Shown: one piece after another, positions 1 to 64,000 of the stretch
Layout: the number at the start of each line of letters is the position of its first letter
How positions within the stretch are numbered: the stretch's first letter is position 1
Assembly (NCBI RefSeq): GCF_004010195.1
Contig: NC_057739.1
Coordinates: forward strand, 44,357,486-44,421,485
Source of the DNA: Chiloscyllium plagiosum
Lineage: Eukaryota
Length of the DNA stretch: 64,000 nt
Reading direction: 5' to 3'
The notes under the pieces: model-generated
The model's database searches: none
What the model saw: the letters and a program-made list of their open reading frames with translations, nothing else
What the model was told of the DNA's origin: nothing
Made by a program: the position numbers and the translations under genes

Positions 1-829
1 GGGGGGGGGGGGGGGGTTAGGCCGGGAGAGGGGGACGGAGATTGGCGTGGGGGCAGGGTTGGGCGTGGTGACGGAGATCGGCGAAGGGGCGGGGTTAGAC
101 GTGGTGACGGATATCGGTGTAGGGGCGGGGTTAGGCATACTGTCGGAGATCGGCGAAGGGGCAGGGTTAGGCATGGTGACGGAGATCGTCGCGGGGGCGT
201 TGTGGTCGTGTAGGTTAGTAACGTCACTGGGGGCGGAAGTGGCTGCGACGACCACAGAGACAGAGTTATTCCCCATAGCCGCGGAGGTCGCGAATCTGTC
301 GGTAATTGTCTTCATGGCGATCATGGAGGCGGTTGTCTGAGCGGTGATCGCGGAGGCTGCGAGGTCGGTGGGGGCAGAAGTGACGTCATCGTCCGCGGCG
401 GCGGCTATTGTCGCGGGTGCTGTAGCGGGCGCGTGTGTAATGGCGCCAGACTGATTTCGGAGGCCGATGGAAGATTCTGGAACAGTTGAGGAATCCGGAG
501 TGTGGGGGTAAGTACATGAAAGTTTTTGGTACTTACTGTCTTTAATTTACAATATGGCTAGGAAGAACTGTTTGTTTAGTGTATGGATACTTCTGTGGAT
601 GAAGAACAGTAGAGGTCCTTTGCAGGTCTGAGAGAGTGTTGTCCTGAGCTGGGGTCGGGCTAATTGCAGGGAATGTAGGTAGCGGCGCATGGCTGCAAAC
701 GTGGAGCGGAGGATCCAGAGGGAGGTCTGTTGCTGGAGGCTTCGGATTTGTTGTAGGTACTGGTTGTCCTGGTTGGGTCCAAATTTTGTTGGTCGGAACG
801 TAGTCCGGAGTCCGTGCGGGATCAGATAT
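1..829 (-). mobile_element. Penelope-like (Neptune-type) retroelement, decayed N-terminal ORF region
   Basis: Minus ORF 547..843 (YLIPHGLRTTFRP...ILRSTFAAMRRYL...) resembles the N-terminal IPxGL region of vertebrate PLE ORFs. It continues into a Pro/Thr/Ser/Ala-rich segment. The GC/CpG-rich composition is unlike the AT-rich host intron. Confidence 0.55.
11..200. repeat. 36-bp GC-rich tandem repeat, about 5 copies (ggggcggggttagacgtggtgacggagatcggcgaa-like)
   Basis: Directly visible; it produces the 12-aa periodicity of ORF 47..340. Confidence 0.85.
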
Positions 830-1817
830 CTGGTCAGTGCCAATAAGTTGGACCGAAGAGACTGTTTCTATGCTATACATCCCTATGACTCTATGACCTG
901 AAGCTAGTCTCATTATTCAATTAAGTATGATGGGCAGGTGCTCAAAACTGTAGGGCCAATAGAAGGAAGGAAGTTGCTTTCTGAAATGGGCAAAGTTGAA
1001 GGGCCTTCTCTCCAAGTTTTTAAACTTTAAAATAAAGAGTGCCATTAGCAGTTAGGCAAATGAGAGGAAATGCCACCACAGGACAGTCTGCAGCCACAGC
1101 AAAAGTCATAGGGTAGATAGGGAGAAACTTTTCCTTTAGTAGAGGGGTCAATAACCAAAAGATACAGTTTTAAAGTTAGAAGCAGGAGATTTAGAAGGAA
1201 TTTGAAACATTTTCTCACTCCACCAAGAGGGCGGTGGGTTTCTGAAACTCACTGCCTAAAAGTGGTAGACAAGCAGGAGGCTGGAAGAACGCAGCAAACC
1301 AGGCAGCATCAGGAAGTGGAGAAGTCAACATTTCAGGTGTAAGGTCAAAGAGTACAGAAAAATATAGATAGACTGGAGAATTGGGCGGAGAAGTGGCAGA
1401 TGGAGTTCAATCCAGCCATTATGAGGTGATGCATTTTGAGAAGTTTAATTCTACAGTGAATTACACAGTAAATCGAAGAGCCTTGGCAAAAGTTGATGTG
1501 CAGAGAGATCTGGGAGTTCAGGTCCATTGAATCCTGAAGGTTGCTGCACAGGTGGATAGAGTGGTCAAGGAGGCATATGATATGCTTGCCGTCATCAGAC
1601 AGGGTATTGAGTATAAGAGCTGGCACGTCATGTTAAGATTATACACAACATTGGTTCGGTGGCATTTAGAATACTGTGTACAGTTCTGGTCGCCACATTA
1701 CCAAAAGGATGTAGATGCTTTGGAGAGGGTGCAGAGAAGGTTTACGAAAACATTGCCTGGTACGGAAGGAGCTAGTTATGAAGAAAGGTTGAGTAAGTTA
1801 GGTTTGTTTTCTTTAGA

Positions 1818-2038
1818 GTTGAAACTTTATTGCTGGAACAGCACAGCAGGTCAGGCAGCATCCAGGGAACAGGAGATTCGACGTTTCGGGCACAGGCCCT
1901 TCTTCAGGAATTCCTGAAGAAGGGCCTGTGCCCGAAACGTCGAATCTCCTGTTCCCTGGATGCTGCCTGACCTGCTGTGCTGTTCCAGCAATAAAGTTTC
2001 AACTTTGATCTCCAGCATCTGCAGACCTCACTTTCTCC
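1818..2038. mobile_element. Short palindromic Penelope-derived insertion with 14-bp target-site duplication
   Basis: Perfect inverted repeat 1817-2004 centred at 1910/1911. TSD ttgttttctttaga at 1804-1817 and 2039-2052. Confidence 0.85.
1910..1945 (+). ncRNA. Minimal type-I hammerhead ribozyme motif (PLE-associated)
   Basis: attc-CTGAAGA-a-GGGC-ctgt-GCCC-GAAA-cg-TC-gaat: stem I attc/gaat, catalytic core, stem II, palindromic ACGT in place of stem III. A mirror copy lies on the minus strand at 1876-1911. Confidence 0.7.
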
Positions 2039-3614
2039 TTGTTTTCTTTAGAAAAAAGGAGTTTGAGGGGGGTCCTGTTTGAGGTCTACAAAATCATGAA
2101 GGGTATAGACAGGGTAGATAGAGATAAGCTTTTTCCCCAGGGTGAAGGAATCAATAACGAGAGGTCATGCTTTCAAGGCGAGGTGTGAAAAGTTTGAGGG
2201 GGATAGACACGGCAAGTACTTTACACAGAGGGTGGTAGGTGCCTGGAACGCGCTGCCAGCAGAGGTAGTAGAGGCAGGCACAGTAGATTCATTTAAGATG
2301 CGTCTGGACAGATGCATGAGTAGGTGGGGAGCAGAGGGATGCAGACGCTTAGGAATTGGGCGACAGGTGTAGACAGTAGATTTGGATTGGCTCAGGCTTG
2401 GAGGGCTGAAGGGCCTGTTCCTAACCTGTAAATATTCTTTGTTCTTAACCCTTCGTCAGGACTGGGGCTCCAATTTCAAATAACCTCCCTTCCCTTCCCC
2501 CCACCGACTCCCTTCGCAGCCCCTCCCCCTCCCTTCCACTCATCCCAGCCAGCTACCAGATTCATTCCTCCCATTGACCAACCAGGTTGTACCTTCTGCC
2601 TGTCTTCACCTATCCCCACTTCACCACCCACCCCCCGTCACCCCTTTTATCTGCAGCTACCCTTTCACCCACCCCCAGTCCTGAAGAAGGATTACACCCA
2701 AAATGTTGACTTCTCCACCTCCTGATGCTGCCTGGTTTGCTGCTTTCTTCCAGCCTCCTGCTTGTCTATTTTGGATTCCAGCATCTGCAGTTTTTTAGTC
2801 TCTAAAAGGGTGGTAGATGCAAGAATCATCAAAACTTTTAAGTAGTATTTAGATGAGCACTTGAAACAACTTAGCATGGAAAACTATAGGCTAAGCATTG
2901 GAAAATGTGTTTAGTACAGATAAATAACATCTGATAATTGGTGCAGATACAACTAGCCAAAAGGACCTTTTTCTGTGATGTAAAGGAAACTCTATATGTA
3001 CACAGCACAATAGATGTGATACAAATGAAATCAGTTATCTTTACAGATGAGTGCAGAGCCACATTAATGTGGTTGACTCTTAACTGCCCTCTGAAATGGT
3101 CTAAAATGCAATTCGTTCAAGGGCAATTAGGAGTAGACAAATGTTTGCCTTACCAGGGACATCCACATCCCACAAAAAAAAATGTTGTCAAAATAGTTAT
3201 GAACTTAATCTTCAGTAGTAATGGTCTAAACCAAATGAATGGCTCTACGTGATCCATTCCCACAGCTAAAAATCACACAACACCAGGTTATAGTCCAACA
3301 GGCTTAATTGGAAGCACGCTCCTTCATCACAACCACCTGAAAGCTAGTGTTGTATGATTTTTAACTTTGTACACCCCAGTCCAATACCGGCACCTCCAAA
3401 TCATTCCCACAGCAGTATTGTTGGAATTGGAAGTTTAGCCACACAGAATTTAAATTTAAAACCACTCCAAGATCAGCTAAAGAACTTGGAGTCTTCTTTC
3501 CTGCTCTGTAAGACTCAAATATTACAGCAGGAAAGATAAACATACACTTTAATTGAGCATGTAACTACTAATAATTAATAGAGACACAATGTTGGTTATT
3601 TATAGCTATCGTAC

Positions 3615-3724
3615 CTGCCATATGCACAAGCAATGACAGAGCCTGTCACATTCCAGGACACACCAGTAACGTGCAGTTTTCGTTTCTGCGCTTCTGGATA
3701 ATACAGAGTATGCAAACATGAAAC
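3615..3724 (-). CDS. DYNC2I2: DYNC2I2/WDR34 coding exon 2 (start of WD40 region); gene continues left of the window
   Basis: 110-nt exon flanked by ctgtag and gtacg. Translates [36 protein letters not shown](R), matching human WDR34 [37 protein letters not shown]. In phase with exon 15165-15500. Confidence 0.93.
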
Positions 3725-5880
3725 CTACAGCAGGATTTAAACAAAGAAACTTATTAAACAATTATAATGGAACCAGTTACATTCTTGTTTTAGTCGGTAA
3801 ATTAATTTAAATATCAAAGCTTGAAGAATCATGTGGTTTGCAATAATAGGTTGAGAGAGTGTGGATTTCAAACACAATATTCAATAACTAATCGCTAAAT
3901 TTAATGGGCACAGAGATAGAAAATACATAGCACACCTCAACATGGAATATTCATGTCTGTCATTCAACTCTATCCAAGCTGCCTTATTTTTTGTTATTCT
4001 ATCAAATTGCTTTTCGACTAAGTCTCTTGCAAGTCATTGTATTGAATATCTTCTGAAAATCCATACAGGTTACATCTACACATACCTGGCAATTTCTTTG
4101 AGGACCATTAAAATCAGTCCAGCTTTATCTGTTAATAAAATGTCTCCTGGCCATTCTTGGTTTGTAAAAGTCAATATAAAGTATTAATGACATATGTCAT
4201 TTACAATAGAAGCATGTTAAGACAGGGTTTTAATTTGCCTCAATGAACATGGAGATAATTATGGAGTTGTACTTTACTTCTAGTTAACCAAGGACCATAG
4301 CTCTGGTTAAGTTTTTTCATATTTGATATTCCCTCAGAATTTCTATATTAGAAGTATGTGTCAAAGTTACATAGGAAATGTATGAAGAGACTTCCTTTGA
4401 ATTGATGATTAATTCATCTGCCAAATCCAGGTAATAATTATTTAGCACTGGAAACAGACCTTTCTTTAAAAAAAACAAGAACCTCAATTTTAAACACCTC
4501 TATCAAATCTTCTTTTAAACCTTCCCTGCTACAAGTAGAATGATCCCTGCTCCTCCACATTTCTCACACCACTGAAATAGCTTATCTGTAGTACTAATTC
4601 TGGTAAATTCTCCTCTACACCCTCCTCAAGGCCTCAACATCCTTTCTGTGTAGTGCACAGAACTGAATTGGGTCTCCCTCAGAGACCTACCCAGTGATTT
4701 AGAAAAGCTTAATTTCCAAATGGAAACAATTTGCATTTTCTACTCTTTGAACAGGCTTTCCTTTTGCAAAGAAAGAACTACCTCAATTTTAATACGCAAA
4801 TATGGTACACCGCTGACCCAAAGAATCCCATACCCTCCCAAAGATATCCTGTCATGGACATGGGTTTTTTTTGCTATCTGCAGACTAAATTAAATCCTAG
4901 GATTCTAAAGTACAGGGGAAAAAAAACTCCCATACATGTAATACAATTCAACTTTCCATTTCATTCTCCCCAATGTCCTAATAAATAATAATCCATCAAT
5001 AAGCATTAAAAAGCCTCGATGATCTAGTAATTACGATAATGTTGGTTTTAGGACGTTTGGGACACACACCAACTGCCAATTTCCTCCAATTCAACAATAA
5101 CTACATTTCAAACCAACTCACTGGTTACAAAACACAGACATCCTGAAATTGTAAAAGGCACTATATAAATGTAAACTTTTTTAAATCAACTCACTAGAAA
5201 CATCAACAGGAACACAAGTGACCAGAATTTGTTTTGTTCTAAACAAATCCAACTAGAATAAACATAATGAAGCTTCAAGCATAAATGAACAAAGCATTGA
5301 AACCTTACGGTCAAAATTATGGAGATCTTGATTTCAATAAATCCCAAATCAACTTAAATGGCAGGCATGACAAAAGGAAACTTGCACTGCTTTGCACAAA
5401 CTACTATAGGACAAGACTAGGGTGATGGAGTGATGCCTCAGTCACATAGTTGGCAGGGGTTACAAATATATTTGTAACTGTCTGGTCTTTCTTTACGACT
5501 GCCAAAACTTAAAACAGTTCATGGAAATAAACTGCAGAATGCAATGCATAGGCATACCTGCTTTGAGAGATTTGGCAGAGGCCACTGTATGTGGATTTGA
5601 TACCCTGGAAGCATATCAACATGGGAAAACATGCACTTTTTTGATTTGATTCAATTGCTATCTAATATTACCTAAGGAATGCAATAACTCGCAAATTGAT
5701 TTTATAAAGTTAATTATAGGTTGAGTAGAAACTAAATTACAGTATAGCCCAATATTACCTTTGCACAGCTGCACTATCAGGCAAGAATTGAAAGTACTTT
5801 AGTTAATACTAGCAGACCTCACGTGGCATTGCTCACTGTTAGTCACAGTGTACAATGAAGTACAGAAGAGGAAACTGACT

Positions 5881-8232
5881 TAGAGTCATAGAATCAGAGA
5901 TGTACAGCATGGAAACAGACCCTTCGGTCCAACCCGCCCATGCCGACCAGATATCCCAATCTAGTCCCACCTGCCAGCACCCAGCCCATATCCCTCCAAA
6001 CCCCTCCTATTTATATATCCATCCAAATATCTCTTAAATGTTGCAATTATACCAGCCTCCACCACTTCCTCTGGCAGCTCATTCCATACATGTCCCACCT
6101 TCTGCGTGAAAAATTTGCCCCTTTGGTCTCTTTTATATCTTTCCCCTCTCACCCTAAACCTATGCCCTCTAGTTCTGGACTCCCCGACCCCAGGGAAAAA
6201 ACTTTGTCTATTTAACCTATCCATGCCCCTCATAATTTTGTAAACCTCTATAAGGTCACCGCTTAGCCTCTGACGCTCCAGGGAAAACAGCCCCAGCCTG
6301 TCCAGCCTCTCCCGATAGCTCAAATCCTCCAACCCTGGCAACACCCTTGTAAATCTTTTCTGAACCCTTTCAAGTTTCACAACATCTTGCCGATAGGAAG
6401 GAGACCAGAATTGCACGCAATATTCCAACAGTGGCCTAACCAATGTCCTGTACAGCCGCAACATGACCTCCCCAACTCCTGTACTCAATATTCTGACCAA
6501 TAAATGAAAGCATACCAAACGCCTTCTTCACTATCGTATCTACCTGCGACTTCACTTTCAAGGAGCTATGAACCTGCACTCCAAGGTCTCTTTGTTCAGT
6601 AAATCCCTAGGACCTTACCATTAAGTGTATAAGTCCTGCTATGATTTGCTTTCTCAAAATGCAGCACTTGTCATTTATCTGAATTAAATTCCATCTGCCA
6701 CGCCTCAGCCCATTGGCCCATATGGTCAAGATCCTGTTGTAATCTGAGGTAACCCTCTTCGCTGTCCACTACACCTCAAATTTTGGTATCATCTGCAAAT
6801 TTACTAACTGTACCTCTTATGCTCGCATCCAAATCATTTATGTAAATGTCAAAAAGTAGAGGTACCAGCACCAATCCTTGTGGCACTCCACTGATCACAG
6901 GCCTCCAGTCTGAAAAACTACCCTCCACCACCACCCTCTGTCTTCCACCTTTGAGCCAGTTCTGTATCCAAATGGCTAGTCCTCTCTGTATTCTGAGAGA
7001 TCTAACCTTGCTAATCAATCTCCCATGGGGAACCTTGTCAAACGCTTTACTGAAATCCATATAGATCACATCTACTGCTCTGCCCTCATCAATCCTCTTT
7101 GTTACTTCCTCAAAAAACTCAATCAAGTTTGTGAGACATGATTTCCCACGCACAAAGCATGTTGACTATCCCTAATCAGTCCTTGCCTTTCCAAATATAT
7201 GCATATCCTGTTCCTCAGGATTCTCTCCAACAACTTGCCCACCACCGATGTCAGGCTCCCTGGTCTATAGTTCCCTGGCTTGTCCTTACCACTCTGCTTA
7301 AACAGTGGCACCACGTTAGCCAACCTCCAGTCTTCACCTCACCTGTGACTATCAATGATACAAATATCTCAGCAAGAGGCCCAGCAATCACTTCTCTAGC
7401 TTCCCACAGAGTTCTAGGGTACACCTGATCCAGTCCTGGGGATATATCTATCCACCTTTATGCGTTTCAAGACATCCAGCACTTCCTCCTCTGTAATTTG
7501 GACATTTTGCAAGGTGTCACTATCTATTTCCCTACAGTCTATATCTTCCACATCCTTTCCACAGTAAATACTGATGCAAAATACTCGTTTAGTATCTCCC
7601 CCATTTTCTGCGGCTCCACACAAAGGCCGCCTTGCTGATCTTTAAGGGGCCCTATTTTCTCCCTAGTTACCCTTTTGTCCTTAACGTATTTGTAAAAACC
7701 CTTTGGATTCTCCTTAATTCTGTTTGCCAACGCTATCTCATGTCCCCGTTTTGCCCTCCTGGTTTCCCTCTTAAATATACTCCTACTGGCTTTATACTCT
7801 TCGAAGGATTCACTCAATCTATCCTGTCTATACTTAACATATGCTTCCTTCTTTTTCTTAACCAAACCCTCAATTTCTTTAGTCATCCAGCATTCCCTAT
7901 ACCTACCAGCCTTTCCTTTCGTCCTAACAGGAATATACTTTCTCTGCATTCTCATTATCTAATTTCTGAAGGCTTCCCAGTTTCCAGCCGTCCCTTTACC
8001 TGCAAACATCTGCCCCAATCAGCTTTCGAAAGTTCTTGCCTAATACCATCAAAATTGGCCTTTCTCCAATTTAGAACTTCAACTTTTAGATCTGGTCTAT
8101 CCTTTTCCATCACTATTTTAAATCCAATAGAATTATGGTCGCTGGCCCCAAAGTGCTCTCCCACTGACACCTCAGTCACCTGCCCTACCTTATTTCCCAA
8201 GAGTAGGTCAAGTTTTGCACTTTCTCTAGTCG
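5881..8232 (-). mobile_element. CR1/HER1-like LINE, about 2.3 kb of ORF2 with frameshifts
   Basis: ORFs carry LDLLLGN...SDHN (endonuclease end), NYRPGSLTSVVGKLLE, DFSKAFDKVPH, SGVPQG, FADDTK and LEYCVQFWSP. The 3' tail (ctatgactcta) is at the left end. Confidence 0.95.
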
Positions 8233-8761
8233 GACTTGAATTAATACGGTATAATGTCACATCCAGAGGTCTTCAGAATTAAATTTTGTTTTATAATGTA
8301 GATAAATTAAAACAAACAGTCAGTCAATCTTCAAACAATTAGATCCCACAAGCAACAACAGAGACAAATTTCCAGTTGGAGGGAAAATGTCAACTATGAC
8401 ATTGGAGGGTATTAAGATTTGCAACAATACAAAGGAGGAACTGGGACATGTCAGAATTGGGAGAGAGAATGTGTGGTTTGTCTCACTACGAGATTTGTAT
8501 AGTCTGCCAACAATATTAATTGGAAAGGAAACACGTCTGATTATATTTGGTGTGAGAAATATAAGGCCAGGAGTATTTATTTGTCAGTTTCCAAGCCATT
8601 TCTAATTAACACATTAAGATATTTCTCTTTTTGCCTTCCATGAAGCATCAAGGGATTCTTCCTATATAAAGATGCTATATAAATGCAAGTACAGAATTGT
8701 TATTGCAAGTTTTGCAAATCATTTCCTGCAAAACTGGTTAATAGTACGCAATTTCAGCACA

Positions 8762-9070
8762 GGGCAGAATGGTGGCTGTGGTTAGCACGGCTGCCTCACA
8801 GCGCCAGGGACCTGGGTTTAATTCCACCTTCTTCATTCTCCCCATGTCTGCGTGGGTTTCCTCCGGGTGCTCTGGTTTCCTCTCGCAGTCCAAAAATGTG
8901 CAGGTTAGGTGGATTGGTAATGCTAAAACTGCCCACAGTGTCCAAGAATATGTAGGTTAGGTGGATTAACCATGGGGAACATGGGATACAGAGATGGTGT
9001 GCTTTTCAGAGGGTCGATGTGGACATGCTGGGATAAACGACCTGCTTCCACACTATAAGGGAGTCTAAGA
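8762..9070 (+). mobile_element. HE1-like tRNA-derived V-SINE
   Basis: tRNA-like head (ggtggc..tggttagcac..gcctcacagcgccaggga) followed by the V-core tgcgtgggtttcctccgggtgctctggtttcc. Confidence 0.85.
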
Positions 9071-9374
9071 TTCAATGCTTTCCCCATGGGATTTGCACTC
9101 AAACGTGCCGAATGGATGATCCATCTTGGCCTCCTGTTAAAATTCCCAAATATTTCAGCTGAGTCACCCCACTCTGTGGGATATCATAATATGCCTGAAT
9201 GCATCATAGGCTTTTCACATAGGCCCTGACATCTCTGCCACAATAATATTGAAAACTTGTGCTTCAAACCTAGACCCACACCTAGCCAAGTAATTCTAGG
9301 CCAGCTACATGACTGGCATCAACCTCACAATTTGTCCAGATATGTCCACAAAAAGCAGGATAAGAGGCTCAGGA

Positions 9375-9833
9375 TTTATCAGGATATTGTCAGGTATGGA
9401 AGGTTTGAGTTATAAAGAAAGGCTGGATAGGCTGGGACTTTTCTCACTGGAGCATACGAGGTTAAGAGGTGACCGTATCGAAGTTAACAAAATCATGACA
9501 GGTACAGATAGGGAAAAGACATCTACCATTAACCCTAGGATGGGGGATTTCAAGACGAGGTGACATACTTTTAAAGGTGAGAGGAGAGAGATTTTAAAAA
9601 GACAGGCGGGGCAAATTGTTTTAAACAGGAGTTCTCTGTGGAATGAACGAGGAAGTGATGGATGCGGGCACAGTTACAATGTTTAAAAGATACTTAGATA
9701 AGTACATGAATAGGAAAGGCTTGGAGGAATATGGGGCCAGGAGCAGACAGGTTGGACTAGTTTAGTTTGGAATTATGTTTGGCATGGACTGTTTGGATTG
9801 AAGGGTCTGTTTTGACGCCGTATGACTCTATGA
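9375..9833 (+). mobile_element. CR1 LINE 3' fragment
   Basis: GLSYKERLDRLGLFSLE..RLRGD in ORF 9309..9563, ending in a tatgactctatga tail. Confidence 0.85.
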
Positions 9834-9834
9834 C

Positions 9835-12090
9835 AAATCCAATCCCTCAATTACTGCTCCACCAGACTATTCTCAATCATCAACAACGTGATGGAAGGTG
9901 TAACAGTGTTATTAAGCAGCACTTAGTCAAACATAATCTGCATACTAATGTTCAATCTGGACTCTACGAAGGCTGAACTACTGACCTCATTACACCATTA
10001 CTCTAAACATGGACCAAAGAGCCAAACTCAACAGGATTGGCCTTTGACATCAAAGTAACATTTAACAGAGTGTGGCAAAAAAGAACTCTTGCAAAAATGG
10101 CCTCGATTGGAATCAGCGGGAAAGTACTTCACTTGTTCAGGCATGCCTAGCACAGGGAAGATGGGTGCAGTTGTTGAAGGCCAATCATTTCAATCCCAGG
10201 ACATCTTTAAAAGTATGCACCCTAAAGAATACCTATAATTAACCTACTCAGATATGTTATGACAAGTAGGACTTGAAACCAGGCCTCCTAGCCTACAGGT
10301 AGGGACACACTATTACTGCACTACAAAATACCTCTCTTCCTTAGGGTAGATATTTTCGAACCAACTTGTTCAAAGATATTGTTATACACCTCTGGGGCAG
10401 GCAGTACTTGAATTCAGGCCTCTTGACCCAGAGGTAAGGGCACCACAGCAGCCATGTTCCTTAGAGTAGAGTCCTAAACCCAACCATCTATAGCTGCTTC
10501 ATCAATGACTTTCCCTCATCGGGACATTTGCTGATGATTGCACCATATTCAGAGCCATTTGCAAATCCTCAGATACTGAAGCAAGATGTCCAACCAAGGC
10601 TGGACAATATTCAGGCTTGGACTAAAGAATGGCAAAATAACATCTGTGCCACACAAGTGCCACATCAAGACCATGTTCAATGGGAGAAAATGCAAGAAAC
10701 TCCCCTTAACATTTAATGGCATACTCTGCCTAAATTCTGCACTGTCAACAACTTGACCAGCCATGTAAATATTGTGATACAACAGCAGGTCACAACTGAG
10801 AATATTTTGGCTATTAACTTATCTCCCTACTTCCCAAAGCCAGTTTATAAGGCACAAGTCAAGACTGTGGCTCTCTTCTTTCCTGAATGAGTGCAGCTTA
10901 CCAACATTGAACAGGCTTGACCATGTCCAGGGCAAAATAGCCTGCTTGATTGGCATGGCACCAATGGCATGAGAACTATAATTGAGAACTCACAAGAGAC
11001 AGAGTATCTCAAAGTTGTAGGGTTGAAAGGGATTACACAAGGCAAAAAGGTATTTGGAAAAAAAGCATGGGAGTTTTAAAATCAAGATGTTGCCTGACTA
11101 GAGGGCATGATCACAGGAATGAATAGGAACACAGACTTGCAAAGTTACAGATGTAGAATGTGAGAGAACAGCCAAGAATATTTAATAGTCCAATCTAGGG
11201 ATCCTTGAATGAGCAGATGTTCTGAAAATGGGGAAATTCAAGCAGTGTTATGGAAGTGGGAATAGTCTTGGTGAATGTACAAATAAGATCGGAAGTTCAT
11301 CTTAGAATTGAACATGACGCCGAAATGTATAGAGAAGCTACTGCAAGTGATTCTCCAGCTGTGATTAGATAGATAAGGATGGAACTAAATGAGTAGTTCC
11401 CCAATCAGCCAGATGATAGTTGAGAGGCATTGGAGAAGGATGGTGTGATCAACTATTTCAAAGACAGGTTGAGAAGGATGAACATAGTCACAGAATACCA
11501 GTTGTGATTTTGGCAAAAGGTGATTCAGTACTATGGTAGGGGCAGAAAACCAATTAGAAAGGGTTCAAATTCAAACATGGGATTCAGGAAAGATGGAACC
11601 AGACCTGGGAGGTAACAACACATTAAAGATCAAGGAAAGGAAAGTTGGAGACGGATGGTGCTTTGCAAGAACAGAAAGAGCAAAGATTGTCTTTAAAAGA
11701 ATGGGAATATGGCAATGGCTTTACTGGAAAGGGAGACAAAACCTGAAGATAACCATTTCAATTTTATTTAACATGGGGGCTTGGAGTGAGTGGATTTGTT
11801 TTCAGCATTTCAGTTGAATTGGACAGAGGGAAAGGAAGTGGGTCTCATGGACAGAAGAGGTCAGAGAGGACATGATAGGAGATTAGAAGAAATTTAAGAG
11901 AATGATGAAAGTTGAGGAGGACAGGGATGAACATTAAAGGAACGTTAGCCAAGTGAGCTAGTGGAGGGGAGAAATAGCAGAAAACGTTGATTGGATTGTC
12001 TCAATTTACATAAACTGCTCGCACTTTTTGAAGGTGAGGAAGGAGAGGACAATGGAGAAGGATCGAAGATGACCTTTTCTCATCTGGAAA
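9835..12090. mobile_element. Heavily decayed LINE (CR1/L2-like) fragments mixed with small SINE heads
   Basis: Remnant RT-like phrases (gcctttgacatcaaag, agctgcttcatcaatgac, tttgctgatgattgcac) and a purine-rich minus-strand L2-like tract. Boundaries are approximate. Confidence 0.45.
10242..10450 (-). repeat. Two tandem copies of a short tRNA-like SINE head
   Basis: Both copies contain (c/t)ca(g/a)a(g)atat..tat...acttgaa..caggcctc...aggta.gg..ac; the same unit recurs at 29590-29897. Confidence 0.55.
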
Positions 12091-12138
12091 CAAAGTCAGC
12101 AGTTGCAATTGCATTCCAGGATAATCCTGATATAGTGA

Positions 12139-12228
12139 AGCTCCTTGGATGCTGCCTGAACTGCTGTGCTCTTCCAGCACCACTAATCCAGAATCTGGTT
12201 TCCAGCATCTGCAGTCATTGTTTTTACC
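12139..12228 (+). mobile_element. 90-bp 5'-truncated Penelope 3' tail with 17-bp TSD
   Basis: TSD taatcctgatatagtga at 12122-12138 and 12229-12245. The insert is nearly identical to 30619-30708. Confidence 0.85.
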
Positions 12229-12949
12229 TAATCCTGATATAGTGACAAGCTATAAATCCGAGCCTTCTTCAAATTATAAATTCAATGACAAAACAAGAAC
12301 TTTGTAATATTTATCGACATTAAAGATGTTGTATTCATGGGAGTTGTCACCATTTAATGTGTTAAGAAGATCATATTTTAAAAATCTTACCTTCCAGAAT
12401 TTTCAATTTCAATAGAAAATAATTTGCAGTTGCACAATCTACTCCCATGCTTATATACATAACAAGAATAATTTAATTATTAAAAGTATATGAAAAATAC
12501 AATTACATTTGAACAATTATTGAAGAAAATCTTGTAAAGTGCTCTATAACTACACGATCACAGGACATTTAAAGCTTTGCAGCCAATGAAGTGCTTTTGA
12601 AGTGTAGCAAAGTTTAAAAAGCACCCAATTTGCACACAGCAAGTTCCCAAAAGCAGCAATGTGATAAGCGAACCAGTTTGTTTGTGGTGATTTTGGTTAA
12701 GGGACAAATATTGGTTTGGGGCACCAGCACTACTGCCCTTCTTCAAAATCATGCAATGGGATCTTTCTTACATGAGGAAACAGAAAGAGCCTTGGATTAA
12801 CATTTCATCCAAAAAAATGGCTTTTAATTTTGCCTATCAACCAATCAAGAAACCAAAATAGTAGTAGCAAACCATGTGTTAAAAAAAATTGCCAAATGCA
12901 GGAACAATGAGAATGCAACTGACTACTTTCAAGAGGAACAGAATACAAG

Positions 12950-13935
12950 AGTTACAGGAAGAGGCTGAATAGCTGGGACTATTTTCCCTGGAGTGAAGGG
13001 TAAGGAGTGACCTCAAAGAAGTTTATAAAAGCAAGAGAGCATAGAAAGGGCAAGTAGCCAAGGCCTTTTCCCCCCAAGGTGGAGGAATTCAAAACTAGAG
13101 GGCATAGGTTTAAAGTGAGAGGGGAAAGATTTAAAGGGACCTAAGGGGCAACCTTTTCATACAGAGGGTGATACCTGTATGGGTACTGCAGAGGAAGCGG
13201 TGGAGGCTAGCATTATTTTAACATTTAAAAGGCATCTGGATGGAAGTTGTCACCATTTAACATGTTGAGAAGATCATGAATAGGAAGGGTTTAAAGGGAT
13301 TTGGGCCCAATGTTGGCAAATGGGACTAGATTAATATAAGATATCTGGTCAGCGTGGATTGAGGTGGATCGTGGAGTCTGTTTCTACGCTGTACAGCTCT
13401 ATGAGTCTAAGAGCAGAGATGTACTGCTGAGGCTGTGTAAGGCTTTGGTCAGACCAGATTTGGAAAATTGTGAGCTGTTTTGGGCCCCATATCCAAGGAA
13501 AGATGTGCTGGTGTTGGGATGAAGGCTATGGCATATGAGAAGTGGTTGAGAACTCCGAATATGCACTCAATGGGGTTTACAAGACTGAGAAACTTACAGA
13601 ATACTAAGAAGCCTGGATAGTGTGGACATGGAGAAAATGCTTCCATTAGGAGGAGACACTAGGATGCGAGGGCATAGCCTCAGGGAGAATTGAGGTGAGG
13701 AGTAACTTCTTTAGCCAGAGCATGGTTATTCTGTGGAATTCATTGTCACAGAGGGCTGTTGAGCCCATGTTACTGTGTATGTATATTTTAGACAGAGTTA
13801 GGTTCTTGATTAGTAAGGGGATCAAGGGTTACGGGGAGAAGGCAGGAGAATGGGGTTGAGAAAAATATTGGTCATGATTGAATGGTGGAGCAGACTCGAT
13901 GAATCGAACAGCCTACTTCAGCTTGTATATCTTAT
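12950..13935 (+). mobile_element. Two adjacent CR1 3' fragments (about 12950-13410 and 13411-13935)
   Basis: aaaactagagggcataggtttaaagtgagaggggaaagatt and related CR1 ORF2-end and 3'UTR sequences. Confidence 0.75.
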
Positions 13936-15164
13936 TTGTTAAACTTAGAACTAGAAGCAGGCAATTATTCTCAGCATTTTACTTTCTGTAGCGCTTGCAA
14001 AAAGAACATGGTAAGGAATCAATTTCACTGCTTTAAACACATACATAAGAAGGCTCTTGTGGCACATAGGTAGTATCCACACCCCAAGTACATGCTGAAA
14101 TCCCAGCTTCAAAACGGCAGATGAACCATAGGTGGTCAGAGAAAGCACTTCAGTGATACCCTCAAAGCCTCCCTGGTGAAGTGTAACATTCCCACAGACA
14201 CTTGGGAATCACTGGGTTCTAATCACTTACTTTGATTAAAAGTATCATGAACTAGATGAATATGTGTATTCATGATGTCCTCAGGTCACAAAAACTGCAT
14301 AATTATAAGTTTCTTTGTCTGTATACAAATTATTCACAGACTATACAGTGCAGGAATGTCTATTTCCAATTAGTTCAACAACGTGATATTAAAAGGTAGC
14401 ATAAATTATAACTAAATATTAAGATACAGATAAATATTACTTATGGAAATATATTGCAAATCATGCAGCAAATTTAAGCATGGATGCATTCCAAGTAAAA
14501 TATATATTTATAACTTTATCCTGACAACTTTCATTGTTTGAAGCATGAAGAGAAAGACAACGCTCAGTGGGCGAAGGCAGCATCTCTCCAAGGAAAGACG
14601 GTTACTATTTCTCATCTATAATCCTTATTCTGAGGAACGGTCATAAACCCAATATATACATCATTTTTTCAACAAGTGCTGCCCAACATACAGCACTTCC
14701 AGAATCATCTGACTTCATTCGTTATTTGATCTACTTGACTAGGCAAAATGTGCTCGCTTCCTATTGTTTGCCGGTTGCTTTTCTACCACATTATAACAAT
14801 ACGACACGATCGTCTGTAATGCAACTATCACCTGCTTATCTCTCGTGCCATGCACTAATGAGATCTGAAGAAGTCAGTGAACTCCGAAACGTTAACGCTG
14901 CTTTCTCTCCAGGGATGGCTGCCAGAGCTGAGTTTCACCAGCAATTCCGTTAAAGAGATGGTTCAGCCAACTGTAACATTGCTGAACCACGATGATAATA
15001 ACTACAAGATTATAATGTGTAAATTACCAGTGAAGTTCGTTTCGCAATGGGCTGTGTGGAATTTCAAATTCAATGAGGATCGCACTTTTGCAAATAATAT
15101 GACAAAAATCGCACACGATTTGAAATACGCTCGAACATCCACCTTTTGCCACTAGAAAACTCAC

Positions 15165-15500
15165 AGTGTGGGGGTGGTCTATCCAGTGGACTTCAAACCC
15201 ATCGAAGGCGTGGCTCTTGATGTTCTTGATTAACTCCTTGCTCACCATGGGCTCCACCTGCCGGAGGAAGCGGGCCAGACGCGGGGAATCGATTGAAGGC
15301 TCCGCGCTCCCATTGAAAGCCGGCAGTTCTCGGCACTCGACCGGATCGGTCTGCGTACCGTTTCTCGCGCTGCGTCGACTCTGCACCGAGGCTTCGGAGC
15401 GCCGAACCGCGGTCGTTTGACAAACTGCGTCACGCAGCTCGGGAACCTTTCTCCAGCGCGAATCAACCGACACGGCTTCCTGGACTTCGTCAGTGAACAT
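15165..15500 (-). CDS. DYNC2I2: DYNC2I2/WDR34 (dynein-2 intermediate chain 2) coding exon 1
   Basis: ATG at 15500; 336 nt to donor ACT|gtgagt. [34 protein letters not shown] matches human [34 protein letters not shown]. Contains CQT and TQT light-chain-binding motifs. Confidence 0.93.
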
Positions 15501-16128
15501 GACCCGGGTCCGTTAAAACTTTAGGAGAAGGAGGAAGAACTCCACCAACAAAATGTCCTCTTCCTCACGAAGCCAAGTGTAATTTATTTATATATTAAAG
15601 AATACATTGGAGTGTTGACAACTCATTCACCTCCTACACACAACAAAAAACCTCCCTCACTCTCGAACGCACACAGCATGAATCCAACAGTCGACGCGGA
15701 CCCAAACGAGACGACCCGGTCGCCATGACGACCCGCGCCGCCTGACGTCACGGCCGTGTTCGCGCCGCTCGACCGCGGCCAATGGCAGGCAACGCCGGGG
15801 CGGTAGCTCGGCGCGAGGGGCCGTGCGTCGCGCATGCGTGCTAGGGGGAGTGGCTGATGTGGGGGAGGGTCGCCAGCGCGCGTGCGTGCTGGAGCGGCTG
15901 CGAGCGAGCGTTTTTTTTTCCTCCCCTCCTGTGGTAGAGGCGCGAGACCCGCTGAGCCATCGAGGGGGAAAGAGACAGCGTGTGTGTGAGGGGAGTGCAG
16001 GAGAGAAAAAAAATAAAATACATACAGAGAGAGGAAGATTCGTGAAAGAAAGCGCGGATCAGGGCTTTTTTTCCAATCATTTTTTTCTCCTTTTTTTTTA
16101 TTTCCCCCTTTTTTTTCCTTCTTCCAAG

Positions 16129-16201
16129 ATGTCGGTCCCAGCGACAAAGATGAGTAAAAAAGAGGTGAACTCGAACCATGATGGTGCAGACGAGACCTCA
16201 G
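16129..16201 (+). CDS. SET: SET (TAF-I beta/I2PP2A) exon 1
   Basis: MSVPATKMSKKEVNSNHDGADETS vs human MSAPAAKVSKKELNSNHDGADETS; donor G|gtaatt; 73 nt. Confidence 0.96.
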
Positions 16202-16575
16202 GTAATTTGTTTTTTTTTGTGCAGCGATTGTTTTTTTTTAATCGCCTGTTGGTTAAATATATGTTTTCGTGCTTGCGTTTGTGAAGGCCTCTCTGTTGAG
16301 TGTGTTATGTATATCTGTGTATGTATATTGTGTGTGTGTTGTGTATGTGCGCGGAATGGCGGCCCCACGCTCCCCCTCTCGGTCGGGCTGGAGAGGAGCT
16401 GAAAGGCAGCGCGGGAGGGTAACTCCATTCACTCCGGCGCCATGTTTATGAAGCCACATAGAGAGTGTGTGTGTTAGAGGAGGGGAGGGAGGGAGGGGGG
16501 GGAGAAAAGAAGAGAGGGAACAGAATTTCTGCACCACCTCCTCCTCCTCCTCCCTCATTGTGTAAGGCGGCCGCC

Positions 16576-16627
16576 ATGATACCAGGAAAGAGAAACGGAG
16601 CCGCCGCGGCCTGCTCGTCGGCCCGAG
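16576..16627 (+). CDS. SET: Candidate alternative first coding exon of SET (MIPGKRNGAAAACSSAR)
   Basis: Kozak gccgccATG; 52 nt to donor GAG|gtgaga; phase 1, the same as the canonical exon 1; lies inside the CpG island. Confidence 0.5.
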
Positions 16628-17970
16628 GTGAGATGCCCTATTTCTTTTAACCCCCACCCCCAAGCGAGTGTATGCACACAGACATTCTCTCTTTCCCCCC
16701 CCCCCCCGCTAATCCTAGAGCGGGTAAGGATGATGTGCAAGGAGGCAGGTCTGAACAAGGGCTTCCCGCGAGCAGCAACATCACTCGGGCGGTTTAGAGT
16801 CATCGGACTTGGGGAGAAGAGGCCTAACCATGCGGCCTAGAGTTAAAGGGATTGTAGACACCTTTCCACTGTCCTTTTTGCAAACTAGTATGACGATTTA
16901 AACCCTCCAGGCAAGCGATGCCAGCTAAAAACCCTTCTCGTGCACGCGATTTTTACGTGAGCCCGTGTTTGGTTTTTGAGCCTTTTTAACTAAATGATTT
17001 CCATTTCTTGAGAATCAGAATGTTGTGATCGAGACTTTTTTTAAACAAGCAGCAAAATCTGGAGGGAAAAGTTAAATGCACTTGCAGAGTTTTATTCGTG
17101 TGAAAGGAGGGGAAACTGAATGGAAAATTATTGCATGAACTAAACTTATGAAATCATAAAATGAAAGCAGATGTACGGCCAACTTTCATTAATGCTGAAT
17201 TTTGGAAAAAAATAGTTTGTTTTCGATGTAATTCATTTCAAAATGGAATGTCGGCATTGAAAGCAACGACTTCCTTCGTGGAGGAACCACGCGGCTCATA
17301 ATTTAGCAGGGGTTCATTCAACACAAAGGGAAGCGGTACTGAAACGTGGGTTGCAGGCGAATTATTGATGTCTCCTATCATCAAATTCGCAATAATTGTT
17401 ACGAAGGCGTTTACAGTTCTAAATAAATCTGGACGCTGTTTGCAAATGACTTGGTCTGTCACCGTTTTCATAGTTTCAACTAATAGGTGAGCGGAAGGGA
17501 CTTTTTATATACCTTGGATTTAATGACATTTCGTTACATCTACTTTTGAGATGTGAATGTAACTTTCTGGCAAAATATTACTGAACAGTATTGTTACTTG
17601 TAGTAGGTTGACTTGCAGAATGTGATTAGGAGCCCCTCCAAGCTTACCACTTGCCTTTTTAAATATTTAATAAAATGTTTCTTCCCAAGGTCATCAGTCT
17701 GGATGAAATGGTGCTAAATCAAGAGGTCACAAATTTCTTTGTGTGTCTTTACCTTTTGCCTACTTATTCTCAAACTGGTAATGTTGCTTTTGAGTTTCCA
17801 TAAATCCAAATTGGATCTGTCAATTAATGACTTCAAATTTTCAAGGTATTTGGTTTAGGTAAAAGTGTTTAAGTTGAAGGCCATACTGCAATTATCGTTC
17901 TTAAAGTGTTATAAATACCATAAATGCTGAGCAAACCACTAACTGTGATTTTTGAAAACTTTATTTACAG

Positions 17971-18028
17971 AAAAAGAGCAACAGGAAGCCATTGAACACA
18001 TTGATGAAGTACAGAATGAAATAGACAG
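17971..18028 (+). CDS. SET: SET exon 2
   Basis: tttacag|...|gtaatg; (E)KEQQEAIEHIDEVQNEID(R). Confidence 0.97.
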
Positions 18029-19347
18029 GTAATGTAAAGGAAATAATGTATGTTTTTTGCATTTTAATACCTGGGTGCTTGATTGAGCTTTGCTTTAAAA
18101 GTTTTATCTGAAAAACATTTTTAAATAGGTCAATAATTTTGATGTTGCATTAGGCGGAAGTGGCCCTTAGTTTAAAAGTTTCCACCGTTTCACGTGTTAT
18201 GAGCCATTTTCTGATGTCCTGAAACTTGTTACACTGTACTGGATATTCGGTGAAATTGAAGGTAAATTCTGTAATTTCAAAGTAACAAGTTTCTTAGAAC
18301 AGTGTTTATAAGATTGTTTTTTTGATACTGCGCTGACATCCACAGATGAAAGCACTGCTTTATAATTGGTAGCAGTACATGTTAATATTTGAGATTTTGG
18401 AGAAGACATGTTAATATTGTTCGGATTACACTATTAATAGTCACATGTTTTCTACCAAAATATTTTTGGCTAGCTTTATCTATTTGTAGGTTCTATCTGG
18501 TCATCTTCTCTTGGGGTGTTAAATTTTGAGGTTGATGGTAAAGGTTTGAGGATTGCCCAAATTATTTGAACTTGATGACTCCAAGAGTCAAAATCCTCTG
18601 CTTTCTCTATTGTGGGGCATTGATAGTGTACAGATAGAATTCAACAAGTGATGTCAGTGCTGTCCCTTTTCTCTGACTTGGAGATTACAGGCTAGTTTAG
18701 ATATAATCTTGTGATTTACCATTTTGGATTGCTAGTAGTATTCTAGTGCATCTTCAGCATTCCTACCAAGGCCAATCAAAGATGTGCCCTGAATTATATT
18801 CTGATGTGGTCTAACCAGGATTTTGCATAATAGTAGCAAAGTTTCCTCCCCTGTTTTATTCTCTCGTGATTTAGAACAATCTTTAAATGTTTCCCATTTC
18901 TTTGGTTGAAGATTTGGATGCAGCCATATCTTTCTGCTGATATTAATCCTTTCCTTGAAATGGGATCTTTGGGAGACAAATGATTCTAGTTGTGTTGCAT
19001 TTGAAAACTGACTTGTTTGTTATGACATTGGCATTCTGGACAAGCAATTGGAAGAAGGAAAAAATCACTGCACCCAGCTCACTGTTAAGTTGTTAGTTTG
19101 TAGTCAGACTGTCTTAAAAGCACAATTATGACCTCAAGTATGACTGCTGGGATTTGTAGAAATATTTTGAACAAGTTAGTTTCTAACGGATAAAACATTT
19201 TCCCTTTTGTTCTTCTCTCTGCCCCTTGTATGCAGAAATGCTGTCGTCTTATTTAGTCATCTGTTTGTCAATGCAGAATTAAACTTGTGTTTCAAACTTG
19301 TAGCTTTTTTTGTTAAACTCTCACCATCCTGTTTTACAAGGCTATGA

Positions 19348-19575
<228 letters not shown>

Positions 19576-21382
19576 TGATAGTGATTCAATAAATATTCTG
19601 TGTTGAATAAAATGGGAGAACAAATTTAGGCAATGTGGAATTTTCACATGAAGCTGATAGCTGAGACAAGGGTCAAATTAGTTTAAACAATACTTGTGTG
19701 TGGTAATAGTACAGAAAGGGATCTTGATCTTTACTTACAAGAGAATCTTCTTATGTGGAAAATGATCAACGTCCAAGAAATTGAAGTGATTGTGACTCGG
19801 ATTTTAGATATTCTTTGCCAAAATGTGTAACAAAATGTCTTGGTAAGTTTTTTGTGAACTTTGCTGAAATTGTAATGAGTACTAGTTGCATGTCTGTTGA
19901 CAGTGACCCCTAGGGGCACATGTTGGTCATGCAATGCTGTTTGAAAGACTTCACAGCAAGTCACCACCTTGACAGTTTTGAAACAATCAAGTGCATATTT
20001 TTTAAAATGTGTGCTGTGTTGGTCCCTCTGGATTGTGCTTTTTGTAGCCAAAATTATAGTTACCACTTTAAATGTTTTTAGCTGGTAATGACATCTGGAG
20101 CCGTTGCTCTGTTTTTCCTTTGAGATTGGCTTGTGAACAGTAGGAATTACAAATGTGGTCATTTATGCTCTGCTTTAAATACTTGATTGTATCCTGTTTT
20201 TATACATGAAGTAGGAGTTCAAATTCCTGTCTATTTATACCTTATTTTAACAAATGCTTTTACCCTCAAACTTAGTCATATGGGAAATATCTGAACAGAA
20301 ATAAATTTTGTGGCAAAACCCAGAGTGGGTGCAAATGTATACTACAATTGCTTCCTTTTCTTGATTCACAAGTAACATGTTAACCCGAATGTTTATTTGA
20401 TTTTTGTGGTGGATGTGGTGTGGGGTTTGCTGCTGTACTTAATCCTTCTATGCAGGATTAACCTGACATCCCAAATGGGACTGATTTCCAATTGACCTTG
20501 ATGTGTGGGGTCTAATTATAATTCCACTGTACTCCTTGATTTTGAAATTGTAAACAATAAGTTGCAACTTTATCTAGAAATAGCATAGAATGTCTTTATT
20601 TGCTATGTTCCAAATGCGCTTTTGCTACTTAATTCTATGTAAGTAGTGTAAGACAGTTTTAGAGTAATTTAAATGGTGTCGTTTGGATCTCCACTAGTAG
20701 CATTTGCAGAAGTGTGAATGAAATAAATAACTTGTGGCACCTTCTCAGTGAAGTGCGATTTAGCTCCATTGTAATGTTGGGAGATGACAGCCAATTTGTG
20801 TGCAGCATGGTTCAATAAACATCAGTGAAATAAATGAAAACATTGGTCCAGCTAGTAAGGCTTAGAATTACAACATGCAGTGCTTATATTCATTTTAATG
20901 AGTAGTAAGCGAATCTACCTACTCCATAATTCTATTTTTTTTACCTTTTTTCTGAATGAAGGAATAGTTCAGCTCTTGATAGAAAAGAGCAGAGTGGTCA
21001 TTGTGTTTACATTCTTTAGCAATATTTACAATGATAATCTAATCAACCTATTTGTAATTACACATCTCTGGGGCAGAGTAGGGTTGTTACCATTGCACCA
21101 TGAGCCTTCATTTCCATTATATTCTTTAAATTTTTCAGAATTGTACATAAAGCTCAGCATAACATTCAAATTTGGAATCTCAGAAATATATCACCTGATG
21201 AAAAAGCATAGCAAGCAGCATCTAGTGTCTTTGCCTCTTCATTTTACCCCTTCCTTTCACATCCAGCAATTATGGACTGCTCTACTATTTGTGTACATTG
21301 CCTTTCATGTGGACCATTCTTTAATCAATACTGTCTGTGGACCTGAGGCTGCAAATGAAGCTTCTTGCATACAATATTTTAG

Positions 21383-21565
<183 letters not shown>

Positions 21566-23041
21566 TAAAATCAAATGAGTTCTATGGGCTGAAGTACTGA
21601 AACAAAAATGAACAACTTATTTCATACTGTCAAGCCTCTAACATGTCTTGGTTCGTAGGAGTGATAATTTCTATTTATTTTTAGCATTCTCTGTTTTGGG
21701 AGTCTTTTGAGAAGTAACATATATGTATAGGAAGATTTTGAGAAGTAACATATGTATAGGAAGTTTTTAAAAACTGCTAACCTCTGAGGTTTGTTAAACT
21801 TTTTGTGTACTGATATGTAAAATGCATAGCAAAGACAGGTGATTTTTGTAAATTTGGTACCTCTTATCTATTCCTAAAGCCTCTTGTAAGAACCTTTTGA
21901 ACTTTAGTCATTATAAATCATTGGTCAATTCAATTAGCTGCACAAAGCCAATGAAGAGGTTTTAGTTTGCTTCAATATCCTTGGGTTTGGCTGTGGTGTG
22001 CTTCCAAATCACCTATCGATCTTTGCAGTTTCGTCTATTAGAGGTATAACATCCATTCAGGAATTGACCTGTTACCATTATTTGCAGCAGATTTCCAGGT
22101 CTGTGTAGCTTAACTGACAGCATTTAAGATATGGTGCAAATTAATATGCCAATATATGTTAAGTTAATTTCTCGTACTTTCCATCAGTGGCTGAATATGG
22201 GGTTGTTTTATTGGCTTGTTGTCTTGTTTTAATTCGCCTCAAACAGCTACTATAGAGCGACAATACCCCCATCATGCTCAATTAGATTAAACCCGTGACT
22301 TTGGGAGGGGAAACACTGTTGACCTGTTAGACCACTAAGTGACATGTTTTCTATTCGTGCAAAATGGGTAAATAAAGCATTGTTCTAAGAAACCTTTTTT
22401 AAAAAAATTCAATTAACTTCCTCCATTGACCTGGGTAGTGTTGATTTTTGATAGATGTTAAATGTTAGTCTATTTCGTGTCTTCGGGTGGCCCAGAGTAG
22501 CTGGCCAAAAATAAATTGAGCAATTATTGTTTAAAAAGTTTGGAAACTATGCAAACCAATTTGCACTTGAGTTCAAGAATCCCAACATCTTGACAACCGA
22601 GGAATGGGTGCTAAATCTTGTAATTAGTGACTAAGAATAGAAACAACAATTGCCCCACGGGTAGCAGAGCAAAATAACTGGGTAGATGTGTTTTGATTCT
22701 TGCAGAGGGGTAAATGTTGAACAAGTTACTGGAAGAACTTCCTTGCCATTTACAGGCAGACGTGTCCCATTCACAGAACGGTACTAAACTCTGGAGAAAA
22801 TCCTAGTTTGTGACATTTAATTAAAAATATACTTGAATAATATAACTAGTCTGATTTCAGTTCTCCAGTTTTGTTTCTGTACACATGTATAAATTAGTAT
22901 TGTTCAAGTAAAAGTAAATTGGAATACCTGCAGTTTGATGAATGCTCTGTTTTAATTCTTCTTCCTCCTCTTCAATCTCTGAATAATGTTAAATGCTATA
23001 TGACCACTTCTGACTAATTGGAGTATCATGGATGGATATGA

Positions 23042-23377
<336 letters not shown>

Positions 23378-24421
23378 TGATCTTGCAGTTACATTGAAAG
23401 AGAACTAGATTTACATGAGTTAGGTGATGTCAGGCAACAGTTTGCACAAGGGGTAATGGAAAGCTGGGATTTTGTAAGAATGCTGTTGGGTCTGCAAATT
23501 ATTAACAGTTAACTCGGAGTTTTGTTAGCTTGGTTCCTTAAAAGTTATACCTCTCTATCTGTTGTGATCTAATTGAATGATGGAATAGGCTCAAGGGACT
23601 GAATGCCGTACACCTGTTCCTACCTTTATCCAACCTGAAAAGTCTCAGTGGGTCTTGTGACTTGGTACTTCATTATTCCCTAATTTAGCTCAGAGAAGTG
23701 TAGGTGCATCCCGATATGTTTGTTACAGTTCTTTTCAAAGCCTCGCTGTAAGGTGATGAAAGCAGTAGTGTGACTTTGAGCAGTTATTTGGTAACTGCTT
23801 TAGAGTTGAGCTAGATCTTAATTGGTAGATGGATTTTAAGTGTTGACCAGCCTTGGTTTGTTTCTATGTAAAATTTGAGTCTATCCAAATTGATGTGATT
23901 CATTTGCATTCAATTAAAAAATATCTGTTCAGTTAACATTGCATGGAAAAGATTTAAATTTGTATCTCATTGACATTCATTGCAGTGTGTTTTTTCCCCT
24001 CTATGTATTATAATACTTTGCAATAATTTAGTTGCCAAATAATTGGTGTTCATTAGATTTGAATAGAAATCTTCCACTTCTTTGAATCTGCTAGGTACTG
24101 AGCTATGCATATCAGACATTTCAGTCCCATATCTGTTGAGTTCATTTGGCTATACTGTGAAAATTAGCTTTATAATGCTCTCATGGTGAAGTTTATTTAT
24201 CCTTCTTTGTTCCTCTTTCTTCAATTTTACTGTTCTTGGGAAAGCCTGATTGCCAATATTCTGCTAAATGTTATCTTTGCAACAGTTACTAGGTAAAACC
24301 TGATCAGATTAACATTGGAATTCTTCAAGATTTTCTCAACACTTAAATTCTGTGATATAATGTGTTTGGTTGCATCTTTGTTGTCTTTGAAGGGAATTTT
24401 AATTTTCAAAATTGAACTTAA

Positions 24422-24742
<321 letters not shown>

Positions 24743-25269
24743 TAGGTGTGCAAACTTATGACATGACATCTGATTTTGGTGTAAGGGATGTGGGCATTCA
24801 CCTTCATTAGTGATTGTATCACTTTGTGGGAAGTTCAGTATTTCTTTCCACACAAAGGAGCGAATGTGTGGGTATTATAACTGGCTCCATGCTATTGAGC
24901 AGCCAGGCTGAAATCCCAGAAGGGGGTGATGTTAATTATTTTACCTTTTTTGGGAGTTCTATTGCTTTATAATTGTTAGTTGTAAAGATGCATTATAGTT
25001 AATGCCAGATAGCTTGATATACTGTTGATTTTGTATGTGTCAGATCTTCACTCATTTGGCATTCTGTAGCAGTTTTGGAGGAATCTTAATCTTGTGTGCA
25101 GCAGATTTTTTTTGTTTAGCAATCCCATGTCATTTTAATGAATTCATTTTTGCCCTGGTGCTTGAAGACCATATGTGACTCTCACTTAGAAGTTCAAACA
25201 CTATGCTGAGGAGCTTTAACATGCATGCACTCTTTGACAAAAAGTATCATTATGATGTTGTCTTGCTAG

Positions 25270-25425
25270 GTTCCTGATATGGAAGATGAAGAAGGTGATG
25301 GTGAGGAGGAGGATGAAGATGAGGAGGAAGAAGAAGGATTGGAGGATATCGATGAAGAAGGAGATGAGGATGAAGAGGGTGAAGAGGAGGACGAAGAAGA
25401 GGAGGAGGAAGGAGAAGAAGCCGAG
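25270..25425 (+). CDS. SET: SET exon 7 (acidic tail), followed by a GC donor
   Basis: tgctag|VPDMEDEEGDGEEED...EGEEAE|gcaagt; phase 0, joining in frame to the last exon. Confidence 0.9.
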
Positions 25426-26002
25426 GCAAGTGTTTTCATTTTTAACTCCCAGCCCAGGTGTGGTAACATATATGCGGAACCTTTAAAATGCTTCTGGCTA
25501 ACTTTGTCTTTATTCCCCAAATGGGAAATGGCTGATCTCTCTGCATCAATAAGAGTATTCACCATGATCTCATTGGAGCAGATTTGATGGGCTAACTTCT
25601 GTCTTGTAGGCGGTTGCCTCAAATCTTGAATCTGTTCAAATTTCTTTTTTCACAAGTCTGACTTTCTTCAATGCTTTTCCAAAACAAGATTTGGCCACCA
25701 GTGTATCCTTATAGGATACAAGAGTTGTCTTGCAAATCCATGTAAGGGGAAGATCATCATTTTGGTTAAATATAAAATGGGAGGGTGCTTTAAGATTTGT
25801 TCAATATGTGTGGTTCCTATTAAATTTACAAATGTCATGCAGAAGAAAACTGAAATTTAACACTTTTTGGGCAAAAGATTTTGCACCTGTAATATGCATA
25901 GCTGTTAATAGTTGTGGAGGAACACACTTACAGTTCTGATTTGTATTTTATTTACATCCAGCTATTTTGTACTAACCTTTTTGTTTTCCATATTATTTGT
26001 AG

Positions 26003-26026
26003 GAGGAGGAAGGCGAAGACGACTGA
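26003..26026 (+). CDS. SET: SET exon 8, coding part (EEEGEDD*)
   Basis: ttgtag|GAGGAGGAAGGCGAAGACGACTGA; matches human C-terminus EDEGEDD. Total CDS 843 nt = 280 aa. Confidence 0.92.
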   Translation, partial: EEEGEDD

Positions 26027-26778
26027 TCTGGTTGCTGTTGATATTCACCTCTACTTTTTTTCTTTAGTCCCTGGGAGCAAGTTGCTGTCTTTTTGTGCTC
26101 AGTTTCCTTGCTCTCCTGAGGTCCTTAAACCATTATACACAATTGGGATGAGTTACATGCGCAAACAACAGTGGCAATCTCTCTCTGCCATTTCCGTGAA
26201 CTGATATGAATTCTCCTAGCGCCAGCTGATCAGCACACATCTTCTGTAGTAATGTGATTGTATTTTTTTTTACTTTTTATTTTAAGCCCCACCCCACCCT
26301 CCCACATCCACCCATCCCTCTGCTGGAAGCCCAGAACTATTTTCTGCCTTTGTGCTGTGATTATAGATAATTTTGAATAGGCTTTTTTCCTACCTGTTCT
26401 GGCCCAGAGATTACACTGTGTTTCCATGTGATGTGGAGAATTAGCAGTTACCATCAAGTCCTTTGTTTTCTTCTCTCTTGTAACAAATGGGTGTCACTGA
26501 ACACCTAGGGTAGATGCAGATGGTTGGGTTCTAATGGGTGGGTTTATTGGGTATTTTGAGGACTGGCTGTACTTAGCATGTTGATGCATTGTATATTGAT
26601 ACAACATCCGTGCAACCAAACTTTTAAATATTAATCGATTTGAACCCCACGGCAGATGGAGGAGTAACAATCTGTAGAATCTTATTGGAATCTACACTCT
26701 CTAATGTAATTTTTTTGTTTCACTGGAAAGGAAAATTGCTCCGTTTTAAACGTTAGAGTGTACAAGTTGCTTTGTTAC

Positions 26779-26784
26779 AATAAA
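26779..26784 (+). terminator. SET proximal polyadenylation signal AATAAA
   Basis: AATAAA flanked by TGTA elements with a GT/T-rich tract downstream. Confidence 0.6.
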
Positions 26785-28897
26785 ACTAAATGTGTACACA
26801 AAAAGTGCGTGGTGAGTTTGCTTTTAATCTGGGATGTTTTGTGGACTTAATTGCAACCAATCTAGAATGGTTATTTTTGGTAAATGGTTGATGGGGATGG
26901 AAATTGTACAGACCTGAGGTAAATGCTTCAGTGTCAAAATTGAGACCAAATTGTAACAACTCTAATATGTACACAAATTTAAGTGCTACAAGTATCAAGG
27001 AACAAATCGTCGGAGTTGTTTGTGATGTTCTAGAAGCTACTGAGTTTGTAATAATTAGAGATCCGTTCTGTATTTATTGGAAATGAGATTGTAATTACAA
27101 AAGGCAAATTGCAACCCTGAGAACTTGGTGTTCTCCTTCAATGATTTGGGTCTGGGTCCAGTGTTGCATTGTAAGTGCTTGTTTAAATTTGAATACCACA
27201 CATTTTATGGACTGTTTGTAGGCTTGCTTTTAACTACCAAAATTGCACTTGATTTATTTTGCCTCTAGTTCCTAAATTCTATAAGTTGGTATATAATGTA
27301 TATATTGTCCTGGCAGTAGTTGCAAAACATCCATTGAACTGATGACATTTTCTTTGCAACCGGGGTCTGCCATAAATGCTACACATTTAGCACCAAAAAT
27401 ATAGTGATATGTGTGTATATAATCAACTGAATTTTTAAAAGCCTGCCACAAAGTTAGACTCTTGTGTAATTATTACATTTTATAATTATTGGTGTGCAAT
27501 GGATTTGGCGCAACTCTTGCAAATTCATCATATTTCTGGTCGTTCAAAATAGGTTGTGCTATTTTATTCCATTCTGGCTCCTTTCTATTAGGAATGAGAT
27601 TGTGGCATAACCAGTTTATTGCAATTAGCTTTTGAGGATATGGGATCTATTGCCTCACCTTTTTTTGACAGGTTGGGTGTCGGTATCCCATTCAGTGCTA
27701 CTTGTAGTATTTACTGTACGCTTTTGTTCCTATTTCATGTTCAATTGCTTTTCTGATCTTTCCAGAATTTGTACTGATTATACTAAACTGTGACCTCGTT
27801 CGAATGCTATTGTACAAAGAAAGACGTTGGCCTGATTACAACTGTGTTCCTTGATTTATGAGCTTCTCCCATTTTCGTTAACTCTTTCTTGATGCTGTTT
27901 AAGAATTTGAGTTGGATTCCTTTTTGTAATATTTTGCTTTAACTCCCACCAACTTGAATTGTTTTCAGTTACTTTTGGGATTTTGCAGTTGCTGTGAATG
28001 GATAATGGTGCCATCTTTCTTTATCTATTACCAGTGATGAATAGGCATTATGATATTGCTAAACATTTTACCTCTTGATCCTGAGCCTTGCCAGAATGGT
28101 GTAATAAATTGATTAAATATACTCGTCCTAGTTAACACTGGTAGTTGATTGCTGCAAACTTCAGAGATTTTCGTATCTAAATCTTCTCCAGTATTCCATT
28201 AGATTTCAGTATAACCTGAGCAGCTCATGAATACTGTTGTTTCATAAATGCAATTCTTCAGTTCCACCTGGTGTTTTAAGATTAGTGTGTCTTCGTGAGA
28301 GGGAATTGTACATTTTGCATGTTTTCACTTGGAGAAATACATTCTCCTGAGCAAGTCCTTTGTTTTTTGATGTATTCTTGCCACTCCGGTAGAGGCAAAG
28401 AAACTGAATTGAGTTGTGGCTGGGAAGCCCTCCTTGGGATGCAAAAAGATAGCTGACTGGTACCAACCATGCCATTTTTCTTTTGGCAAATTGATGGAAT
28501 GACTAATAATTCTACCACCAGCAATGCAAGCATAAGGCATGTGATTCCTTAAACTAGTAATAACAGACCTGAACACTTCCGTCTAAAAAGAATGATGGTA
28601 TACAAGAAGCCTAATGAGTATAACCAGAGCTGTAGTTTAGTTTATTTGGTTTTTGCTTACATAATTGTCCTGATAATGGGATCTGGCTAAGCCATCGCTT
28701 TGCTTGGCAATGTTTTGGAGAGCATGATGTCTATAAACCACATTTGAGAATGTTTAATTGGATTTATAGACACTTGATCTTTAAATGTATTGGGTTTTGT
28801 TTGACATGGCAGCCGAAGGTGTCCTGACTTCATCTTGAACTTTGTTTTTTTTTTAAATTAAATTGGTTCTCATCAATCTGTCTTTACTGTTATCTAC

Positions 28898-28903
28898 AAT
28901 AAA
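28898..28903 (+). terminator. SET distal polyadenylation signal AATAAA
   Basis: AATAAA with an upstream T tract and downstream GT-rich tgtgtattgtctttactgcttgttgtg. Confidence 0.6.
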
Positions 28904-29589
28904 GTTTGTATACATGTTTTGCCATAGTGCTGTGTATTGTCTTTACTGCTTGTTGTGTACATTTGGAAGTGTATTGCCAATACAAATATTGATTTAATCT
29001 CATCCAACAGAAATGAAGCAGTTAGCATTTAATAGGCTTTTGGATATTTCTAAAAATTTTAGCATGATACAATATATTATGGGATGTGACAATGTAAATG
29101 GAACATTATAAATTGCCATTACCACAGGAATGCTTACTGATACTGAGATGGTATTGACACTTTGTAGTTGTCATTGACTATTTGATCTTTTTTTTGAGGT
29201 GAACTAACCATTCAGGCTAGTGAAAAGATAGGTTTTAAGAAATTAAGCCATTTCAGAACAACTGTTCCTCTGGCAAAATTTGATGCATGTGCAGTTTAAT
29301 ATTAGTTAGGCGTTTACAGACAATTCCTGGTGCACTGAGATTTTCTAACGTCTGCGTCTAGGATTTAATTTAGTTTTGAATGAGATTGTACACTGAAATG
29401 AATGGTATTAAATCTAAGTGTATTATTTGGTTAAACTTATTGAAGTGTAATTCAAATACTTGAATTACAATATTCAAAATGTGGTAGTGTTTAGTACAGA
29501 CTCCATTCAGAAAAAAAGTTGAGGTATTTCAATGCAACATTAATGGTAGACAACATTAATTACTTTTACTCTGAGGGATATTTAACTAT

Positions 29590-29897
29590 TTCAGCCTGTT
29601 CGGACACCTCTGTGGCAGGATGGACTTTAACACAGCCTTTCCATGAACCCTCAAACTGGTAGTTATAGATATTTTTAAGCACCTGTTCAGATATGCATTT
29701 ACTTCCTTCTGGAGCAGGTGGGTCTTCTGGCAAAAGGTGAGGATATTACCATTGTGCTATGAAAGCCCTCTGCAATAAGGTTGCAGAGGAGTACTAAAAC
29801 TACTACTTTTACCTAAACATCAGTCGATCCTGTTCTTTTCTCTTAAGATGGAGACAGTTTCTTATCAAACTGTTCAGAGATGTTAACACACCTCTGG
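29590..29897 (-). repeat. Three partial copies of a short tRNA-like SINE head
   Basis: Recurring cctgttcaga(g/t)atg...acacctctgg..caggtggga unit, the same family as 10242-10450. Confidence 0.5.
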
Positions 29898-29914
29898 GTC
29901 TCCTTGGTATCATT

Positions 29915-30708
29915 CTAGGTTAGTGGTGCTGGAAGAGCACAGCAGTTCAGGCAGCTTCAACTACAATCCACCCTCCCATCCTGGCATTTTCCCCTGCCAC
30001 CGCAGGAACTGGAAAACCTGCGCCCACACCTCCTCCCTCACCTCTATCCAAGGCCCTAAAGGAGCCTTCCACATCCACTAATATAATTTATTGTATCCGT
30101 TGCTCCCTATGCGCTCTCCTCTACATTGGGGAGACTGGGCGCCTCCTAGGAGAGCGCTTTAGGGAACATCTCCGGTACACCCGCACCAATCAACCACACT
30201 GCCCCGTGGCCCAACATTTCAACTCCCCCTCCGCCAAGGACATGGAGGTCCTGGGCCTCCTTCACCGCTGCTCCCTCACCACCAGATGCCTGGAGGAAGA
30301 ACACATCTTCCGCCTCGGAACACTTCAACCCCAGGGCATCAATGTGGACTTCAACAGTTTCCTCATTTCCCCTTCTCCCACCTCACCCTAGTTCCAAACT
30401 TCCAGCTCAGCTCTGTCCCCATGACTTGTCTGGACTTGTCCTACCTGCCTATCTCCTTCACCCTCTCCTCCCTGACCTATCACCTTCATCCCCTCCCCCA
30501 CTCACCTATTGTACTCTATGCTACTTTCTCCCCACCCTCCTCCAGCTTATCTCTCCGCACTTCAGGCTCACTGCCTTTATTCCTGATGAAGGGCTTTTGC
30601 CCGAAACGTCGATTTCGAAGCTCCTTGGATGGTGCCTGAACTGCTGTGCTCTTCTAGCACCACTAATCCAGAATCTGGTTTCCAGCATCTGCAGTCATTG
30701 TTTTTACC
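29915..30708 (+). mobile_element. Penelope-like element 3' part (GIY-YIG remnant, pLTR, short inverted 5' arm)
   Basis: Decayed YCIRC..C.LLYIGETG...FREHL...VAQHFNSPS...FRLGTLQPQGINVDF. Hammerhead motif at 30579-30614. TSD ttggtatcatt at 29904-29914 and 30709-30719. Confidence 0.88.
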
Positions 30709-31149
30709 TTGGTATCATTTTATCCTGGTCACGCTTAGTTTAGGTGGTGGTACTTTATGCACCTGCAGTTTCTGCAAGATTTTAATCATAGAAACTGGAT
30801 TTACTGTGGTCGACGTAATTTGGTCTATACGGTTTAATACTTGAAACAGAAGATACTGATGATTTTTCAGCCACAACAAAATGAGCCACAGATCCTTGTT
30901 ATGGGTGCAGACAATTACTGAGTTGGCAATATTCAACAAAAGTGGAAACATTGGAAAGTCACAATCACAAAACCCAGATCAAGCTTAAGTCTTATGCAAA
31001 AGCGCATTGGTGCCACACCTTAGGGTGCTAATTCCCTTTCCCAGCATTCAAACTTGAAGAATGCATATAAATTGAGTACATTTCATAAAGTGAAGATATA
31101 GGTATTAGTTATAAATATTTTTATTTCTATACAAAAAATAGGTTTGATT

Positions 31150-31304
31150 TCAACTCCGGTAGGACTTGGGTACCATGAGAAGTGTTGCAGCAATATTCTC
31201 CTGGAGGAGTCTGTCTATTATCAGTGCAACAAATGTCTCATCTGAATCCTCAAACTCTTCATCTGTAACATGCTGAGGCCAGATGCTGGGCTGAAATGAC
31301 CAAC
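31150..31304 (-). CDS. Secreted cereblon-like (CULT domain) protein, exon 2
   Basis: Acceptor ttttttcaacag|, phase 1. (G)WSFQPSIWPQHVTDEEFEDSDETFVALIIDRLLQENIAATLLMVPKSYRS* completes the HLGW.F and F.AL...L CULT motifs. AATAAA on the minus strand at 31120-31125. Confidence 0.88.
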
Positions 31305-32084
31305 CTGTTGAAAAAAATCCAAACGTAGGGTGAATAGACAAAACTTATCACGCGTTATAAAATGTGCCTTAAATATTCCAATGTTTCAAAGGTCAGTAAA
31401 ACTGAGCTAAAGGAGAAAACATTAAAGGTTTCAATGGCCTAGTCAAATAGGGTTTAAGTAGTATTAAAAACGAGCAATGTTTAGGAAATGAATTTCCAGA
31501 GCTTATGCCTAGAACATTGAAGTCACAGCTGCCAACATTGGGACCAAATACATGGGGAATTGTGTAATCAGGCAGAGGGGAAATGCATAGATCTGAAAGG
31601 GTTGAATCAGGTTACAGCAATAGGTTGAAGAGATATTTTGAACAGAAGAGGATTTTTTTTTTTGAAAAAGGAGACATTGGTGGATTGAAAGCCAAAGTGA
31701 ATAAGCCCAATAAGGAATGCAGGAGAACATTGTGGACCAGTATGACAGGGTGTGGTGTTACATGTCGGCCACAGAATTTTGGATGAGCTCAGCCAAAGCA
31801 TTGGAATAGTAAAAATTTAAGTTTTAAAAAATAAAAATGAGTTTGGCAGACAAAAGTAGACAGTCTTGCTGATAAAGAATACAGGATCAGAACTCAGCTC
31901 AGAGTCAAATGAAGCAAAGAGGTTGGAAAAGGGTAGAATCAGGAAATAGCTTGTGGTGGGATCTTAAGTTTAACATAGGAACTCAAGTACATTTTTAAGA
32001 AATCACAGATGACGTACAGCTCAACTCCCTGGTTTCCTGATTGTTCGTTTAACTGACCACCTTATCTGGACTTACCACAGATAC

Positions 32085-32621
32085 AATGGTCAGACAGCTT
32101 AGGAAATTTGACATGTCCATAAGGATCTTTAACTTTTACAGATGCACCATAGAAAGCATACTATCTGGCTGCATAATGGCCTGCTATGGCAACTGCTCTG
32201 CCCAGGACCGTAAGACTACAAAAGGTTATGTGCTCAGCCCAGACCATCATAGAAGCCAACATTCCATCCGTGGACTCCACTTACACCCTTCATTGCTGCA
32301 GAAAGGCTGCCAATATCAAAGACTCTGCCCACCCCAATAAGGCTCCTATAATCTCTTCCATCAGGCAGAAAATACAGAAGCTTGAACACATGTACCAATA
32401 GGTTCAAGGACAGCTTCTTCCCTTTTGTTATTAGATTGATGAATGAACTGGCCGCTAACTTCAAATAATGTTGATCTATCTTTGTGCATCTTATGTGCAG
32501 TGTAATCTTTATACCTCACTGTCTAAGCACCCTATGATCTATGTACTCTTACTATAATTTGTCAGTGCTGTTCGCAAACAAAGCCTTTCACTGTACTTGG
32601 GTACACAAGACAATAAATCAA
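32085..32621 (+). mobile_element. Rex1/Babar-like LINE 3' fragment
   Basis: RQLRKFDMS..NFYRCTIESILSGCI.A.YGNCSAQDRK; ends in acaataaatcaa. Confidence 0.75.
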
Positions 32622-32959
32622 AGTTAAAAGAAAATTGTAAAACCTTAAATTGAAACTGAAATTTTCAAAATCAACTTGGGTATAGGTTGGCATTCTAGAT
32701 TTCAAAGGCTTACACTAATTTTAAAAGATGTGCCTTCTCACTTTTGGCTGTCCTCTGCCACCAATTACTTCCCTCGTTATCCTTTTAGAAATTCTAATCA
32801 TCTTTTAAAAGACGTTTGATCAGAAACTTAAACGGACCAGCAACATTAATACTTCAGTTACAAACAGGGACTTCTGTACCCAGGGACTTCTGTACCCAGG
32901 GACTCATCCAACCTTTCCATCACCTGAAAAGCACAAATAGAGGGAATTTGTTGTAATAC

Positions 32960-34410
32960 CATAATGTAGGAGCAGAATTAGACCATTCAGCCCATCATGA
33001 TTACTACACCATTTTATCATGGCTAATACATTTTTTTTAGCCCCATCTTCCTGCCTTCTCTTTATAACTTTTGATCTCCTTCGTAATCAAGAGGCTATTT
33101 ATGTCTTGAATACACTCAATGACTTGACTTCCACAGCCTTCTGCAATGATTTTTCAGATTAACCACTCTGAACAAATTCCTCCTCATCTCAATTCAAAAA
33201 AAGAGTCATCCCCTCACATTAAGGGTGTACCCCCAGGTCCTAGACTCTCTCAATGGAAACATTTTCATTTCCACCCTATCTAGGCCCCTCATATTCTACA
33301 TTTCAAGATCCCCCCTCATCCTTCTAAACTCTATCAAGTACATTCCCAGAGTTATCCACAATTCCTTGTGATAAGTCCTTTATCACATTTTTCTTATGAA
33401 CCCATCCTTTGCCAGCACATCCATCCTTCGATACCAGCCCAAAACTGCACACAATATTCCATATGAAGTTTGACCAGAACTTTATACAGCCTAGCAGTAC
33501 ATCTCTAGCCCTTGAAATTAATGCTAACATTACACTTAACTTCCTAACTGCCAAATGAACTTGCATGTTAACCTGAAAGGAATCCTGAATTAGGACTCCC
33601 TACTTCAAAATTTCCAAAGCCGTTCCCCATTTAGAAAATAATTTACACACTTCTACCAAAGTGTATAACTCACTTTCCCACATTGTATTCCATCTGCCAC
33701 TTCTTTGCCCACTCTCCTAGCCTATCCAAGAACTTCTGCAGCCACCCTGCTTCCTCAACATTACCTGTCCTTCCAGCTAACTTTGTCACCTGTGAACTTA
33801 GTTTGCCCTCCATCCCATTGTACGTTAATAATATGGACAAAGGAAATGGCTGTGGTTCCAACACTGATCCGTGCAGATCTCCACTAATCACAGGTTACCA
33901 TCCTGAAAAAGACCCCTTAACCCCACTCCCTGCCTTCCGTCTGCCTGTCAGTCAATCCTCTATCCTGGGTGAAAGCGAGTACTGCAAATGCTGGACATTA
34001 GAACCAAGAGTGTGGTGCTACAAAAGTACAGCCAGCCAGGCAGCATCCAAGCAGGAAAATCAACGTTTTGGGTAAAAGCCCTTCATCTATTCTAATCTTG
34101 TCTATAACACCAGAGGCTCTAATCTTATTTAGCCATCTCCTTCAGAATTCAGGCGTGTAATCCATCTGATCTGGGTGATTTATCCACTTTCAAACCTTCC
34201 AGCTTCCCCAGCACCTTCTCCTTAGTGTTGGCCACGACACTCACCTCTCTCTGCCCCCTGACACCCTTGAAATTCTGGTATGCTACTGGTGTCATCCACT
34301 GTGAAGATTGATGTGGAATTCACCAGTTTTCTCATTTCGGGTCCTGATTATTTCTTAGTTTTCCCCATTACTACCTCTTCAGCCTCAATATCCAAGCCAA
34401 CTCTTGCTTC
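32960..34410 (-). mobile_element. Decayed CR1 LINE fragment(s)
   Basis: ORF 33670..33891 GSVLEPQ...LDRLGEWAKKWQMEYNVGK. Confidence 0.75.
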
Positions 34411-34429
34411 TTTATAAACATTCTCAATG

Positions 34430-36345
34430 AGAAAATAGGAAGCATGGTTACTAAGTTTGCAGATGACACCAAAATCGGTGGTTATAGTGGACAGTGAAGA
34501 AGGTTATATAAGAGTACAACAGAATCTTGATCAACTGGGCCAATAAGCAAAGAAGTGGCAGGTGGGGTTTAATTTACTTAAGTGTGAAGTAGTGCATTTT
34601 GGTAAGACAAACATGGGCAGGACTTGCACAGTTAATGGTAGAGACATGGGAAGTGTTGTTGAATAGAGAGACTTAAGGGATCAGGTACATACTTCCTTGA
34701 AAGTGACATCACAGAGGGACAGGATGGTGAAAGTGCTGTTTGGCAAGCATACCTTCATTGGTTGAAGCATATGAGCTGCAATATCATGTTGTGGTTGTCC
34801 AGGACATTTGTGAGGCCACTTTTGGAGCACTGCGTACAGTTCTGGTCACCCTGCTATAGGGTGTGTTATTAAATTGGAAAGAGTGCAAAGATGATTTACA
34901 AGGATGCTATAACACACTGGAGTGTTTGAGTTATAAGGAAAAGCTAGGACTTTTTTTCCTTGGGCCAAGATTAGAGTGGTGCTGGAAAAGCACAGCAGGT
35001 CAGGCAGCATCCGAGAAGCAGGAAAATCGACATTTCAGGTAAAAGCCCTTCATCAGGAATAGAGGCAGGGTGCCTGCAGGGTGGAGAGATAATCTGAGAG
35101 CGGGGTGGGGGTGGGGAGAAAGTAGCAAAGAGTACAACAGGGGTGGGGATGAAGGTGATAGGTCAGAGAGGAGAGTGGAGTGGATAGGTGGAAAAGAAGA
35201 TAGGCAGGTCGGACAGGTCATAGGGACGGTGCTGAGCTGGAAGGTTGGAACTGGGGTGAGGTGGGGGAAGGGGAAATGAGAAAACTGGTGAATTCCACAT
35301 CGATGCCCTAGGGTTGAAGTGTTCCAAGGTGGAAGATAAGGCGTTCTTCCTCTAGGTGTCGGGTGGTGAGGGAGCTGCGGTGGAGGCGACCCAGAACCTG
35401 CATGTCCTCGGCAGAGTGGGAGGGGAAGTTGAAATGTTGGGCCACAGGGCGGTGGGGTTAATTGGTGTGGGTGTCCCAGAGATGTTCCCTAAAGCGCTCT
35501 GCTAGGAGGTGTCCAGTCTCCCCAATGTAGAGGAGGCCGCACTGGGAGCAAAGGATACAATAAATGATATTAGTGGATGTGCACGTAAAACTTTGATGGA
35601 TGTGGAAGGCTCCTTTGGAGCCTTGGATGGAGGTGGTGTGGGTGCAAGTTTTGCAATTCTTACGGTGGCAGGGGAGGGTGCCAGGAAGGGAGGGTGGATT
35701 GTTGGGGGGTTTGTGGACCTGACCAGGTAGTCACGGAGGGAATGGTCTTTGCGGAAAGTGGAATATATCCCTGGTGGTGGGGTCCGTTTGGAGGTGGCGG
35801 AAATGTCGTCAGATAATGTGGTTTATGCGAAGGTTAGTAGGTTGGAAGGTGAGCACGGGGGGGGGGGGGGGTGTTCTGTCCTTGTTACAGTTGAAGGGGT
35901 GGGGTTTGAGGGCAGAGGTGCAGGATGTGGACGAGATGTGTTGGAGGGCATCTTTAACCACGACAGAATGGAAATTGCGGTCTCTAAAGGAGGCGGCCAT
36001 CTGGTGTGTTCTGTGGTGAAACTGGTCCTCTTGGGAGCAGATACGGCAGAGGAATTGGGAATACAGGAGGGCATTTTTGCAGGAGGTAGGGTCGGACGTG
36101 GTGTAATCCAGGTAGCTGTGGGAGTCGGTGGGTTTGTAAAAAATGTCAGTGTCAAGTCAGTCGTCATTAATGGAGATGGAGAGGTCCAGGAAGGGGAAGG
36201 AAGTGACTTCTTTCCTTGGAGCATAGGAGGTTGATGGGTGACTGGATTGAAGTTTATAAAATTAGGAGCACATAAGGTGAATAACAAAGGTCTTTTCCCG
36301 AGGATGGAGAGTTCAAAACTAGAAGCATAATTTTAAGGTGAGAGG
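34430..36345 (+). mobile_element. CR1 fragment interrupted by a Penelope insertion (CR1 parts about 34430-34966 and 36205-36345)
   Basis: aagtttgcagatgacaccaaaatcgg (KFADDTK) and related sequence. Duplicated junction gacttt..ttccttgg at about 34948 and 36205. Confidence 0.75.
34968..36200 (-). mobile_element. Penelope-like element (RT C-terminus, GIY-YIG, pLTR)
   Basis: Minus-strand LPFLDLSI..YKPTDSHSYLDY-like sequence, MAASFRDRNF, PPVLTFQPTNLRINHII. Degenerate hammerhead at about 35024-35060. Confidence 0.85.
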
Positions 36346-36349
36346 AAAA

Positions 36350-36765
36350 AGTGCCAGGGACCCAGATTCGATTCCAGCCTCAGCCGACTGTCTGCATGGT
36401 ATTTGCACATTCTCCCCATGTCTACGTGTGGGTTTCCTCCCGGTGCTCTGGTTTCCTCCCACAGTCCAAAAGATGTGCAGGTTAGGTGAATTTGCCATAC
36501 CTAACACTTTGTGCAATTAGGTGCATTAGTCAGGGGTACAGTGGCTCAGTGGTTAGCACTGCCGCCTTACAGCGCCAGGGTCAATTCCAGCCTTGGGCGA
36601 CTATCTGTGTGGAGTTTGCACATTCTCTGCGTGGATTTCCTCCGGGTGTTCCGGTTTCCTCCCACAATCCAGGTGAACTGGCCACGCTAAATTGTCCATA
36701 GTTGTTAGGTGCATTAGTCGGGGGTGGGTTACTCTTCGGAGGGTTGGCGTGACCTTGTGGGGATT
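36350..36765 (+). mobile_element. Two tandem HE1-like V-SINE copies
   Basis: tRNA-like head plus gtgggtttcctcccggtgctctggtttcctcccacagtccaaa core, present twice. Confidence 0.85.
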
Positions 36766-36813
36766 CTAATTCAAAAGTGGTAAATATCGATAATGAAACG
36801 AACGTAAACAAAC

Positions 36814-37186
36814 CTAAGTGATTATGGCACCTGGGACACGTTGCCACTGTCCAAGAGTGTCCAGGGAACCAGGAGAACTGCTCCTCCGCCGGCCAGTGTC
36901 TGTGTACAGCGGCTTTCTTGAAAGTGAGTACCTGGAAGCGAAGTCCCTGGGGGTTCTGGAAAAGCTGCACCGGGACCCTGCGCTCGCCGATCACCGTGTC
37001 GTTACGCTGGGCTAAAGCCAGGGCGCTGGCCACGAACTTGAGGTCCCGGCTGGCGGCCACCTCGAAGCCGCATGATCTGCACAGTAAGAGCTCATCTCGG
37101 GAACTTCTCTCCTCCTGGCTGGCGTTGTGGCCGCTCACGGCAGGCAGCAGCCACACCAACAGCGGAGGCACCAACACCTGCCACAT
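36814..37186 (-). CDS. Secreted cereblon-like (CULT domain) protein, exon 1
   Basis: ATG at 37186; signal-peptide-like MWQVLVPPLLVWLLPAVSG; LLCRSCG...FQNPQG..F.V.T....FSWFPGHSWTVATCPRCHNHLG; donor TTAG|gtttgt, phase 1; CpG-rich coding sequence. 373+155 nt = 175 aa. Confidence 0.9.
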
Positions 37187-37719
37187 CCTCCGGGCCGCTT
37201 CTCTTAACTCCTTCAAAAACTTTTTATTTTCTTTGGTTCGCCTAGACCCCTAAAAAAAGTGATTTAAAAACAAATATATAAACCCCATTCAGTTCCTAAG
37301 TTTTGCCTGAAGCTTTCCCAATGTTATTACACAAGCCTTTGTATCAAATATGTATCTATTTTACTCCTCTTGTAACTGTAGCCTCCCCACGGCTGATATT
37401 TAAATGAACAGCACACAGGAGGGGAAAGATGAATCTCGCTGCATTTAGGGATTCTTCAGACTATTTCCTCCCCCCCCTGCTGGCTGGAGGATTCCAATTC
37501 ACTTGATGGTGCTGGGGGAGGGTTCAAAAGGCTATTCGACCAGTCCTGCCTCTGCTGGTTCATTTGACCGAACCATCCATTCAGCCTCCCTCCCATCCCT
37601 TCCATGTTTCCCTGTTCATCTCTTTGGGGGAAAAGGCAACAATAGCTCGTGTTCTAAGGCATCTTTCACTGAGGGTTGCTTAAATAACAGCACATAAGCC
37701 AGTCACCCTTTATTTACTT

Positions 37720-38440
37720 GTCAAACAATGTGGCACTGGAAAAGCACAGCAGGTCAAGGCAGCATCTGAAGGGCCGGAAAGTCAACATTTTGGGCATAAA
37801 GAATGAGAAAGGGGAAGAAGGCTGAGATAAATGGAGGGGTGGGGAACTCTCCTAATCTTCAGATGCTGTGCTTGCACAACACCATAATTTTTGGCTCTGA
37901 CTCTCGAGCATCTACAGTCCTCACTTCCTCCTAGTTGCTGAAAATCTTACTATGAAGCCTCTTCCAAGGGTTTAGATCAGAGTGGTGCTGAAAAAGCATA
38001 GCAGGTCAGGCAGCATCCGAGGAGCAGGAAAATCAACATTTCGGGCAAAAGCCCTTCATCAGGAATACAGACAGGAAGCCTTCAGGGTAGAGAGATAAAT
38101 GGGGGGGGCTAGGGAAAAGGTAGCAAAAAAAAAGAGTACAATAGGTGAATGGGGATGGAGGTGATAGGTTNNNNNNNNNNNNNNNNNNNNNNNNNNNNNT
38201 CTATTCCTCCCCCCCCCAGTCATCTCCTCTGCCCTGAAGCTACTGCCCTCCTGCATCCACCTATCCCCCAAACCTCAATTTATCTCTCAGTCCACTCTCC
38301 CCCCCCCAATTCCTGATGAAGGATTTTATGTCCAAAACATTGATATTCCTGCTTTTCAGATGCTGCCTGACCAGCTGTGCTTTTCCAGTACCACACTTTT
38401 TGACTCTGACTCCCCAGCATCTGCAGTCCTCGCTTTCTCT
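37720..38440. mobile_element. Cluster of fold-back Penelope-derived short elements
   Basis: Repeated gctggaaaagcacagcaggtcaggcagcatc arms and their reverse complements; hammerhead-like cores at 38031-38066 (-) and about 38309-38345 (+). Confidence 0.75.
38171..38199. other. Assembly gap (29 N)
   Basis: Run of N inside an inverted-repeat element. Confidence 0.99.
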
Positions 38441-38987
38441 TAGCTCAGAGTCAGTCCTATGAACTGAGGAGATTCTAAATCTCCTGTTAATTTTTTTCTT
38501 TTACAGCAAAAAACAACAGGTGTACAAATCTTTATTAAATTTCCACCATTAGGAAGAAAGGAGAAACCCAAGTGGCCAGTGACAAGCAGTGCCCTTCTCC
38601 TGTTAATATTGGTCAGCTGGGATTTTCCTGATTGGCCCAGGTTAACAACTACAATCAAGGACCTTAATCAATGAGATCCATCTGGTTCCAATCACTACAG
38701 TTGCCAACTCTATTTGGACATAGTCCGAGAGATTGTTCTGATGAGCACCATGACCCCACACTCACTTTCTTGATATGTCCATCTGCACTGTGTTATGCAT
38801 AAGAAAATTGACAGTTTGGGCTTGTGTTAGATTTCAGTTGAATAGAGTGCAAGGGGATTTGACCGCAGGCTCTTGAGAGAACATAAGTGCACGTGAGTAG
38901 GCTCTTGAAAGAGCATCAGTGCGCACATGCCCACTATTGAGAGAACGTGAGAGAGGGCACACCCACTTTTGAAAGACCGTGAGAGAT

Positions 38988-39310
38988 TGGCATGGTGGCT
39001 CAGTGGTTAGCATTACTGCCTCACAACGCCAGGGATCAGGGTTCATTTCCAGCCCCAGGTGACTGGCACATTCTCCCTGTGTCTGCATGGGTTTCCTTCC
39101 GGTGCACTGGTTTCCTCTCACAATCAGGTTAGGCGAATTGGCTATAATAAATTGCCCATAATGTTCAGGGATGTGTCGGCTCGGTGCATTAGTTAGGAGT
39201 AAATGTAGAGTAATAGATTGAGAGAATGGGTCTGGGTGGGTTATTCTTTAGAGGGTCGGTGTGGACTTGGTGGACCTAAGGGCCTGTTTCCACACTGTAG
39301 GGATTCTATA
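38988..39310 (+). mobile_element. HE1-like V-SINE
   Basis: ggcatggtggctcagtggttagcattactgcctcacaacgccaggga head, V-core, and CR1-like tail agggcctgtttccacactgtagggattcta. Confidence 0.88.
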
Positions 39311-39457
39311 AAATTTACAGCACCCTGAATGACAATGTGAAAAAGGTGCTTACTCTTGTGAACATGGTTTTAAAAGTAGGATTGCTCTTTTAGGACAGAA
39401 ATTAGGAAGTTTTTTTTTCTCAAAGAGTTGGACAGTATTGGAATTCTCTCCAGAAGG

Positions 39458-39635
39458 TCAAACAGCAGCCGAGGAGTAGGAGAATCGACTTTTCAGGCAT
39501 AAGCCCTTTCTGATGAAGGGCTTATGCCCGAAACGTCGATTCTCCTGCTCCTAGGATGCTGCCTGACCTGCTGTGCTTTTCCAGCATCACACTGTCGACT
39601 CTGATCTCCAGCATCTGCAGTCCTCACTTTCTCCT
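39458..39635. mobile_element. Short fold-back Penelope-derived element with intact hammerhead core
   Basis: CTGATGA-a-GGGC-ttat-GCCC-GAAA-cg-TC at 39510-39537, with inverted arms and an imperfect flanking duplication tctc..agaaggt. Confidence 0.75.
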
Positions 39636-40054
39636 ACTCTCTTGAGAAGGTGTGAATTATTCAATATTGTTAAGGTAGAAGTAGTTAGATTCTTACTAAG
39701 TAAACATTGAAAGCCTTGCGGATGCTGAAAATCAGAAACAAAAACAGAAATTACTGGAAAAGCTCAACAGGTCTGGCACCATCTGTGGAGAAAAAGCAGA
39801 GTTAACGTTTCAGGTCCAAGATAATCACAACATTTAAAAGGCATCTGATGGGTATATAAATAGGAAGGGTTTGGAGGGATTTGGGCCAAATACTGGCAAA
39901 TGAGATTAGGTTAGGATATCTGGTCGGCATGGTCGAGTTGGACCAAAGGGTCAAGGTCCGAGATGTACACCTCTATGACTCTATTACCCTCCCTCAAGAA
40001 CTGTTCTTCAAACACAATGTGGACTTGCGGCCTCATTACAATAACAACAGATGA

Positions 40055-40300
40055 CATCACACGGACGAGGGCCCGCCCGCTACCTTCTATTCGTCGGAAA
40101 TTAGTGATTGACAGCACAACATGTGATCGCAATTGTCCAACTGGCGACTGGGTCGCGCGGCCCCAGGTCGGGAGCGCGCTGGGTTTAAAAATATTTCAAA
40201 CGGCGTATCCGTTAGTCGCTCAACTGTCTGAAGGGAATAACCGAACACTACCAGCTTTTCGGGGAGGGGGAAAAGAAATAAACTTGCTGAGGGATGATGG
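40055..40300 (+). promoter_or_regulatory. PKN3 CpG-rich promoter / 5'UTR
   Basis: CpG cluster upstream of exon 1; GC box gcccgccc; TGATTGACAG at 40105-40114; TTTAAAA at 40184-40190. Confidence 0.65.
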
Positions 40301-40317
40301 CGGGGGAGTGCAAGCAG
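40294..40317 (+). CDS. PKN3: PKN3 exon 1 (MMAGECKQ)
   Basis: ATG in the CpG island, donor CAG|gtcagg, phase 0. A short first coding exon ending in Gln is typical of PKN genes. Confidence 0.7.
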
Positions 40318-40547
40318 GTCAGGAAAAGTTACAGAAACAAAATCAAAAGTCGCTGGAGCGGCTCAGCGAGTCAGGGAAAAATTGCGAGTCTGTTCTTGAT
40401 GTTTCCTCACTTTGCAAGAAGGACAATCCTAGGGAGAGCCCTGTTTAAATGGATTTTTTTTTAACGGGCAGCGTTCATACTTCAGTGTCAGGTTATGGGT
40501 TTGAGTCTCCATTGGGAACTCACGGGCACAACAATTAGACTAACATT

Positions 40548-41007
40548 GGAGGGTCAGTGCTGAGGGGGAGCCGCGCTGTCGGAGGGTCAGTGCTGAGGGG
40601 GAGCCGCGCTGTGGGAGGGTCAGTGCTGAGGGAGCGCCGCGCTGTGGGAGGGTCAGTGCTGAGGGAGCGCCGCGCTGTCGGAGGGTCAGTGCTGAGGGAG
40701 CGCCGCGCTGTCGCAGGGTCTGTGCTGTGGGAGTGTTACAATGCCAGAGTAACTCTCTGCGAGGTATCTATTATTCTATATATAAACCACCCTGGACCCC
40801 TCAATTCGATTGCGGTCTGTAACTCACTCCCAGGTATCTCTTATTCTAAATGTAAACCAGCCCAAGTCCCTGAATTAGATTCCAGTCTGTGACTCACTGC
40901 TCGGTATCTGCTATTCTCCCCCACCACCCTGCTGTTGGAGGGTCAGTGCTGAGGGAGTGCCGCACTGTCGGAGGGTCAGTGCTGAGGGAGCGCCGCGCTG
41001 TCGGAGG
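40548..41007. repeat. 33-bp minisatellite (ggagggtcagtgctgagggagcgccgcgctgtc): about 6 copies at 40548-40735 and about 2 at 40937-41007
   Basis: Units start at 40548, 40581, 40614, 40647, 40680, 40713, 40937 and 40970. Confidence 0.92.
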
Positions 41008-41756
41008 GGTAATGTTTCCAATAATACTTTGTACCAAAAGCCTGATTGTTATCATGCGTAAAAGAAATAGCTGTTTCTGCAAAGTGAAATTTTGGTTTGG
41101 TAGTATCGTGACAATATTATTGAATTGCGTCGGTGAGTCGCCTAGAAGTTCAGTTTAATGATATACCGACAAGTGTTCAGAGCCCACTGTGACAATTGGT
41201 GACTTGGCTAGTGAAGAAAAACTAGTAATGTTGACTATGAATTTACTGGATTGGTATAAAGGTTTGTTTGATTATTAATGTCCTGCAAGGAAGGAAATTT
41301 GTCATTATCCCTTGTTTGTAATATGTGACTCCACGCCCAGAAAATGTAAATATCCTCTAAAATAGCCAAACAAGCTGTTAAATTGTTTGGGATAGGCAAT
41401 AAATAAATGCTGAGCTTTGTGGTTATGTGCATACCCAGTTAATGATTTTATTTAATGAATTGTTTTCCCTTGTTTACAGGCCACTATTTATCCCTAAACC
41501 AACATGGTTTTAGTAGTTATTTTGGCATTACCTGCATCTTTCAGCTGTTGATAGGGAAACTGAAAGATTCTATCAGAGTTTGTTATTATTAGCTGTGACT
41601 GCAGTTCAAACACTACCTACTGGCTGTTAAATGCTTTAGATCATAAGATGATGGAAGTGGCTATATCAATAGAAGAACAAAACTGTTTGAAATTCACTGC
41701 AGATTTAGCAGCATCTATCAAGAGAACAATGTTTCAGATCCATTGGCCTTTTTTTA

Positions 41757-42063
41757 TTTAGATTAGATTACTTAGTGTAGAAACAGGCCCTTCTGCTCAA
41801 CAAGTCCACACTGCCCCGGCGAAGCGCAACCCACCCATACCCCTACATTTACCCCTTACCTAACACTACGGGCAATTTAACAATTCACCTGACCTGCACA
41901 TCTTTGGACTGTGGGAGGAAACCGGAGCACCCGGACGAAACCCACGCAGACACGGGGAGAACGTGCAAACTCCACACAGTCAGTCGCCTGAGGTGGGAAT
42001 TGAACCCGGGTCTCTAGTGCTGTGAGGCAGCAGTGCTAACCACTGTGCCACCGTGTCGCCCAC
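41757..42063 (-). mobile_element. Full-length HE1-like V-SINE
   Basis: Minus strand gggcgacacggtggcacagtggttagcactgctgcctcacagc...gggttcaattccc (A/B boxes), V-core, (taatc)n tail. Confidence 0.92.
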
Positions 42064-43133
42064 GTTGAAGGAATGGAAATATGTTTTATTTACCTGATGC
42101 CTTATTAGGTAAAATAAAACTTTCTAAGGTGTTTAATAGACCATGTGAGATGCTGTGACTGTTTAGGCCAAATATTCAGAGAAGCAAGTGGCTTAAGTCA
42201 CTTGTTTATTCCTATTTGATCCTCTGCGAAAATATCTCCGGTTTTTGTTCTAATTTGGAAATTGTTTGGAATAATTGAATGGGGCAATGCAGAAAACCAG
42301 ATAAAGCTAAGCATCCCCTGAAAGAGGGAAAAACCAATTATACAGCAGTTAATCCAGGCTAATATTTGGGAACAACTTTGTTTTAATCAAATTTTTGAAG
42401 GAAATATGATAAGTGTAACCACACCATAAGTGAATGATGTAATGAAAAAGAAATTGGAATGTTAGGTGTTTAACATTAAAATTATCATTGATAACATTAG
42501 TGACATAAAACACAAGGAGCAGGAATATGACATCTAATATCTTGACCTGATCTGACCAAGATAACTTGAAATTTTATTTCTGTTCCAATATTAAGAGTAA
42601 GCTATCAATCTGGGTATCTTTTAAAGCATTTACTCTAGGTTATTGATCCATTTGGTGCCAACTTTGGCTCACTAGCAAAAACAGGAATTGCCGGAGAAAC
42701 TTCTGAATGGTTCTGAAGAAGGATCACGGGACTCAAGACATTGACTGTTTTCTCTCCTCAGATGCTGCCAAGCTTACTGAGTTTCTCTAGCAATATCTAT
42801 TTTAACTCGTTTCAGATCTCCAGCATCTGTAGTTCTTTGTTGTACTTGATAACACACAGTCTGTGTCAGAAGAATTTAGTGATAGAACAAACCAGGATTT
42901 GATCATGTAATCTAGCTAGTGTTTGAGGCAGTGCTAATATCATTTAGCTGCATTTTCAGACATTCTGTCTTTCAGGTCAGACACCTATTAAACCAAACCT
43001 CTTTAGCCAGAAGCTAATATATTTCAAAATTCAACTGCTCTTGTTATTACAGGTGCTGCAGTAACTTGCTGAAAATTGCAATTTTATCTGCTATCATACT
43101 GAGAATGTGTAACCATTCATTTAATTTATTTAG

Positions 43134-43434
43134 AGCAATTCCTACCAGCTGTTGATCAACCAGAGGCTGGACCTGGAAGAAGGAAGTGATCTCTTGGATC
43201 CAGATATACAACAAAAACTTGATGAAGTAAAAGATCTGATTCGACGTGAAATACAAAAAGAGCTAAAAATCAAAGAGGGAACGGAGAATTTGCGTAAAGT
43301 GACAACGGACAAGAAAAATCTGGCTCATGTGGAAAATATTTTGAAAACCTCAAATCGCAAATTGAAACGTCTGCATTGGGAACTTCAGGAGCTGAATGCA
43401 CGAATTATGGTTACAGATCGGGACATTCGGGGAG
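43134..43434 (+). CDS. PKN3: PKN3 exon 2 (HR1a)
   Basis: tatttag|[12 protein letters not shown]...[64 protein letters not shown]...G|gtgagt. Confidence 0.9.
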
Positions 43435-43502
43435 GTGAGTGCAATTTGCAACTGAACCTTAGACTAGAAGATCTAGCCCTTTTTCTGAAGATAAAACATT
43501 AG

Positions 43503-44360
43503 CATTATATTCAAAGTTTGTGAGAAGATTTGTAGCTCGGGTGCTCGTTGCTGTGGTTCTGTTCGCCGAGCTGGAAGTTTTTGTTGCAAACGTTTCGTCC
43601 CCTGTCTAGGTGACATCCTCAGTGCTTGGGAGCCTCCTGTGAAGCGCTTCTGTGGTGTTTCCTCCGGCATTTATAGTGGCCTGTCCCTGCCGCTTCCGGT
43701 TGTCAGTTTCAGCTGTCTGCTGTAGTGGCCGGCATATTGGGTCCAGGTCTGTGTTTGTTGATGGAGTTTGTGGATGAGTGCCATGCTTCTAGGAATTCCC
43801 TGGCTGTTCTTTGTTTCGCTTGCCCTATAATGGTAGTGTTGTCCCAGTCAAATTCATGTTGCTTGTCGTCTACGTGTGTGGCTACTAGGGATAGCTGGTC
43901 GTGTCGTTTCGTGGCTAGTTGATGTTCATGGATGCGGATCATTAGCTGTGTTTGTCCTATAGTGTTTTGTGCAGTCCTTGCATGGGATTTTGTACACTAC
44001 ATTAGTTTTGCTCATGCTGGGTATCGGGTCCTTCAGTTGTTGTCTGAGTGTGGCTGTTGGTTTGTGTGCTGTTATAAGTCCTAGTGGTCGCAGTAGTCTG
44101 GCTGTCATTTCAGAGATGTTCTTGATGTATGATAGTGTGGCCAGTCCTTTGGGCTGCGGCATGTCCTCGTTCTGTTGTACAGTAATGCAAAGGTTAGAAC
44201 AAACAGTCTTACCACAAATTCAACCCAAACTCTGGGTCAGATACGTTGATGACACCTTTGTAATCATTAAAAACACGGAAATAGAGAAAACACACCGGAT
44301 CATCAACTCCACACTCACAGGAATCCGATTCACGAGAGAGGAAGAAAAGGATAACCAACA
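43503..44360 (-). mobile_element. Penelope (Poseidon-type) element with 5' inversion
   Basis: Minus: KDPIPSMSKTNVVYKIPCKDC and RIHEHQLATKRHDQLSLVATH...EFDWDN...REFLEAWHS (GIY-YIG). Plus strand about 44173-44360: PKLWVRYVDDTFVII (RT catalytic motif). Confidence 0.92.
43586..43625 (-). ncRNA. Minimal hammerhead ribozyme motif in the Penelope pLTR
   Basis: Minus strand gca-CTGAGGA-t-GTCaCCT-agac-AGGgGAC-GAAA-cg-TT-tgc; stem I gca/tgc. Confidence 0.7.
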
Positions 44361-44844
44361 CTGGCTAGGTGCATCAGAGTGTGCTACATTGTGACACCTG
44401 GTATGTGGTAAGTAATATGAGCTTGGCTGGGGTACCAGTGAAGATGCCAAAGTAGGTTTCTCAGATCCTGAACCAGAAGCAAAATAAAATTATCAACGAT
44501 TCCTACTCTTGACCACTTTCCGGTACCTCTTGCTGAAAAGTGCATGTGTATGCAGCTTTAACTATTAAGTCCAAGTTTTTTTTTCACTGCAACAATTGCT
44601 GACTTTAGAGCGTCACAGCTCACTGGAGTAATTAATGGAGAGTGCCAACAGTATATGAAAATGATAATCATGCTGGGAGAGGAGAAGATTAAACAGAACA
44701 GGGTAAATAAACCAAACTTATCTAATTGTGATGAAGAACATGCATGCTGCCAATGATTGGACAGACTCAGTGGCGATTGGGTAATTCTGACAGTAAAAAA
44801 GCATTGCTTTAGTTAAATTGAGTATATGATTCTTGGAGGTGATT

Positions 44845-45545
44845 TCATAGAATCACAGAATCCCTGCAATGCAGAAAGAGGTCATTCAGCCCATCAAGTC
44901 TGCACCAAACCACCCCAAAGAGCATCCCAGCTGGCTTTAGTATCTGAGGAGATGCAATGGTGCTGAACATTTTGCATTCAACAGCAAACATTCTCACTTC
45001 TTCTGACCTTATGATGGAAGGAAGGTCATTAATGAAGCAGCTGAAGATGGTTGGACCGAATATCACTATCCTGAAAAATCCTGTAGCGATGTCCTGAGAT
45101 GACTAAGCTCCAACAATCTCAACAATTTTTCTATGTGTCAGGTATGATTCCAATCAGCAGAGAATCTGTCACTTGATACCCATTGATTCCATTATTGATC
45201 GGTCAAATGCAGCTTTGGTGTTAAGGGTTCTCACTCTCACTGTCACTCTCCCCTTGGGAATTCAGCTCTTTTTTTCTATGTTTAAACTCAGGCGGTAATG
45301 TGGTCAGGAGCTGAGTGGTCCTGGTGGAACCCAAACTGGGTATTATTGTACAGGTGCTGCTTGATAGCACTGTTGTGTTCCATCACTTTACTGATGATCA
45401 AGAGTTGACTGAAAGGACAGTAATTGGCAGGGTTGGATTTGTCCTGCTTTTTGTGTACTGGGTAATTTTCCATATTGTCAGGTAGATGCCAGTATTGTAG
45501 CTGTACTGCAACAGCTTGGCTATAGTAATATTGGGCAAGCATCCA
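44845..45545 (-). mobile_element. Decayed LINE RT fragment
   Basis: HKKQDKSNPANYCPFSQLLIISKVME..QFGFHQDHSAPD and GPTIFSCFINDLPSII..RMFA. Confidence 0.8.
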
Positions 45546-45849
45546 AGAGAATTCATTTTTTTTTTGAAATGGGATGCTATCCACCTGGATGTCCACATAA
45601 AGCACACGTTGGTGCAGTTTAGTATGTTGATGAAGTCCACCACTTACATAATGCACCATCTGCTAAAACACAAATTTTGAAAGCTGGATGCCGTGGTATT
45701 GATTATAATGACATTTATGGAAATGTGAATTAAACAAGGTGATTGATCCAGTGGAAGCCAATAGGTTCTTTGACTTCCTTTAGTTTTAAGTCATGAATGC
45801 TAGGCAACAGCAAAATGCACCCAGAGTTTCTGTTCTTTGATATCCCCAG

Positions 45850-46004
45850 ATGGTGGAATGTCTCCAGACCCCTGTTGCTGGGAGCCATGTCTAACTCCTT
45901 TCAGCAGTCGAATCACTGCTCTGAAAAGGCAGCTAAATATTGAAATGAAGGTTAAGCAGGGAGCTGAAAACATGATCCAAATGTATTCAAATGGACCATC
46001 GAAG
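45850..46004 (+). CDS. PKN3: PKN3 exon 3 (HR1b, first half)
   Basis: ccccag|(D)[51 protein letters not shown]|gtaaga. Confidence 0.92.
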
Positions 46005-46311
46005 GTAAGATTTCTATGTTTCACTTTCACCAGACATTAAAGATTTTAGAGAAGTTATGTACTGCGTGGTGGTGCACTAGAATTAATATCACAGAAACTG
46101 CATACCCTTCGTTCTTACACATGTCCACTGAAGCTCTTGATTAGCTTTGGTGTCTTTTTGGTAGCTCTAAAGTTTGAATTTGATAGAAACATTTGATGAA
46201 TAGCACAGGATTTGACTTAAGCACAAAACTGGATTTAGTCAGAAAATTTACAATAAAAAAAAAGTGTGCCTGGAAGCAGGCTGATGTGTAAAATTGTCTA
46301 TTTAAAGCTTA

Positions 46312-47560
46312 ATGTGTTGCTGGAAAAGCGCAGCAGGTCAGGCAGCATCAAAGCAGGAGAATCGACGTTTCAGGCATAAGCCCTTCTTCAGGAATGAGGA
46401 GGGTGTGCCAAGCAGGCTAAGATAAAAGGAAGGGAGGAGGGACTTGGGGGAGGGGCGTTGGGGATGCAATAGGTGGAAAGAGGTTAAGGTGAGGGGGTGG
46501 GGGCGGAGAGGTCAGGAAGAAGATTGCAAGCCAAGAAGGTGGTGCAGAGTCAAAGGATTGGGACTGAGAAAAGGTGGGGGGAGGGGAAATGAGGAAGCTG
46601 GAGAAATCTGCATTCATCTCTTGTGGTTGGAGGGTTCCTAGGCGGAAGATGAGGCGCTCTTCCTCCAGGTGTCGTGTTGCTATGGTCTGGCAATGGAGGA
46701 GGCCAAGGACCTGCATATCCTTGGCGGAGTGGGAGGGGGAGTTGAAATGTTGAGCCATGGGGTGGTTGGGTTGGTTGGTGCAGGTGTCCCAGAGGTGTTT
46801 TCTGAAACGTTCCGTAATTAGGTGGCCTGTCTCCCCAATGTATAGGAGGCTACATCTGGTGCAGCGGATGCAGTAAATGATGTGTGTGGAGGTACAGGTG
46901 AATTTGTGATGGATATGGAAGGATCCCTTGGGGCTTGGAGGGAAGTGAGGGGGGAGGTGTGGGCGCAAGTTTTGCACTTCTTGCGGTTGCAGGGGAAGGT
47001 ACCAGGAGTCGAGGTTGGATTGGTTGGGGGTGTGGACCTGACGAGGGAGTGGTTTTTCTGGAATGCTGATAGGGGAGGGAAATATATCCTTGGTGGGGTC
47101 TGTTTGGAGGTGGCAGAAATGACGAAGGACCATCGCCAGAAAGTGGCAACACGACACCTGGAGGAAGAGCGCCTCATCTTCCGCCTAGGAGCCCTCCAAC
47201 CACAAGGGATGAATGCAGATTTCTCCAGCCTCCTCATTTCCCCTCCCCCCATTTTTTCTCAGTCCCAACCCTCAGACTCAGCACCGCCTTCTTGACCCGC
47301 AATCATCTTCCTGACCTCTCCACTCCCACCCCACTTCGGCCTATCACCCTCACCTTAACCTCCTTCCACCTATCGCATTCCCAACGCCCCTCCTCCCTAC
47401 CTTTTTATCTTAGCCTGCTTGGCACACCCTCCTCACTCCTGAAGAAGGGCTTATGCCCAAAACGTCGATTCTCCTGCTCCTTTGATGCTGCCTGACCTGC
47501 GGTTTCCAGCAACACATTTTTCAGCTCTGATCTCCAGCATCTGCAGTCCTCACTTTTTCC
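46312..47560. mobile_element. Fold-back Penelope-like element with long inverted arms
   Basis: Minus ORF 46417..47157 IIYCIRCTRCSLLYIGETG...FRKHL (GIY-YIG). About 46312-46690 is the inverse of about 47133-47520. TSD tttaaagctta at 46301-46311 and 47563-47573. Confidence 0.9.
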
Positions 47561-48132
47561 TGTTTAAAGCTTATGTGGGATCATGTTCAAATAACAACTG
47601 AAATCAGTGGTGAAAATAGCCTCTTTATTCAGCAACCACAATAGCATATGTTCGAGGCAGCAATAAAATCCCAAAGTACAGTTCTTACAAGACCCTCTTT
47701 ATACACAGTTCTTATATAAACTAAAATTCCATTACTATGGTGTTACATTGTTTTATCTATAGTACACAAAGGTTTGAGTGGCTTCTGTCCTGGGAGACAA
47801 GAGATGGGTTAAAACATGTGCTAAGTGCTGGCTGCTACTCCTGATAGGATTAAGTGTCTGTCTGGTCTGCTTCCATAATTAAGAGGCATTAGTCCTTTTG
47901 TCTTTTAAGTTAGTAAATGTCAGTTTTAAAAAAAATACTTGGCCTATATGCTCTAAATAAGTTAGAAATTATGCTGTACTTTTTAAAAGAATAAAGGATA
48001 CTAACTGATTACCGCAGCTGGGTTGTGAGATTTGTTTACTGTTTGCAGGTGAGAGTTTCATTCATTCAATTTCATAAGTGCTGTTTTGACAGTTTCTTAA
48101 AGGGATAATGGCCCAGTTAAAAGATATTTAAC

Positions 48133-48843
48133 AATGGTAAGGTCCTAGGGAGTGTTGCTGAACAAAGAGACCTTGGAGTGCAGGTTCATAGCTCCTTGAA
48201 AGTGGAGTTGCAGGTAGATAGGATAGTGAAGGCGGTGTTTGGTATGCTTTCCTTTATTGGTCAGAGTATTGAGTACAGGAGTTGGGAGGTCATGTTGCAG
48301 CTGTACAGGACATTGGTTAGGCCAATGTTGGAATATTGCATGCAATTCTGATCTCCTTTGTATCGGAAACTTGCAAGGGTTCAGAAAAGATTTACAGGGA
48401 TGTTGCCAGGGTTGGAGAATTTGAGCTATAGGGAGAGGCTGGACAGGCAGGGGCTGTTTTCCCTGGAGCATCAGAGGCTGAGGCGTGACCTTATAGAGGT
48501 TTGCAAAATTGAGGGGTATGGATAGGATAAATAGACAGTCTTTTCCCTGGGGTCGGGGAGGGCATAGATTCAGAGTGAGAGTGGAAAGATATAAAAGAGA
48601 CCTAAGGGGCAACTTTTTCATGCAGAGGGTGTTACGTGTATGGAATGAGCTGCCAGAGGAAGTGGTGGAGGCTGGTACCATTGCAACATTTAAGAGGCAT
48701 TTGGATGGGTATATGAATAGGAAGGGTTTGGAGGGCTATGGGCTGGGTGCTGGCAGGTGGGACTAGATTGGGTTGGGATATCTGGTCGGAATGGACAGGT
48801 TGGACAGAAGGGTCTGTTTCCATGCTGAACATCTCTGACTCTA
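48133..48843 (+). mobile_element. CR1/HER1 3' fragment
   Basis: GNFFMQRVLRVWNELPEEVVEAGTIATFKRHLD; the same family as 5881-8232. Confidence 0.92.
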
Positions 48844-50097
48844 AGTACATATTAATTGGAGAAAATGTTTGTATTCTGTAATATATTCAGGTCTGAAAGT
48901 AAGGGCTGATTAATGTAATCTTTCCATAGTTTTGGTGGGTCATGGAGACATGATGGCTGTGATGTTATTGTTCTGAATAGGTTCGTGGTTTTTGATATTT
49001 ATTCAGAGGTAGCTTTTGATGTAAGTAGGTCTGATAAGGGTTGAAGGTGTAAAGGAGCAGTAAGGGATTTGGAAGTATTGCTTTAATTTTAGTCTATCTT
49101 GCAGTAGTAAAATATACTACAGAACTGTGGTTTTATGAACGAATAAATGAAACCATGTTACAGTAATAACAGGTTAGTAAAGGGAGTATGAATGAATGAA
49201 CGAACGAGGACCCAGTATTGGTGCATATAGTGAGCTGGTGAGTGAGTTAATAAAGGTAACCTATACAACACTTTCTCACACTTAGAAGGGAGGAAGTTTC
49301 TGAAAAAGGACGAAATTTGAAATTAGAGTTAAAAGTTGATTGGGGTCATCTAATTTTTGATTTTCTTTGCTTGGAATGAGAAGATTGTGTTTTGAAGCGA
49401 TCATGTTTCGTTGTGTAAGAACTTTTGAAAAATTAACTTAAAATAGTTGCATAGCTACTAAATCATATCTAATAGAATAACAGTTGACAATAGACAATAT
49501 ATGTAATGTGATGCATTTAAGGGTTACAGTTTGTTTGTGGTAACTCTCAATGTTTTAGATCAACCAAATGTTATTGCTTACCTTCTATGAGGACTCACCT
49601 GGCCTTTGTTCTGTTTTTTGACAGTCATTCAGCAGTGTTGGAAAAGTTTCAGTACACCATGCTACCATATATCAGCACTGTAATATTTCTTTTGTCACTA
49701 TGCTCTTTTTTTTCTCATGCCAGAGTCTGATCTGCGAAAGTGATGTTGTGACATGGAGACAGAGTCAAATCAAATCAGCCTTTCTACCTATATATTTGTA
49801 ACACAGTAAACCATTTGAAGATGCACAGTAGTTATTTCAATGATTCCTAATCAGACTTCTGAATAGCCAACCCAGACTTAATGGATAATTTCTTAGTATG
49901 ACTATGAAAAAATAGTAATTAATGAATAATTTGTATCTTAAACAAAAGACTTAATAATTTACTAAATAGACAACTTTAGCAGGAAAAATTAAACTAGATA
50001 ATCTAATAAATTTGTATGTGTTAAACCCAAGTCTCATAATCAGACAAAGAAGCACAGATAAGTAGTAAATAAAAGAAATAACAAATCTCGACGTATT

Positions 50098-51385
50098 ATA
50101 GAGTCACATTGAAATGTACAACACGGAAATAGACCCATCAGTCCACCTCGTCCATGCCGATCAGATATCCCAACACAATCTAGTCCCACCTGCCAGCACC
50201 TAGCCCATATCCCTCCAAACCCTTCCTGTTCATATACCCATTCAGATGCCTCTTAAATGTTGTAATTGTACTGGTCTCCACCAGTTCCTCTAGCAGCTCA
50301 TTCCATACACTCACCACTCTGCATGAAAAGGTTGCCCCTTAGGTCTCTAATATTTTTCCCCCCCTCCCCTTTCACCCTAAACCTATGCCCTTTAATTCTG
50401 GACTCCTTGTGGCACTCCACTGATCACAGGCCTCCAGCCTGAAAAATGACCCCTGTCTTCTACCTTTGAGCCAGTTCTATATCCAAGTGGCTAGTTCTCC
50501 CTGTACACCATGAGACCTAACCTTGCTAACCAGTATCCCATGAGGAACCTTGTCAAATGCCTTACTGAAGTCCATGTAGATAATGTCTACCAATCCTCTT
50601 TGTTACTATTTCAAAAAACTCAATCAAATTTGTGAGACATGATTTTCCACGCACAAAACCATGCTGACTATCCCTAATCAGTCCTTGCCTTTCCAAATAC
50701 ATGTACATCCTGTCCTCGATTCCCTCCAACAACATGCCCACCACCAACATCCGGCTCATCAGTCTATAGTTCTCTGGCTTGTCCTTACCATCTTTCTTAA
50801 ACAGTGGCACCATGTTAGCCAACCTCCAGTCTTCTGACACCTCACCTGTGACTGCCGATGATACAAATATCTCAGGAAGAGGCCCAGCAATCACTTCCTT
50901 AACTTCCCACAGTCTAGAGTATAACTGATCAGGTCCTGGGTATTTATCCACTTTTGTGTTTCAAGATATCCAGTACTTCCTCTTCTGAAATATGTACATT
51001 TTTCAAGATATCACTATCTATTTCACTATGTTCTATATCTTGCATGTCCTTTTCCTCAGTAAACAGTGATGCAGAATACTCGTTTTAGTTTCTCCCCCAT
51101 TTCCTGCTTTTCCACATAAGCTGCCTTGCTGATCTTTGAGGGGCCCTATTTTCTCCCTAGTTACCCTTTTGTCCTTAGTGTATTTACAAAATCCCTTTGG
51201 ATTCTCCTTAATTCTATTTGCCAAAGCGCTCTCATGTCCCCTTTTTTTTTTGCCCTCCTGATTTCCCTCTTAAATGTACACCTACAGCCTTTATACTCTT
51301 CTAAGGATTTACTCGATCTAGCCTGTATGCCTGACATATGCTTCCTTCTTTTTCTTAAACAAACCCTCAATTTCTTTAGTCATCT
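50098..51385 (-). mobile_element. CR1/HER1 fragment with internal deletion
   Basis: ORF 50562..50951 KYPGPDQ...PLFKKDGKDKPENYR...SQHGFVRGKSCLTNLIEFF; the 3' end joins the RT region abruptly near 50405. Confidence 0.9.
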
Positions 51386-52282
51386 TCTTCAGGGGGTTTA
51401 GCTTGAATAAAGAAACCATGAGTAACAGAAGGAGGATTGGGATTGCATAGTATTTTTGGTCTTTTTTTTTAAACTATCCAGCTTGCTTTTGTTAATTACA
51501 GTAGCTACTGAATACAGGAAATGTGCAAAGGTATTTCAGTGGCGATAGGTTGGATGGGAGAGGATTATGTCGAGAAGGTATAGGTGGTCAGTCTCGTGGC
51601 AATTGGTGCCTTAGGGTTTAGTGATTTTTGGTATGAGTGCTCAATAATGCAATCTGTACAGTTCATGTTGAGAGGGGAACAGGCAAATGTTTCAAAGTAA
51701 CAGTTTTCGGTTGACGGAGCGGATGAGGTTTTGGAATTGTGCCATCTCATGATGAGTGGCATAGGATTATTGCTAAGATGACAATAAGGTCAAGAGTGAT
51801 GCTTGGCTACACAATATGAGCATTTAAATGCATTTCAGCTGGGTAGCTGCATTCATGACTTCCAATGGTATTATTACATGTTTTATTTATACAGTCACAT
51901 TGGAGTTTTAGCTGGCCTGAGATATCACAGAGGGCATAATATTCAGAAGAGATAACATTTAAGATAAATGAAGTATTTTTTCTCTGTGGGTACGGAATCT
52001 GTGGAATTCTTTGCAGAGGACTGTCAAGACTATGTCATGAAATATATTCCATGTGGAATTGAGGATGATCAGTTCAGCGGCTATCTAATTGAATTGCGGA
52101 ACTGGCTTGATGGACTGAATTCTGCTCCTATGTCTTATACCCTAACCCTGCTCTAAGCATACGTTCAATCACTGAAATAACCCTCTACTATCACCATCAT
52201 CTTCTTGCCTCTTGGCTAGTTTTGGATCCAACATGCCATTTTGTTTTGGATCTCTCAGGTTCTTAATTTATTAACTGATATG

Positions 52283-55200
52283 CCAGGTGGGACATGAAGA
52301 ATGGGTTACACCTGAACTGGAGGGACACAAATGTTCTAGGTGGGAGATTTGCTCATGTGATTTGGGAGGGTTTAAACTAGTTTGGCGGGGGGGGGTGTGG
52401 GAATCAAAGCCACATATGAGAGGGGGACAGTTGCAGATGGGGCAGTGACAGGATGTAGTGAATCTATCAGGAAGGTTTCTCATGCAATGAAACAAAGGAA
52501 TCATTCAAGTGTCTGCTTTAACACAAGGAGTGTCAGAAACAAGAGTGACTAACTTAGAGCATGTATCAGTACTTAGGGCTACGATGTTGTGGCCACAATG
52601 GAGATGTGGGTTTCACAGGGGCAGGAATGGTTGCTTGATGTTCCAGGGTTTAGAACATTTTAAAAAGAACAGGGAGGTTGGAAAAAGAGGGGATGTAGCA
52701 TTTCTAATCGGAGAGTGCATTGCAACTACAGAAACAAAGGTTATTGAGGAAGGTTTGTCTTCTAAGTCAGTATGGGTGGAAGTTAGGAACAGCATTGGGG
52801 ATTTTCTACAGACCCCCTAATAGCAGTAGAGAGATTGAAGAACTCCGAGGTGGGCAGATTTGGAAAAATGCAGATGTAGCAGGGTGGTTGTTATGGGTGA
52901 TTTCAACTTTCCCAATATCGACTGGAACCTCCTAAGTGCACATGGATTGGATGGAACCATTTTTGTCAGGTGGGTTCAGGAGGGTTTCCTTACTCGCTAT
53001 GTATTCAGACCGACGAGGGGAGAGGCCATTTTGGATTTGGTGCGCAGCAATGAGCCAAGACAGGTGTCAGATCTCGCAGTGGGAGAACACTTTGGCAACA
53101 GTGATCACAACTGCCTCACATTTACCATAGCCTTCGAGAGGGAAAGGAGCAGTTACGAAGGGAAGATATTTAAGTGTCACAATTTCCTTTTCCCCAATAT
53201 CAGACAGGAGTTGGGAAGTACAGACTGGGAGCAATTGTTCCACAGGGTACAGTAGATATGTAGAGACTATTTAAGGAGCAGTTATTGCGAGAGATGCACA
53301 AATTTGTTCCTCTGAGACTGGTAAGATTAAGGAACCTTGGATGATGAGAACAGAGGAGCTTCTTGTCAAAAGGAAGAAGGCAGCTCACGTAAGGTGGAGG
53401 AAGCAAGGATCTAGCAAGGCTTTAGAGGATTACAGGCTTGCTAGAGAGGAGCTCAAAAATTGACTGAGGACAGCCAGGAGGGGGCACAAAAAAGGCTTAG
53501 TAAGAGGGATTAGAGAGAACCCAAAGGCATTTTACTCATATATGAGGAATAAGAGAATGATCAGGGAGAAGGTAGGGACGATCAGGGATAGCAGAGGGAA
53601 CTTGTGCGTAGAGTCTGAGCAGATAGGGGAAGCCCTAAATGAGTTTTCTTTTTTGCTTCAGTTTTCACTAAGGAAAGGGACCTTGTTGTGAATGAAAATT
53701 TTGAGGAGCTGGGGTACAGACTTGACCAGATCAAGATTGATGAAGTCGATGTGCTGGAAAGTTTGCAAAAACATTAAGATCGATAATCCCCAGGGCCAGA
53801 CCAGATTTATCATAGGCTGCTCTGGGAAGCGAGAAAGGAGGTTGCTAAGCCGCTGGCGATGATCTTTGCCTCCTCACTCTCCATGGGAGTTGTACCGGAG
53901 GATTGGAAGGAGGCAAATGTTGTTCCTCTTTTCAAGGGCAATAGGGAAATCCTTGGCAATTGCAGACCAGTCAATCTTACATCTGTGGTCAGCAAAGTTT
54001 TGGAAAGATATGAGGGATAAGATTTAATGACTATTTGGCAAAGTATTGTGTGATTAAAGGCAGTCAGCATGGCTTTGGGAGGGACAGGTCATGCGCCTCA
54101 AATCTTATTGAATTCTTTGAGGAGGTGTCAAGACAGGTTGATGAAGGTCAAGCAGTTGGTGTGGTGTATGTGGACTTCAAGGTATTTGGTAAGGTTCCCT
54201 ATGGTAGGCTCATTCATAAAGTCAGGGAGTATGGGGTACAGGGACATTTGGCTATCTGGATTCAGAATTGGCTGGCTGACAGAAGGCAGAGTGTGGTTGT
54301 AGATGGAAAGTATTCTGCCTGGAGGTCAGTGTTGAGTGAGGTCCCGCAGGGCTCAGTACTTGGGCCTCTGCTCTTTGTAGTTTTTATAAATGACTTGGAT
54401 GAGGACATTGAGGGGCGGGTTAGTAAATTTGCAGATGACACAAAGGTTGGAGGTACCATCGATAGTATCGAGGGCTATTGCAGGCTGCAGCGCAACATAG
54501 GATGCAGCGCTGGGCTGTGAAATGGCAGATGGAGTTCAACCTGGATAAATGCGAAGTGATGCATTTCGGAAGGTCAAGGTCGAACTCGAATGCTGAATAT
54601 AGGATTAAAGACAGGATTCTTGGCAGTGTGGAGGAACAGAGGGATCTGGGTGTGCAGTACATCCCTCAAAGTTGCCACCCAAGTTGATAGGGTTGTTAAG
54701 AAAGCATGTGGTGTCTTGGCTTTCATTAATACGGGTATCGAGTTTAAGAGCTGCAAGGTTTTGCTGCAGCTCGACAATTCCCTGATGAGATCACACTTGG
54801 AATATTGTGTCCAGTTCTGGTCACCCTACTATAGGAAACATACAGAGGCTTTGGAGAGGATGCAAAGAAGGTTTACCAGGATGTTGTCTGGACTGGAGGG
54901 CTTGTCTTATGAAGAAAGGTTGAATAAGCTCGGACTTCTCTCTGGAGAGAAGAGACCTGATTGAGGTATACAAGATAACGAGAGGAATAGATAGAGTCCA
55001 TAGAGTCATAGAGATGTACAGCATGGAAACAGACCCTTCCATCCAACCCGTCCATACTGACCAGATATCCCAACCCAATCTAGTCCCACCTGCCAGCACC
55101 CGGCCCATATCCCTCCAAAGCCTTCCTATTCATATACCTATCCAAATGCCTCTTAAATGTTGCAATTGTACCAGCCTCCACCACATCCTTTGGCAGCTCA

Positions 55201-56890
55201 TTCCATACACGTACCACCCTCTGCGTGAAAATGTTGCCCCTTGGGTCTCTCTTATATCTTACCCCTCGCACCCTAAACCTATGCCCTCTAGTTCTGGACT
55301 CCCTGACCCCAGGGAAAAGAGTTTGCCTATTTATCATAATTTTGTAAACCTCTATAAGGTCATCTCTCAGCCTCCGGCACTCCAGGGAAAATAGCCCCAG
55401 CCTGTTCAGCCTCTCCCTGTAGCTCAGATCCTCCAACCCTGGCAACATCCTTTTAAATCTTTTCTGATCCCTTTCAAGTTCCACAACATCTTTCCGATAG
55501 GAAGGAGACCAGAATTGCATGCAATATTCCAACAGTGGCCTAACCAATGTCCTGTACAGCCGCAACTCCTGTACCCAACTCCTGTACTCAATACTCTGAC
55601 CAATAAAGGAAAGCATACCAAACGCCTTCTTCACTATCTAATCTGAGGTAACCCTCTTTGCTGTCCACTACACCTCCAATTTTGGTGTCATCTGCAAACT
55701 TACTAACTGTACCTCCTTATGCTCGCATCCAAATCATTTATGTAAATGACAAAAAGTAGAGGGCCCAGCACTGATCCTTGTGGCACTCCACTGGTCACAG
55801 GCCTCCAATCTGAAAAACTACCCTCCACTACCTTTGTCTTCTACCTTTGAGCCAGTTCTGTATCCAAATGGCTAGTTCTCCCTGTATTCCATGAGATCTA
55901 ACCTTGCTAATCAGTCTCCCATGGGGAATGCCTTACTGAAGTCCATCTAGATCACATCTACTATTCCGCTCTCATCAATCTTCTTTGAGTTTTTATGAAG
56001 TAGTAACAATCACATTTGAGAGACATGATTTCCCACTCACAAAGCCATATTGACTATCCCTAATCAGTCCTTGCCTTTCCAAATATATGTACATCCTATT
56101 CCCTCCAACAACTTGCCCACAACTGAGGTCAGGCTCACCGGTCTATAGTTTCCTGGCTTGTCTTTACCACCCTTAAACAGTGGCACCATGTTTGCCAACC
56201 TCCAGTCTTCTGGCACCTCACCTGTGACTATCGATGATACAAATATCTCAGCAAGAGGCCCAGCAATCACTTCTCTAGTTTCCCACAGAGTTCTCAGGTA
56301 CACCTGACCAGGTCCTGGGGATTTATCCACTTTTAACTGTTTCAAGACATCCAGCACTTTCTCCTCTGTAATCTGGACATTTTGCAAGATGTCACCATCT
56401 ATTTCCCTACAGTCTATATCTTCCATATCCTTTTCCACAGTAAATACTGATGCAAGATATTCATTTAGTATCTCCCCCATTTTCTGTGGCTCCACACAAA
56501 GGCCGCCTTGCTGATCTTTGAGGGGCCCTATTCTCTCCCTAGTTACCCTTTTGTCCTTTGATATATTTGTAAAATAGCCAGAGACTTTTCCCCAGGGCAG
56601 GATTGACTGGTACGAGTGGTCATAGTTTTAAGATATTAAGAGAAATGTATAGAGGAGATGCCAGATGTAGGTACTTTACGCAGAGAGTTGTGAATGCATG
56701 GAATGCAATACCAGTGATGGTGGTGGAAGCAGAGTCATTAGGGACATTTAAGCAACTGCCAGACGTGCACATGGATAGCAGAGAGTTGAGGGGTGAGTAA
56801 GTTAAGTTATTATATTTTACATTAGGATTAAACTTCAGCTCAATATCATGGGCCTAAAAGCCGGTTCTGTGTCGTACTTTTCTATGTACT
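52283..56890 (+). mobile_element. Long CR1 LINE of a second subfamily, interrupted at about 54992-56575
   Basis: Endonuclease motifs IFYRPP, VMGDFNFPNIDW, LDLV, SDHN; RT motifs [30 protein letters not shown]. The 3' end resumes at about 56576 (TSGHSFKI..FTQRVVNAWNAIP). Confidence 0.92.
54993..56575 (-). mobile_element. CR1/HER1 copy inserted antisense into the plus-strand CR1
   Basis: ORFs 55080..55634 and 56064..56495 are very similar to the 5881-8232 copy; tail catagagtcatagagatg at the junction. Confidence 0.92.
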
Positions 56891-56967
56891 TTGAGGGACC
56901 TTAGCAAAATCTTTTGCTCAAAGTTCAGGTAGACCACATCAAATGTCTTGCACTCATCAGGCCTTCC

Positions 56968-57196
56968 CGTCTCAGGCGACTGACTGTGTGGAGTTTGCAC
57001 GTTCTCCCTGTGTCTGCGTGGGTTTCCTCCCACAGTCCAAAGATGTGCAGGTCAGGTGAATTGGCCATGCTAAATTGCCCGCAATGTTAGGTAAGGGGTA
57101 AATGTAGGGGTATGGGTGGGTTGCGCTTCAGCGGGTTGGTGTGGACTTGTTGGGCCGAAGGGCCTGTATCCACACTGTAATGTAATCTAATCTAAT
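56968..57196 (+). mobile_element. 5'-truncated HE1-like V-SINE
   Basis: gactgtgtggagtttgcacgttctccc...gggcctgtatccacactgtaa(tgtaatctaatctaatc). Confidence 0.88.
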
Positions 57197-58731
57197 CAAC
57201 ATTCCTCATTATCTCTTAAAAATTTGATTAAATTGATCAAATGTGACCTTCTCTAACAGATCCCTGCTGACCCTTCCTGATTTCACTTGGAGGATATCGA
57301 TCAGATATATTCCATCCCTCTGAAGTCTTTCTAATAACTTCACTACTGTGATTAAACTGACTGATCTATATTTCCCTTGTCTATCCCCTCCACCATTTTT
57401 AAATAATGCGACAAAGTAAGCAGTCCTCTTTGCTAAACTCACTATTTTCCTAATCTAGATGTGTTTCCTCTGCTTTCCAGAGTTGTTTATTCACGTTTTA
57501 ACTTCGCATTCCATCTGTTTCTTTCCCCTCTGATTTACTTGACAGGATCCTATTCCCTGTTAATCCTAGTTTAAATTCGCTCGAAGAGCTTAAGCAGATC
57601 TATGAGGATGTTGATCACATCCCAGTTCAGACATAGCCTGACCAACTTGTATTGTTCCCACTTCCCTCAGAAACATCCCCTGCCTTCAGAATCTAAAGCC
57701 CTCTCTATTGCACCATCTCTGCAGCCATCTCTCCAGCTATAATGTCTTAGACTCACTAAGGTGTGTTACAAGTTCTGCTTTTCAATTTCCTGCTTAATTC
57801 CTTCACGTCTGCTTGCAGGACCTCATTTCTCAAGTCTTTATCGTCTCCATGTGGACCACCACCTGTGCCTGTTGATCCTCTTCCTTCAGAATGCCCTGCA
57901 GCTGCTCTGTTGCATCCTTGACCGAGGCAACAATACTTGAGTCACATCTAGGACCACAGAATATCTGTCTACTCACTCACATTCCATATCATTATTGACC
58001 TTAAACAATCACTCAGTCATTTACTTTCTCCCTCACAGGTGAGCCACCCACAATGCCACACCCTTGCCTCTGACTGCCTGGTGTCCACAGAGATGACATC
58101 ACACTCACCACTTTTCAAGGTTGACAAAACCTGCAGAGGAGATGCTCTCAGAGTTCCCTTATTATTTGCCTGGTCCCTCCTTCAGTTTGGCAATCACCCA
58201 TTCCTCCTCAGCCTGTATTTCGTTATTCTGCAGGGTGACCACATCCTGAAATCCCACAAACTCCAGATTGCTCTGGGTCAAAAACCTGGAGTTCAAGTTC
58301 CTCCAGCCAGTGGCACCTCCTGCATACGTGGGTCATCAGACTACCAGCAGCATCAAGGATTTCCTGCATAATGCAGGATTTGCCTGAACTCCTAGACACA
58401 TCTCAACTGAATAAAATACAAACATTTTGTTTTATTTTACCCTATTGTTACTTTAGTACAGTATAGACTATTAAACCTTATTCTTGTTGGGTCCCAATCA
58501 GATCAGTCTTTGATCTTTCTGCTTTTCTGTGAGGGTCCTCACCTCACTTGCTCTGCTGCAATGCTGACTACTGTCACAGGTCTTCACCTGCTCTTTTGAA
58601 TATTTTTTCTGCTTCTGCTAAAGAAAATGATCCAAGAAAAATGATTTATTTTATGTCTGATTTCCTTAATGGAAATTGCTTCCTCTTTGAACAAATTGCT
58701 TAAAAATAAACTGAACTGTGATTGTTTCCAG

Positions 58732-58861
58732 GATCGTAAAATGCTAGCAGCAGCGCAACAGATGTTACAAGCCAGCAAAATAAAGATTGATATAATCCGA
58801 ATGCAGATCCTAAAAATAAATCACGCCATTGGACCATCTGAGGATAACAGTGACAGCATAG
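58732..58861 (+). CDS. PKN3: PKN3 exon 4 (HR1b, second half)
   Basis: ttccag|[43 protein letters not shown](G)|gtgggt. Confidence 0.92.
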
Positions 58862-59550
58862 GTGGGTGCCAGAAATAGGAAGCTTGCTGAAAATGTATCT
58901 ATATCACAGTTCCTGTTTGGCCTTTACTTGTAAATAATGTTTGCGAGTGTGCAGTCTGTGCACTCTGTTATTGGCTGTTATATCACTTCAATGGATGGCC
59001 CCTTGCCTCAACTTTTGCTTGTGCTGCTCTGAACCAATAGTTAAGAACTGTGCTACAGCAGCCCAAAACCTCATTCTGTGAGCATGTCACTGATTACTTA
59101 GCACAAGGGAGACTGTCAGCTCTGAGGCACAAGAGATGTAACTGCTTTCTCTCTGCATCGTGTCTGTAGACACACTGCACCAGTGATTTAAGCGCTATGA
59201 TCAAATGGCACTTTGACCGTTGCCAACTGAGAGGATTGAAAAGTAACTTTCTCACAACATCCAAATATCACTTTGTTAGCCCTTTTTAATATGATTTTTT
59301 TTTTCCATCCAATCTTTCTTGCATCCTGTGGGGATGCGTCTGATATCCACGCACCATTTTCCAACTTGCCTTGGTTAACTTGTGTTTGTTATATTAGCCA
59401 TGCAGTTTAGCTGTTGGCTGTCATCTTTACCTAATATCTTTTTATAAGTAGATTATTTTAAAAATACAAGTTTTAGCCACTCCAAGAAACCATATCTTAC
59501 TGCTGAGACTGTTTGACCTCACTTTCTACTTTTTTTGGGTTGCAACAAAG

Positions 59551-59690
59551 GAATCATCAGTCCTTTGGAGCTGCGAATTGAAGAATTGAGACACCATCTC
59601 TGGGTTGAGTCTGCAATAGCAGAAGGTGCAAAAAATGCAGTGAAGTTGCTGGAAGGAAGGAGAATCCAGGACAAGAAAGTTCTTTTTGAG
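59551..59690 (+). CDS. PKN3: PKN3 exon 5 (HR1c, first half); not in the ORF track
   Basis: acaaag|(G)[46 protein letters not shown]|gtatgt. Confidence 0.9.
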
Positions 59691-62049
59691 GTATGTTGAA
59701 GCTAATATGGGATAATAGCACAATTTATGCTAAATGAGTGAGACTGAGGAAACCTACCAAAATTGATTTCTAATTTAATTATGGAAAAACAGGTTACATT
59801 TGGTAAAATACTGCATTCGCTGGAAATACTGAAAAAGCTTTAAAAGTCAGAATTACTGAAGATTCTCAGCAAGTCGGGCAGTATCTGGAGAAAGAAAAGG
59901 CAAAAAAAAATTGTTAATCTTTCAGCTTGATGTCCTTTTTCATCAGAACTGGACAAGTAAAAGTTTTTAAGTACATGTAGATTCTGAGGAAAAAGGGTTG
60001 GGAGGTGAAGTTAAAACAAAGGAGGAAGAGCATTAATGGGACAGAAGTCAGGATTCAGTAAATGATAAAGGGGTTGATTGTGTAAGACTAAAAGGAGATG
60101 GTAATGGGACATGTAAAAGAAAAGACAGTCGAGAGGAGGTGGATTAGGGACCCGGTTCAGAGTGAGAAAATGGGGGTAGTAGTTATGGTCTGACATTGCT
60201 CAACTGAATATTGAATTTGGAAGGATTTAAAGTACCTAATTGAAAAACTCAATGCAACTTCTCAAATTTCCAATGAATTTATTTGAAATCATGTAGAAGA
60301 CTGGAGACCAGGGTGGGAATGGGACGGCAACTAATCCAAAGCAATGTTCTGGGGGCATAGGTTTGCATCCTATCATGTCAAATGATGAAATTTAAATTCA
60401 ATGTATAGTTTAAAAAGGCAACTATTGTTGATTGTCATAAATCCATCTAATTCTCAATGTCCTTTTTAGGAAAGGAAATTGCCAATTTTACCCAGACCCA
60501 TGGCAATATGGTTGATTTTTAACTGCCCTCTGAAATAGCATAGCAAGCCACTTAGTTCAAGAGTAATTAGGGATGGTCAACAAATGCTTGCCCAGCCAGT
60601 GATGCCTATATCCCATGCACAATTAAAATTTCAGGCTTATGCTTCCAGAGTGAAGAGATGCAGAGAAAAATGGCCCATTTGGTCTCTACAGTTACTATAT
60701 TGTCAGTAATGGATACAGTATATTGATAGAAGTAGAAGTAAATCTCAGTTGAATCTGGAATAAGTGTTTCCTTCTGGATGTTAGAAGGGGAAAAGTTGAA
60801 AATATAGGTTGCATCTTTAGGACATTTTAAAGGAGGATGACAAAGGAAGTGTCGTGGGTGATGGAAGAGCAGATGAAGGTGTGTGGAGCAAATAGTCCCT
60901 TTTTTTACATTTGGTATTCAGTGAAGAAAATCTGGTCTTGTGAATATGCAAAAACAAAAGCTAATGCATCTTAATTCTTTAATTTTTTTAAATCTCAATC
61001 TGAGAAAAAATTTTGTTTTAAATTGACTTTGTGATTTGAATTTTGAAATGTTGTATACTTGATCTATATAAAGTGCTCAATTTCATTTTATTTGGGGTTT
61101 AAAAGCTTATGATTTAATGATCTAGATCATAAATGTATGGGATATCTTTTGCAAACCTTTTGTTATATGCTTATGGGAATGAAGAATTTGCACTTGTGTA
61201 GCTTCCTATCTCAAAAGATATCTCAAAGCCATTAATTATTTACTGTATATGCTTTTGCACAGTCCAGTCTGACAAATTGCAGTTAGATGACAATAATGTT
61301 GCTTTGAGGAATACTGTGAAAATTTATCTGCTTTTTTGAGTTAAGTCAGGGGAGACCTAATGCCTACTTACTTTGGGGCCTTCAATTTAGGATTAAAGAA
61401 AATGCAGCATCTGTGTTAATAAAATTCTGATCCCTGATTTTCTCTCTCCTCTTGAACACTTTTTTTCTTTCTCTAGCTTGTTTTAAATATGTGCCCACCA
61501 GTTTCCTGTTCCCCATTGCAGCCATTTCAAATTGTTCCCATCATTTATTTGCCCATCCTTGCCTTCTCCAGCCATACATTGTACTGTTAGATCCTCCAAC
61601 TCCAGCCTATTGTTTCACCTCTTTTCTCCCTCTACTTCATAACTGGTGTCTAATTTACAACACTTTAGGTCCTATTGTAAGGAATTCCTTTTCAACTTGT
61701 CATTTTATCATCTTTTTATAAAGACACCTGAAAACCCATCTTATGGGCCATGCTTTTGCTCCTTTTGCTTTTCCTTTGATATGCCTTAGGATATCACTAC
61801 GCCTGAAAATATTATGGACACTTGCTGGCTACGCTTAAACATGCAGAATAAATGGTTCTTTGGCAAGGCACCAGAAAGCTATGTGTTTGTGGAATCATAT
61901 CTCAGCGTGAATTTGTCTTCAGGAAGAAGGGAAAATTGGGAAGAAAAAGTTTATTCACATGTCTCATTATGACGTTTCAAAAGTAACATGATCTTACAAT
62001 GTGAACAAATATTTTTTCAAGAATAAAATTGATTTGCATTTGATACTAG

Positions 62050-62257
62050 GCACAGTCGCAATTGCAGGAGTCAGTCCAGAAAATGGATCTGCTTCGCATG
62101 TCACTAGAGTGCTATCTGAGTGAGCTCCCTCATGGTCACCCAAAACATGAAGTTATCAAAGAAGAGCTGGAAATGGTGAATTCTCCCTCAGCAGCACTAA
62201 CTAGTGTTGGAGCATCGTACCTCTCTGCAGCCTTTATCAAATCAGCTGCACTTACAG
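62050..62257 (+). CDS. PKN3: PKN3 exon 6
   Basis: tactag|AQSQLQESVQKMDLLRMSLECYLSELPHGHPK...IKSAALT(G)|gtagaa. Confidence 0.92.
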
Positions 62258-62339
62258 GTAGAATTTGTTTCTTTTTAAAATGTAATTGTTAGACAAAGAT
62301 GTTAACTGATTAATTAATATAGTAACATTACAAGTCTCT

Positions 62340-62900
62340 ACCAGCAAGACAAACTTGATTGAATTTTTGAGTAAGTAACCAAGAAGATGGAGGGAAGAGC
62401 AGTAGACTTTGTTTACCTGGACTTTAGTAAAACCTTTGACAAGGTTCCACATGGTAGACTAATTAGTAAAGTTAGACTCAGTTGGATTCAAGGTAACCTT
62501 GCCAATTGGATATAAAATTAGCTTAACAGCTGGAGACAGAGAATGATTGATTGTGGAGAGTTGTTTTATGCACTGGGAGCCTGTGATCAGTGGTGTTCCA
62601 CAGGGATTGGTGCTGGGTCCACTTTTGTTTGTCACTTAGATAAATGATTGAGATATAGAAGGCATAGTTAATAAGTTTGCAGATGACACCACGATTGGTG
62701 GTATAGTGGACAGTGAAGAAGGTTATCTAAGATTACAAGGAGATCTTGTTCTTTTTGGGCTGAACAGTGCCAGATGAAGTTTAATTTGGATAAATAGGAG
62801 GTATTGCATTTTGGTAAAGCAAGAAAGGGCAGGTCTGGTATAATTAAAGTAGGGCCTTGGATAATGTTGTAGAGCAGAGCCACCCAGGGGTTTAGGTGCA
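62340..62900 (+). mobile_element. Decayed CR1 RT fragment
   Basis: tacctggactttagtaaaacctttgacaaggttccacatgg, ggtgttccacaggga and aagtttgcagatgacacc. Confidence 0.85.
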
Positions 62901-62982
62901 AAAGCATTAGTATCCTGCCCAGTATGTGTAATGTCTGTGTTTCAATTTTATACAAATCTTCCCTTATTTCTTAATTTGGCAG

Positions 62983-63165
62983 GTACATTGGAAATAAAGT
63001 TAATAGGATGCCAGCACCTCCTTGAAAATGTCCCTGGTCGCTCATGCGTAATGAATGCATCACCCAGTCCAGGAACTCCTCTATCATCTGTTAAGTCACG
63101 ATCAGGGATGAATATTCATAGACGAAATACAGCGCGTCGTTACTTAAAATCAGAGGAACGAAGTA
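62983..63165 (+). CDS. PKN3: PKN3 exon 7 (C2-like domain start)
   Basis: tggcag|(G)TLEIKLIGCQHLLENVPGRS...KSEERS|gtgagt. Confidence 0.92.
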
Positions 63166-63447
63166 GTGAGTATTGAATTATTGACACGAGTTTGGAAACT
63201 AAGATCTTTTTGTGTTGGAATGAAATTTATATTCCTATGTTGGGTATGTGTGCACTACCCAAGTCCAAGTAGGTATTCTGCTCCCACACATCTGCCAGCC
63301 CTCCCTCTGCCTGGCTGATGTGGGGGTTGCTCAGTAGTCATTAATTTCAATAAACCTTTCCAGATACGTAACAATAAGAAGCAGCACTATTTGCAGGTTG
63401 TGAAAGATAGCTGGGGCTTGAGGTGACTGTTACTTTTGTTTTTGCAG

Positions 63448-63557
63448 CTGAAGCAAGTGCTGTTTTGAAACTGGACAATCGAATTGTGGGACAAACTCAT
63501 TGGTGTTCAGTGAAGAACCAAACGTGGGATCAGACCTTCAGCATTGAACTTGACAGG
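63448..63557 (+). CDS. PKN3: PKN3 exon 8 (C2-like domain); gene continues beyond the window
   Basis: ttgcag|(T)[36 protein letters not shown]|gtatac. Confidence 0.92.
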
Positions 63558-64000
63558 GTATACTAATGACACAAACCATGACCTGCCGCCTTGGTCAGCA
63601 TGGTTTAAATTCTGAATTTGTCATTCTTGAGTTTATAAATGAATGAATAGAATCCAAAAGGAGATGTGATAGTAAAACCTATACAATTAATTTGATTATG
63701 CCGCACTTAGAATATTGTAGGCTGTCTTGGTCACTATGTAGTTAGGAAGGATGTCAAGGTCAAAGAGGAAATACAGAAAAGATTAACTCAGGTGACATCA
63801 ATAATAAAAGTTTTTAGTAATACTGTCTGATTAAAGGATCTGGGGCTTATTTGATGCGAATAGAGAATGCTGAGATGAGATCTGATTGGAGTAGGGTAGG
63901 ATGGGAACTGTTCAGAGGCAAGGATTTGAGGTAAGCAAGGATAAACCATCACTGCTGTCAAGAGTCAACAACTAAAATGTAGAAATATAGCACCATTACT

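Follow-up and report, generated by a model that had tools for sequence, protein, structure and literature searches.

Is the short cereblon-like reading frame between SET and a PKN gene of the shark Chiloscyllium plagiosum a genuine gene and, if so, where and on what would a cereblon-type pocket act when it stands alone? The window, a stretch of 64,000 nucleotides, carries a real, intact gene for a CULT-only relative of cereblon (CRBN). Two coding exons on the minus strand (Table 1) join into 175 codons followed by TGA, with no internal stop. The donor side reads CACTTAG/GTTTGT, the acceptor side has a T-rich tract ending in CAACAG, and Gly125 is built across the phase-1 junction. The RefSeq entry 'protein cereblon isoform X1' of Chiloscyllium punctatum (175 aa) and the product are identical except at 5 of 175 positions. 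Among 45 close relatives, 30 continue across the junction into the same exon-2 sequence, 14 end exactly after HL(G), the pattern expected of intron read-through, and one is an alternative isoform. Use of an internal donor in exon 1 with the acceptor unchanged would put exon 2 in another frame; the resulting 112-aa product lacks the cage. The motifs listed in the first-pass annotation are all at their given places (AVSG 16-19, NAS 21, CRSC 36, NDT 62, NPQG 78, SWFPGHSW 105, CPRC 117, HLGWSF 123), and the intact two-exon coding frame that it described is borne out by the GT-AG splice, the open 175 aa and the near identity to the C. punctatum protein.

Table 1. Features of the locus, in window coordinates (residue numbers refer to the 175-aa product; rows are those of the 93-row family alignment unless specified)
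Feature	Position	Strand	Basis
Candidate poly(A) signal, first AATAAA past the stop, 25 nt downstream	31120..31125	-	inferred
Coding exon 2: W126 (= W400, 31300-31302), F128 (= F402), last strand, C-terminal helix and tail, TGA	31150..31304, 155 nt	-	sequence, model
Family-specific C-terminal helix/tail, residues 160-175	31153-31200	-	family alignment, predicted model
Phase-1 GT-AG intron, 5,509 nt	31305..36813	-	sequence; same break point in 14/45 relatives
Coding exon 1: Met1-Leu124 and first base of Gly125; signal peptide, most of CULT domain	36814..37186, 373 nt	-	sequence; purine at -3 of ATG
Second CxxC (C117, C120) and H123 (= H397)	36818..36838	-	93, 92 and 82 of 93 rows, respectively
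Cage W106 (= W380), W112 (= W386); H110 at Y384 position	36851..36871	-	W106 88/93, W112 93/93
Internal alternative donor CAG/GTACTC	36930..36931	-	32/35 residues match Stegostoma 'isoform X2' record P0016
NPQG sensor-loop motif; N78 = CRBN N351, P79 = P352	36944..36955	-	alignment to 442-aa CRBN chains; N in 89/93 rows
Extended beta-hairpin (residues 59-77), exceeding CRBN/MsCI4 by 14-16 residues	36956..37012	-	model strands E59-66, E69-77
Sequon N62-D-T within extended hairpin	36995-37003	-	exact sequon in 83/92 rows
First CxxC (C36, C39), zinc-site equivalent	37070..37081	-	Cys in 89/93 rows, gaps in 4
Sequon N21-A-S, just past predicted cleavage site	37118..37126	-	6/6 complete named shark/ray proteins examined
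Predicted signal peptide, residues 1-19 (h-region 4-14; cut after Ala16, Ser18 or Gly19)	37130..37186	-	Kyte-Doolittle 11-residue mean 2.5; -1/-3 rule
Probable 5' part of exon 1, 63 nt, with upstream acceptor (T-rich tract, AG 37251-37250); 5' UTR or optional basic N-terminal extension	37187..37251	-	inferred
CpG island ahead of PKN gene; candidate for a shared head-to-head promoter and for a non-coding first exon	40001..41000	.	CpG o/e 0.96 and 0.63

An additional 5' exon probably exists upstream of the acceptor at 37250, because this acceptor lies 63 nt before the ATG and the sequence between them is open, in phase 0 (and Lys/Arg-rich). The description 'two-exon' is therefore valid for the coding region and not for the whole gene. 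A search for an upstream LON exon between exon 1 and the PKN CpG island, an interval that includes a 29-base N gap (38171-38199), found no stop-free frame longer than 137 aa, and the sole in-frame upstream ATG-donor pair (38993-38966) was weak and without homology support. The claim of a CULT-only protein lacking a LON domain is upheld by this frame limit and by the length of the complete named orthologues (mostly 162-195 aa); the LON-N/LON-C domains, DDB1-binding connector and N-terminal belt of CRBN are all absent from the 175-aa product.

The open, basic 63 nt would also suit a type II membrane-anchored form, in which an upstream exon in phase with the acceptor at 37250 supplies a basic N-terminus, the hydrophobic segment remains uncut and the CULT domain faces the lumen. 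Many teleost models, with 45-55 residues ahead of the first Cys and several of them basic at the start, point the same way. We nevertheless regard such an anchor as rather improbable: in sharks and rays, 5 of the 6 complete named records begin at the equivalent Met, the longer start in Mobula matches the window's upstream frame over ~5 residues at most, the only ATG-donor pair is the unsupported one above, and an h-region of 11 residues is short for an anchor. The neighbouring genes are, as proposed, SET (by match) and a PKN gene (HR1a exon at 43161-43433, plus strand), which we take to be PKN3 from human synteny. An Rfam scan of the whole window gave 0 matches.

The fold was analysed on an AlphaFold model of the C. 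punctatum protein (97% identical), used as a stand-in for the window product (pLDDT 88.4, pTM 0.77; an earlier, weaker model built on a shallower alignment had pLDDT 77). Against 48,161 chains, the best structural match was MsCI4 of Magnetospirillum (PDB 4V2Y; Z 15.0, rmsd 2.6, 104 aligned), followed by the human CRBN TBD (Z 14.6, rmsd 2.5, 104 aligned), with Mis18 (Z 9.7) and YPEL5 (Z 9.1) lower; a Foldseek match had an E of 3.8e-8. The model is thus a beta-tent nearest to the CRBN TBD and MsCI4. Yippee/YPEL and Mis18 (PF03226), intracellular proteins with 16% identity, share the beta-tent fold and CxxC pairs and have no CULT tri-Trp cage. Pfam gave no match for exon 1, exon 2 or a full orthologue (P0002), and at E<=0.01 PF03226 was matched by 59 of the 93 rows of the family, the best at 6.4e-08. 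PDB sequence searches and fold searches provided the CULT identification. The CRBN TBD aligns to shark residues 31-159/162, which makes the CULT domain the whole of the mature protein; the tail that follows has no CRBN counterpart. Among the 150 representatives listed, one (P0087) has other sequence ahead of the domain.

The pocket is that of cereblon in most respects. W106, W112 and W126 align to the cage of CRBN and MsCI4, and the shark protein has equivalents of CRBN W380/W386/W400, F402, N351, P352, H397 and the four Cys, including both CxxC motifs and the NPxG at the hairpin tip (N78-P-Q-G). W126 is kept in 92 and F128 in 83 (Tyr in 9) of the 93 chosen family rows, with W106, W112, N78 and H123 as given in Table 1; the relatives share ancestry, so these counts are not independent tests. 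The earlier claim of an intact tri-Trp cage with the F402 equivalent is confirmed by the alignment and by this conservation. In the shark protein, CRBN Y355 is replaced by Leu, H357 by Phe, H378 by Phe and Y384 by His. As a result, 5 of the 7 residues that contact the C-terminal imide of GLUL (W380, W386, W400, N351, H397, Y355, H357) are kept, rather than the full set of CRBN proper; the Y355 position is variable across the family, and the H357 position is Phe in 87/93 rows. MsCI4, also a stand-alone domain (32% identity), likewise carries Phe in place of H357 and H378. In contrast to the shark protein, it is bacterial, lacks a signal and a glycan, has a hairpin shorter by 16 residues, and shows Tyr101 where shark and human have Phe. 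MsCI4 has been solved in complex with thalidomide, deoxyuridine (4v31), valerolactam and cortisone.

Compared with CRBN, the shark protein adds a signal peptide, 14 hairpin residues with a sequon, and the extra C-terminal tail. Hydropathy and the -1/-3 rule predict an N-terminal secretion signal, and a hydrophobic N-terminus occurs in 77/81 family rows versus 9/93 for the domain body. Two prolines in the shark h-region (P7, P8) and an n-region without basic residues count against the secretory reading. The spacing from C36 to N78 is 42 residues in the shark protein and 25-27 in short-hairpin relatives. In the unselected set, 127 of 143 long-hairpin relatives have an N-x-S/T sequon in the insertion, versus 0 of 13 short-hairpin ones. 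At the hairpin sequon column, 15 different middle residues occur and no Asn is found without S/T; of other Asn, 20 of 364 lie in a sequon. The conserved sequon in the insertion therefore supports a predicted luminal or secreted location, and together with the hydrophobic N-terminus it favours the proposed entry into the secretory pathway; the shark protein seems to be exported by this route. Retention in the ER by a KDEL-type tail was rejected: just one of the 93 rows ends in a KDEL-like sequence, and most rows have no second hydrophobic anchor. Of the two locations originally offered, ER-luminal and extracellular, the former is consequently the less likely. The four cysteines form a predicted zinc site, and their oxidation in the ER is possible.

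By sequence, the gene is the shark orthologue of fish si:ch211-51h9.7; orthologues in Stegostoma, Latimeria and several teleosts bear this name. It falls in group II of Lupas, Zhu & Korycinski 2015 (PMC4287342), the 'secreted eukaryotic CULT' proteins. The supposition that the family was not new is thus correct. In that paper, group II proteins combine an N-terminal signal with a single CULT domain that carries three cage Trp, two CxxC and NPxG, and the group reaches placozoans, nematodes and insects but is said to be absent past fishes; the shark protein is no different in kind from this description. At E<=0.001, 436 relatives were found among 50%-identity representatives, and the top Atlas clusters include 'Putative conserved secreted protein'. 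Identity to the shark protein is 78-89% in sharks and rays, 53-65% in most bony fish and 26-47% in invertebrate rows. In a 54-row tree, midpoint-rooted and with only two LON-type rows, 43 rows form a clade (support 97/97) apart from the short-hairpin and LON-type rows, and the shark protein groups with the signal-bearing animal sequences, away from cereblon and bacterial CULT proteins.

These data bear on whether the gene is a decayed or truncated CRBN duplicate, as the label 'protein cereblon' on several orthologues and the confinement of local CRBN identity to the CULT stretch might suggest. We rejected a pseudogene or CRBN fragment, which has a negligible chance of being correct, on the intact frame, the near identity to C. 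punctatum, the conservation across the family and the separate clade with shared features absent from CRBN.

Records from two frogs (Ascaphus, Discoglossus) and the turtle Platysternon fall inside the secreted group. They evolve fast (branches about four times longer); the N351 equivalent is lost in frogs and turtle, and the H397 equivalent also in frogs, which keep the three cage Trp, signal, sequon and tail. These records suggest a stepwise loss of the family rather than loss at the fish-tetrapod boundary. The frog replacements would fit a protein whose pocket does not serve an imide-like ring and which acts as a structural or protein-binding module through the hairpin and C-terminal helix/tail, possibly as a dimer, with the four Cys oxidised rather than zinc-bound. 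The tail, conserved from sharks to an annelid (P170 82/93, L166 77/93) and without a CRBN counterpart, and the reported oligomerisation of Yippee-type domains (PMC4818781) are in line with such a role. It is unlikely, in our view, since few columns are as conserved as those of the cage Trp and N78/H123, and frogs retain all three Trp. Use of the pocket for a ligand is favoured, because this conservation is hard to explain otherwise.

The shark gene itself is unsurprising, as an annotated gene whose family has been known since 2015. What is new here is the hairpin insertion with its conserved sequon, and the fast-evolving frog and turtle members past the published fish limit; the available portion of PMC4287342 makes no mention of the sequon, the insertion or the C-terminal tail. 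Our literature search on the group returned no functional study and no binding, secretion, glycan or zinc result for any member. The gene name ch211-51h9.7 and 'cereblon-like' drew no mention, salivary and secretome surveys gave nothing on the group, and among titles and abstracts on the CULT domain and cereblon only Lupas 2015 treats it. The single experimental support cited in 2015 is a sand fly salivary paper. Its likeliest candidate, PabSP126 (2 transcripts, unmarked in the proteome, no predicted N-glycan site), may be the sand fly CULT protein, in which case that support is perhaps weak and at transcript level.

We favour the reading (rough probability 0.6) of a conserved, expressed gene whose product is a small, soluble secretory-pathway glycoprotein, with one CULT domain acting as a stand-alone ring binder. 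The N-terminal peptide would direct the protein into the ER and be cut near residue 19. Glycosylation at N62, and in sharks at N21, is expected from conservation. The chain would fold around the CxxC/CxxC site, forming the three-Trp cage of the predicted model. By homology to cereblon and MsCI4, the cage would take a small carbonyl-bearing ring, with the rim residues N78 and H123 touching whatever the ring is attached to. Because it has no LON/DDB1 part, no identifiable catalytic residue and no ER-retention tail, the protein most likely exits the cell and acts alone as a carrier, scavenger or reader, without ubiquitin marking of targets. Most likely it binds a carbonyl-bearing ring independently of ubiquitin; the ring could belong to a peptide with an imide end, a steroid or a uridine compound.

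As to the ligand, our tentative first choice, at odds clearly below even, is a protein or peptide end with a cyclic imide or related lactam, such as pyroglutamate. Several points count against it: imides hydrolyse readily, most at pH 8 according to the literature, the Y355 and H357 positions differ (2 of 7 degron contacts), and Lupas et al. (PMC4287342) favour a small widespread ligand over a peptide motif. A search of the literature on cereblon with pyroglutamate or lactam found no support in print for the pyroglutamate idea. A ligand outside all the classes named here ranks second.

UDP-sugars occur at high concentration in the ER and Golgi, as would befit a protein that senses or buffers uridine compounds (uridine, UDP, UDP-sugars) in the lumen or outside the cell and is concerned with glycosylation or nucleoside salvage and not with protein damage. 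MsCI4 binds uracil and uridine, according to PMC4287342, as well as deoxyuridine (see above), and UDP-glucose is reported as an endogenous CRBN-dependent glucokinase degrader in a review (PMC13366208). We consider a uridine or UDP-sugar ligand doubtful: lumen retention is hard to explain with so rare a KDEL-like end and the second anchor missing in most rows, and the conserved columns, judged by eye, contain no basic phosphate-binding cluster.

Less likely again is an extracellular carrier of 3-keto steroids or similar ring metabolites. Cortisone binds the human TBD about as well as thalidomide does, with its A-ring in the cage, and testosterone binds too (bioRxiv 10.64898/2026.08.28.747849). 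A secreted single domain would meet hormones, and cytosolic CRBN with steroids degraded no tested neosubstrate. However, the family reaches placozoans, nematodes and insects, and we know of no use of vertebrate corticosteroids in these animals. That the protein is not luminal, or binds nothing, comes last in our estimate.

A broader and speculative proposal, to which we give a low probability, is that these proteins form a second, extracellular arm of cyclic-end recognition in animals. Secreted proteins that are damaged or processed would be recognised by their aspartimide, glutarimide or pyroglutamate ends and routed to clearance without ubiquitin, with the hairpin and tail contacting a receptor or another copy of the protein, and the arm would have decayed in early tetrapods and been lost towards mammals. 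If this is true, zebrafish, the standard model of thalidomide teratogenicity, would have an unrecognised thalidomide binder.

Natural ligands for the cereblon pocket continue to emerge, with C-terminal imides known since 2022 and steroids described in a 2026 preprint. A ligase-free single-domain cage, apparently outside the cytosol, offers a clean test of pocket binding apart from ubiquitination. The labels 'protein cereblon' and 'CRBN' on several orthologues can mislead comparative and expression work. If thalidomide binds, the family would be a second target in fish and invertebrate experiments with such drugs.

Joined by script, the two minus-strand coding exons of the CULT gene gave 175 codons followed by TGA, interrupted by a phase-1 intron of 5,509 nt. 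It agrees with P0002, the RefSeq 'protein cereblon isoform X1' of the bamboo shark Chiloscyllium punctatum (175 aa), at all but 5 of its 175 positions, which places the window in that shark or a close relative and supports the two-exon splice and uninterrupted protein proposed in the first-pass annotation; the motifs listed there were all located as stated. Records of other species lend support to the exon junction, since 30 of 45 matches run beyond HL into the same exon-2 sequence and one, a Stegostoma 'isoform X2' record, fits splicing from an internal donor to the exon-2 acceptor, with 32 of 35 residues matching. The other 14 stop at HL(G). Use of the internal donor would shift the frame and yield 112 aa that lack the cage, possibly a regulated non-binding form or a decayed transcript. 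The gene is intact and conserved, and so is its cage.

Features of the CULT locus and its surroundings (window positions)
Feature	Position	Strand	Remarks
DYNC2I2/WDR34 coding exon	15105-15500	-	E 3e-17 to human; head-to-head with SET
CpG island	~14.5-17.5 kb		at the DYNC2I2/SET head-to-head pair
SET exons (NAP domain and acidic tail)	23042-25587	+	tested as SET; tail-to-tail with CULT gene
AATAAA after CULT stop codon	31125		
CULT coding exon 2	31150-31304	-	155 nt; preceded by T-rich tract and CAACAG
CULT coding exon 1	36814-37186	-	373 nt; 3' boundary CACTTAG then GTTTGT
Alternative donor	36931	-	
Likely splice acceptor	37250		63 nt 5' of ATG; phase 0, open frame
Assembly N gap	38171-38199		29 bases; between coding exon 1 and CpG island
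CpG island	40001-41000		40.0-41.0 kb; ahead of PKN HR1a exon
Tandem G+C-rich unit, ~30-35 nt	40540-40700, 40950-41000		beside CpG island; probably a shark repeat
PKN HR1a exon	43161-43433	+	sequence match
Broken reverse-transcriptase-like frames	e.g. 5961-8272, 48145-48735, 54014-56627		many intervals; resemble CR1/LINE retrotransposon fragments

Because the likely acceptor upstream of the ATG is in phase 0 and opens onto a stop-free frame, an additional 5' exon probably exists. That such an exon encodes a LON domain is very unlikely, as stop-free frames in the stretch from coding exon 1 to the island do not exceed 137 aa and complete named orthologues mostly measure 162-195 aa, in agreement with the earlier claim that this module is absent. 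The position of the island before the plus-strand PKN exon suggests a head-to-head promoter shared with the CULT gene. Sequence comparison upheld both proposed neighbours, SET and a PKN-type gene, and the DYNC2I2 exon extends the conserved order to DYNC2I2-SET-[CULT gene]-PKN. In human, DYNC2I2, SET and PKN3 are neighbours, and no CULT-type gene is known between them.

Pfam returned no match for exon 1, exon 2 or P0002, and PDB sequence searches led to cereblon (CRBN) and the bacterial single-domain protein MsCI4 (E 5e-11). P0002 was modelled in place of the window product. The AlphaFold model built from 93 sequences (pLDDT 88.4, pTM 0.77; 77.1 pLDDT for an earlier, weaker model from 33) has the CULT fold. 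Among 48,161 chains it best matched MsCI4 (Z 15.0, rmsd 2.6, 104 aligned), then the human thalidomide-binding domain, the comparison suggested at first pass (Z 14.6, rmsd 2.5, 104 aligned), followed by Mis18 (Z 9.7) and YPEL5 (Z 9.1). Orthologues with names are listed either under the fish gene name si:ch211-51h9.7 or, misleadingly, as 'protein cereblon'. The gene fits the secreted eukaryotic CULT group as outlined in Lupas et al. 2015 (PMC4287342). In a 54-row tree all 43 family-type rows grouped together (97/97), separate from 9 short-hairpin rows lacking a signal and from 2 of LON type; the tree was midpoint-rooted and its outgroup thin. The searches also yielded P0087 (476 aa), with a family-type domain behind ~370 unrelated residues, which reflects either a genuine fusion or an error in the gene model, and six divergent CULT proteins that carry a signal but do not resemble the animal rows (P0084, P0150, P0154, P0160, P0172, P0185), possibly from non-animal eukaryotes.

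We next consider the secretory route. Residues 4-14 have a mean Kyte-Doolittle value of 2.5, and cleavage after A16, S18 or G19 satisfies the -1/-3 rule; the n-region of the predicted signal lacks a basic residue and the h-region contains two prolines. For family-wide counts, 93 full-length rows were chosen from 194 proteins after inspection of the sequence table. The N-terminus is hydrophobic in 77 of 81 rows (12 others were too short to score), compared to 9 of 93 domain bodies. A perfect sequon stands at N62 in 83 of 92 rows. Its middle residue is of 15 kinds, and every Asn in that column has its S/T; at other Asn residues a sequon occurs in 20 of 364 cases. Of the two features, the sequon is the stronger signal for the secretory route. 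A recount free of row selection covered all 184 proteins of ≤300 aa, minus 28 without the needed columns or N-terminus. Long-hairpin proteins (first Cys to NP, 40-58 residues) had the sequon in 127 of 143 cases and a hydrophobic N-terminus in 122, compared with 0 and 1 of 13 short-hairpin proteins (25-27 residues); these rows are kin and represent one evolutionary pattern rather than 156 tests. Most bony-fish members, but not sharks, have an additional Cys or two right where cleavage is predicted, which could form a disulfide or a covalent dimer.

The protein would enter the ER, be glycosylated and be exported. Of the two locations first put forward, the sequences favor the extracellular one over ER retention, because just 1 of 93 rows ends in a KDEL-like motif. 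Less favorable to secretion is the only experiment cited for it in 2015, a sand fly salivary study (PMC2714351). There, PabSP126, the likeliest candidate for the CULT protein, was represented by 2 transcripts, was not marked 'detected' and had no N-glycan site predicted.

Compared to the CRBN domain, the family has a hairpin extension of 14-16 residues (strands 59-66 and 69-77 by P0002 model and alignment); its W126-F149 loop is longer, and its C-terminus gains a helix and a tail (residues 160-175; P170 conserved in 82 of 93). Comparison with CRBN chains of 442 aa equates N78 with N351, W106 with W380, W112 with W386, H123 with H397, W126 with W400 and F128 with F402. The earlier statement that all cage aromatics are kept is correct (W106 in 88, W112 in 93, W126 in 92 and F128 in 83 of 93 rows); N78 is retained in 89 and H123 in 82. 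Retention of H123 matters, as H397Y reportedly abolishes CRBN function in cells (PMC12824623). Of seven CRBN residues described as contacting the natural GLUL degron (10.1101/2025.03.24.645050), five are kept. The Y355 position varies, and 87 of 93 rows share with MsCI4 a Phe in place of H357. By alignment, the pocket rim is nearer to MsCI4 than to human CRBN.

Three divergent, long-branch relatives (three matches among 175 candidates; P0055, P0194 and P0076) come from two frogs, Ascaphus truei and Discoglossus pictus, and a turtle, Platysternon megacephalum, whose record is apparently mislabelled 'urocortin-3-like'. In the tree the three group together (99/96) among the vertebrates. Their path lengths from the node shared with Latimeria are 0.86-1.07, compared to 0.21 for Latimeria and Chiloscyllium. 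All three have Asp or Glu for N351. Both frogs have Arg for H397 and retain signal, sequon and the three Trp; the turtle record, perhaps an erroneous model or a gene in decay, has no signal, no sequon and no intact first CxxC. Searches that depend on shared words (one of them scoring only 8,000 candidates) found no bird or mammal among named matches.

The cage would hold a ring that bears a carbonyl, N78 and H123 would make the contacts at the rim, and there would be no route to ubiquitination. We place imide- or lactam-ended peptides first (probability about 0.3), because rim residues contacting the peptide backbone are kept. Solved MsCI4 complexes include imides, deoxyuridine and a lactam. 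The deoxyuridine complex, together with UDP-glucose acting through CRBN according to a review (PMC13366208), makes uridine compounds an unlikely but second-ranked candidate; steroids rank third and are less likely still, on the reported binding of cortisone to MsCI4 and the human domain (10.64898/2026.08.28.747849, 2026 preprint). Against imide ends stand their ready hydrolysis (as described in PMC11725857) and the preference for a widespread small ligand voiced in Lupas et al. The bold reading, an extracellular reader of cyclic protein ends, is a doubtful proposition.

As first suspected, the family is not new: the gene is another species' copy of the one described in 2015, with a close orthologue already annotated. 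Literature searches, thin for subscription papers, found no functional study of it, and the sequon or the members in tetrapods may already appear in the supplementary files of 2015. The additions made here are modest, comprising support from sequence for a secretory route, structural parts peculiar to the family, and relatives in tetrapods whose pocket has changed.
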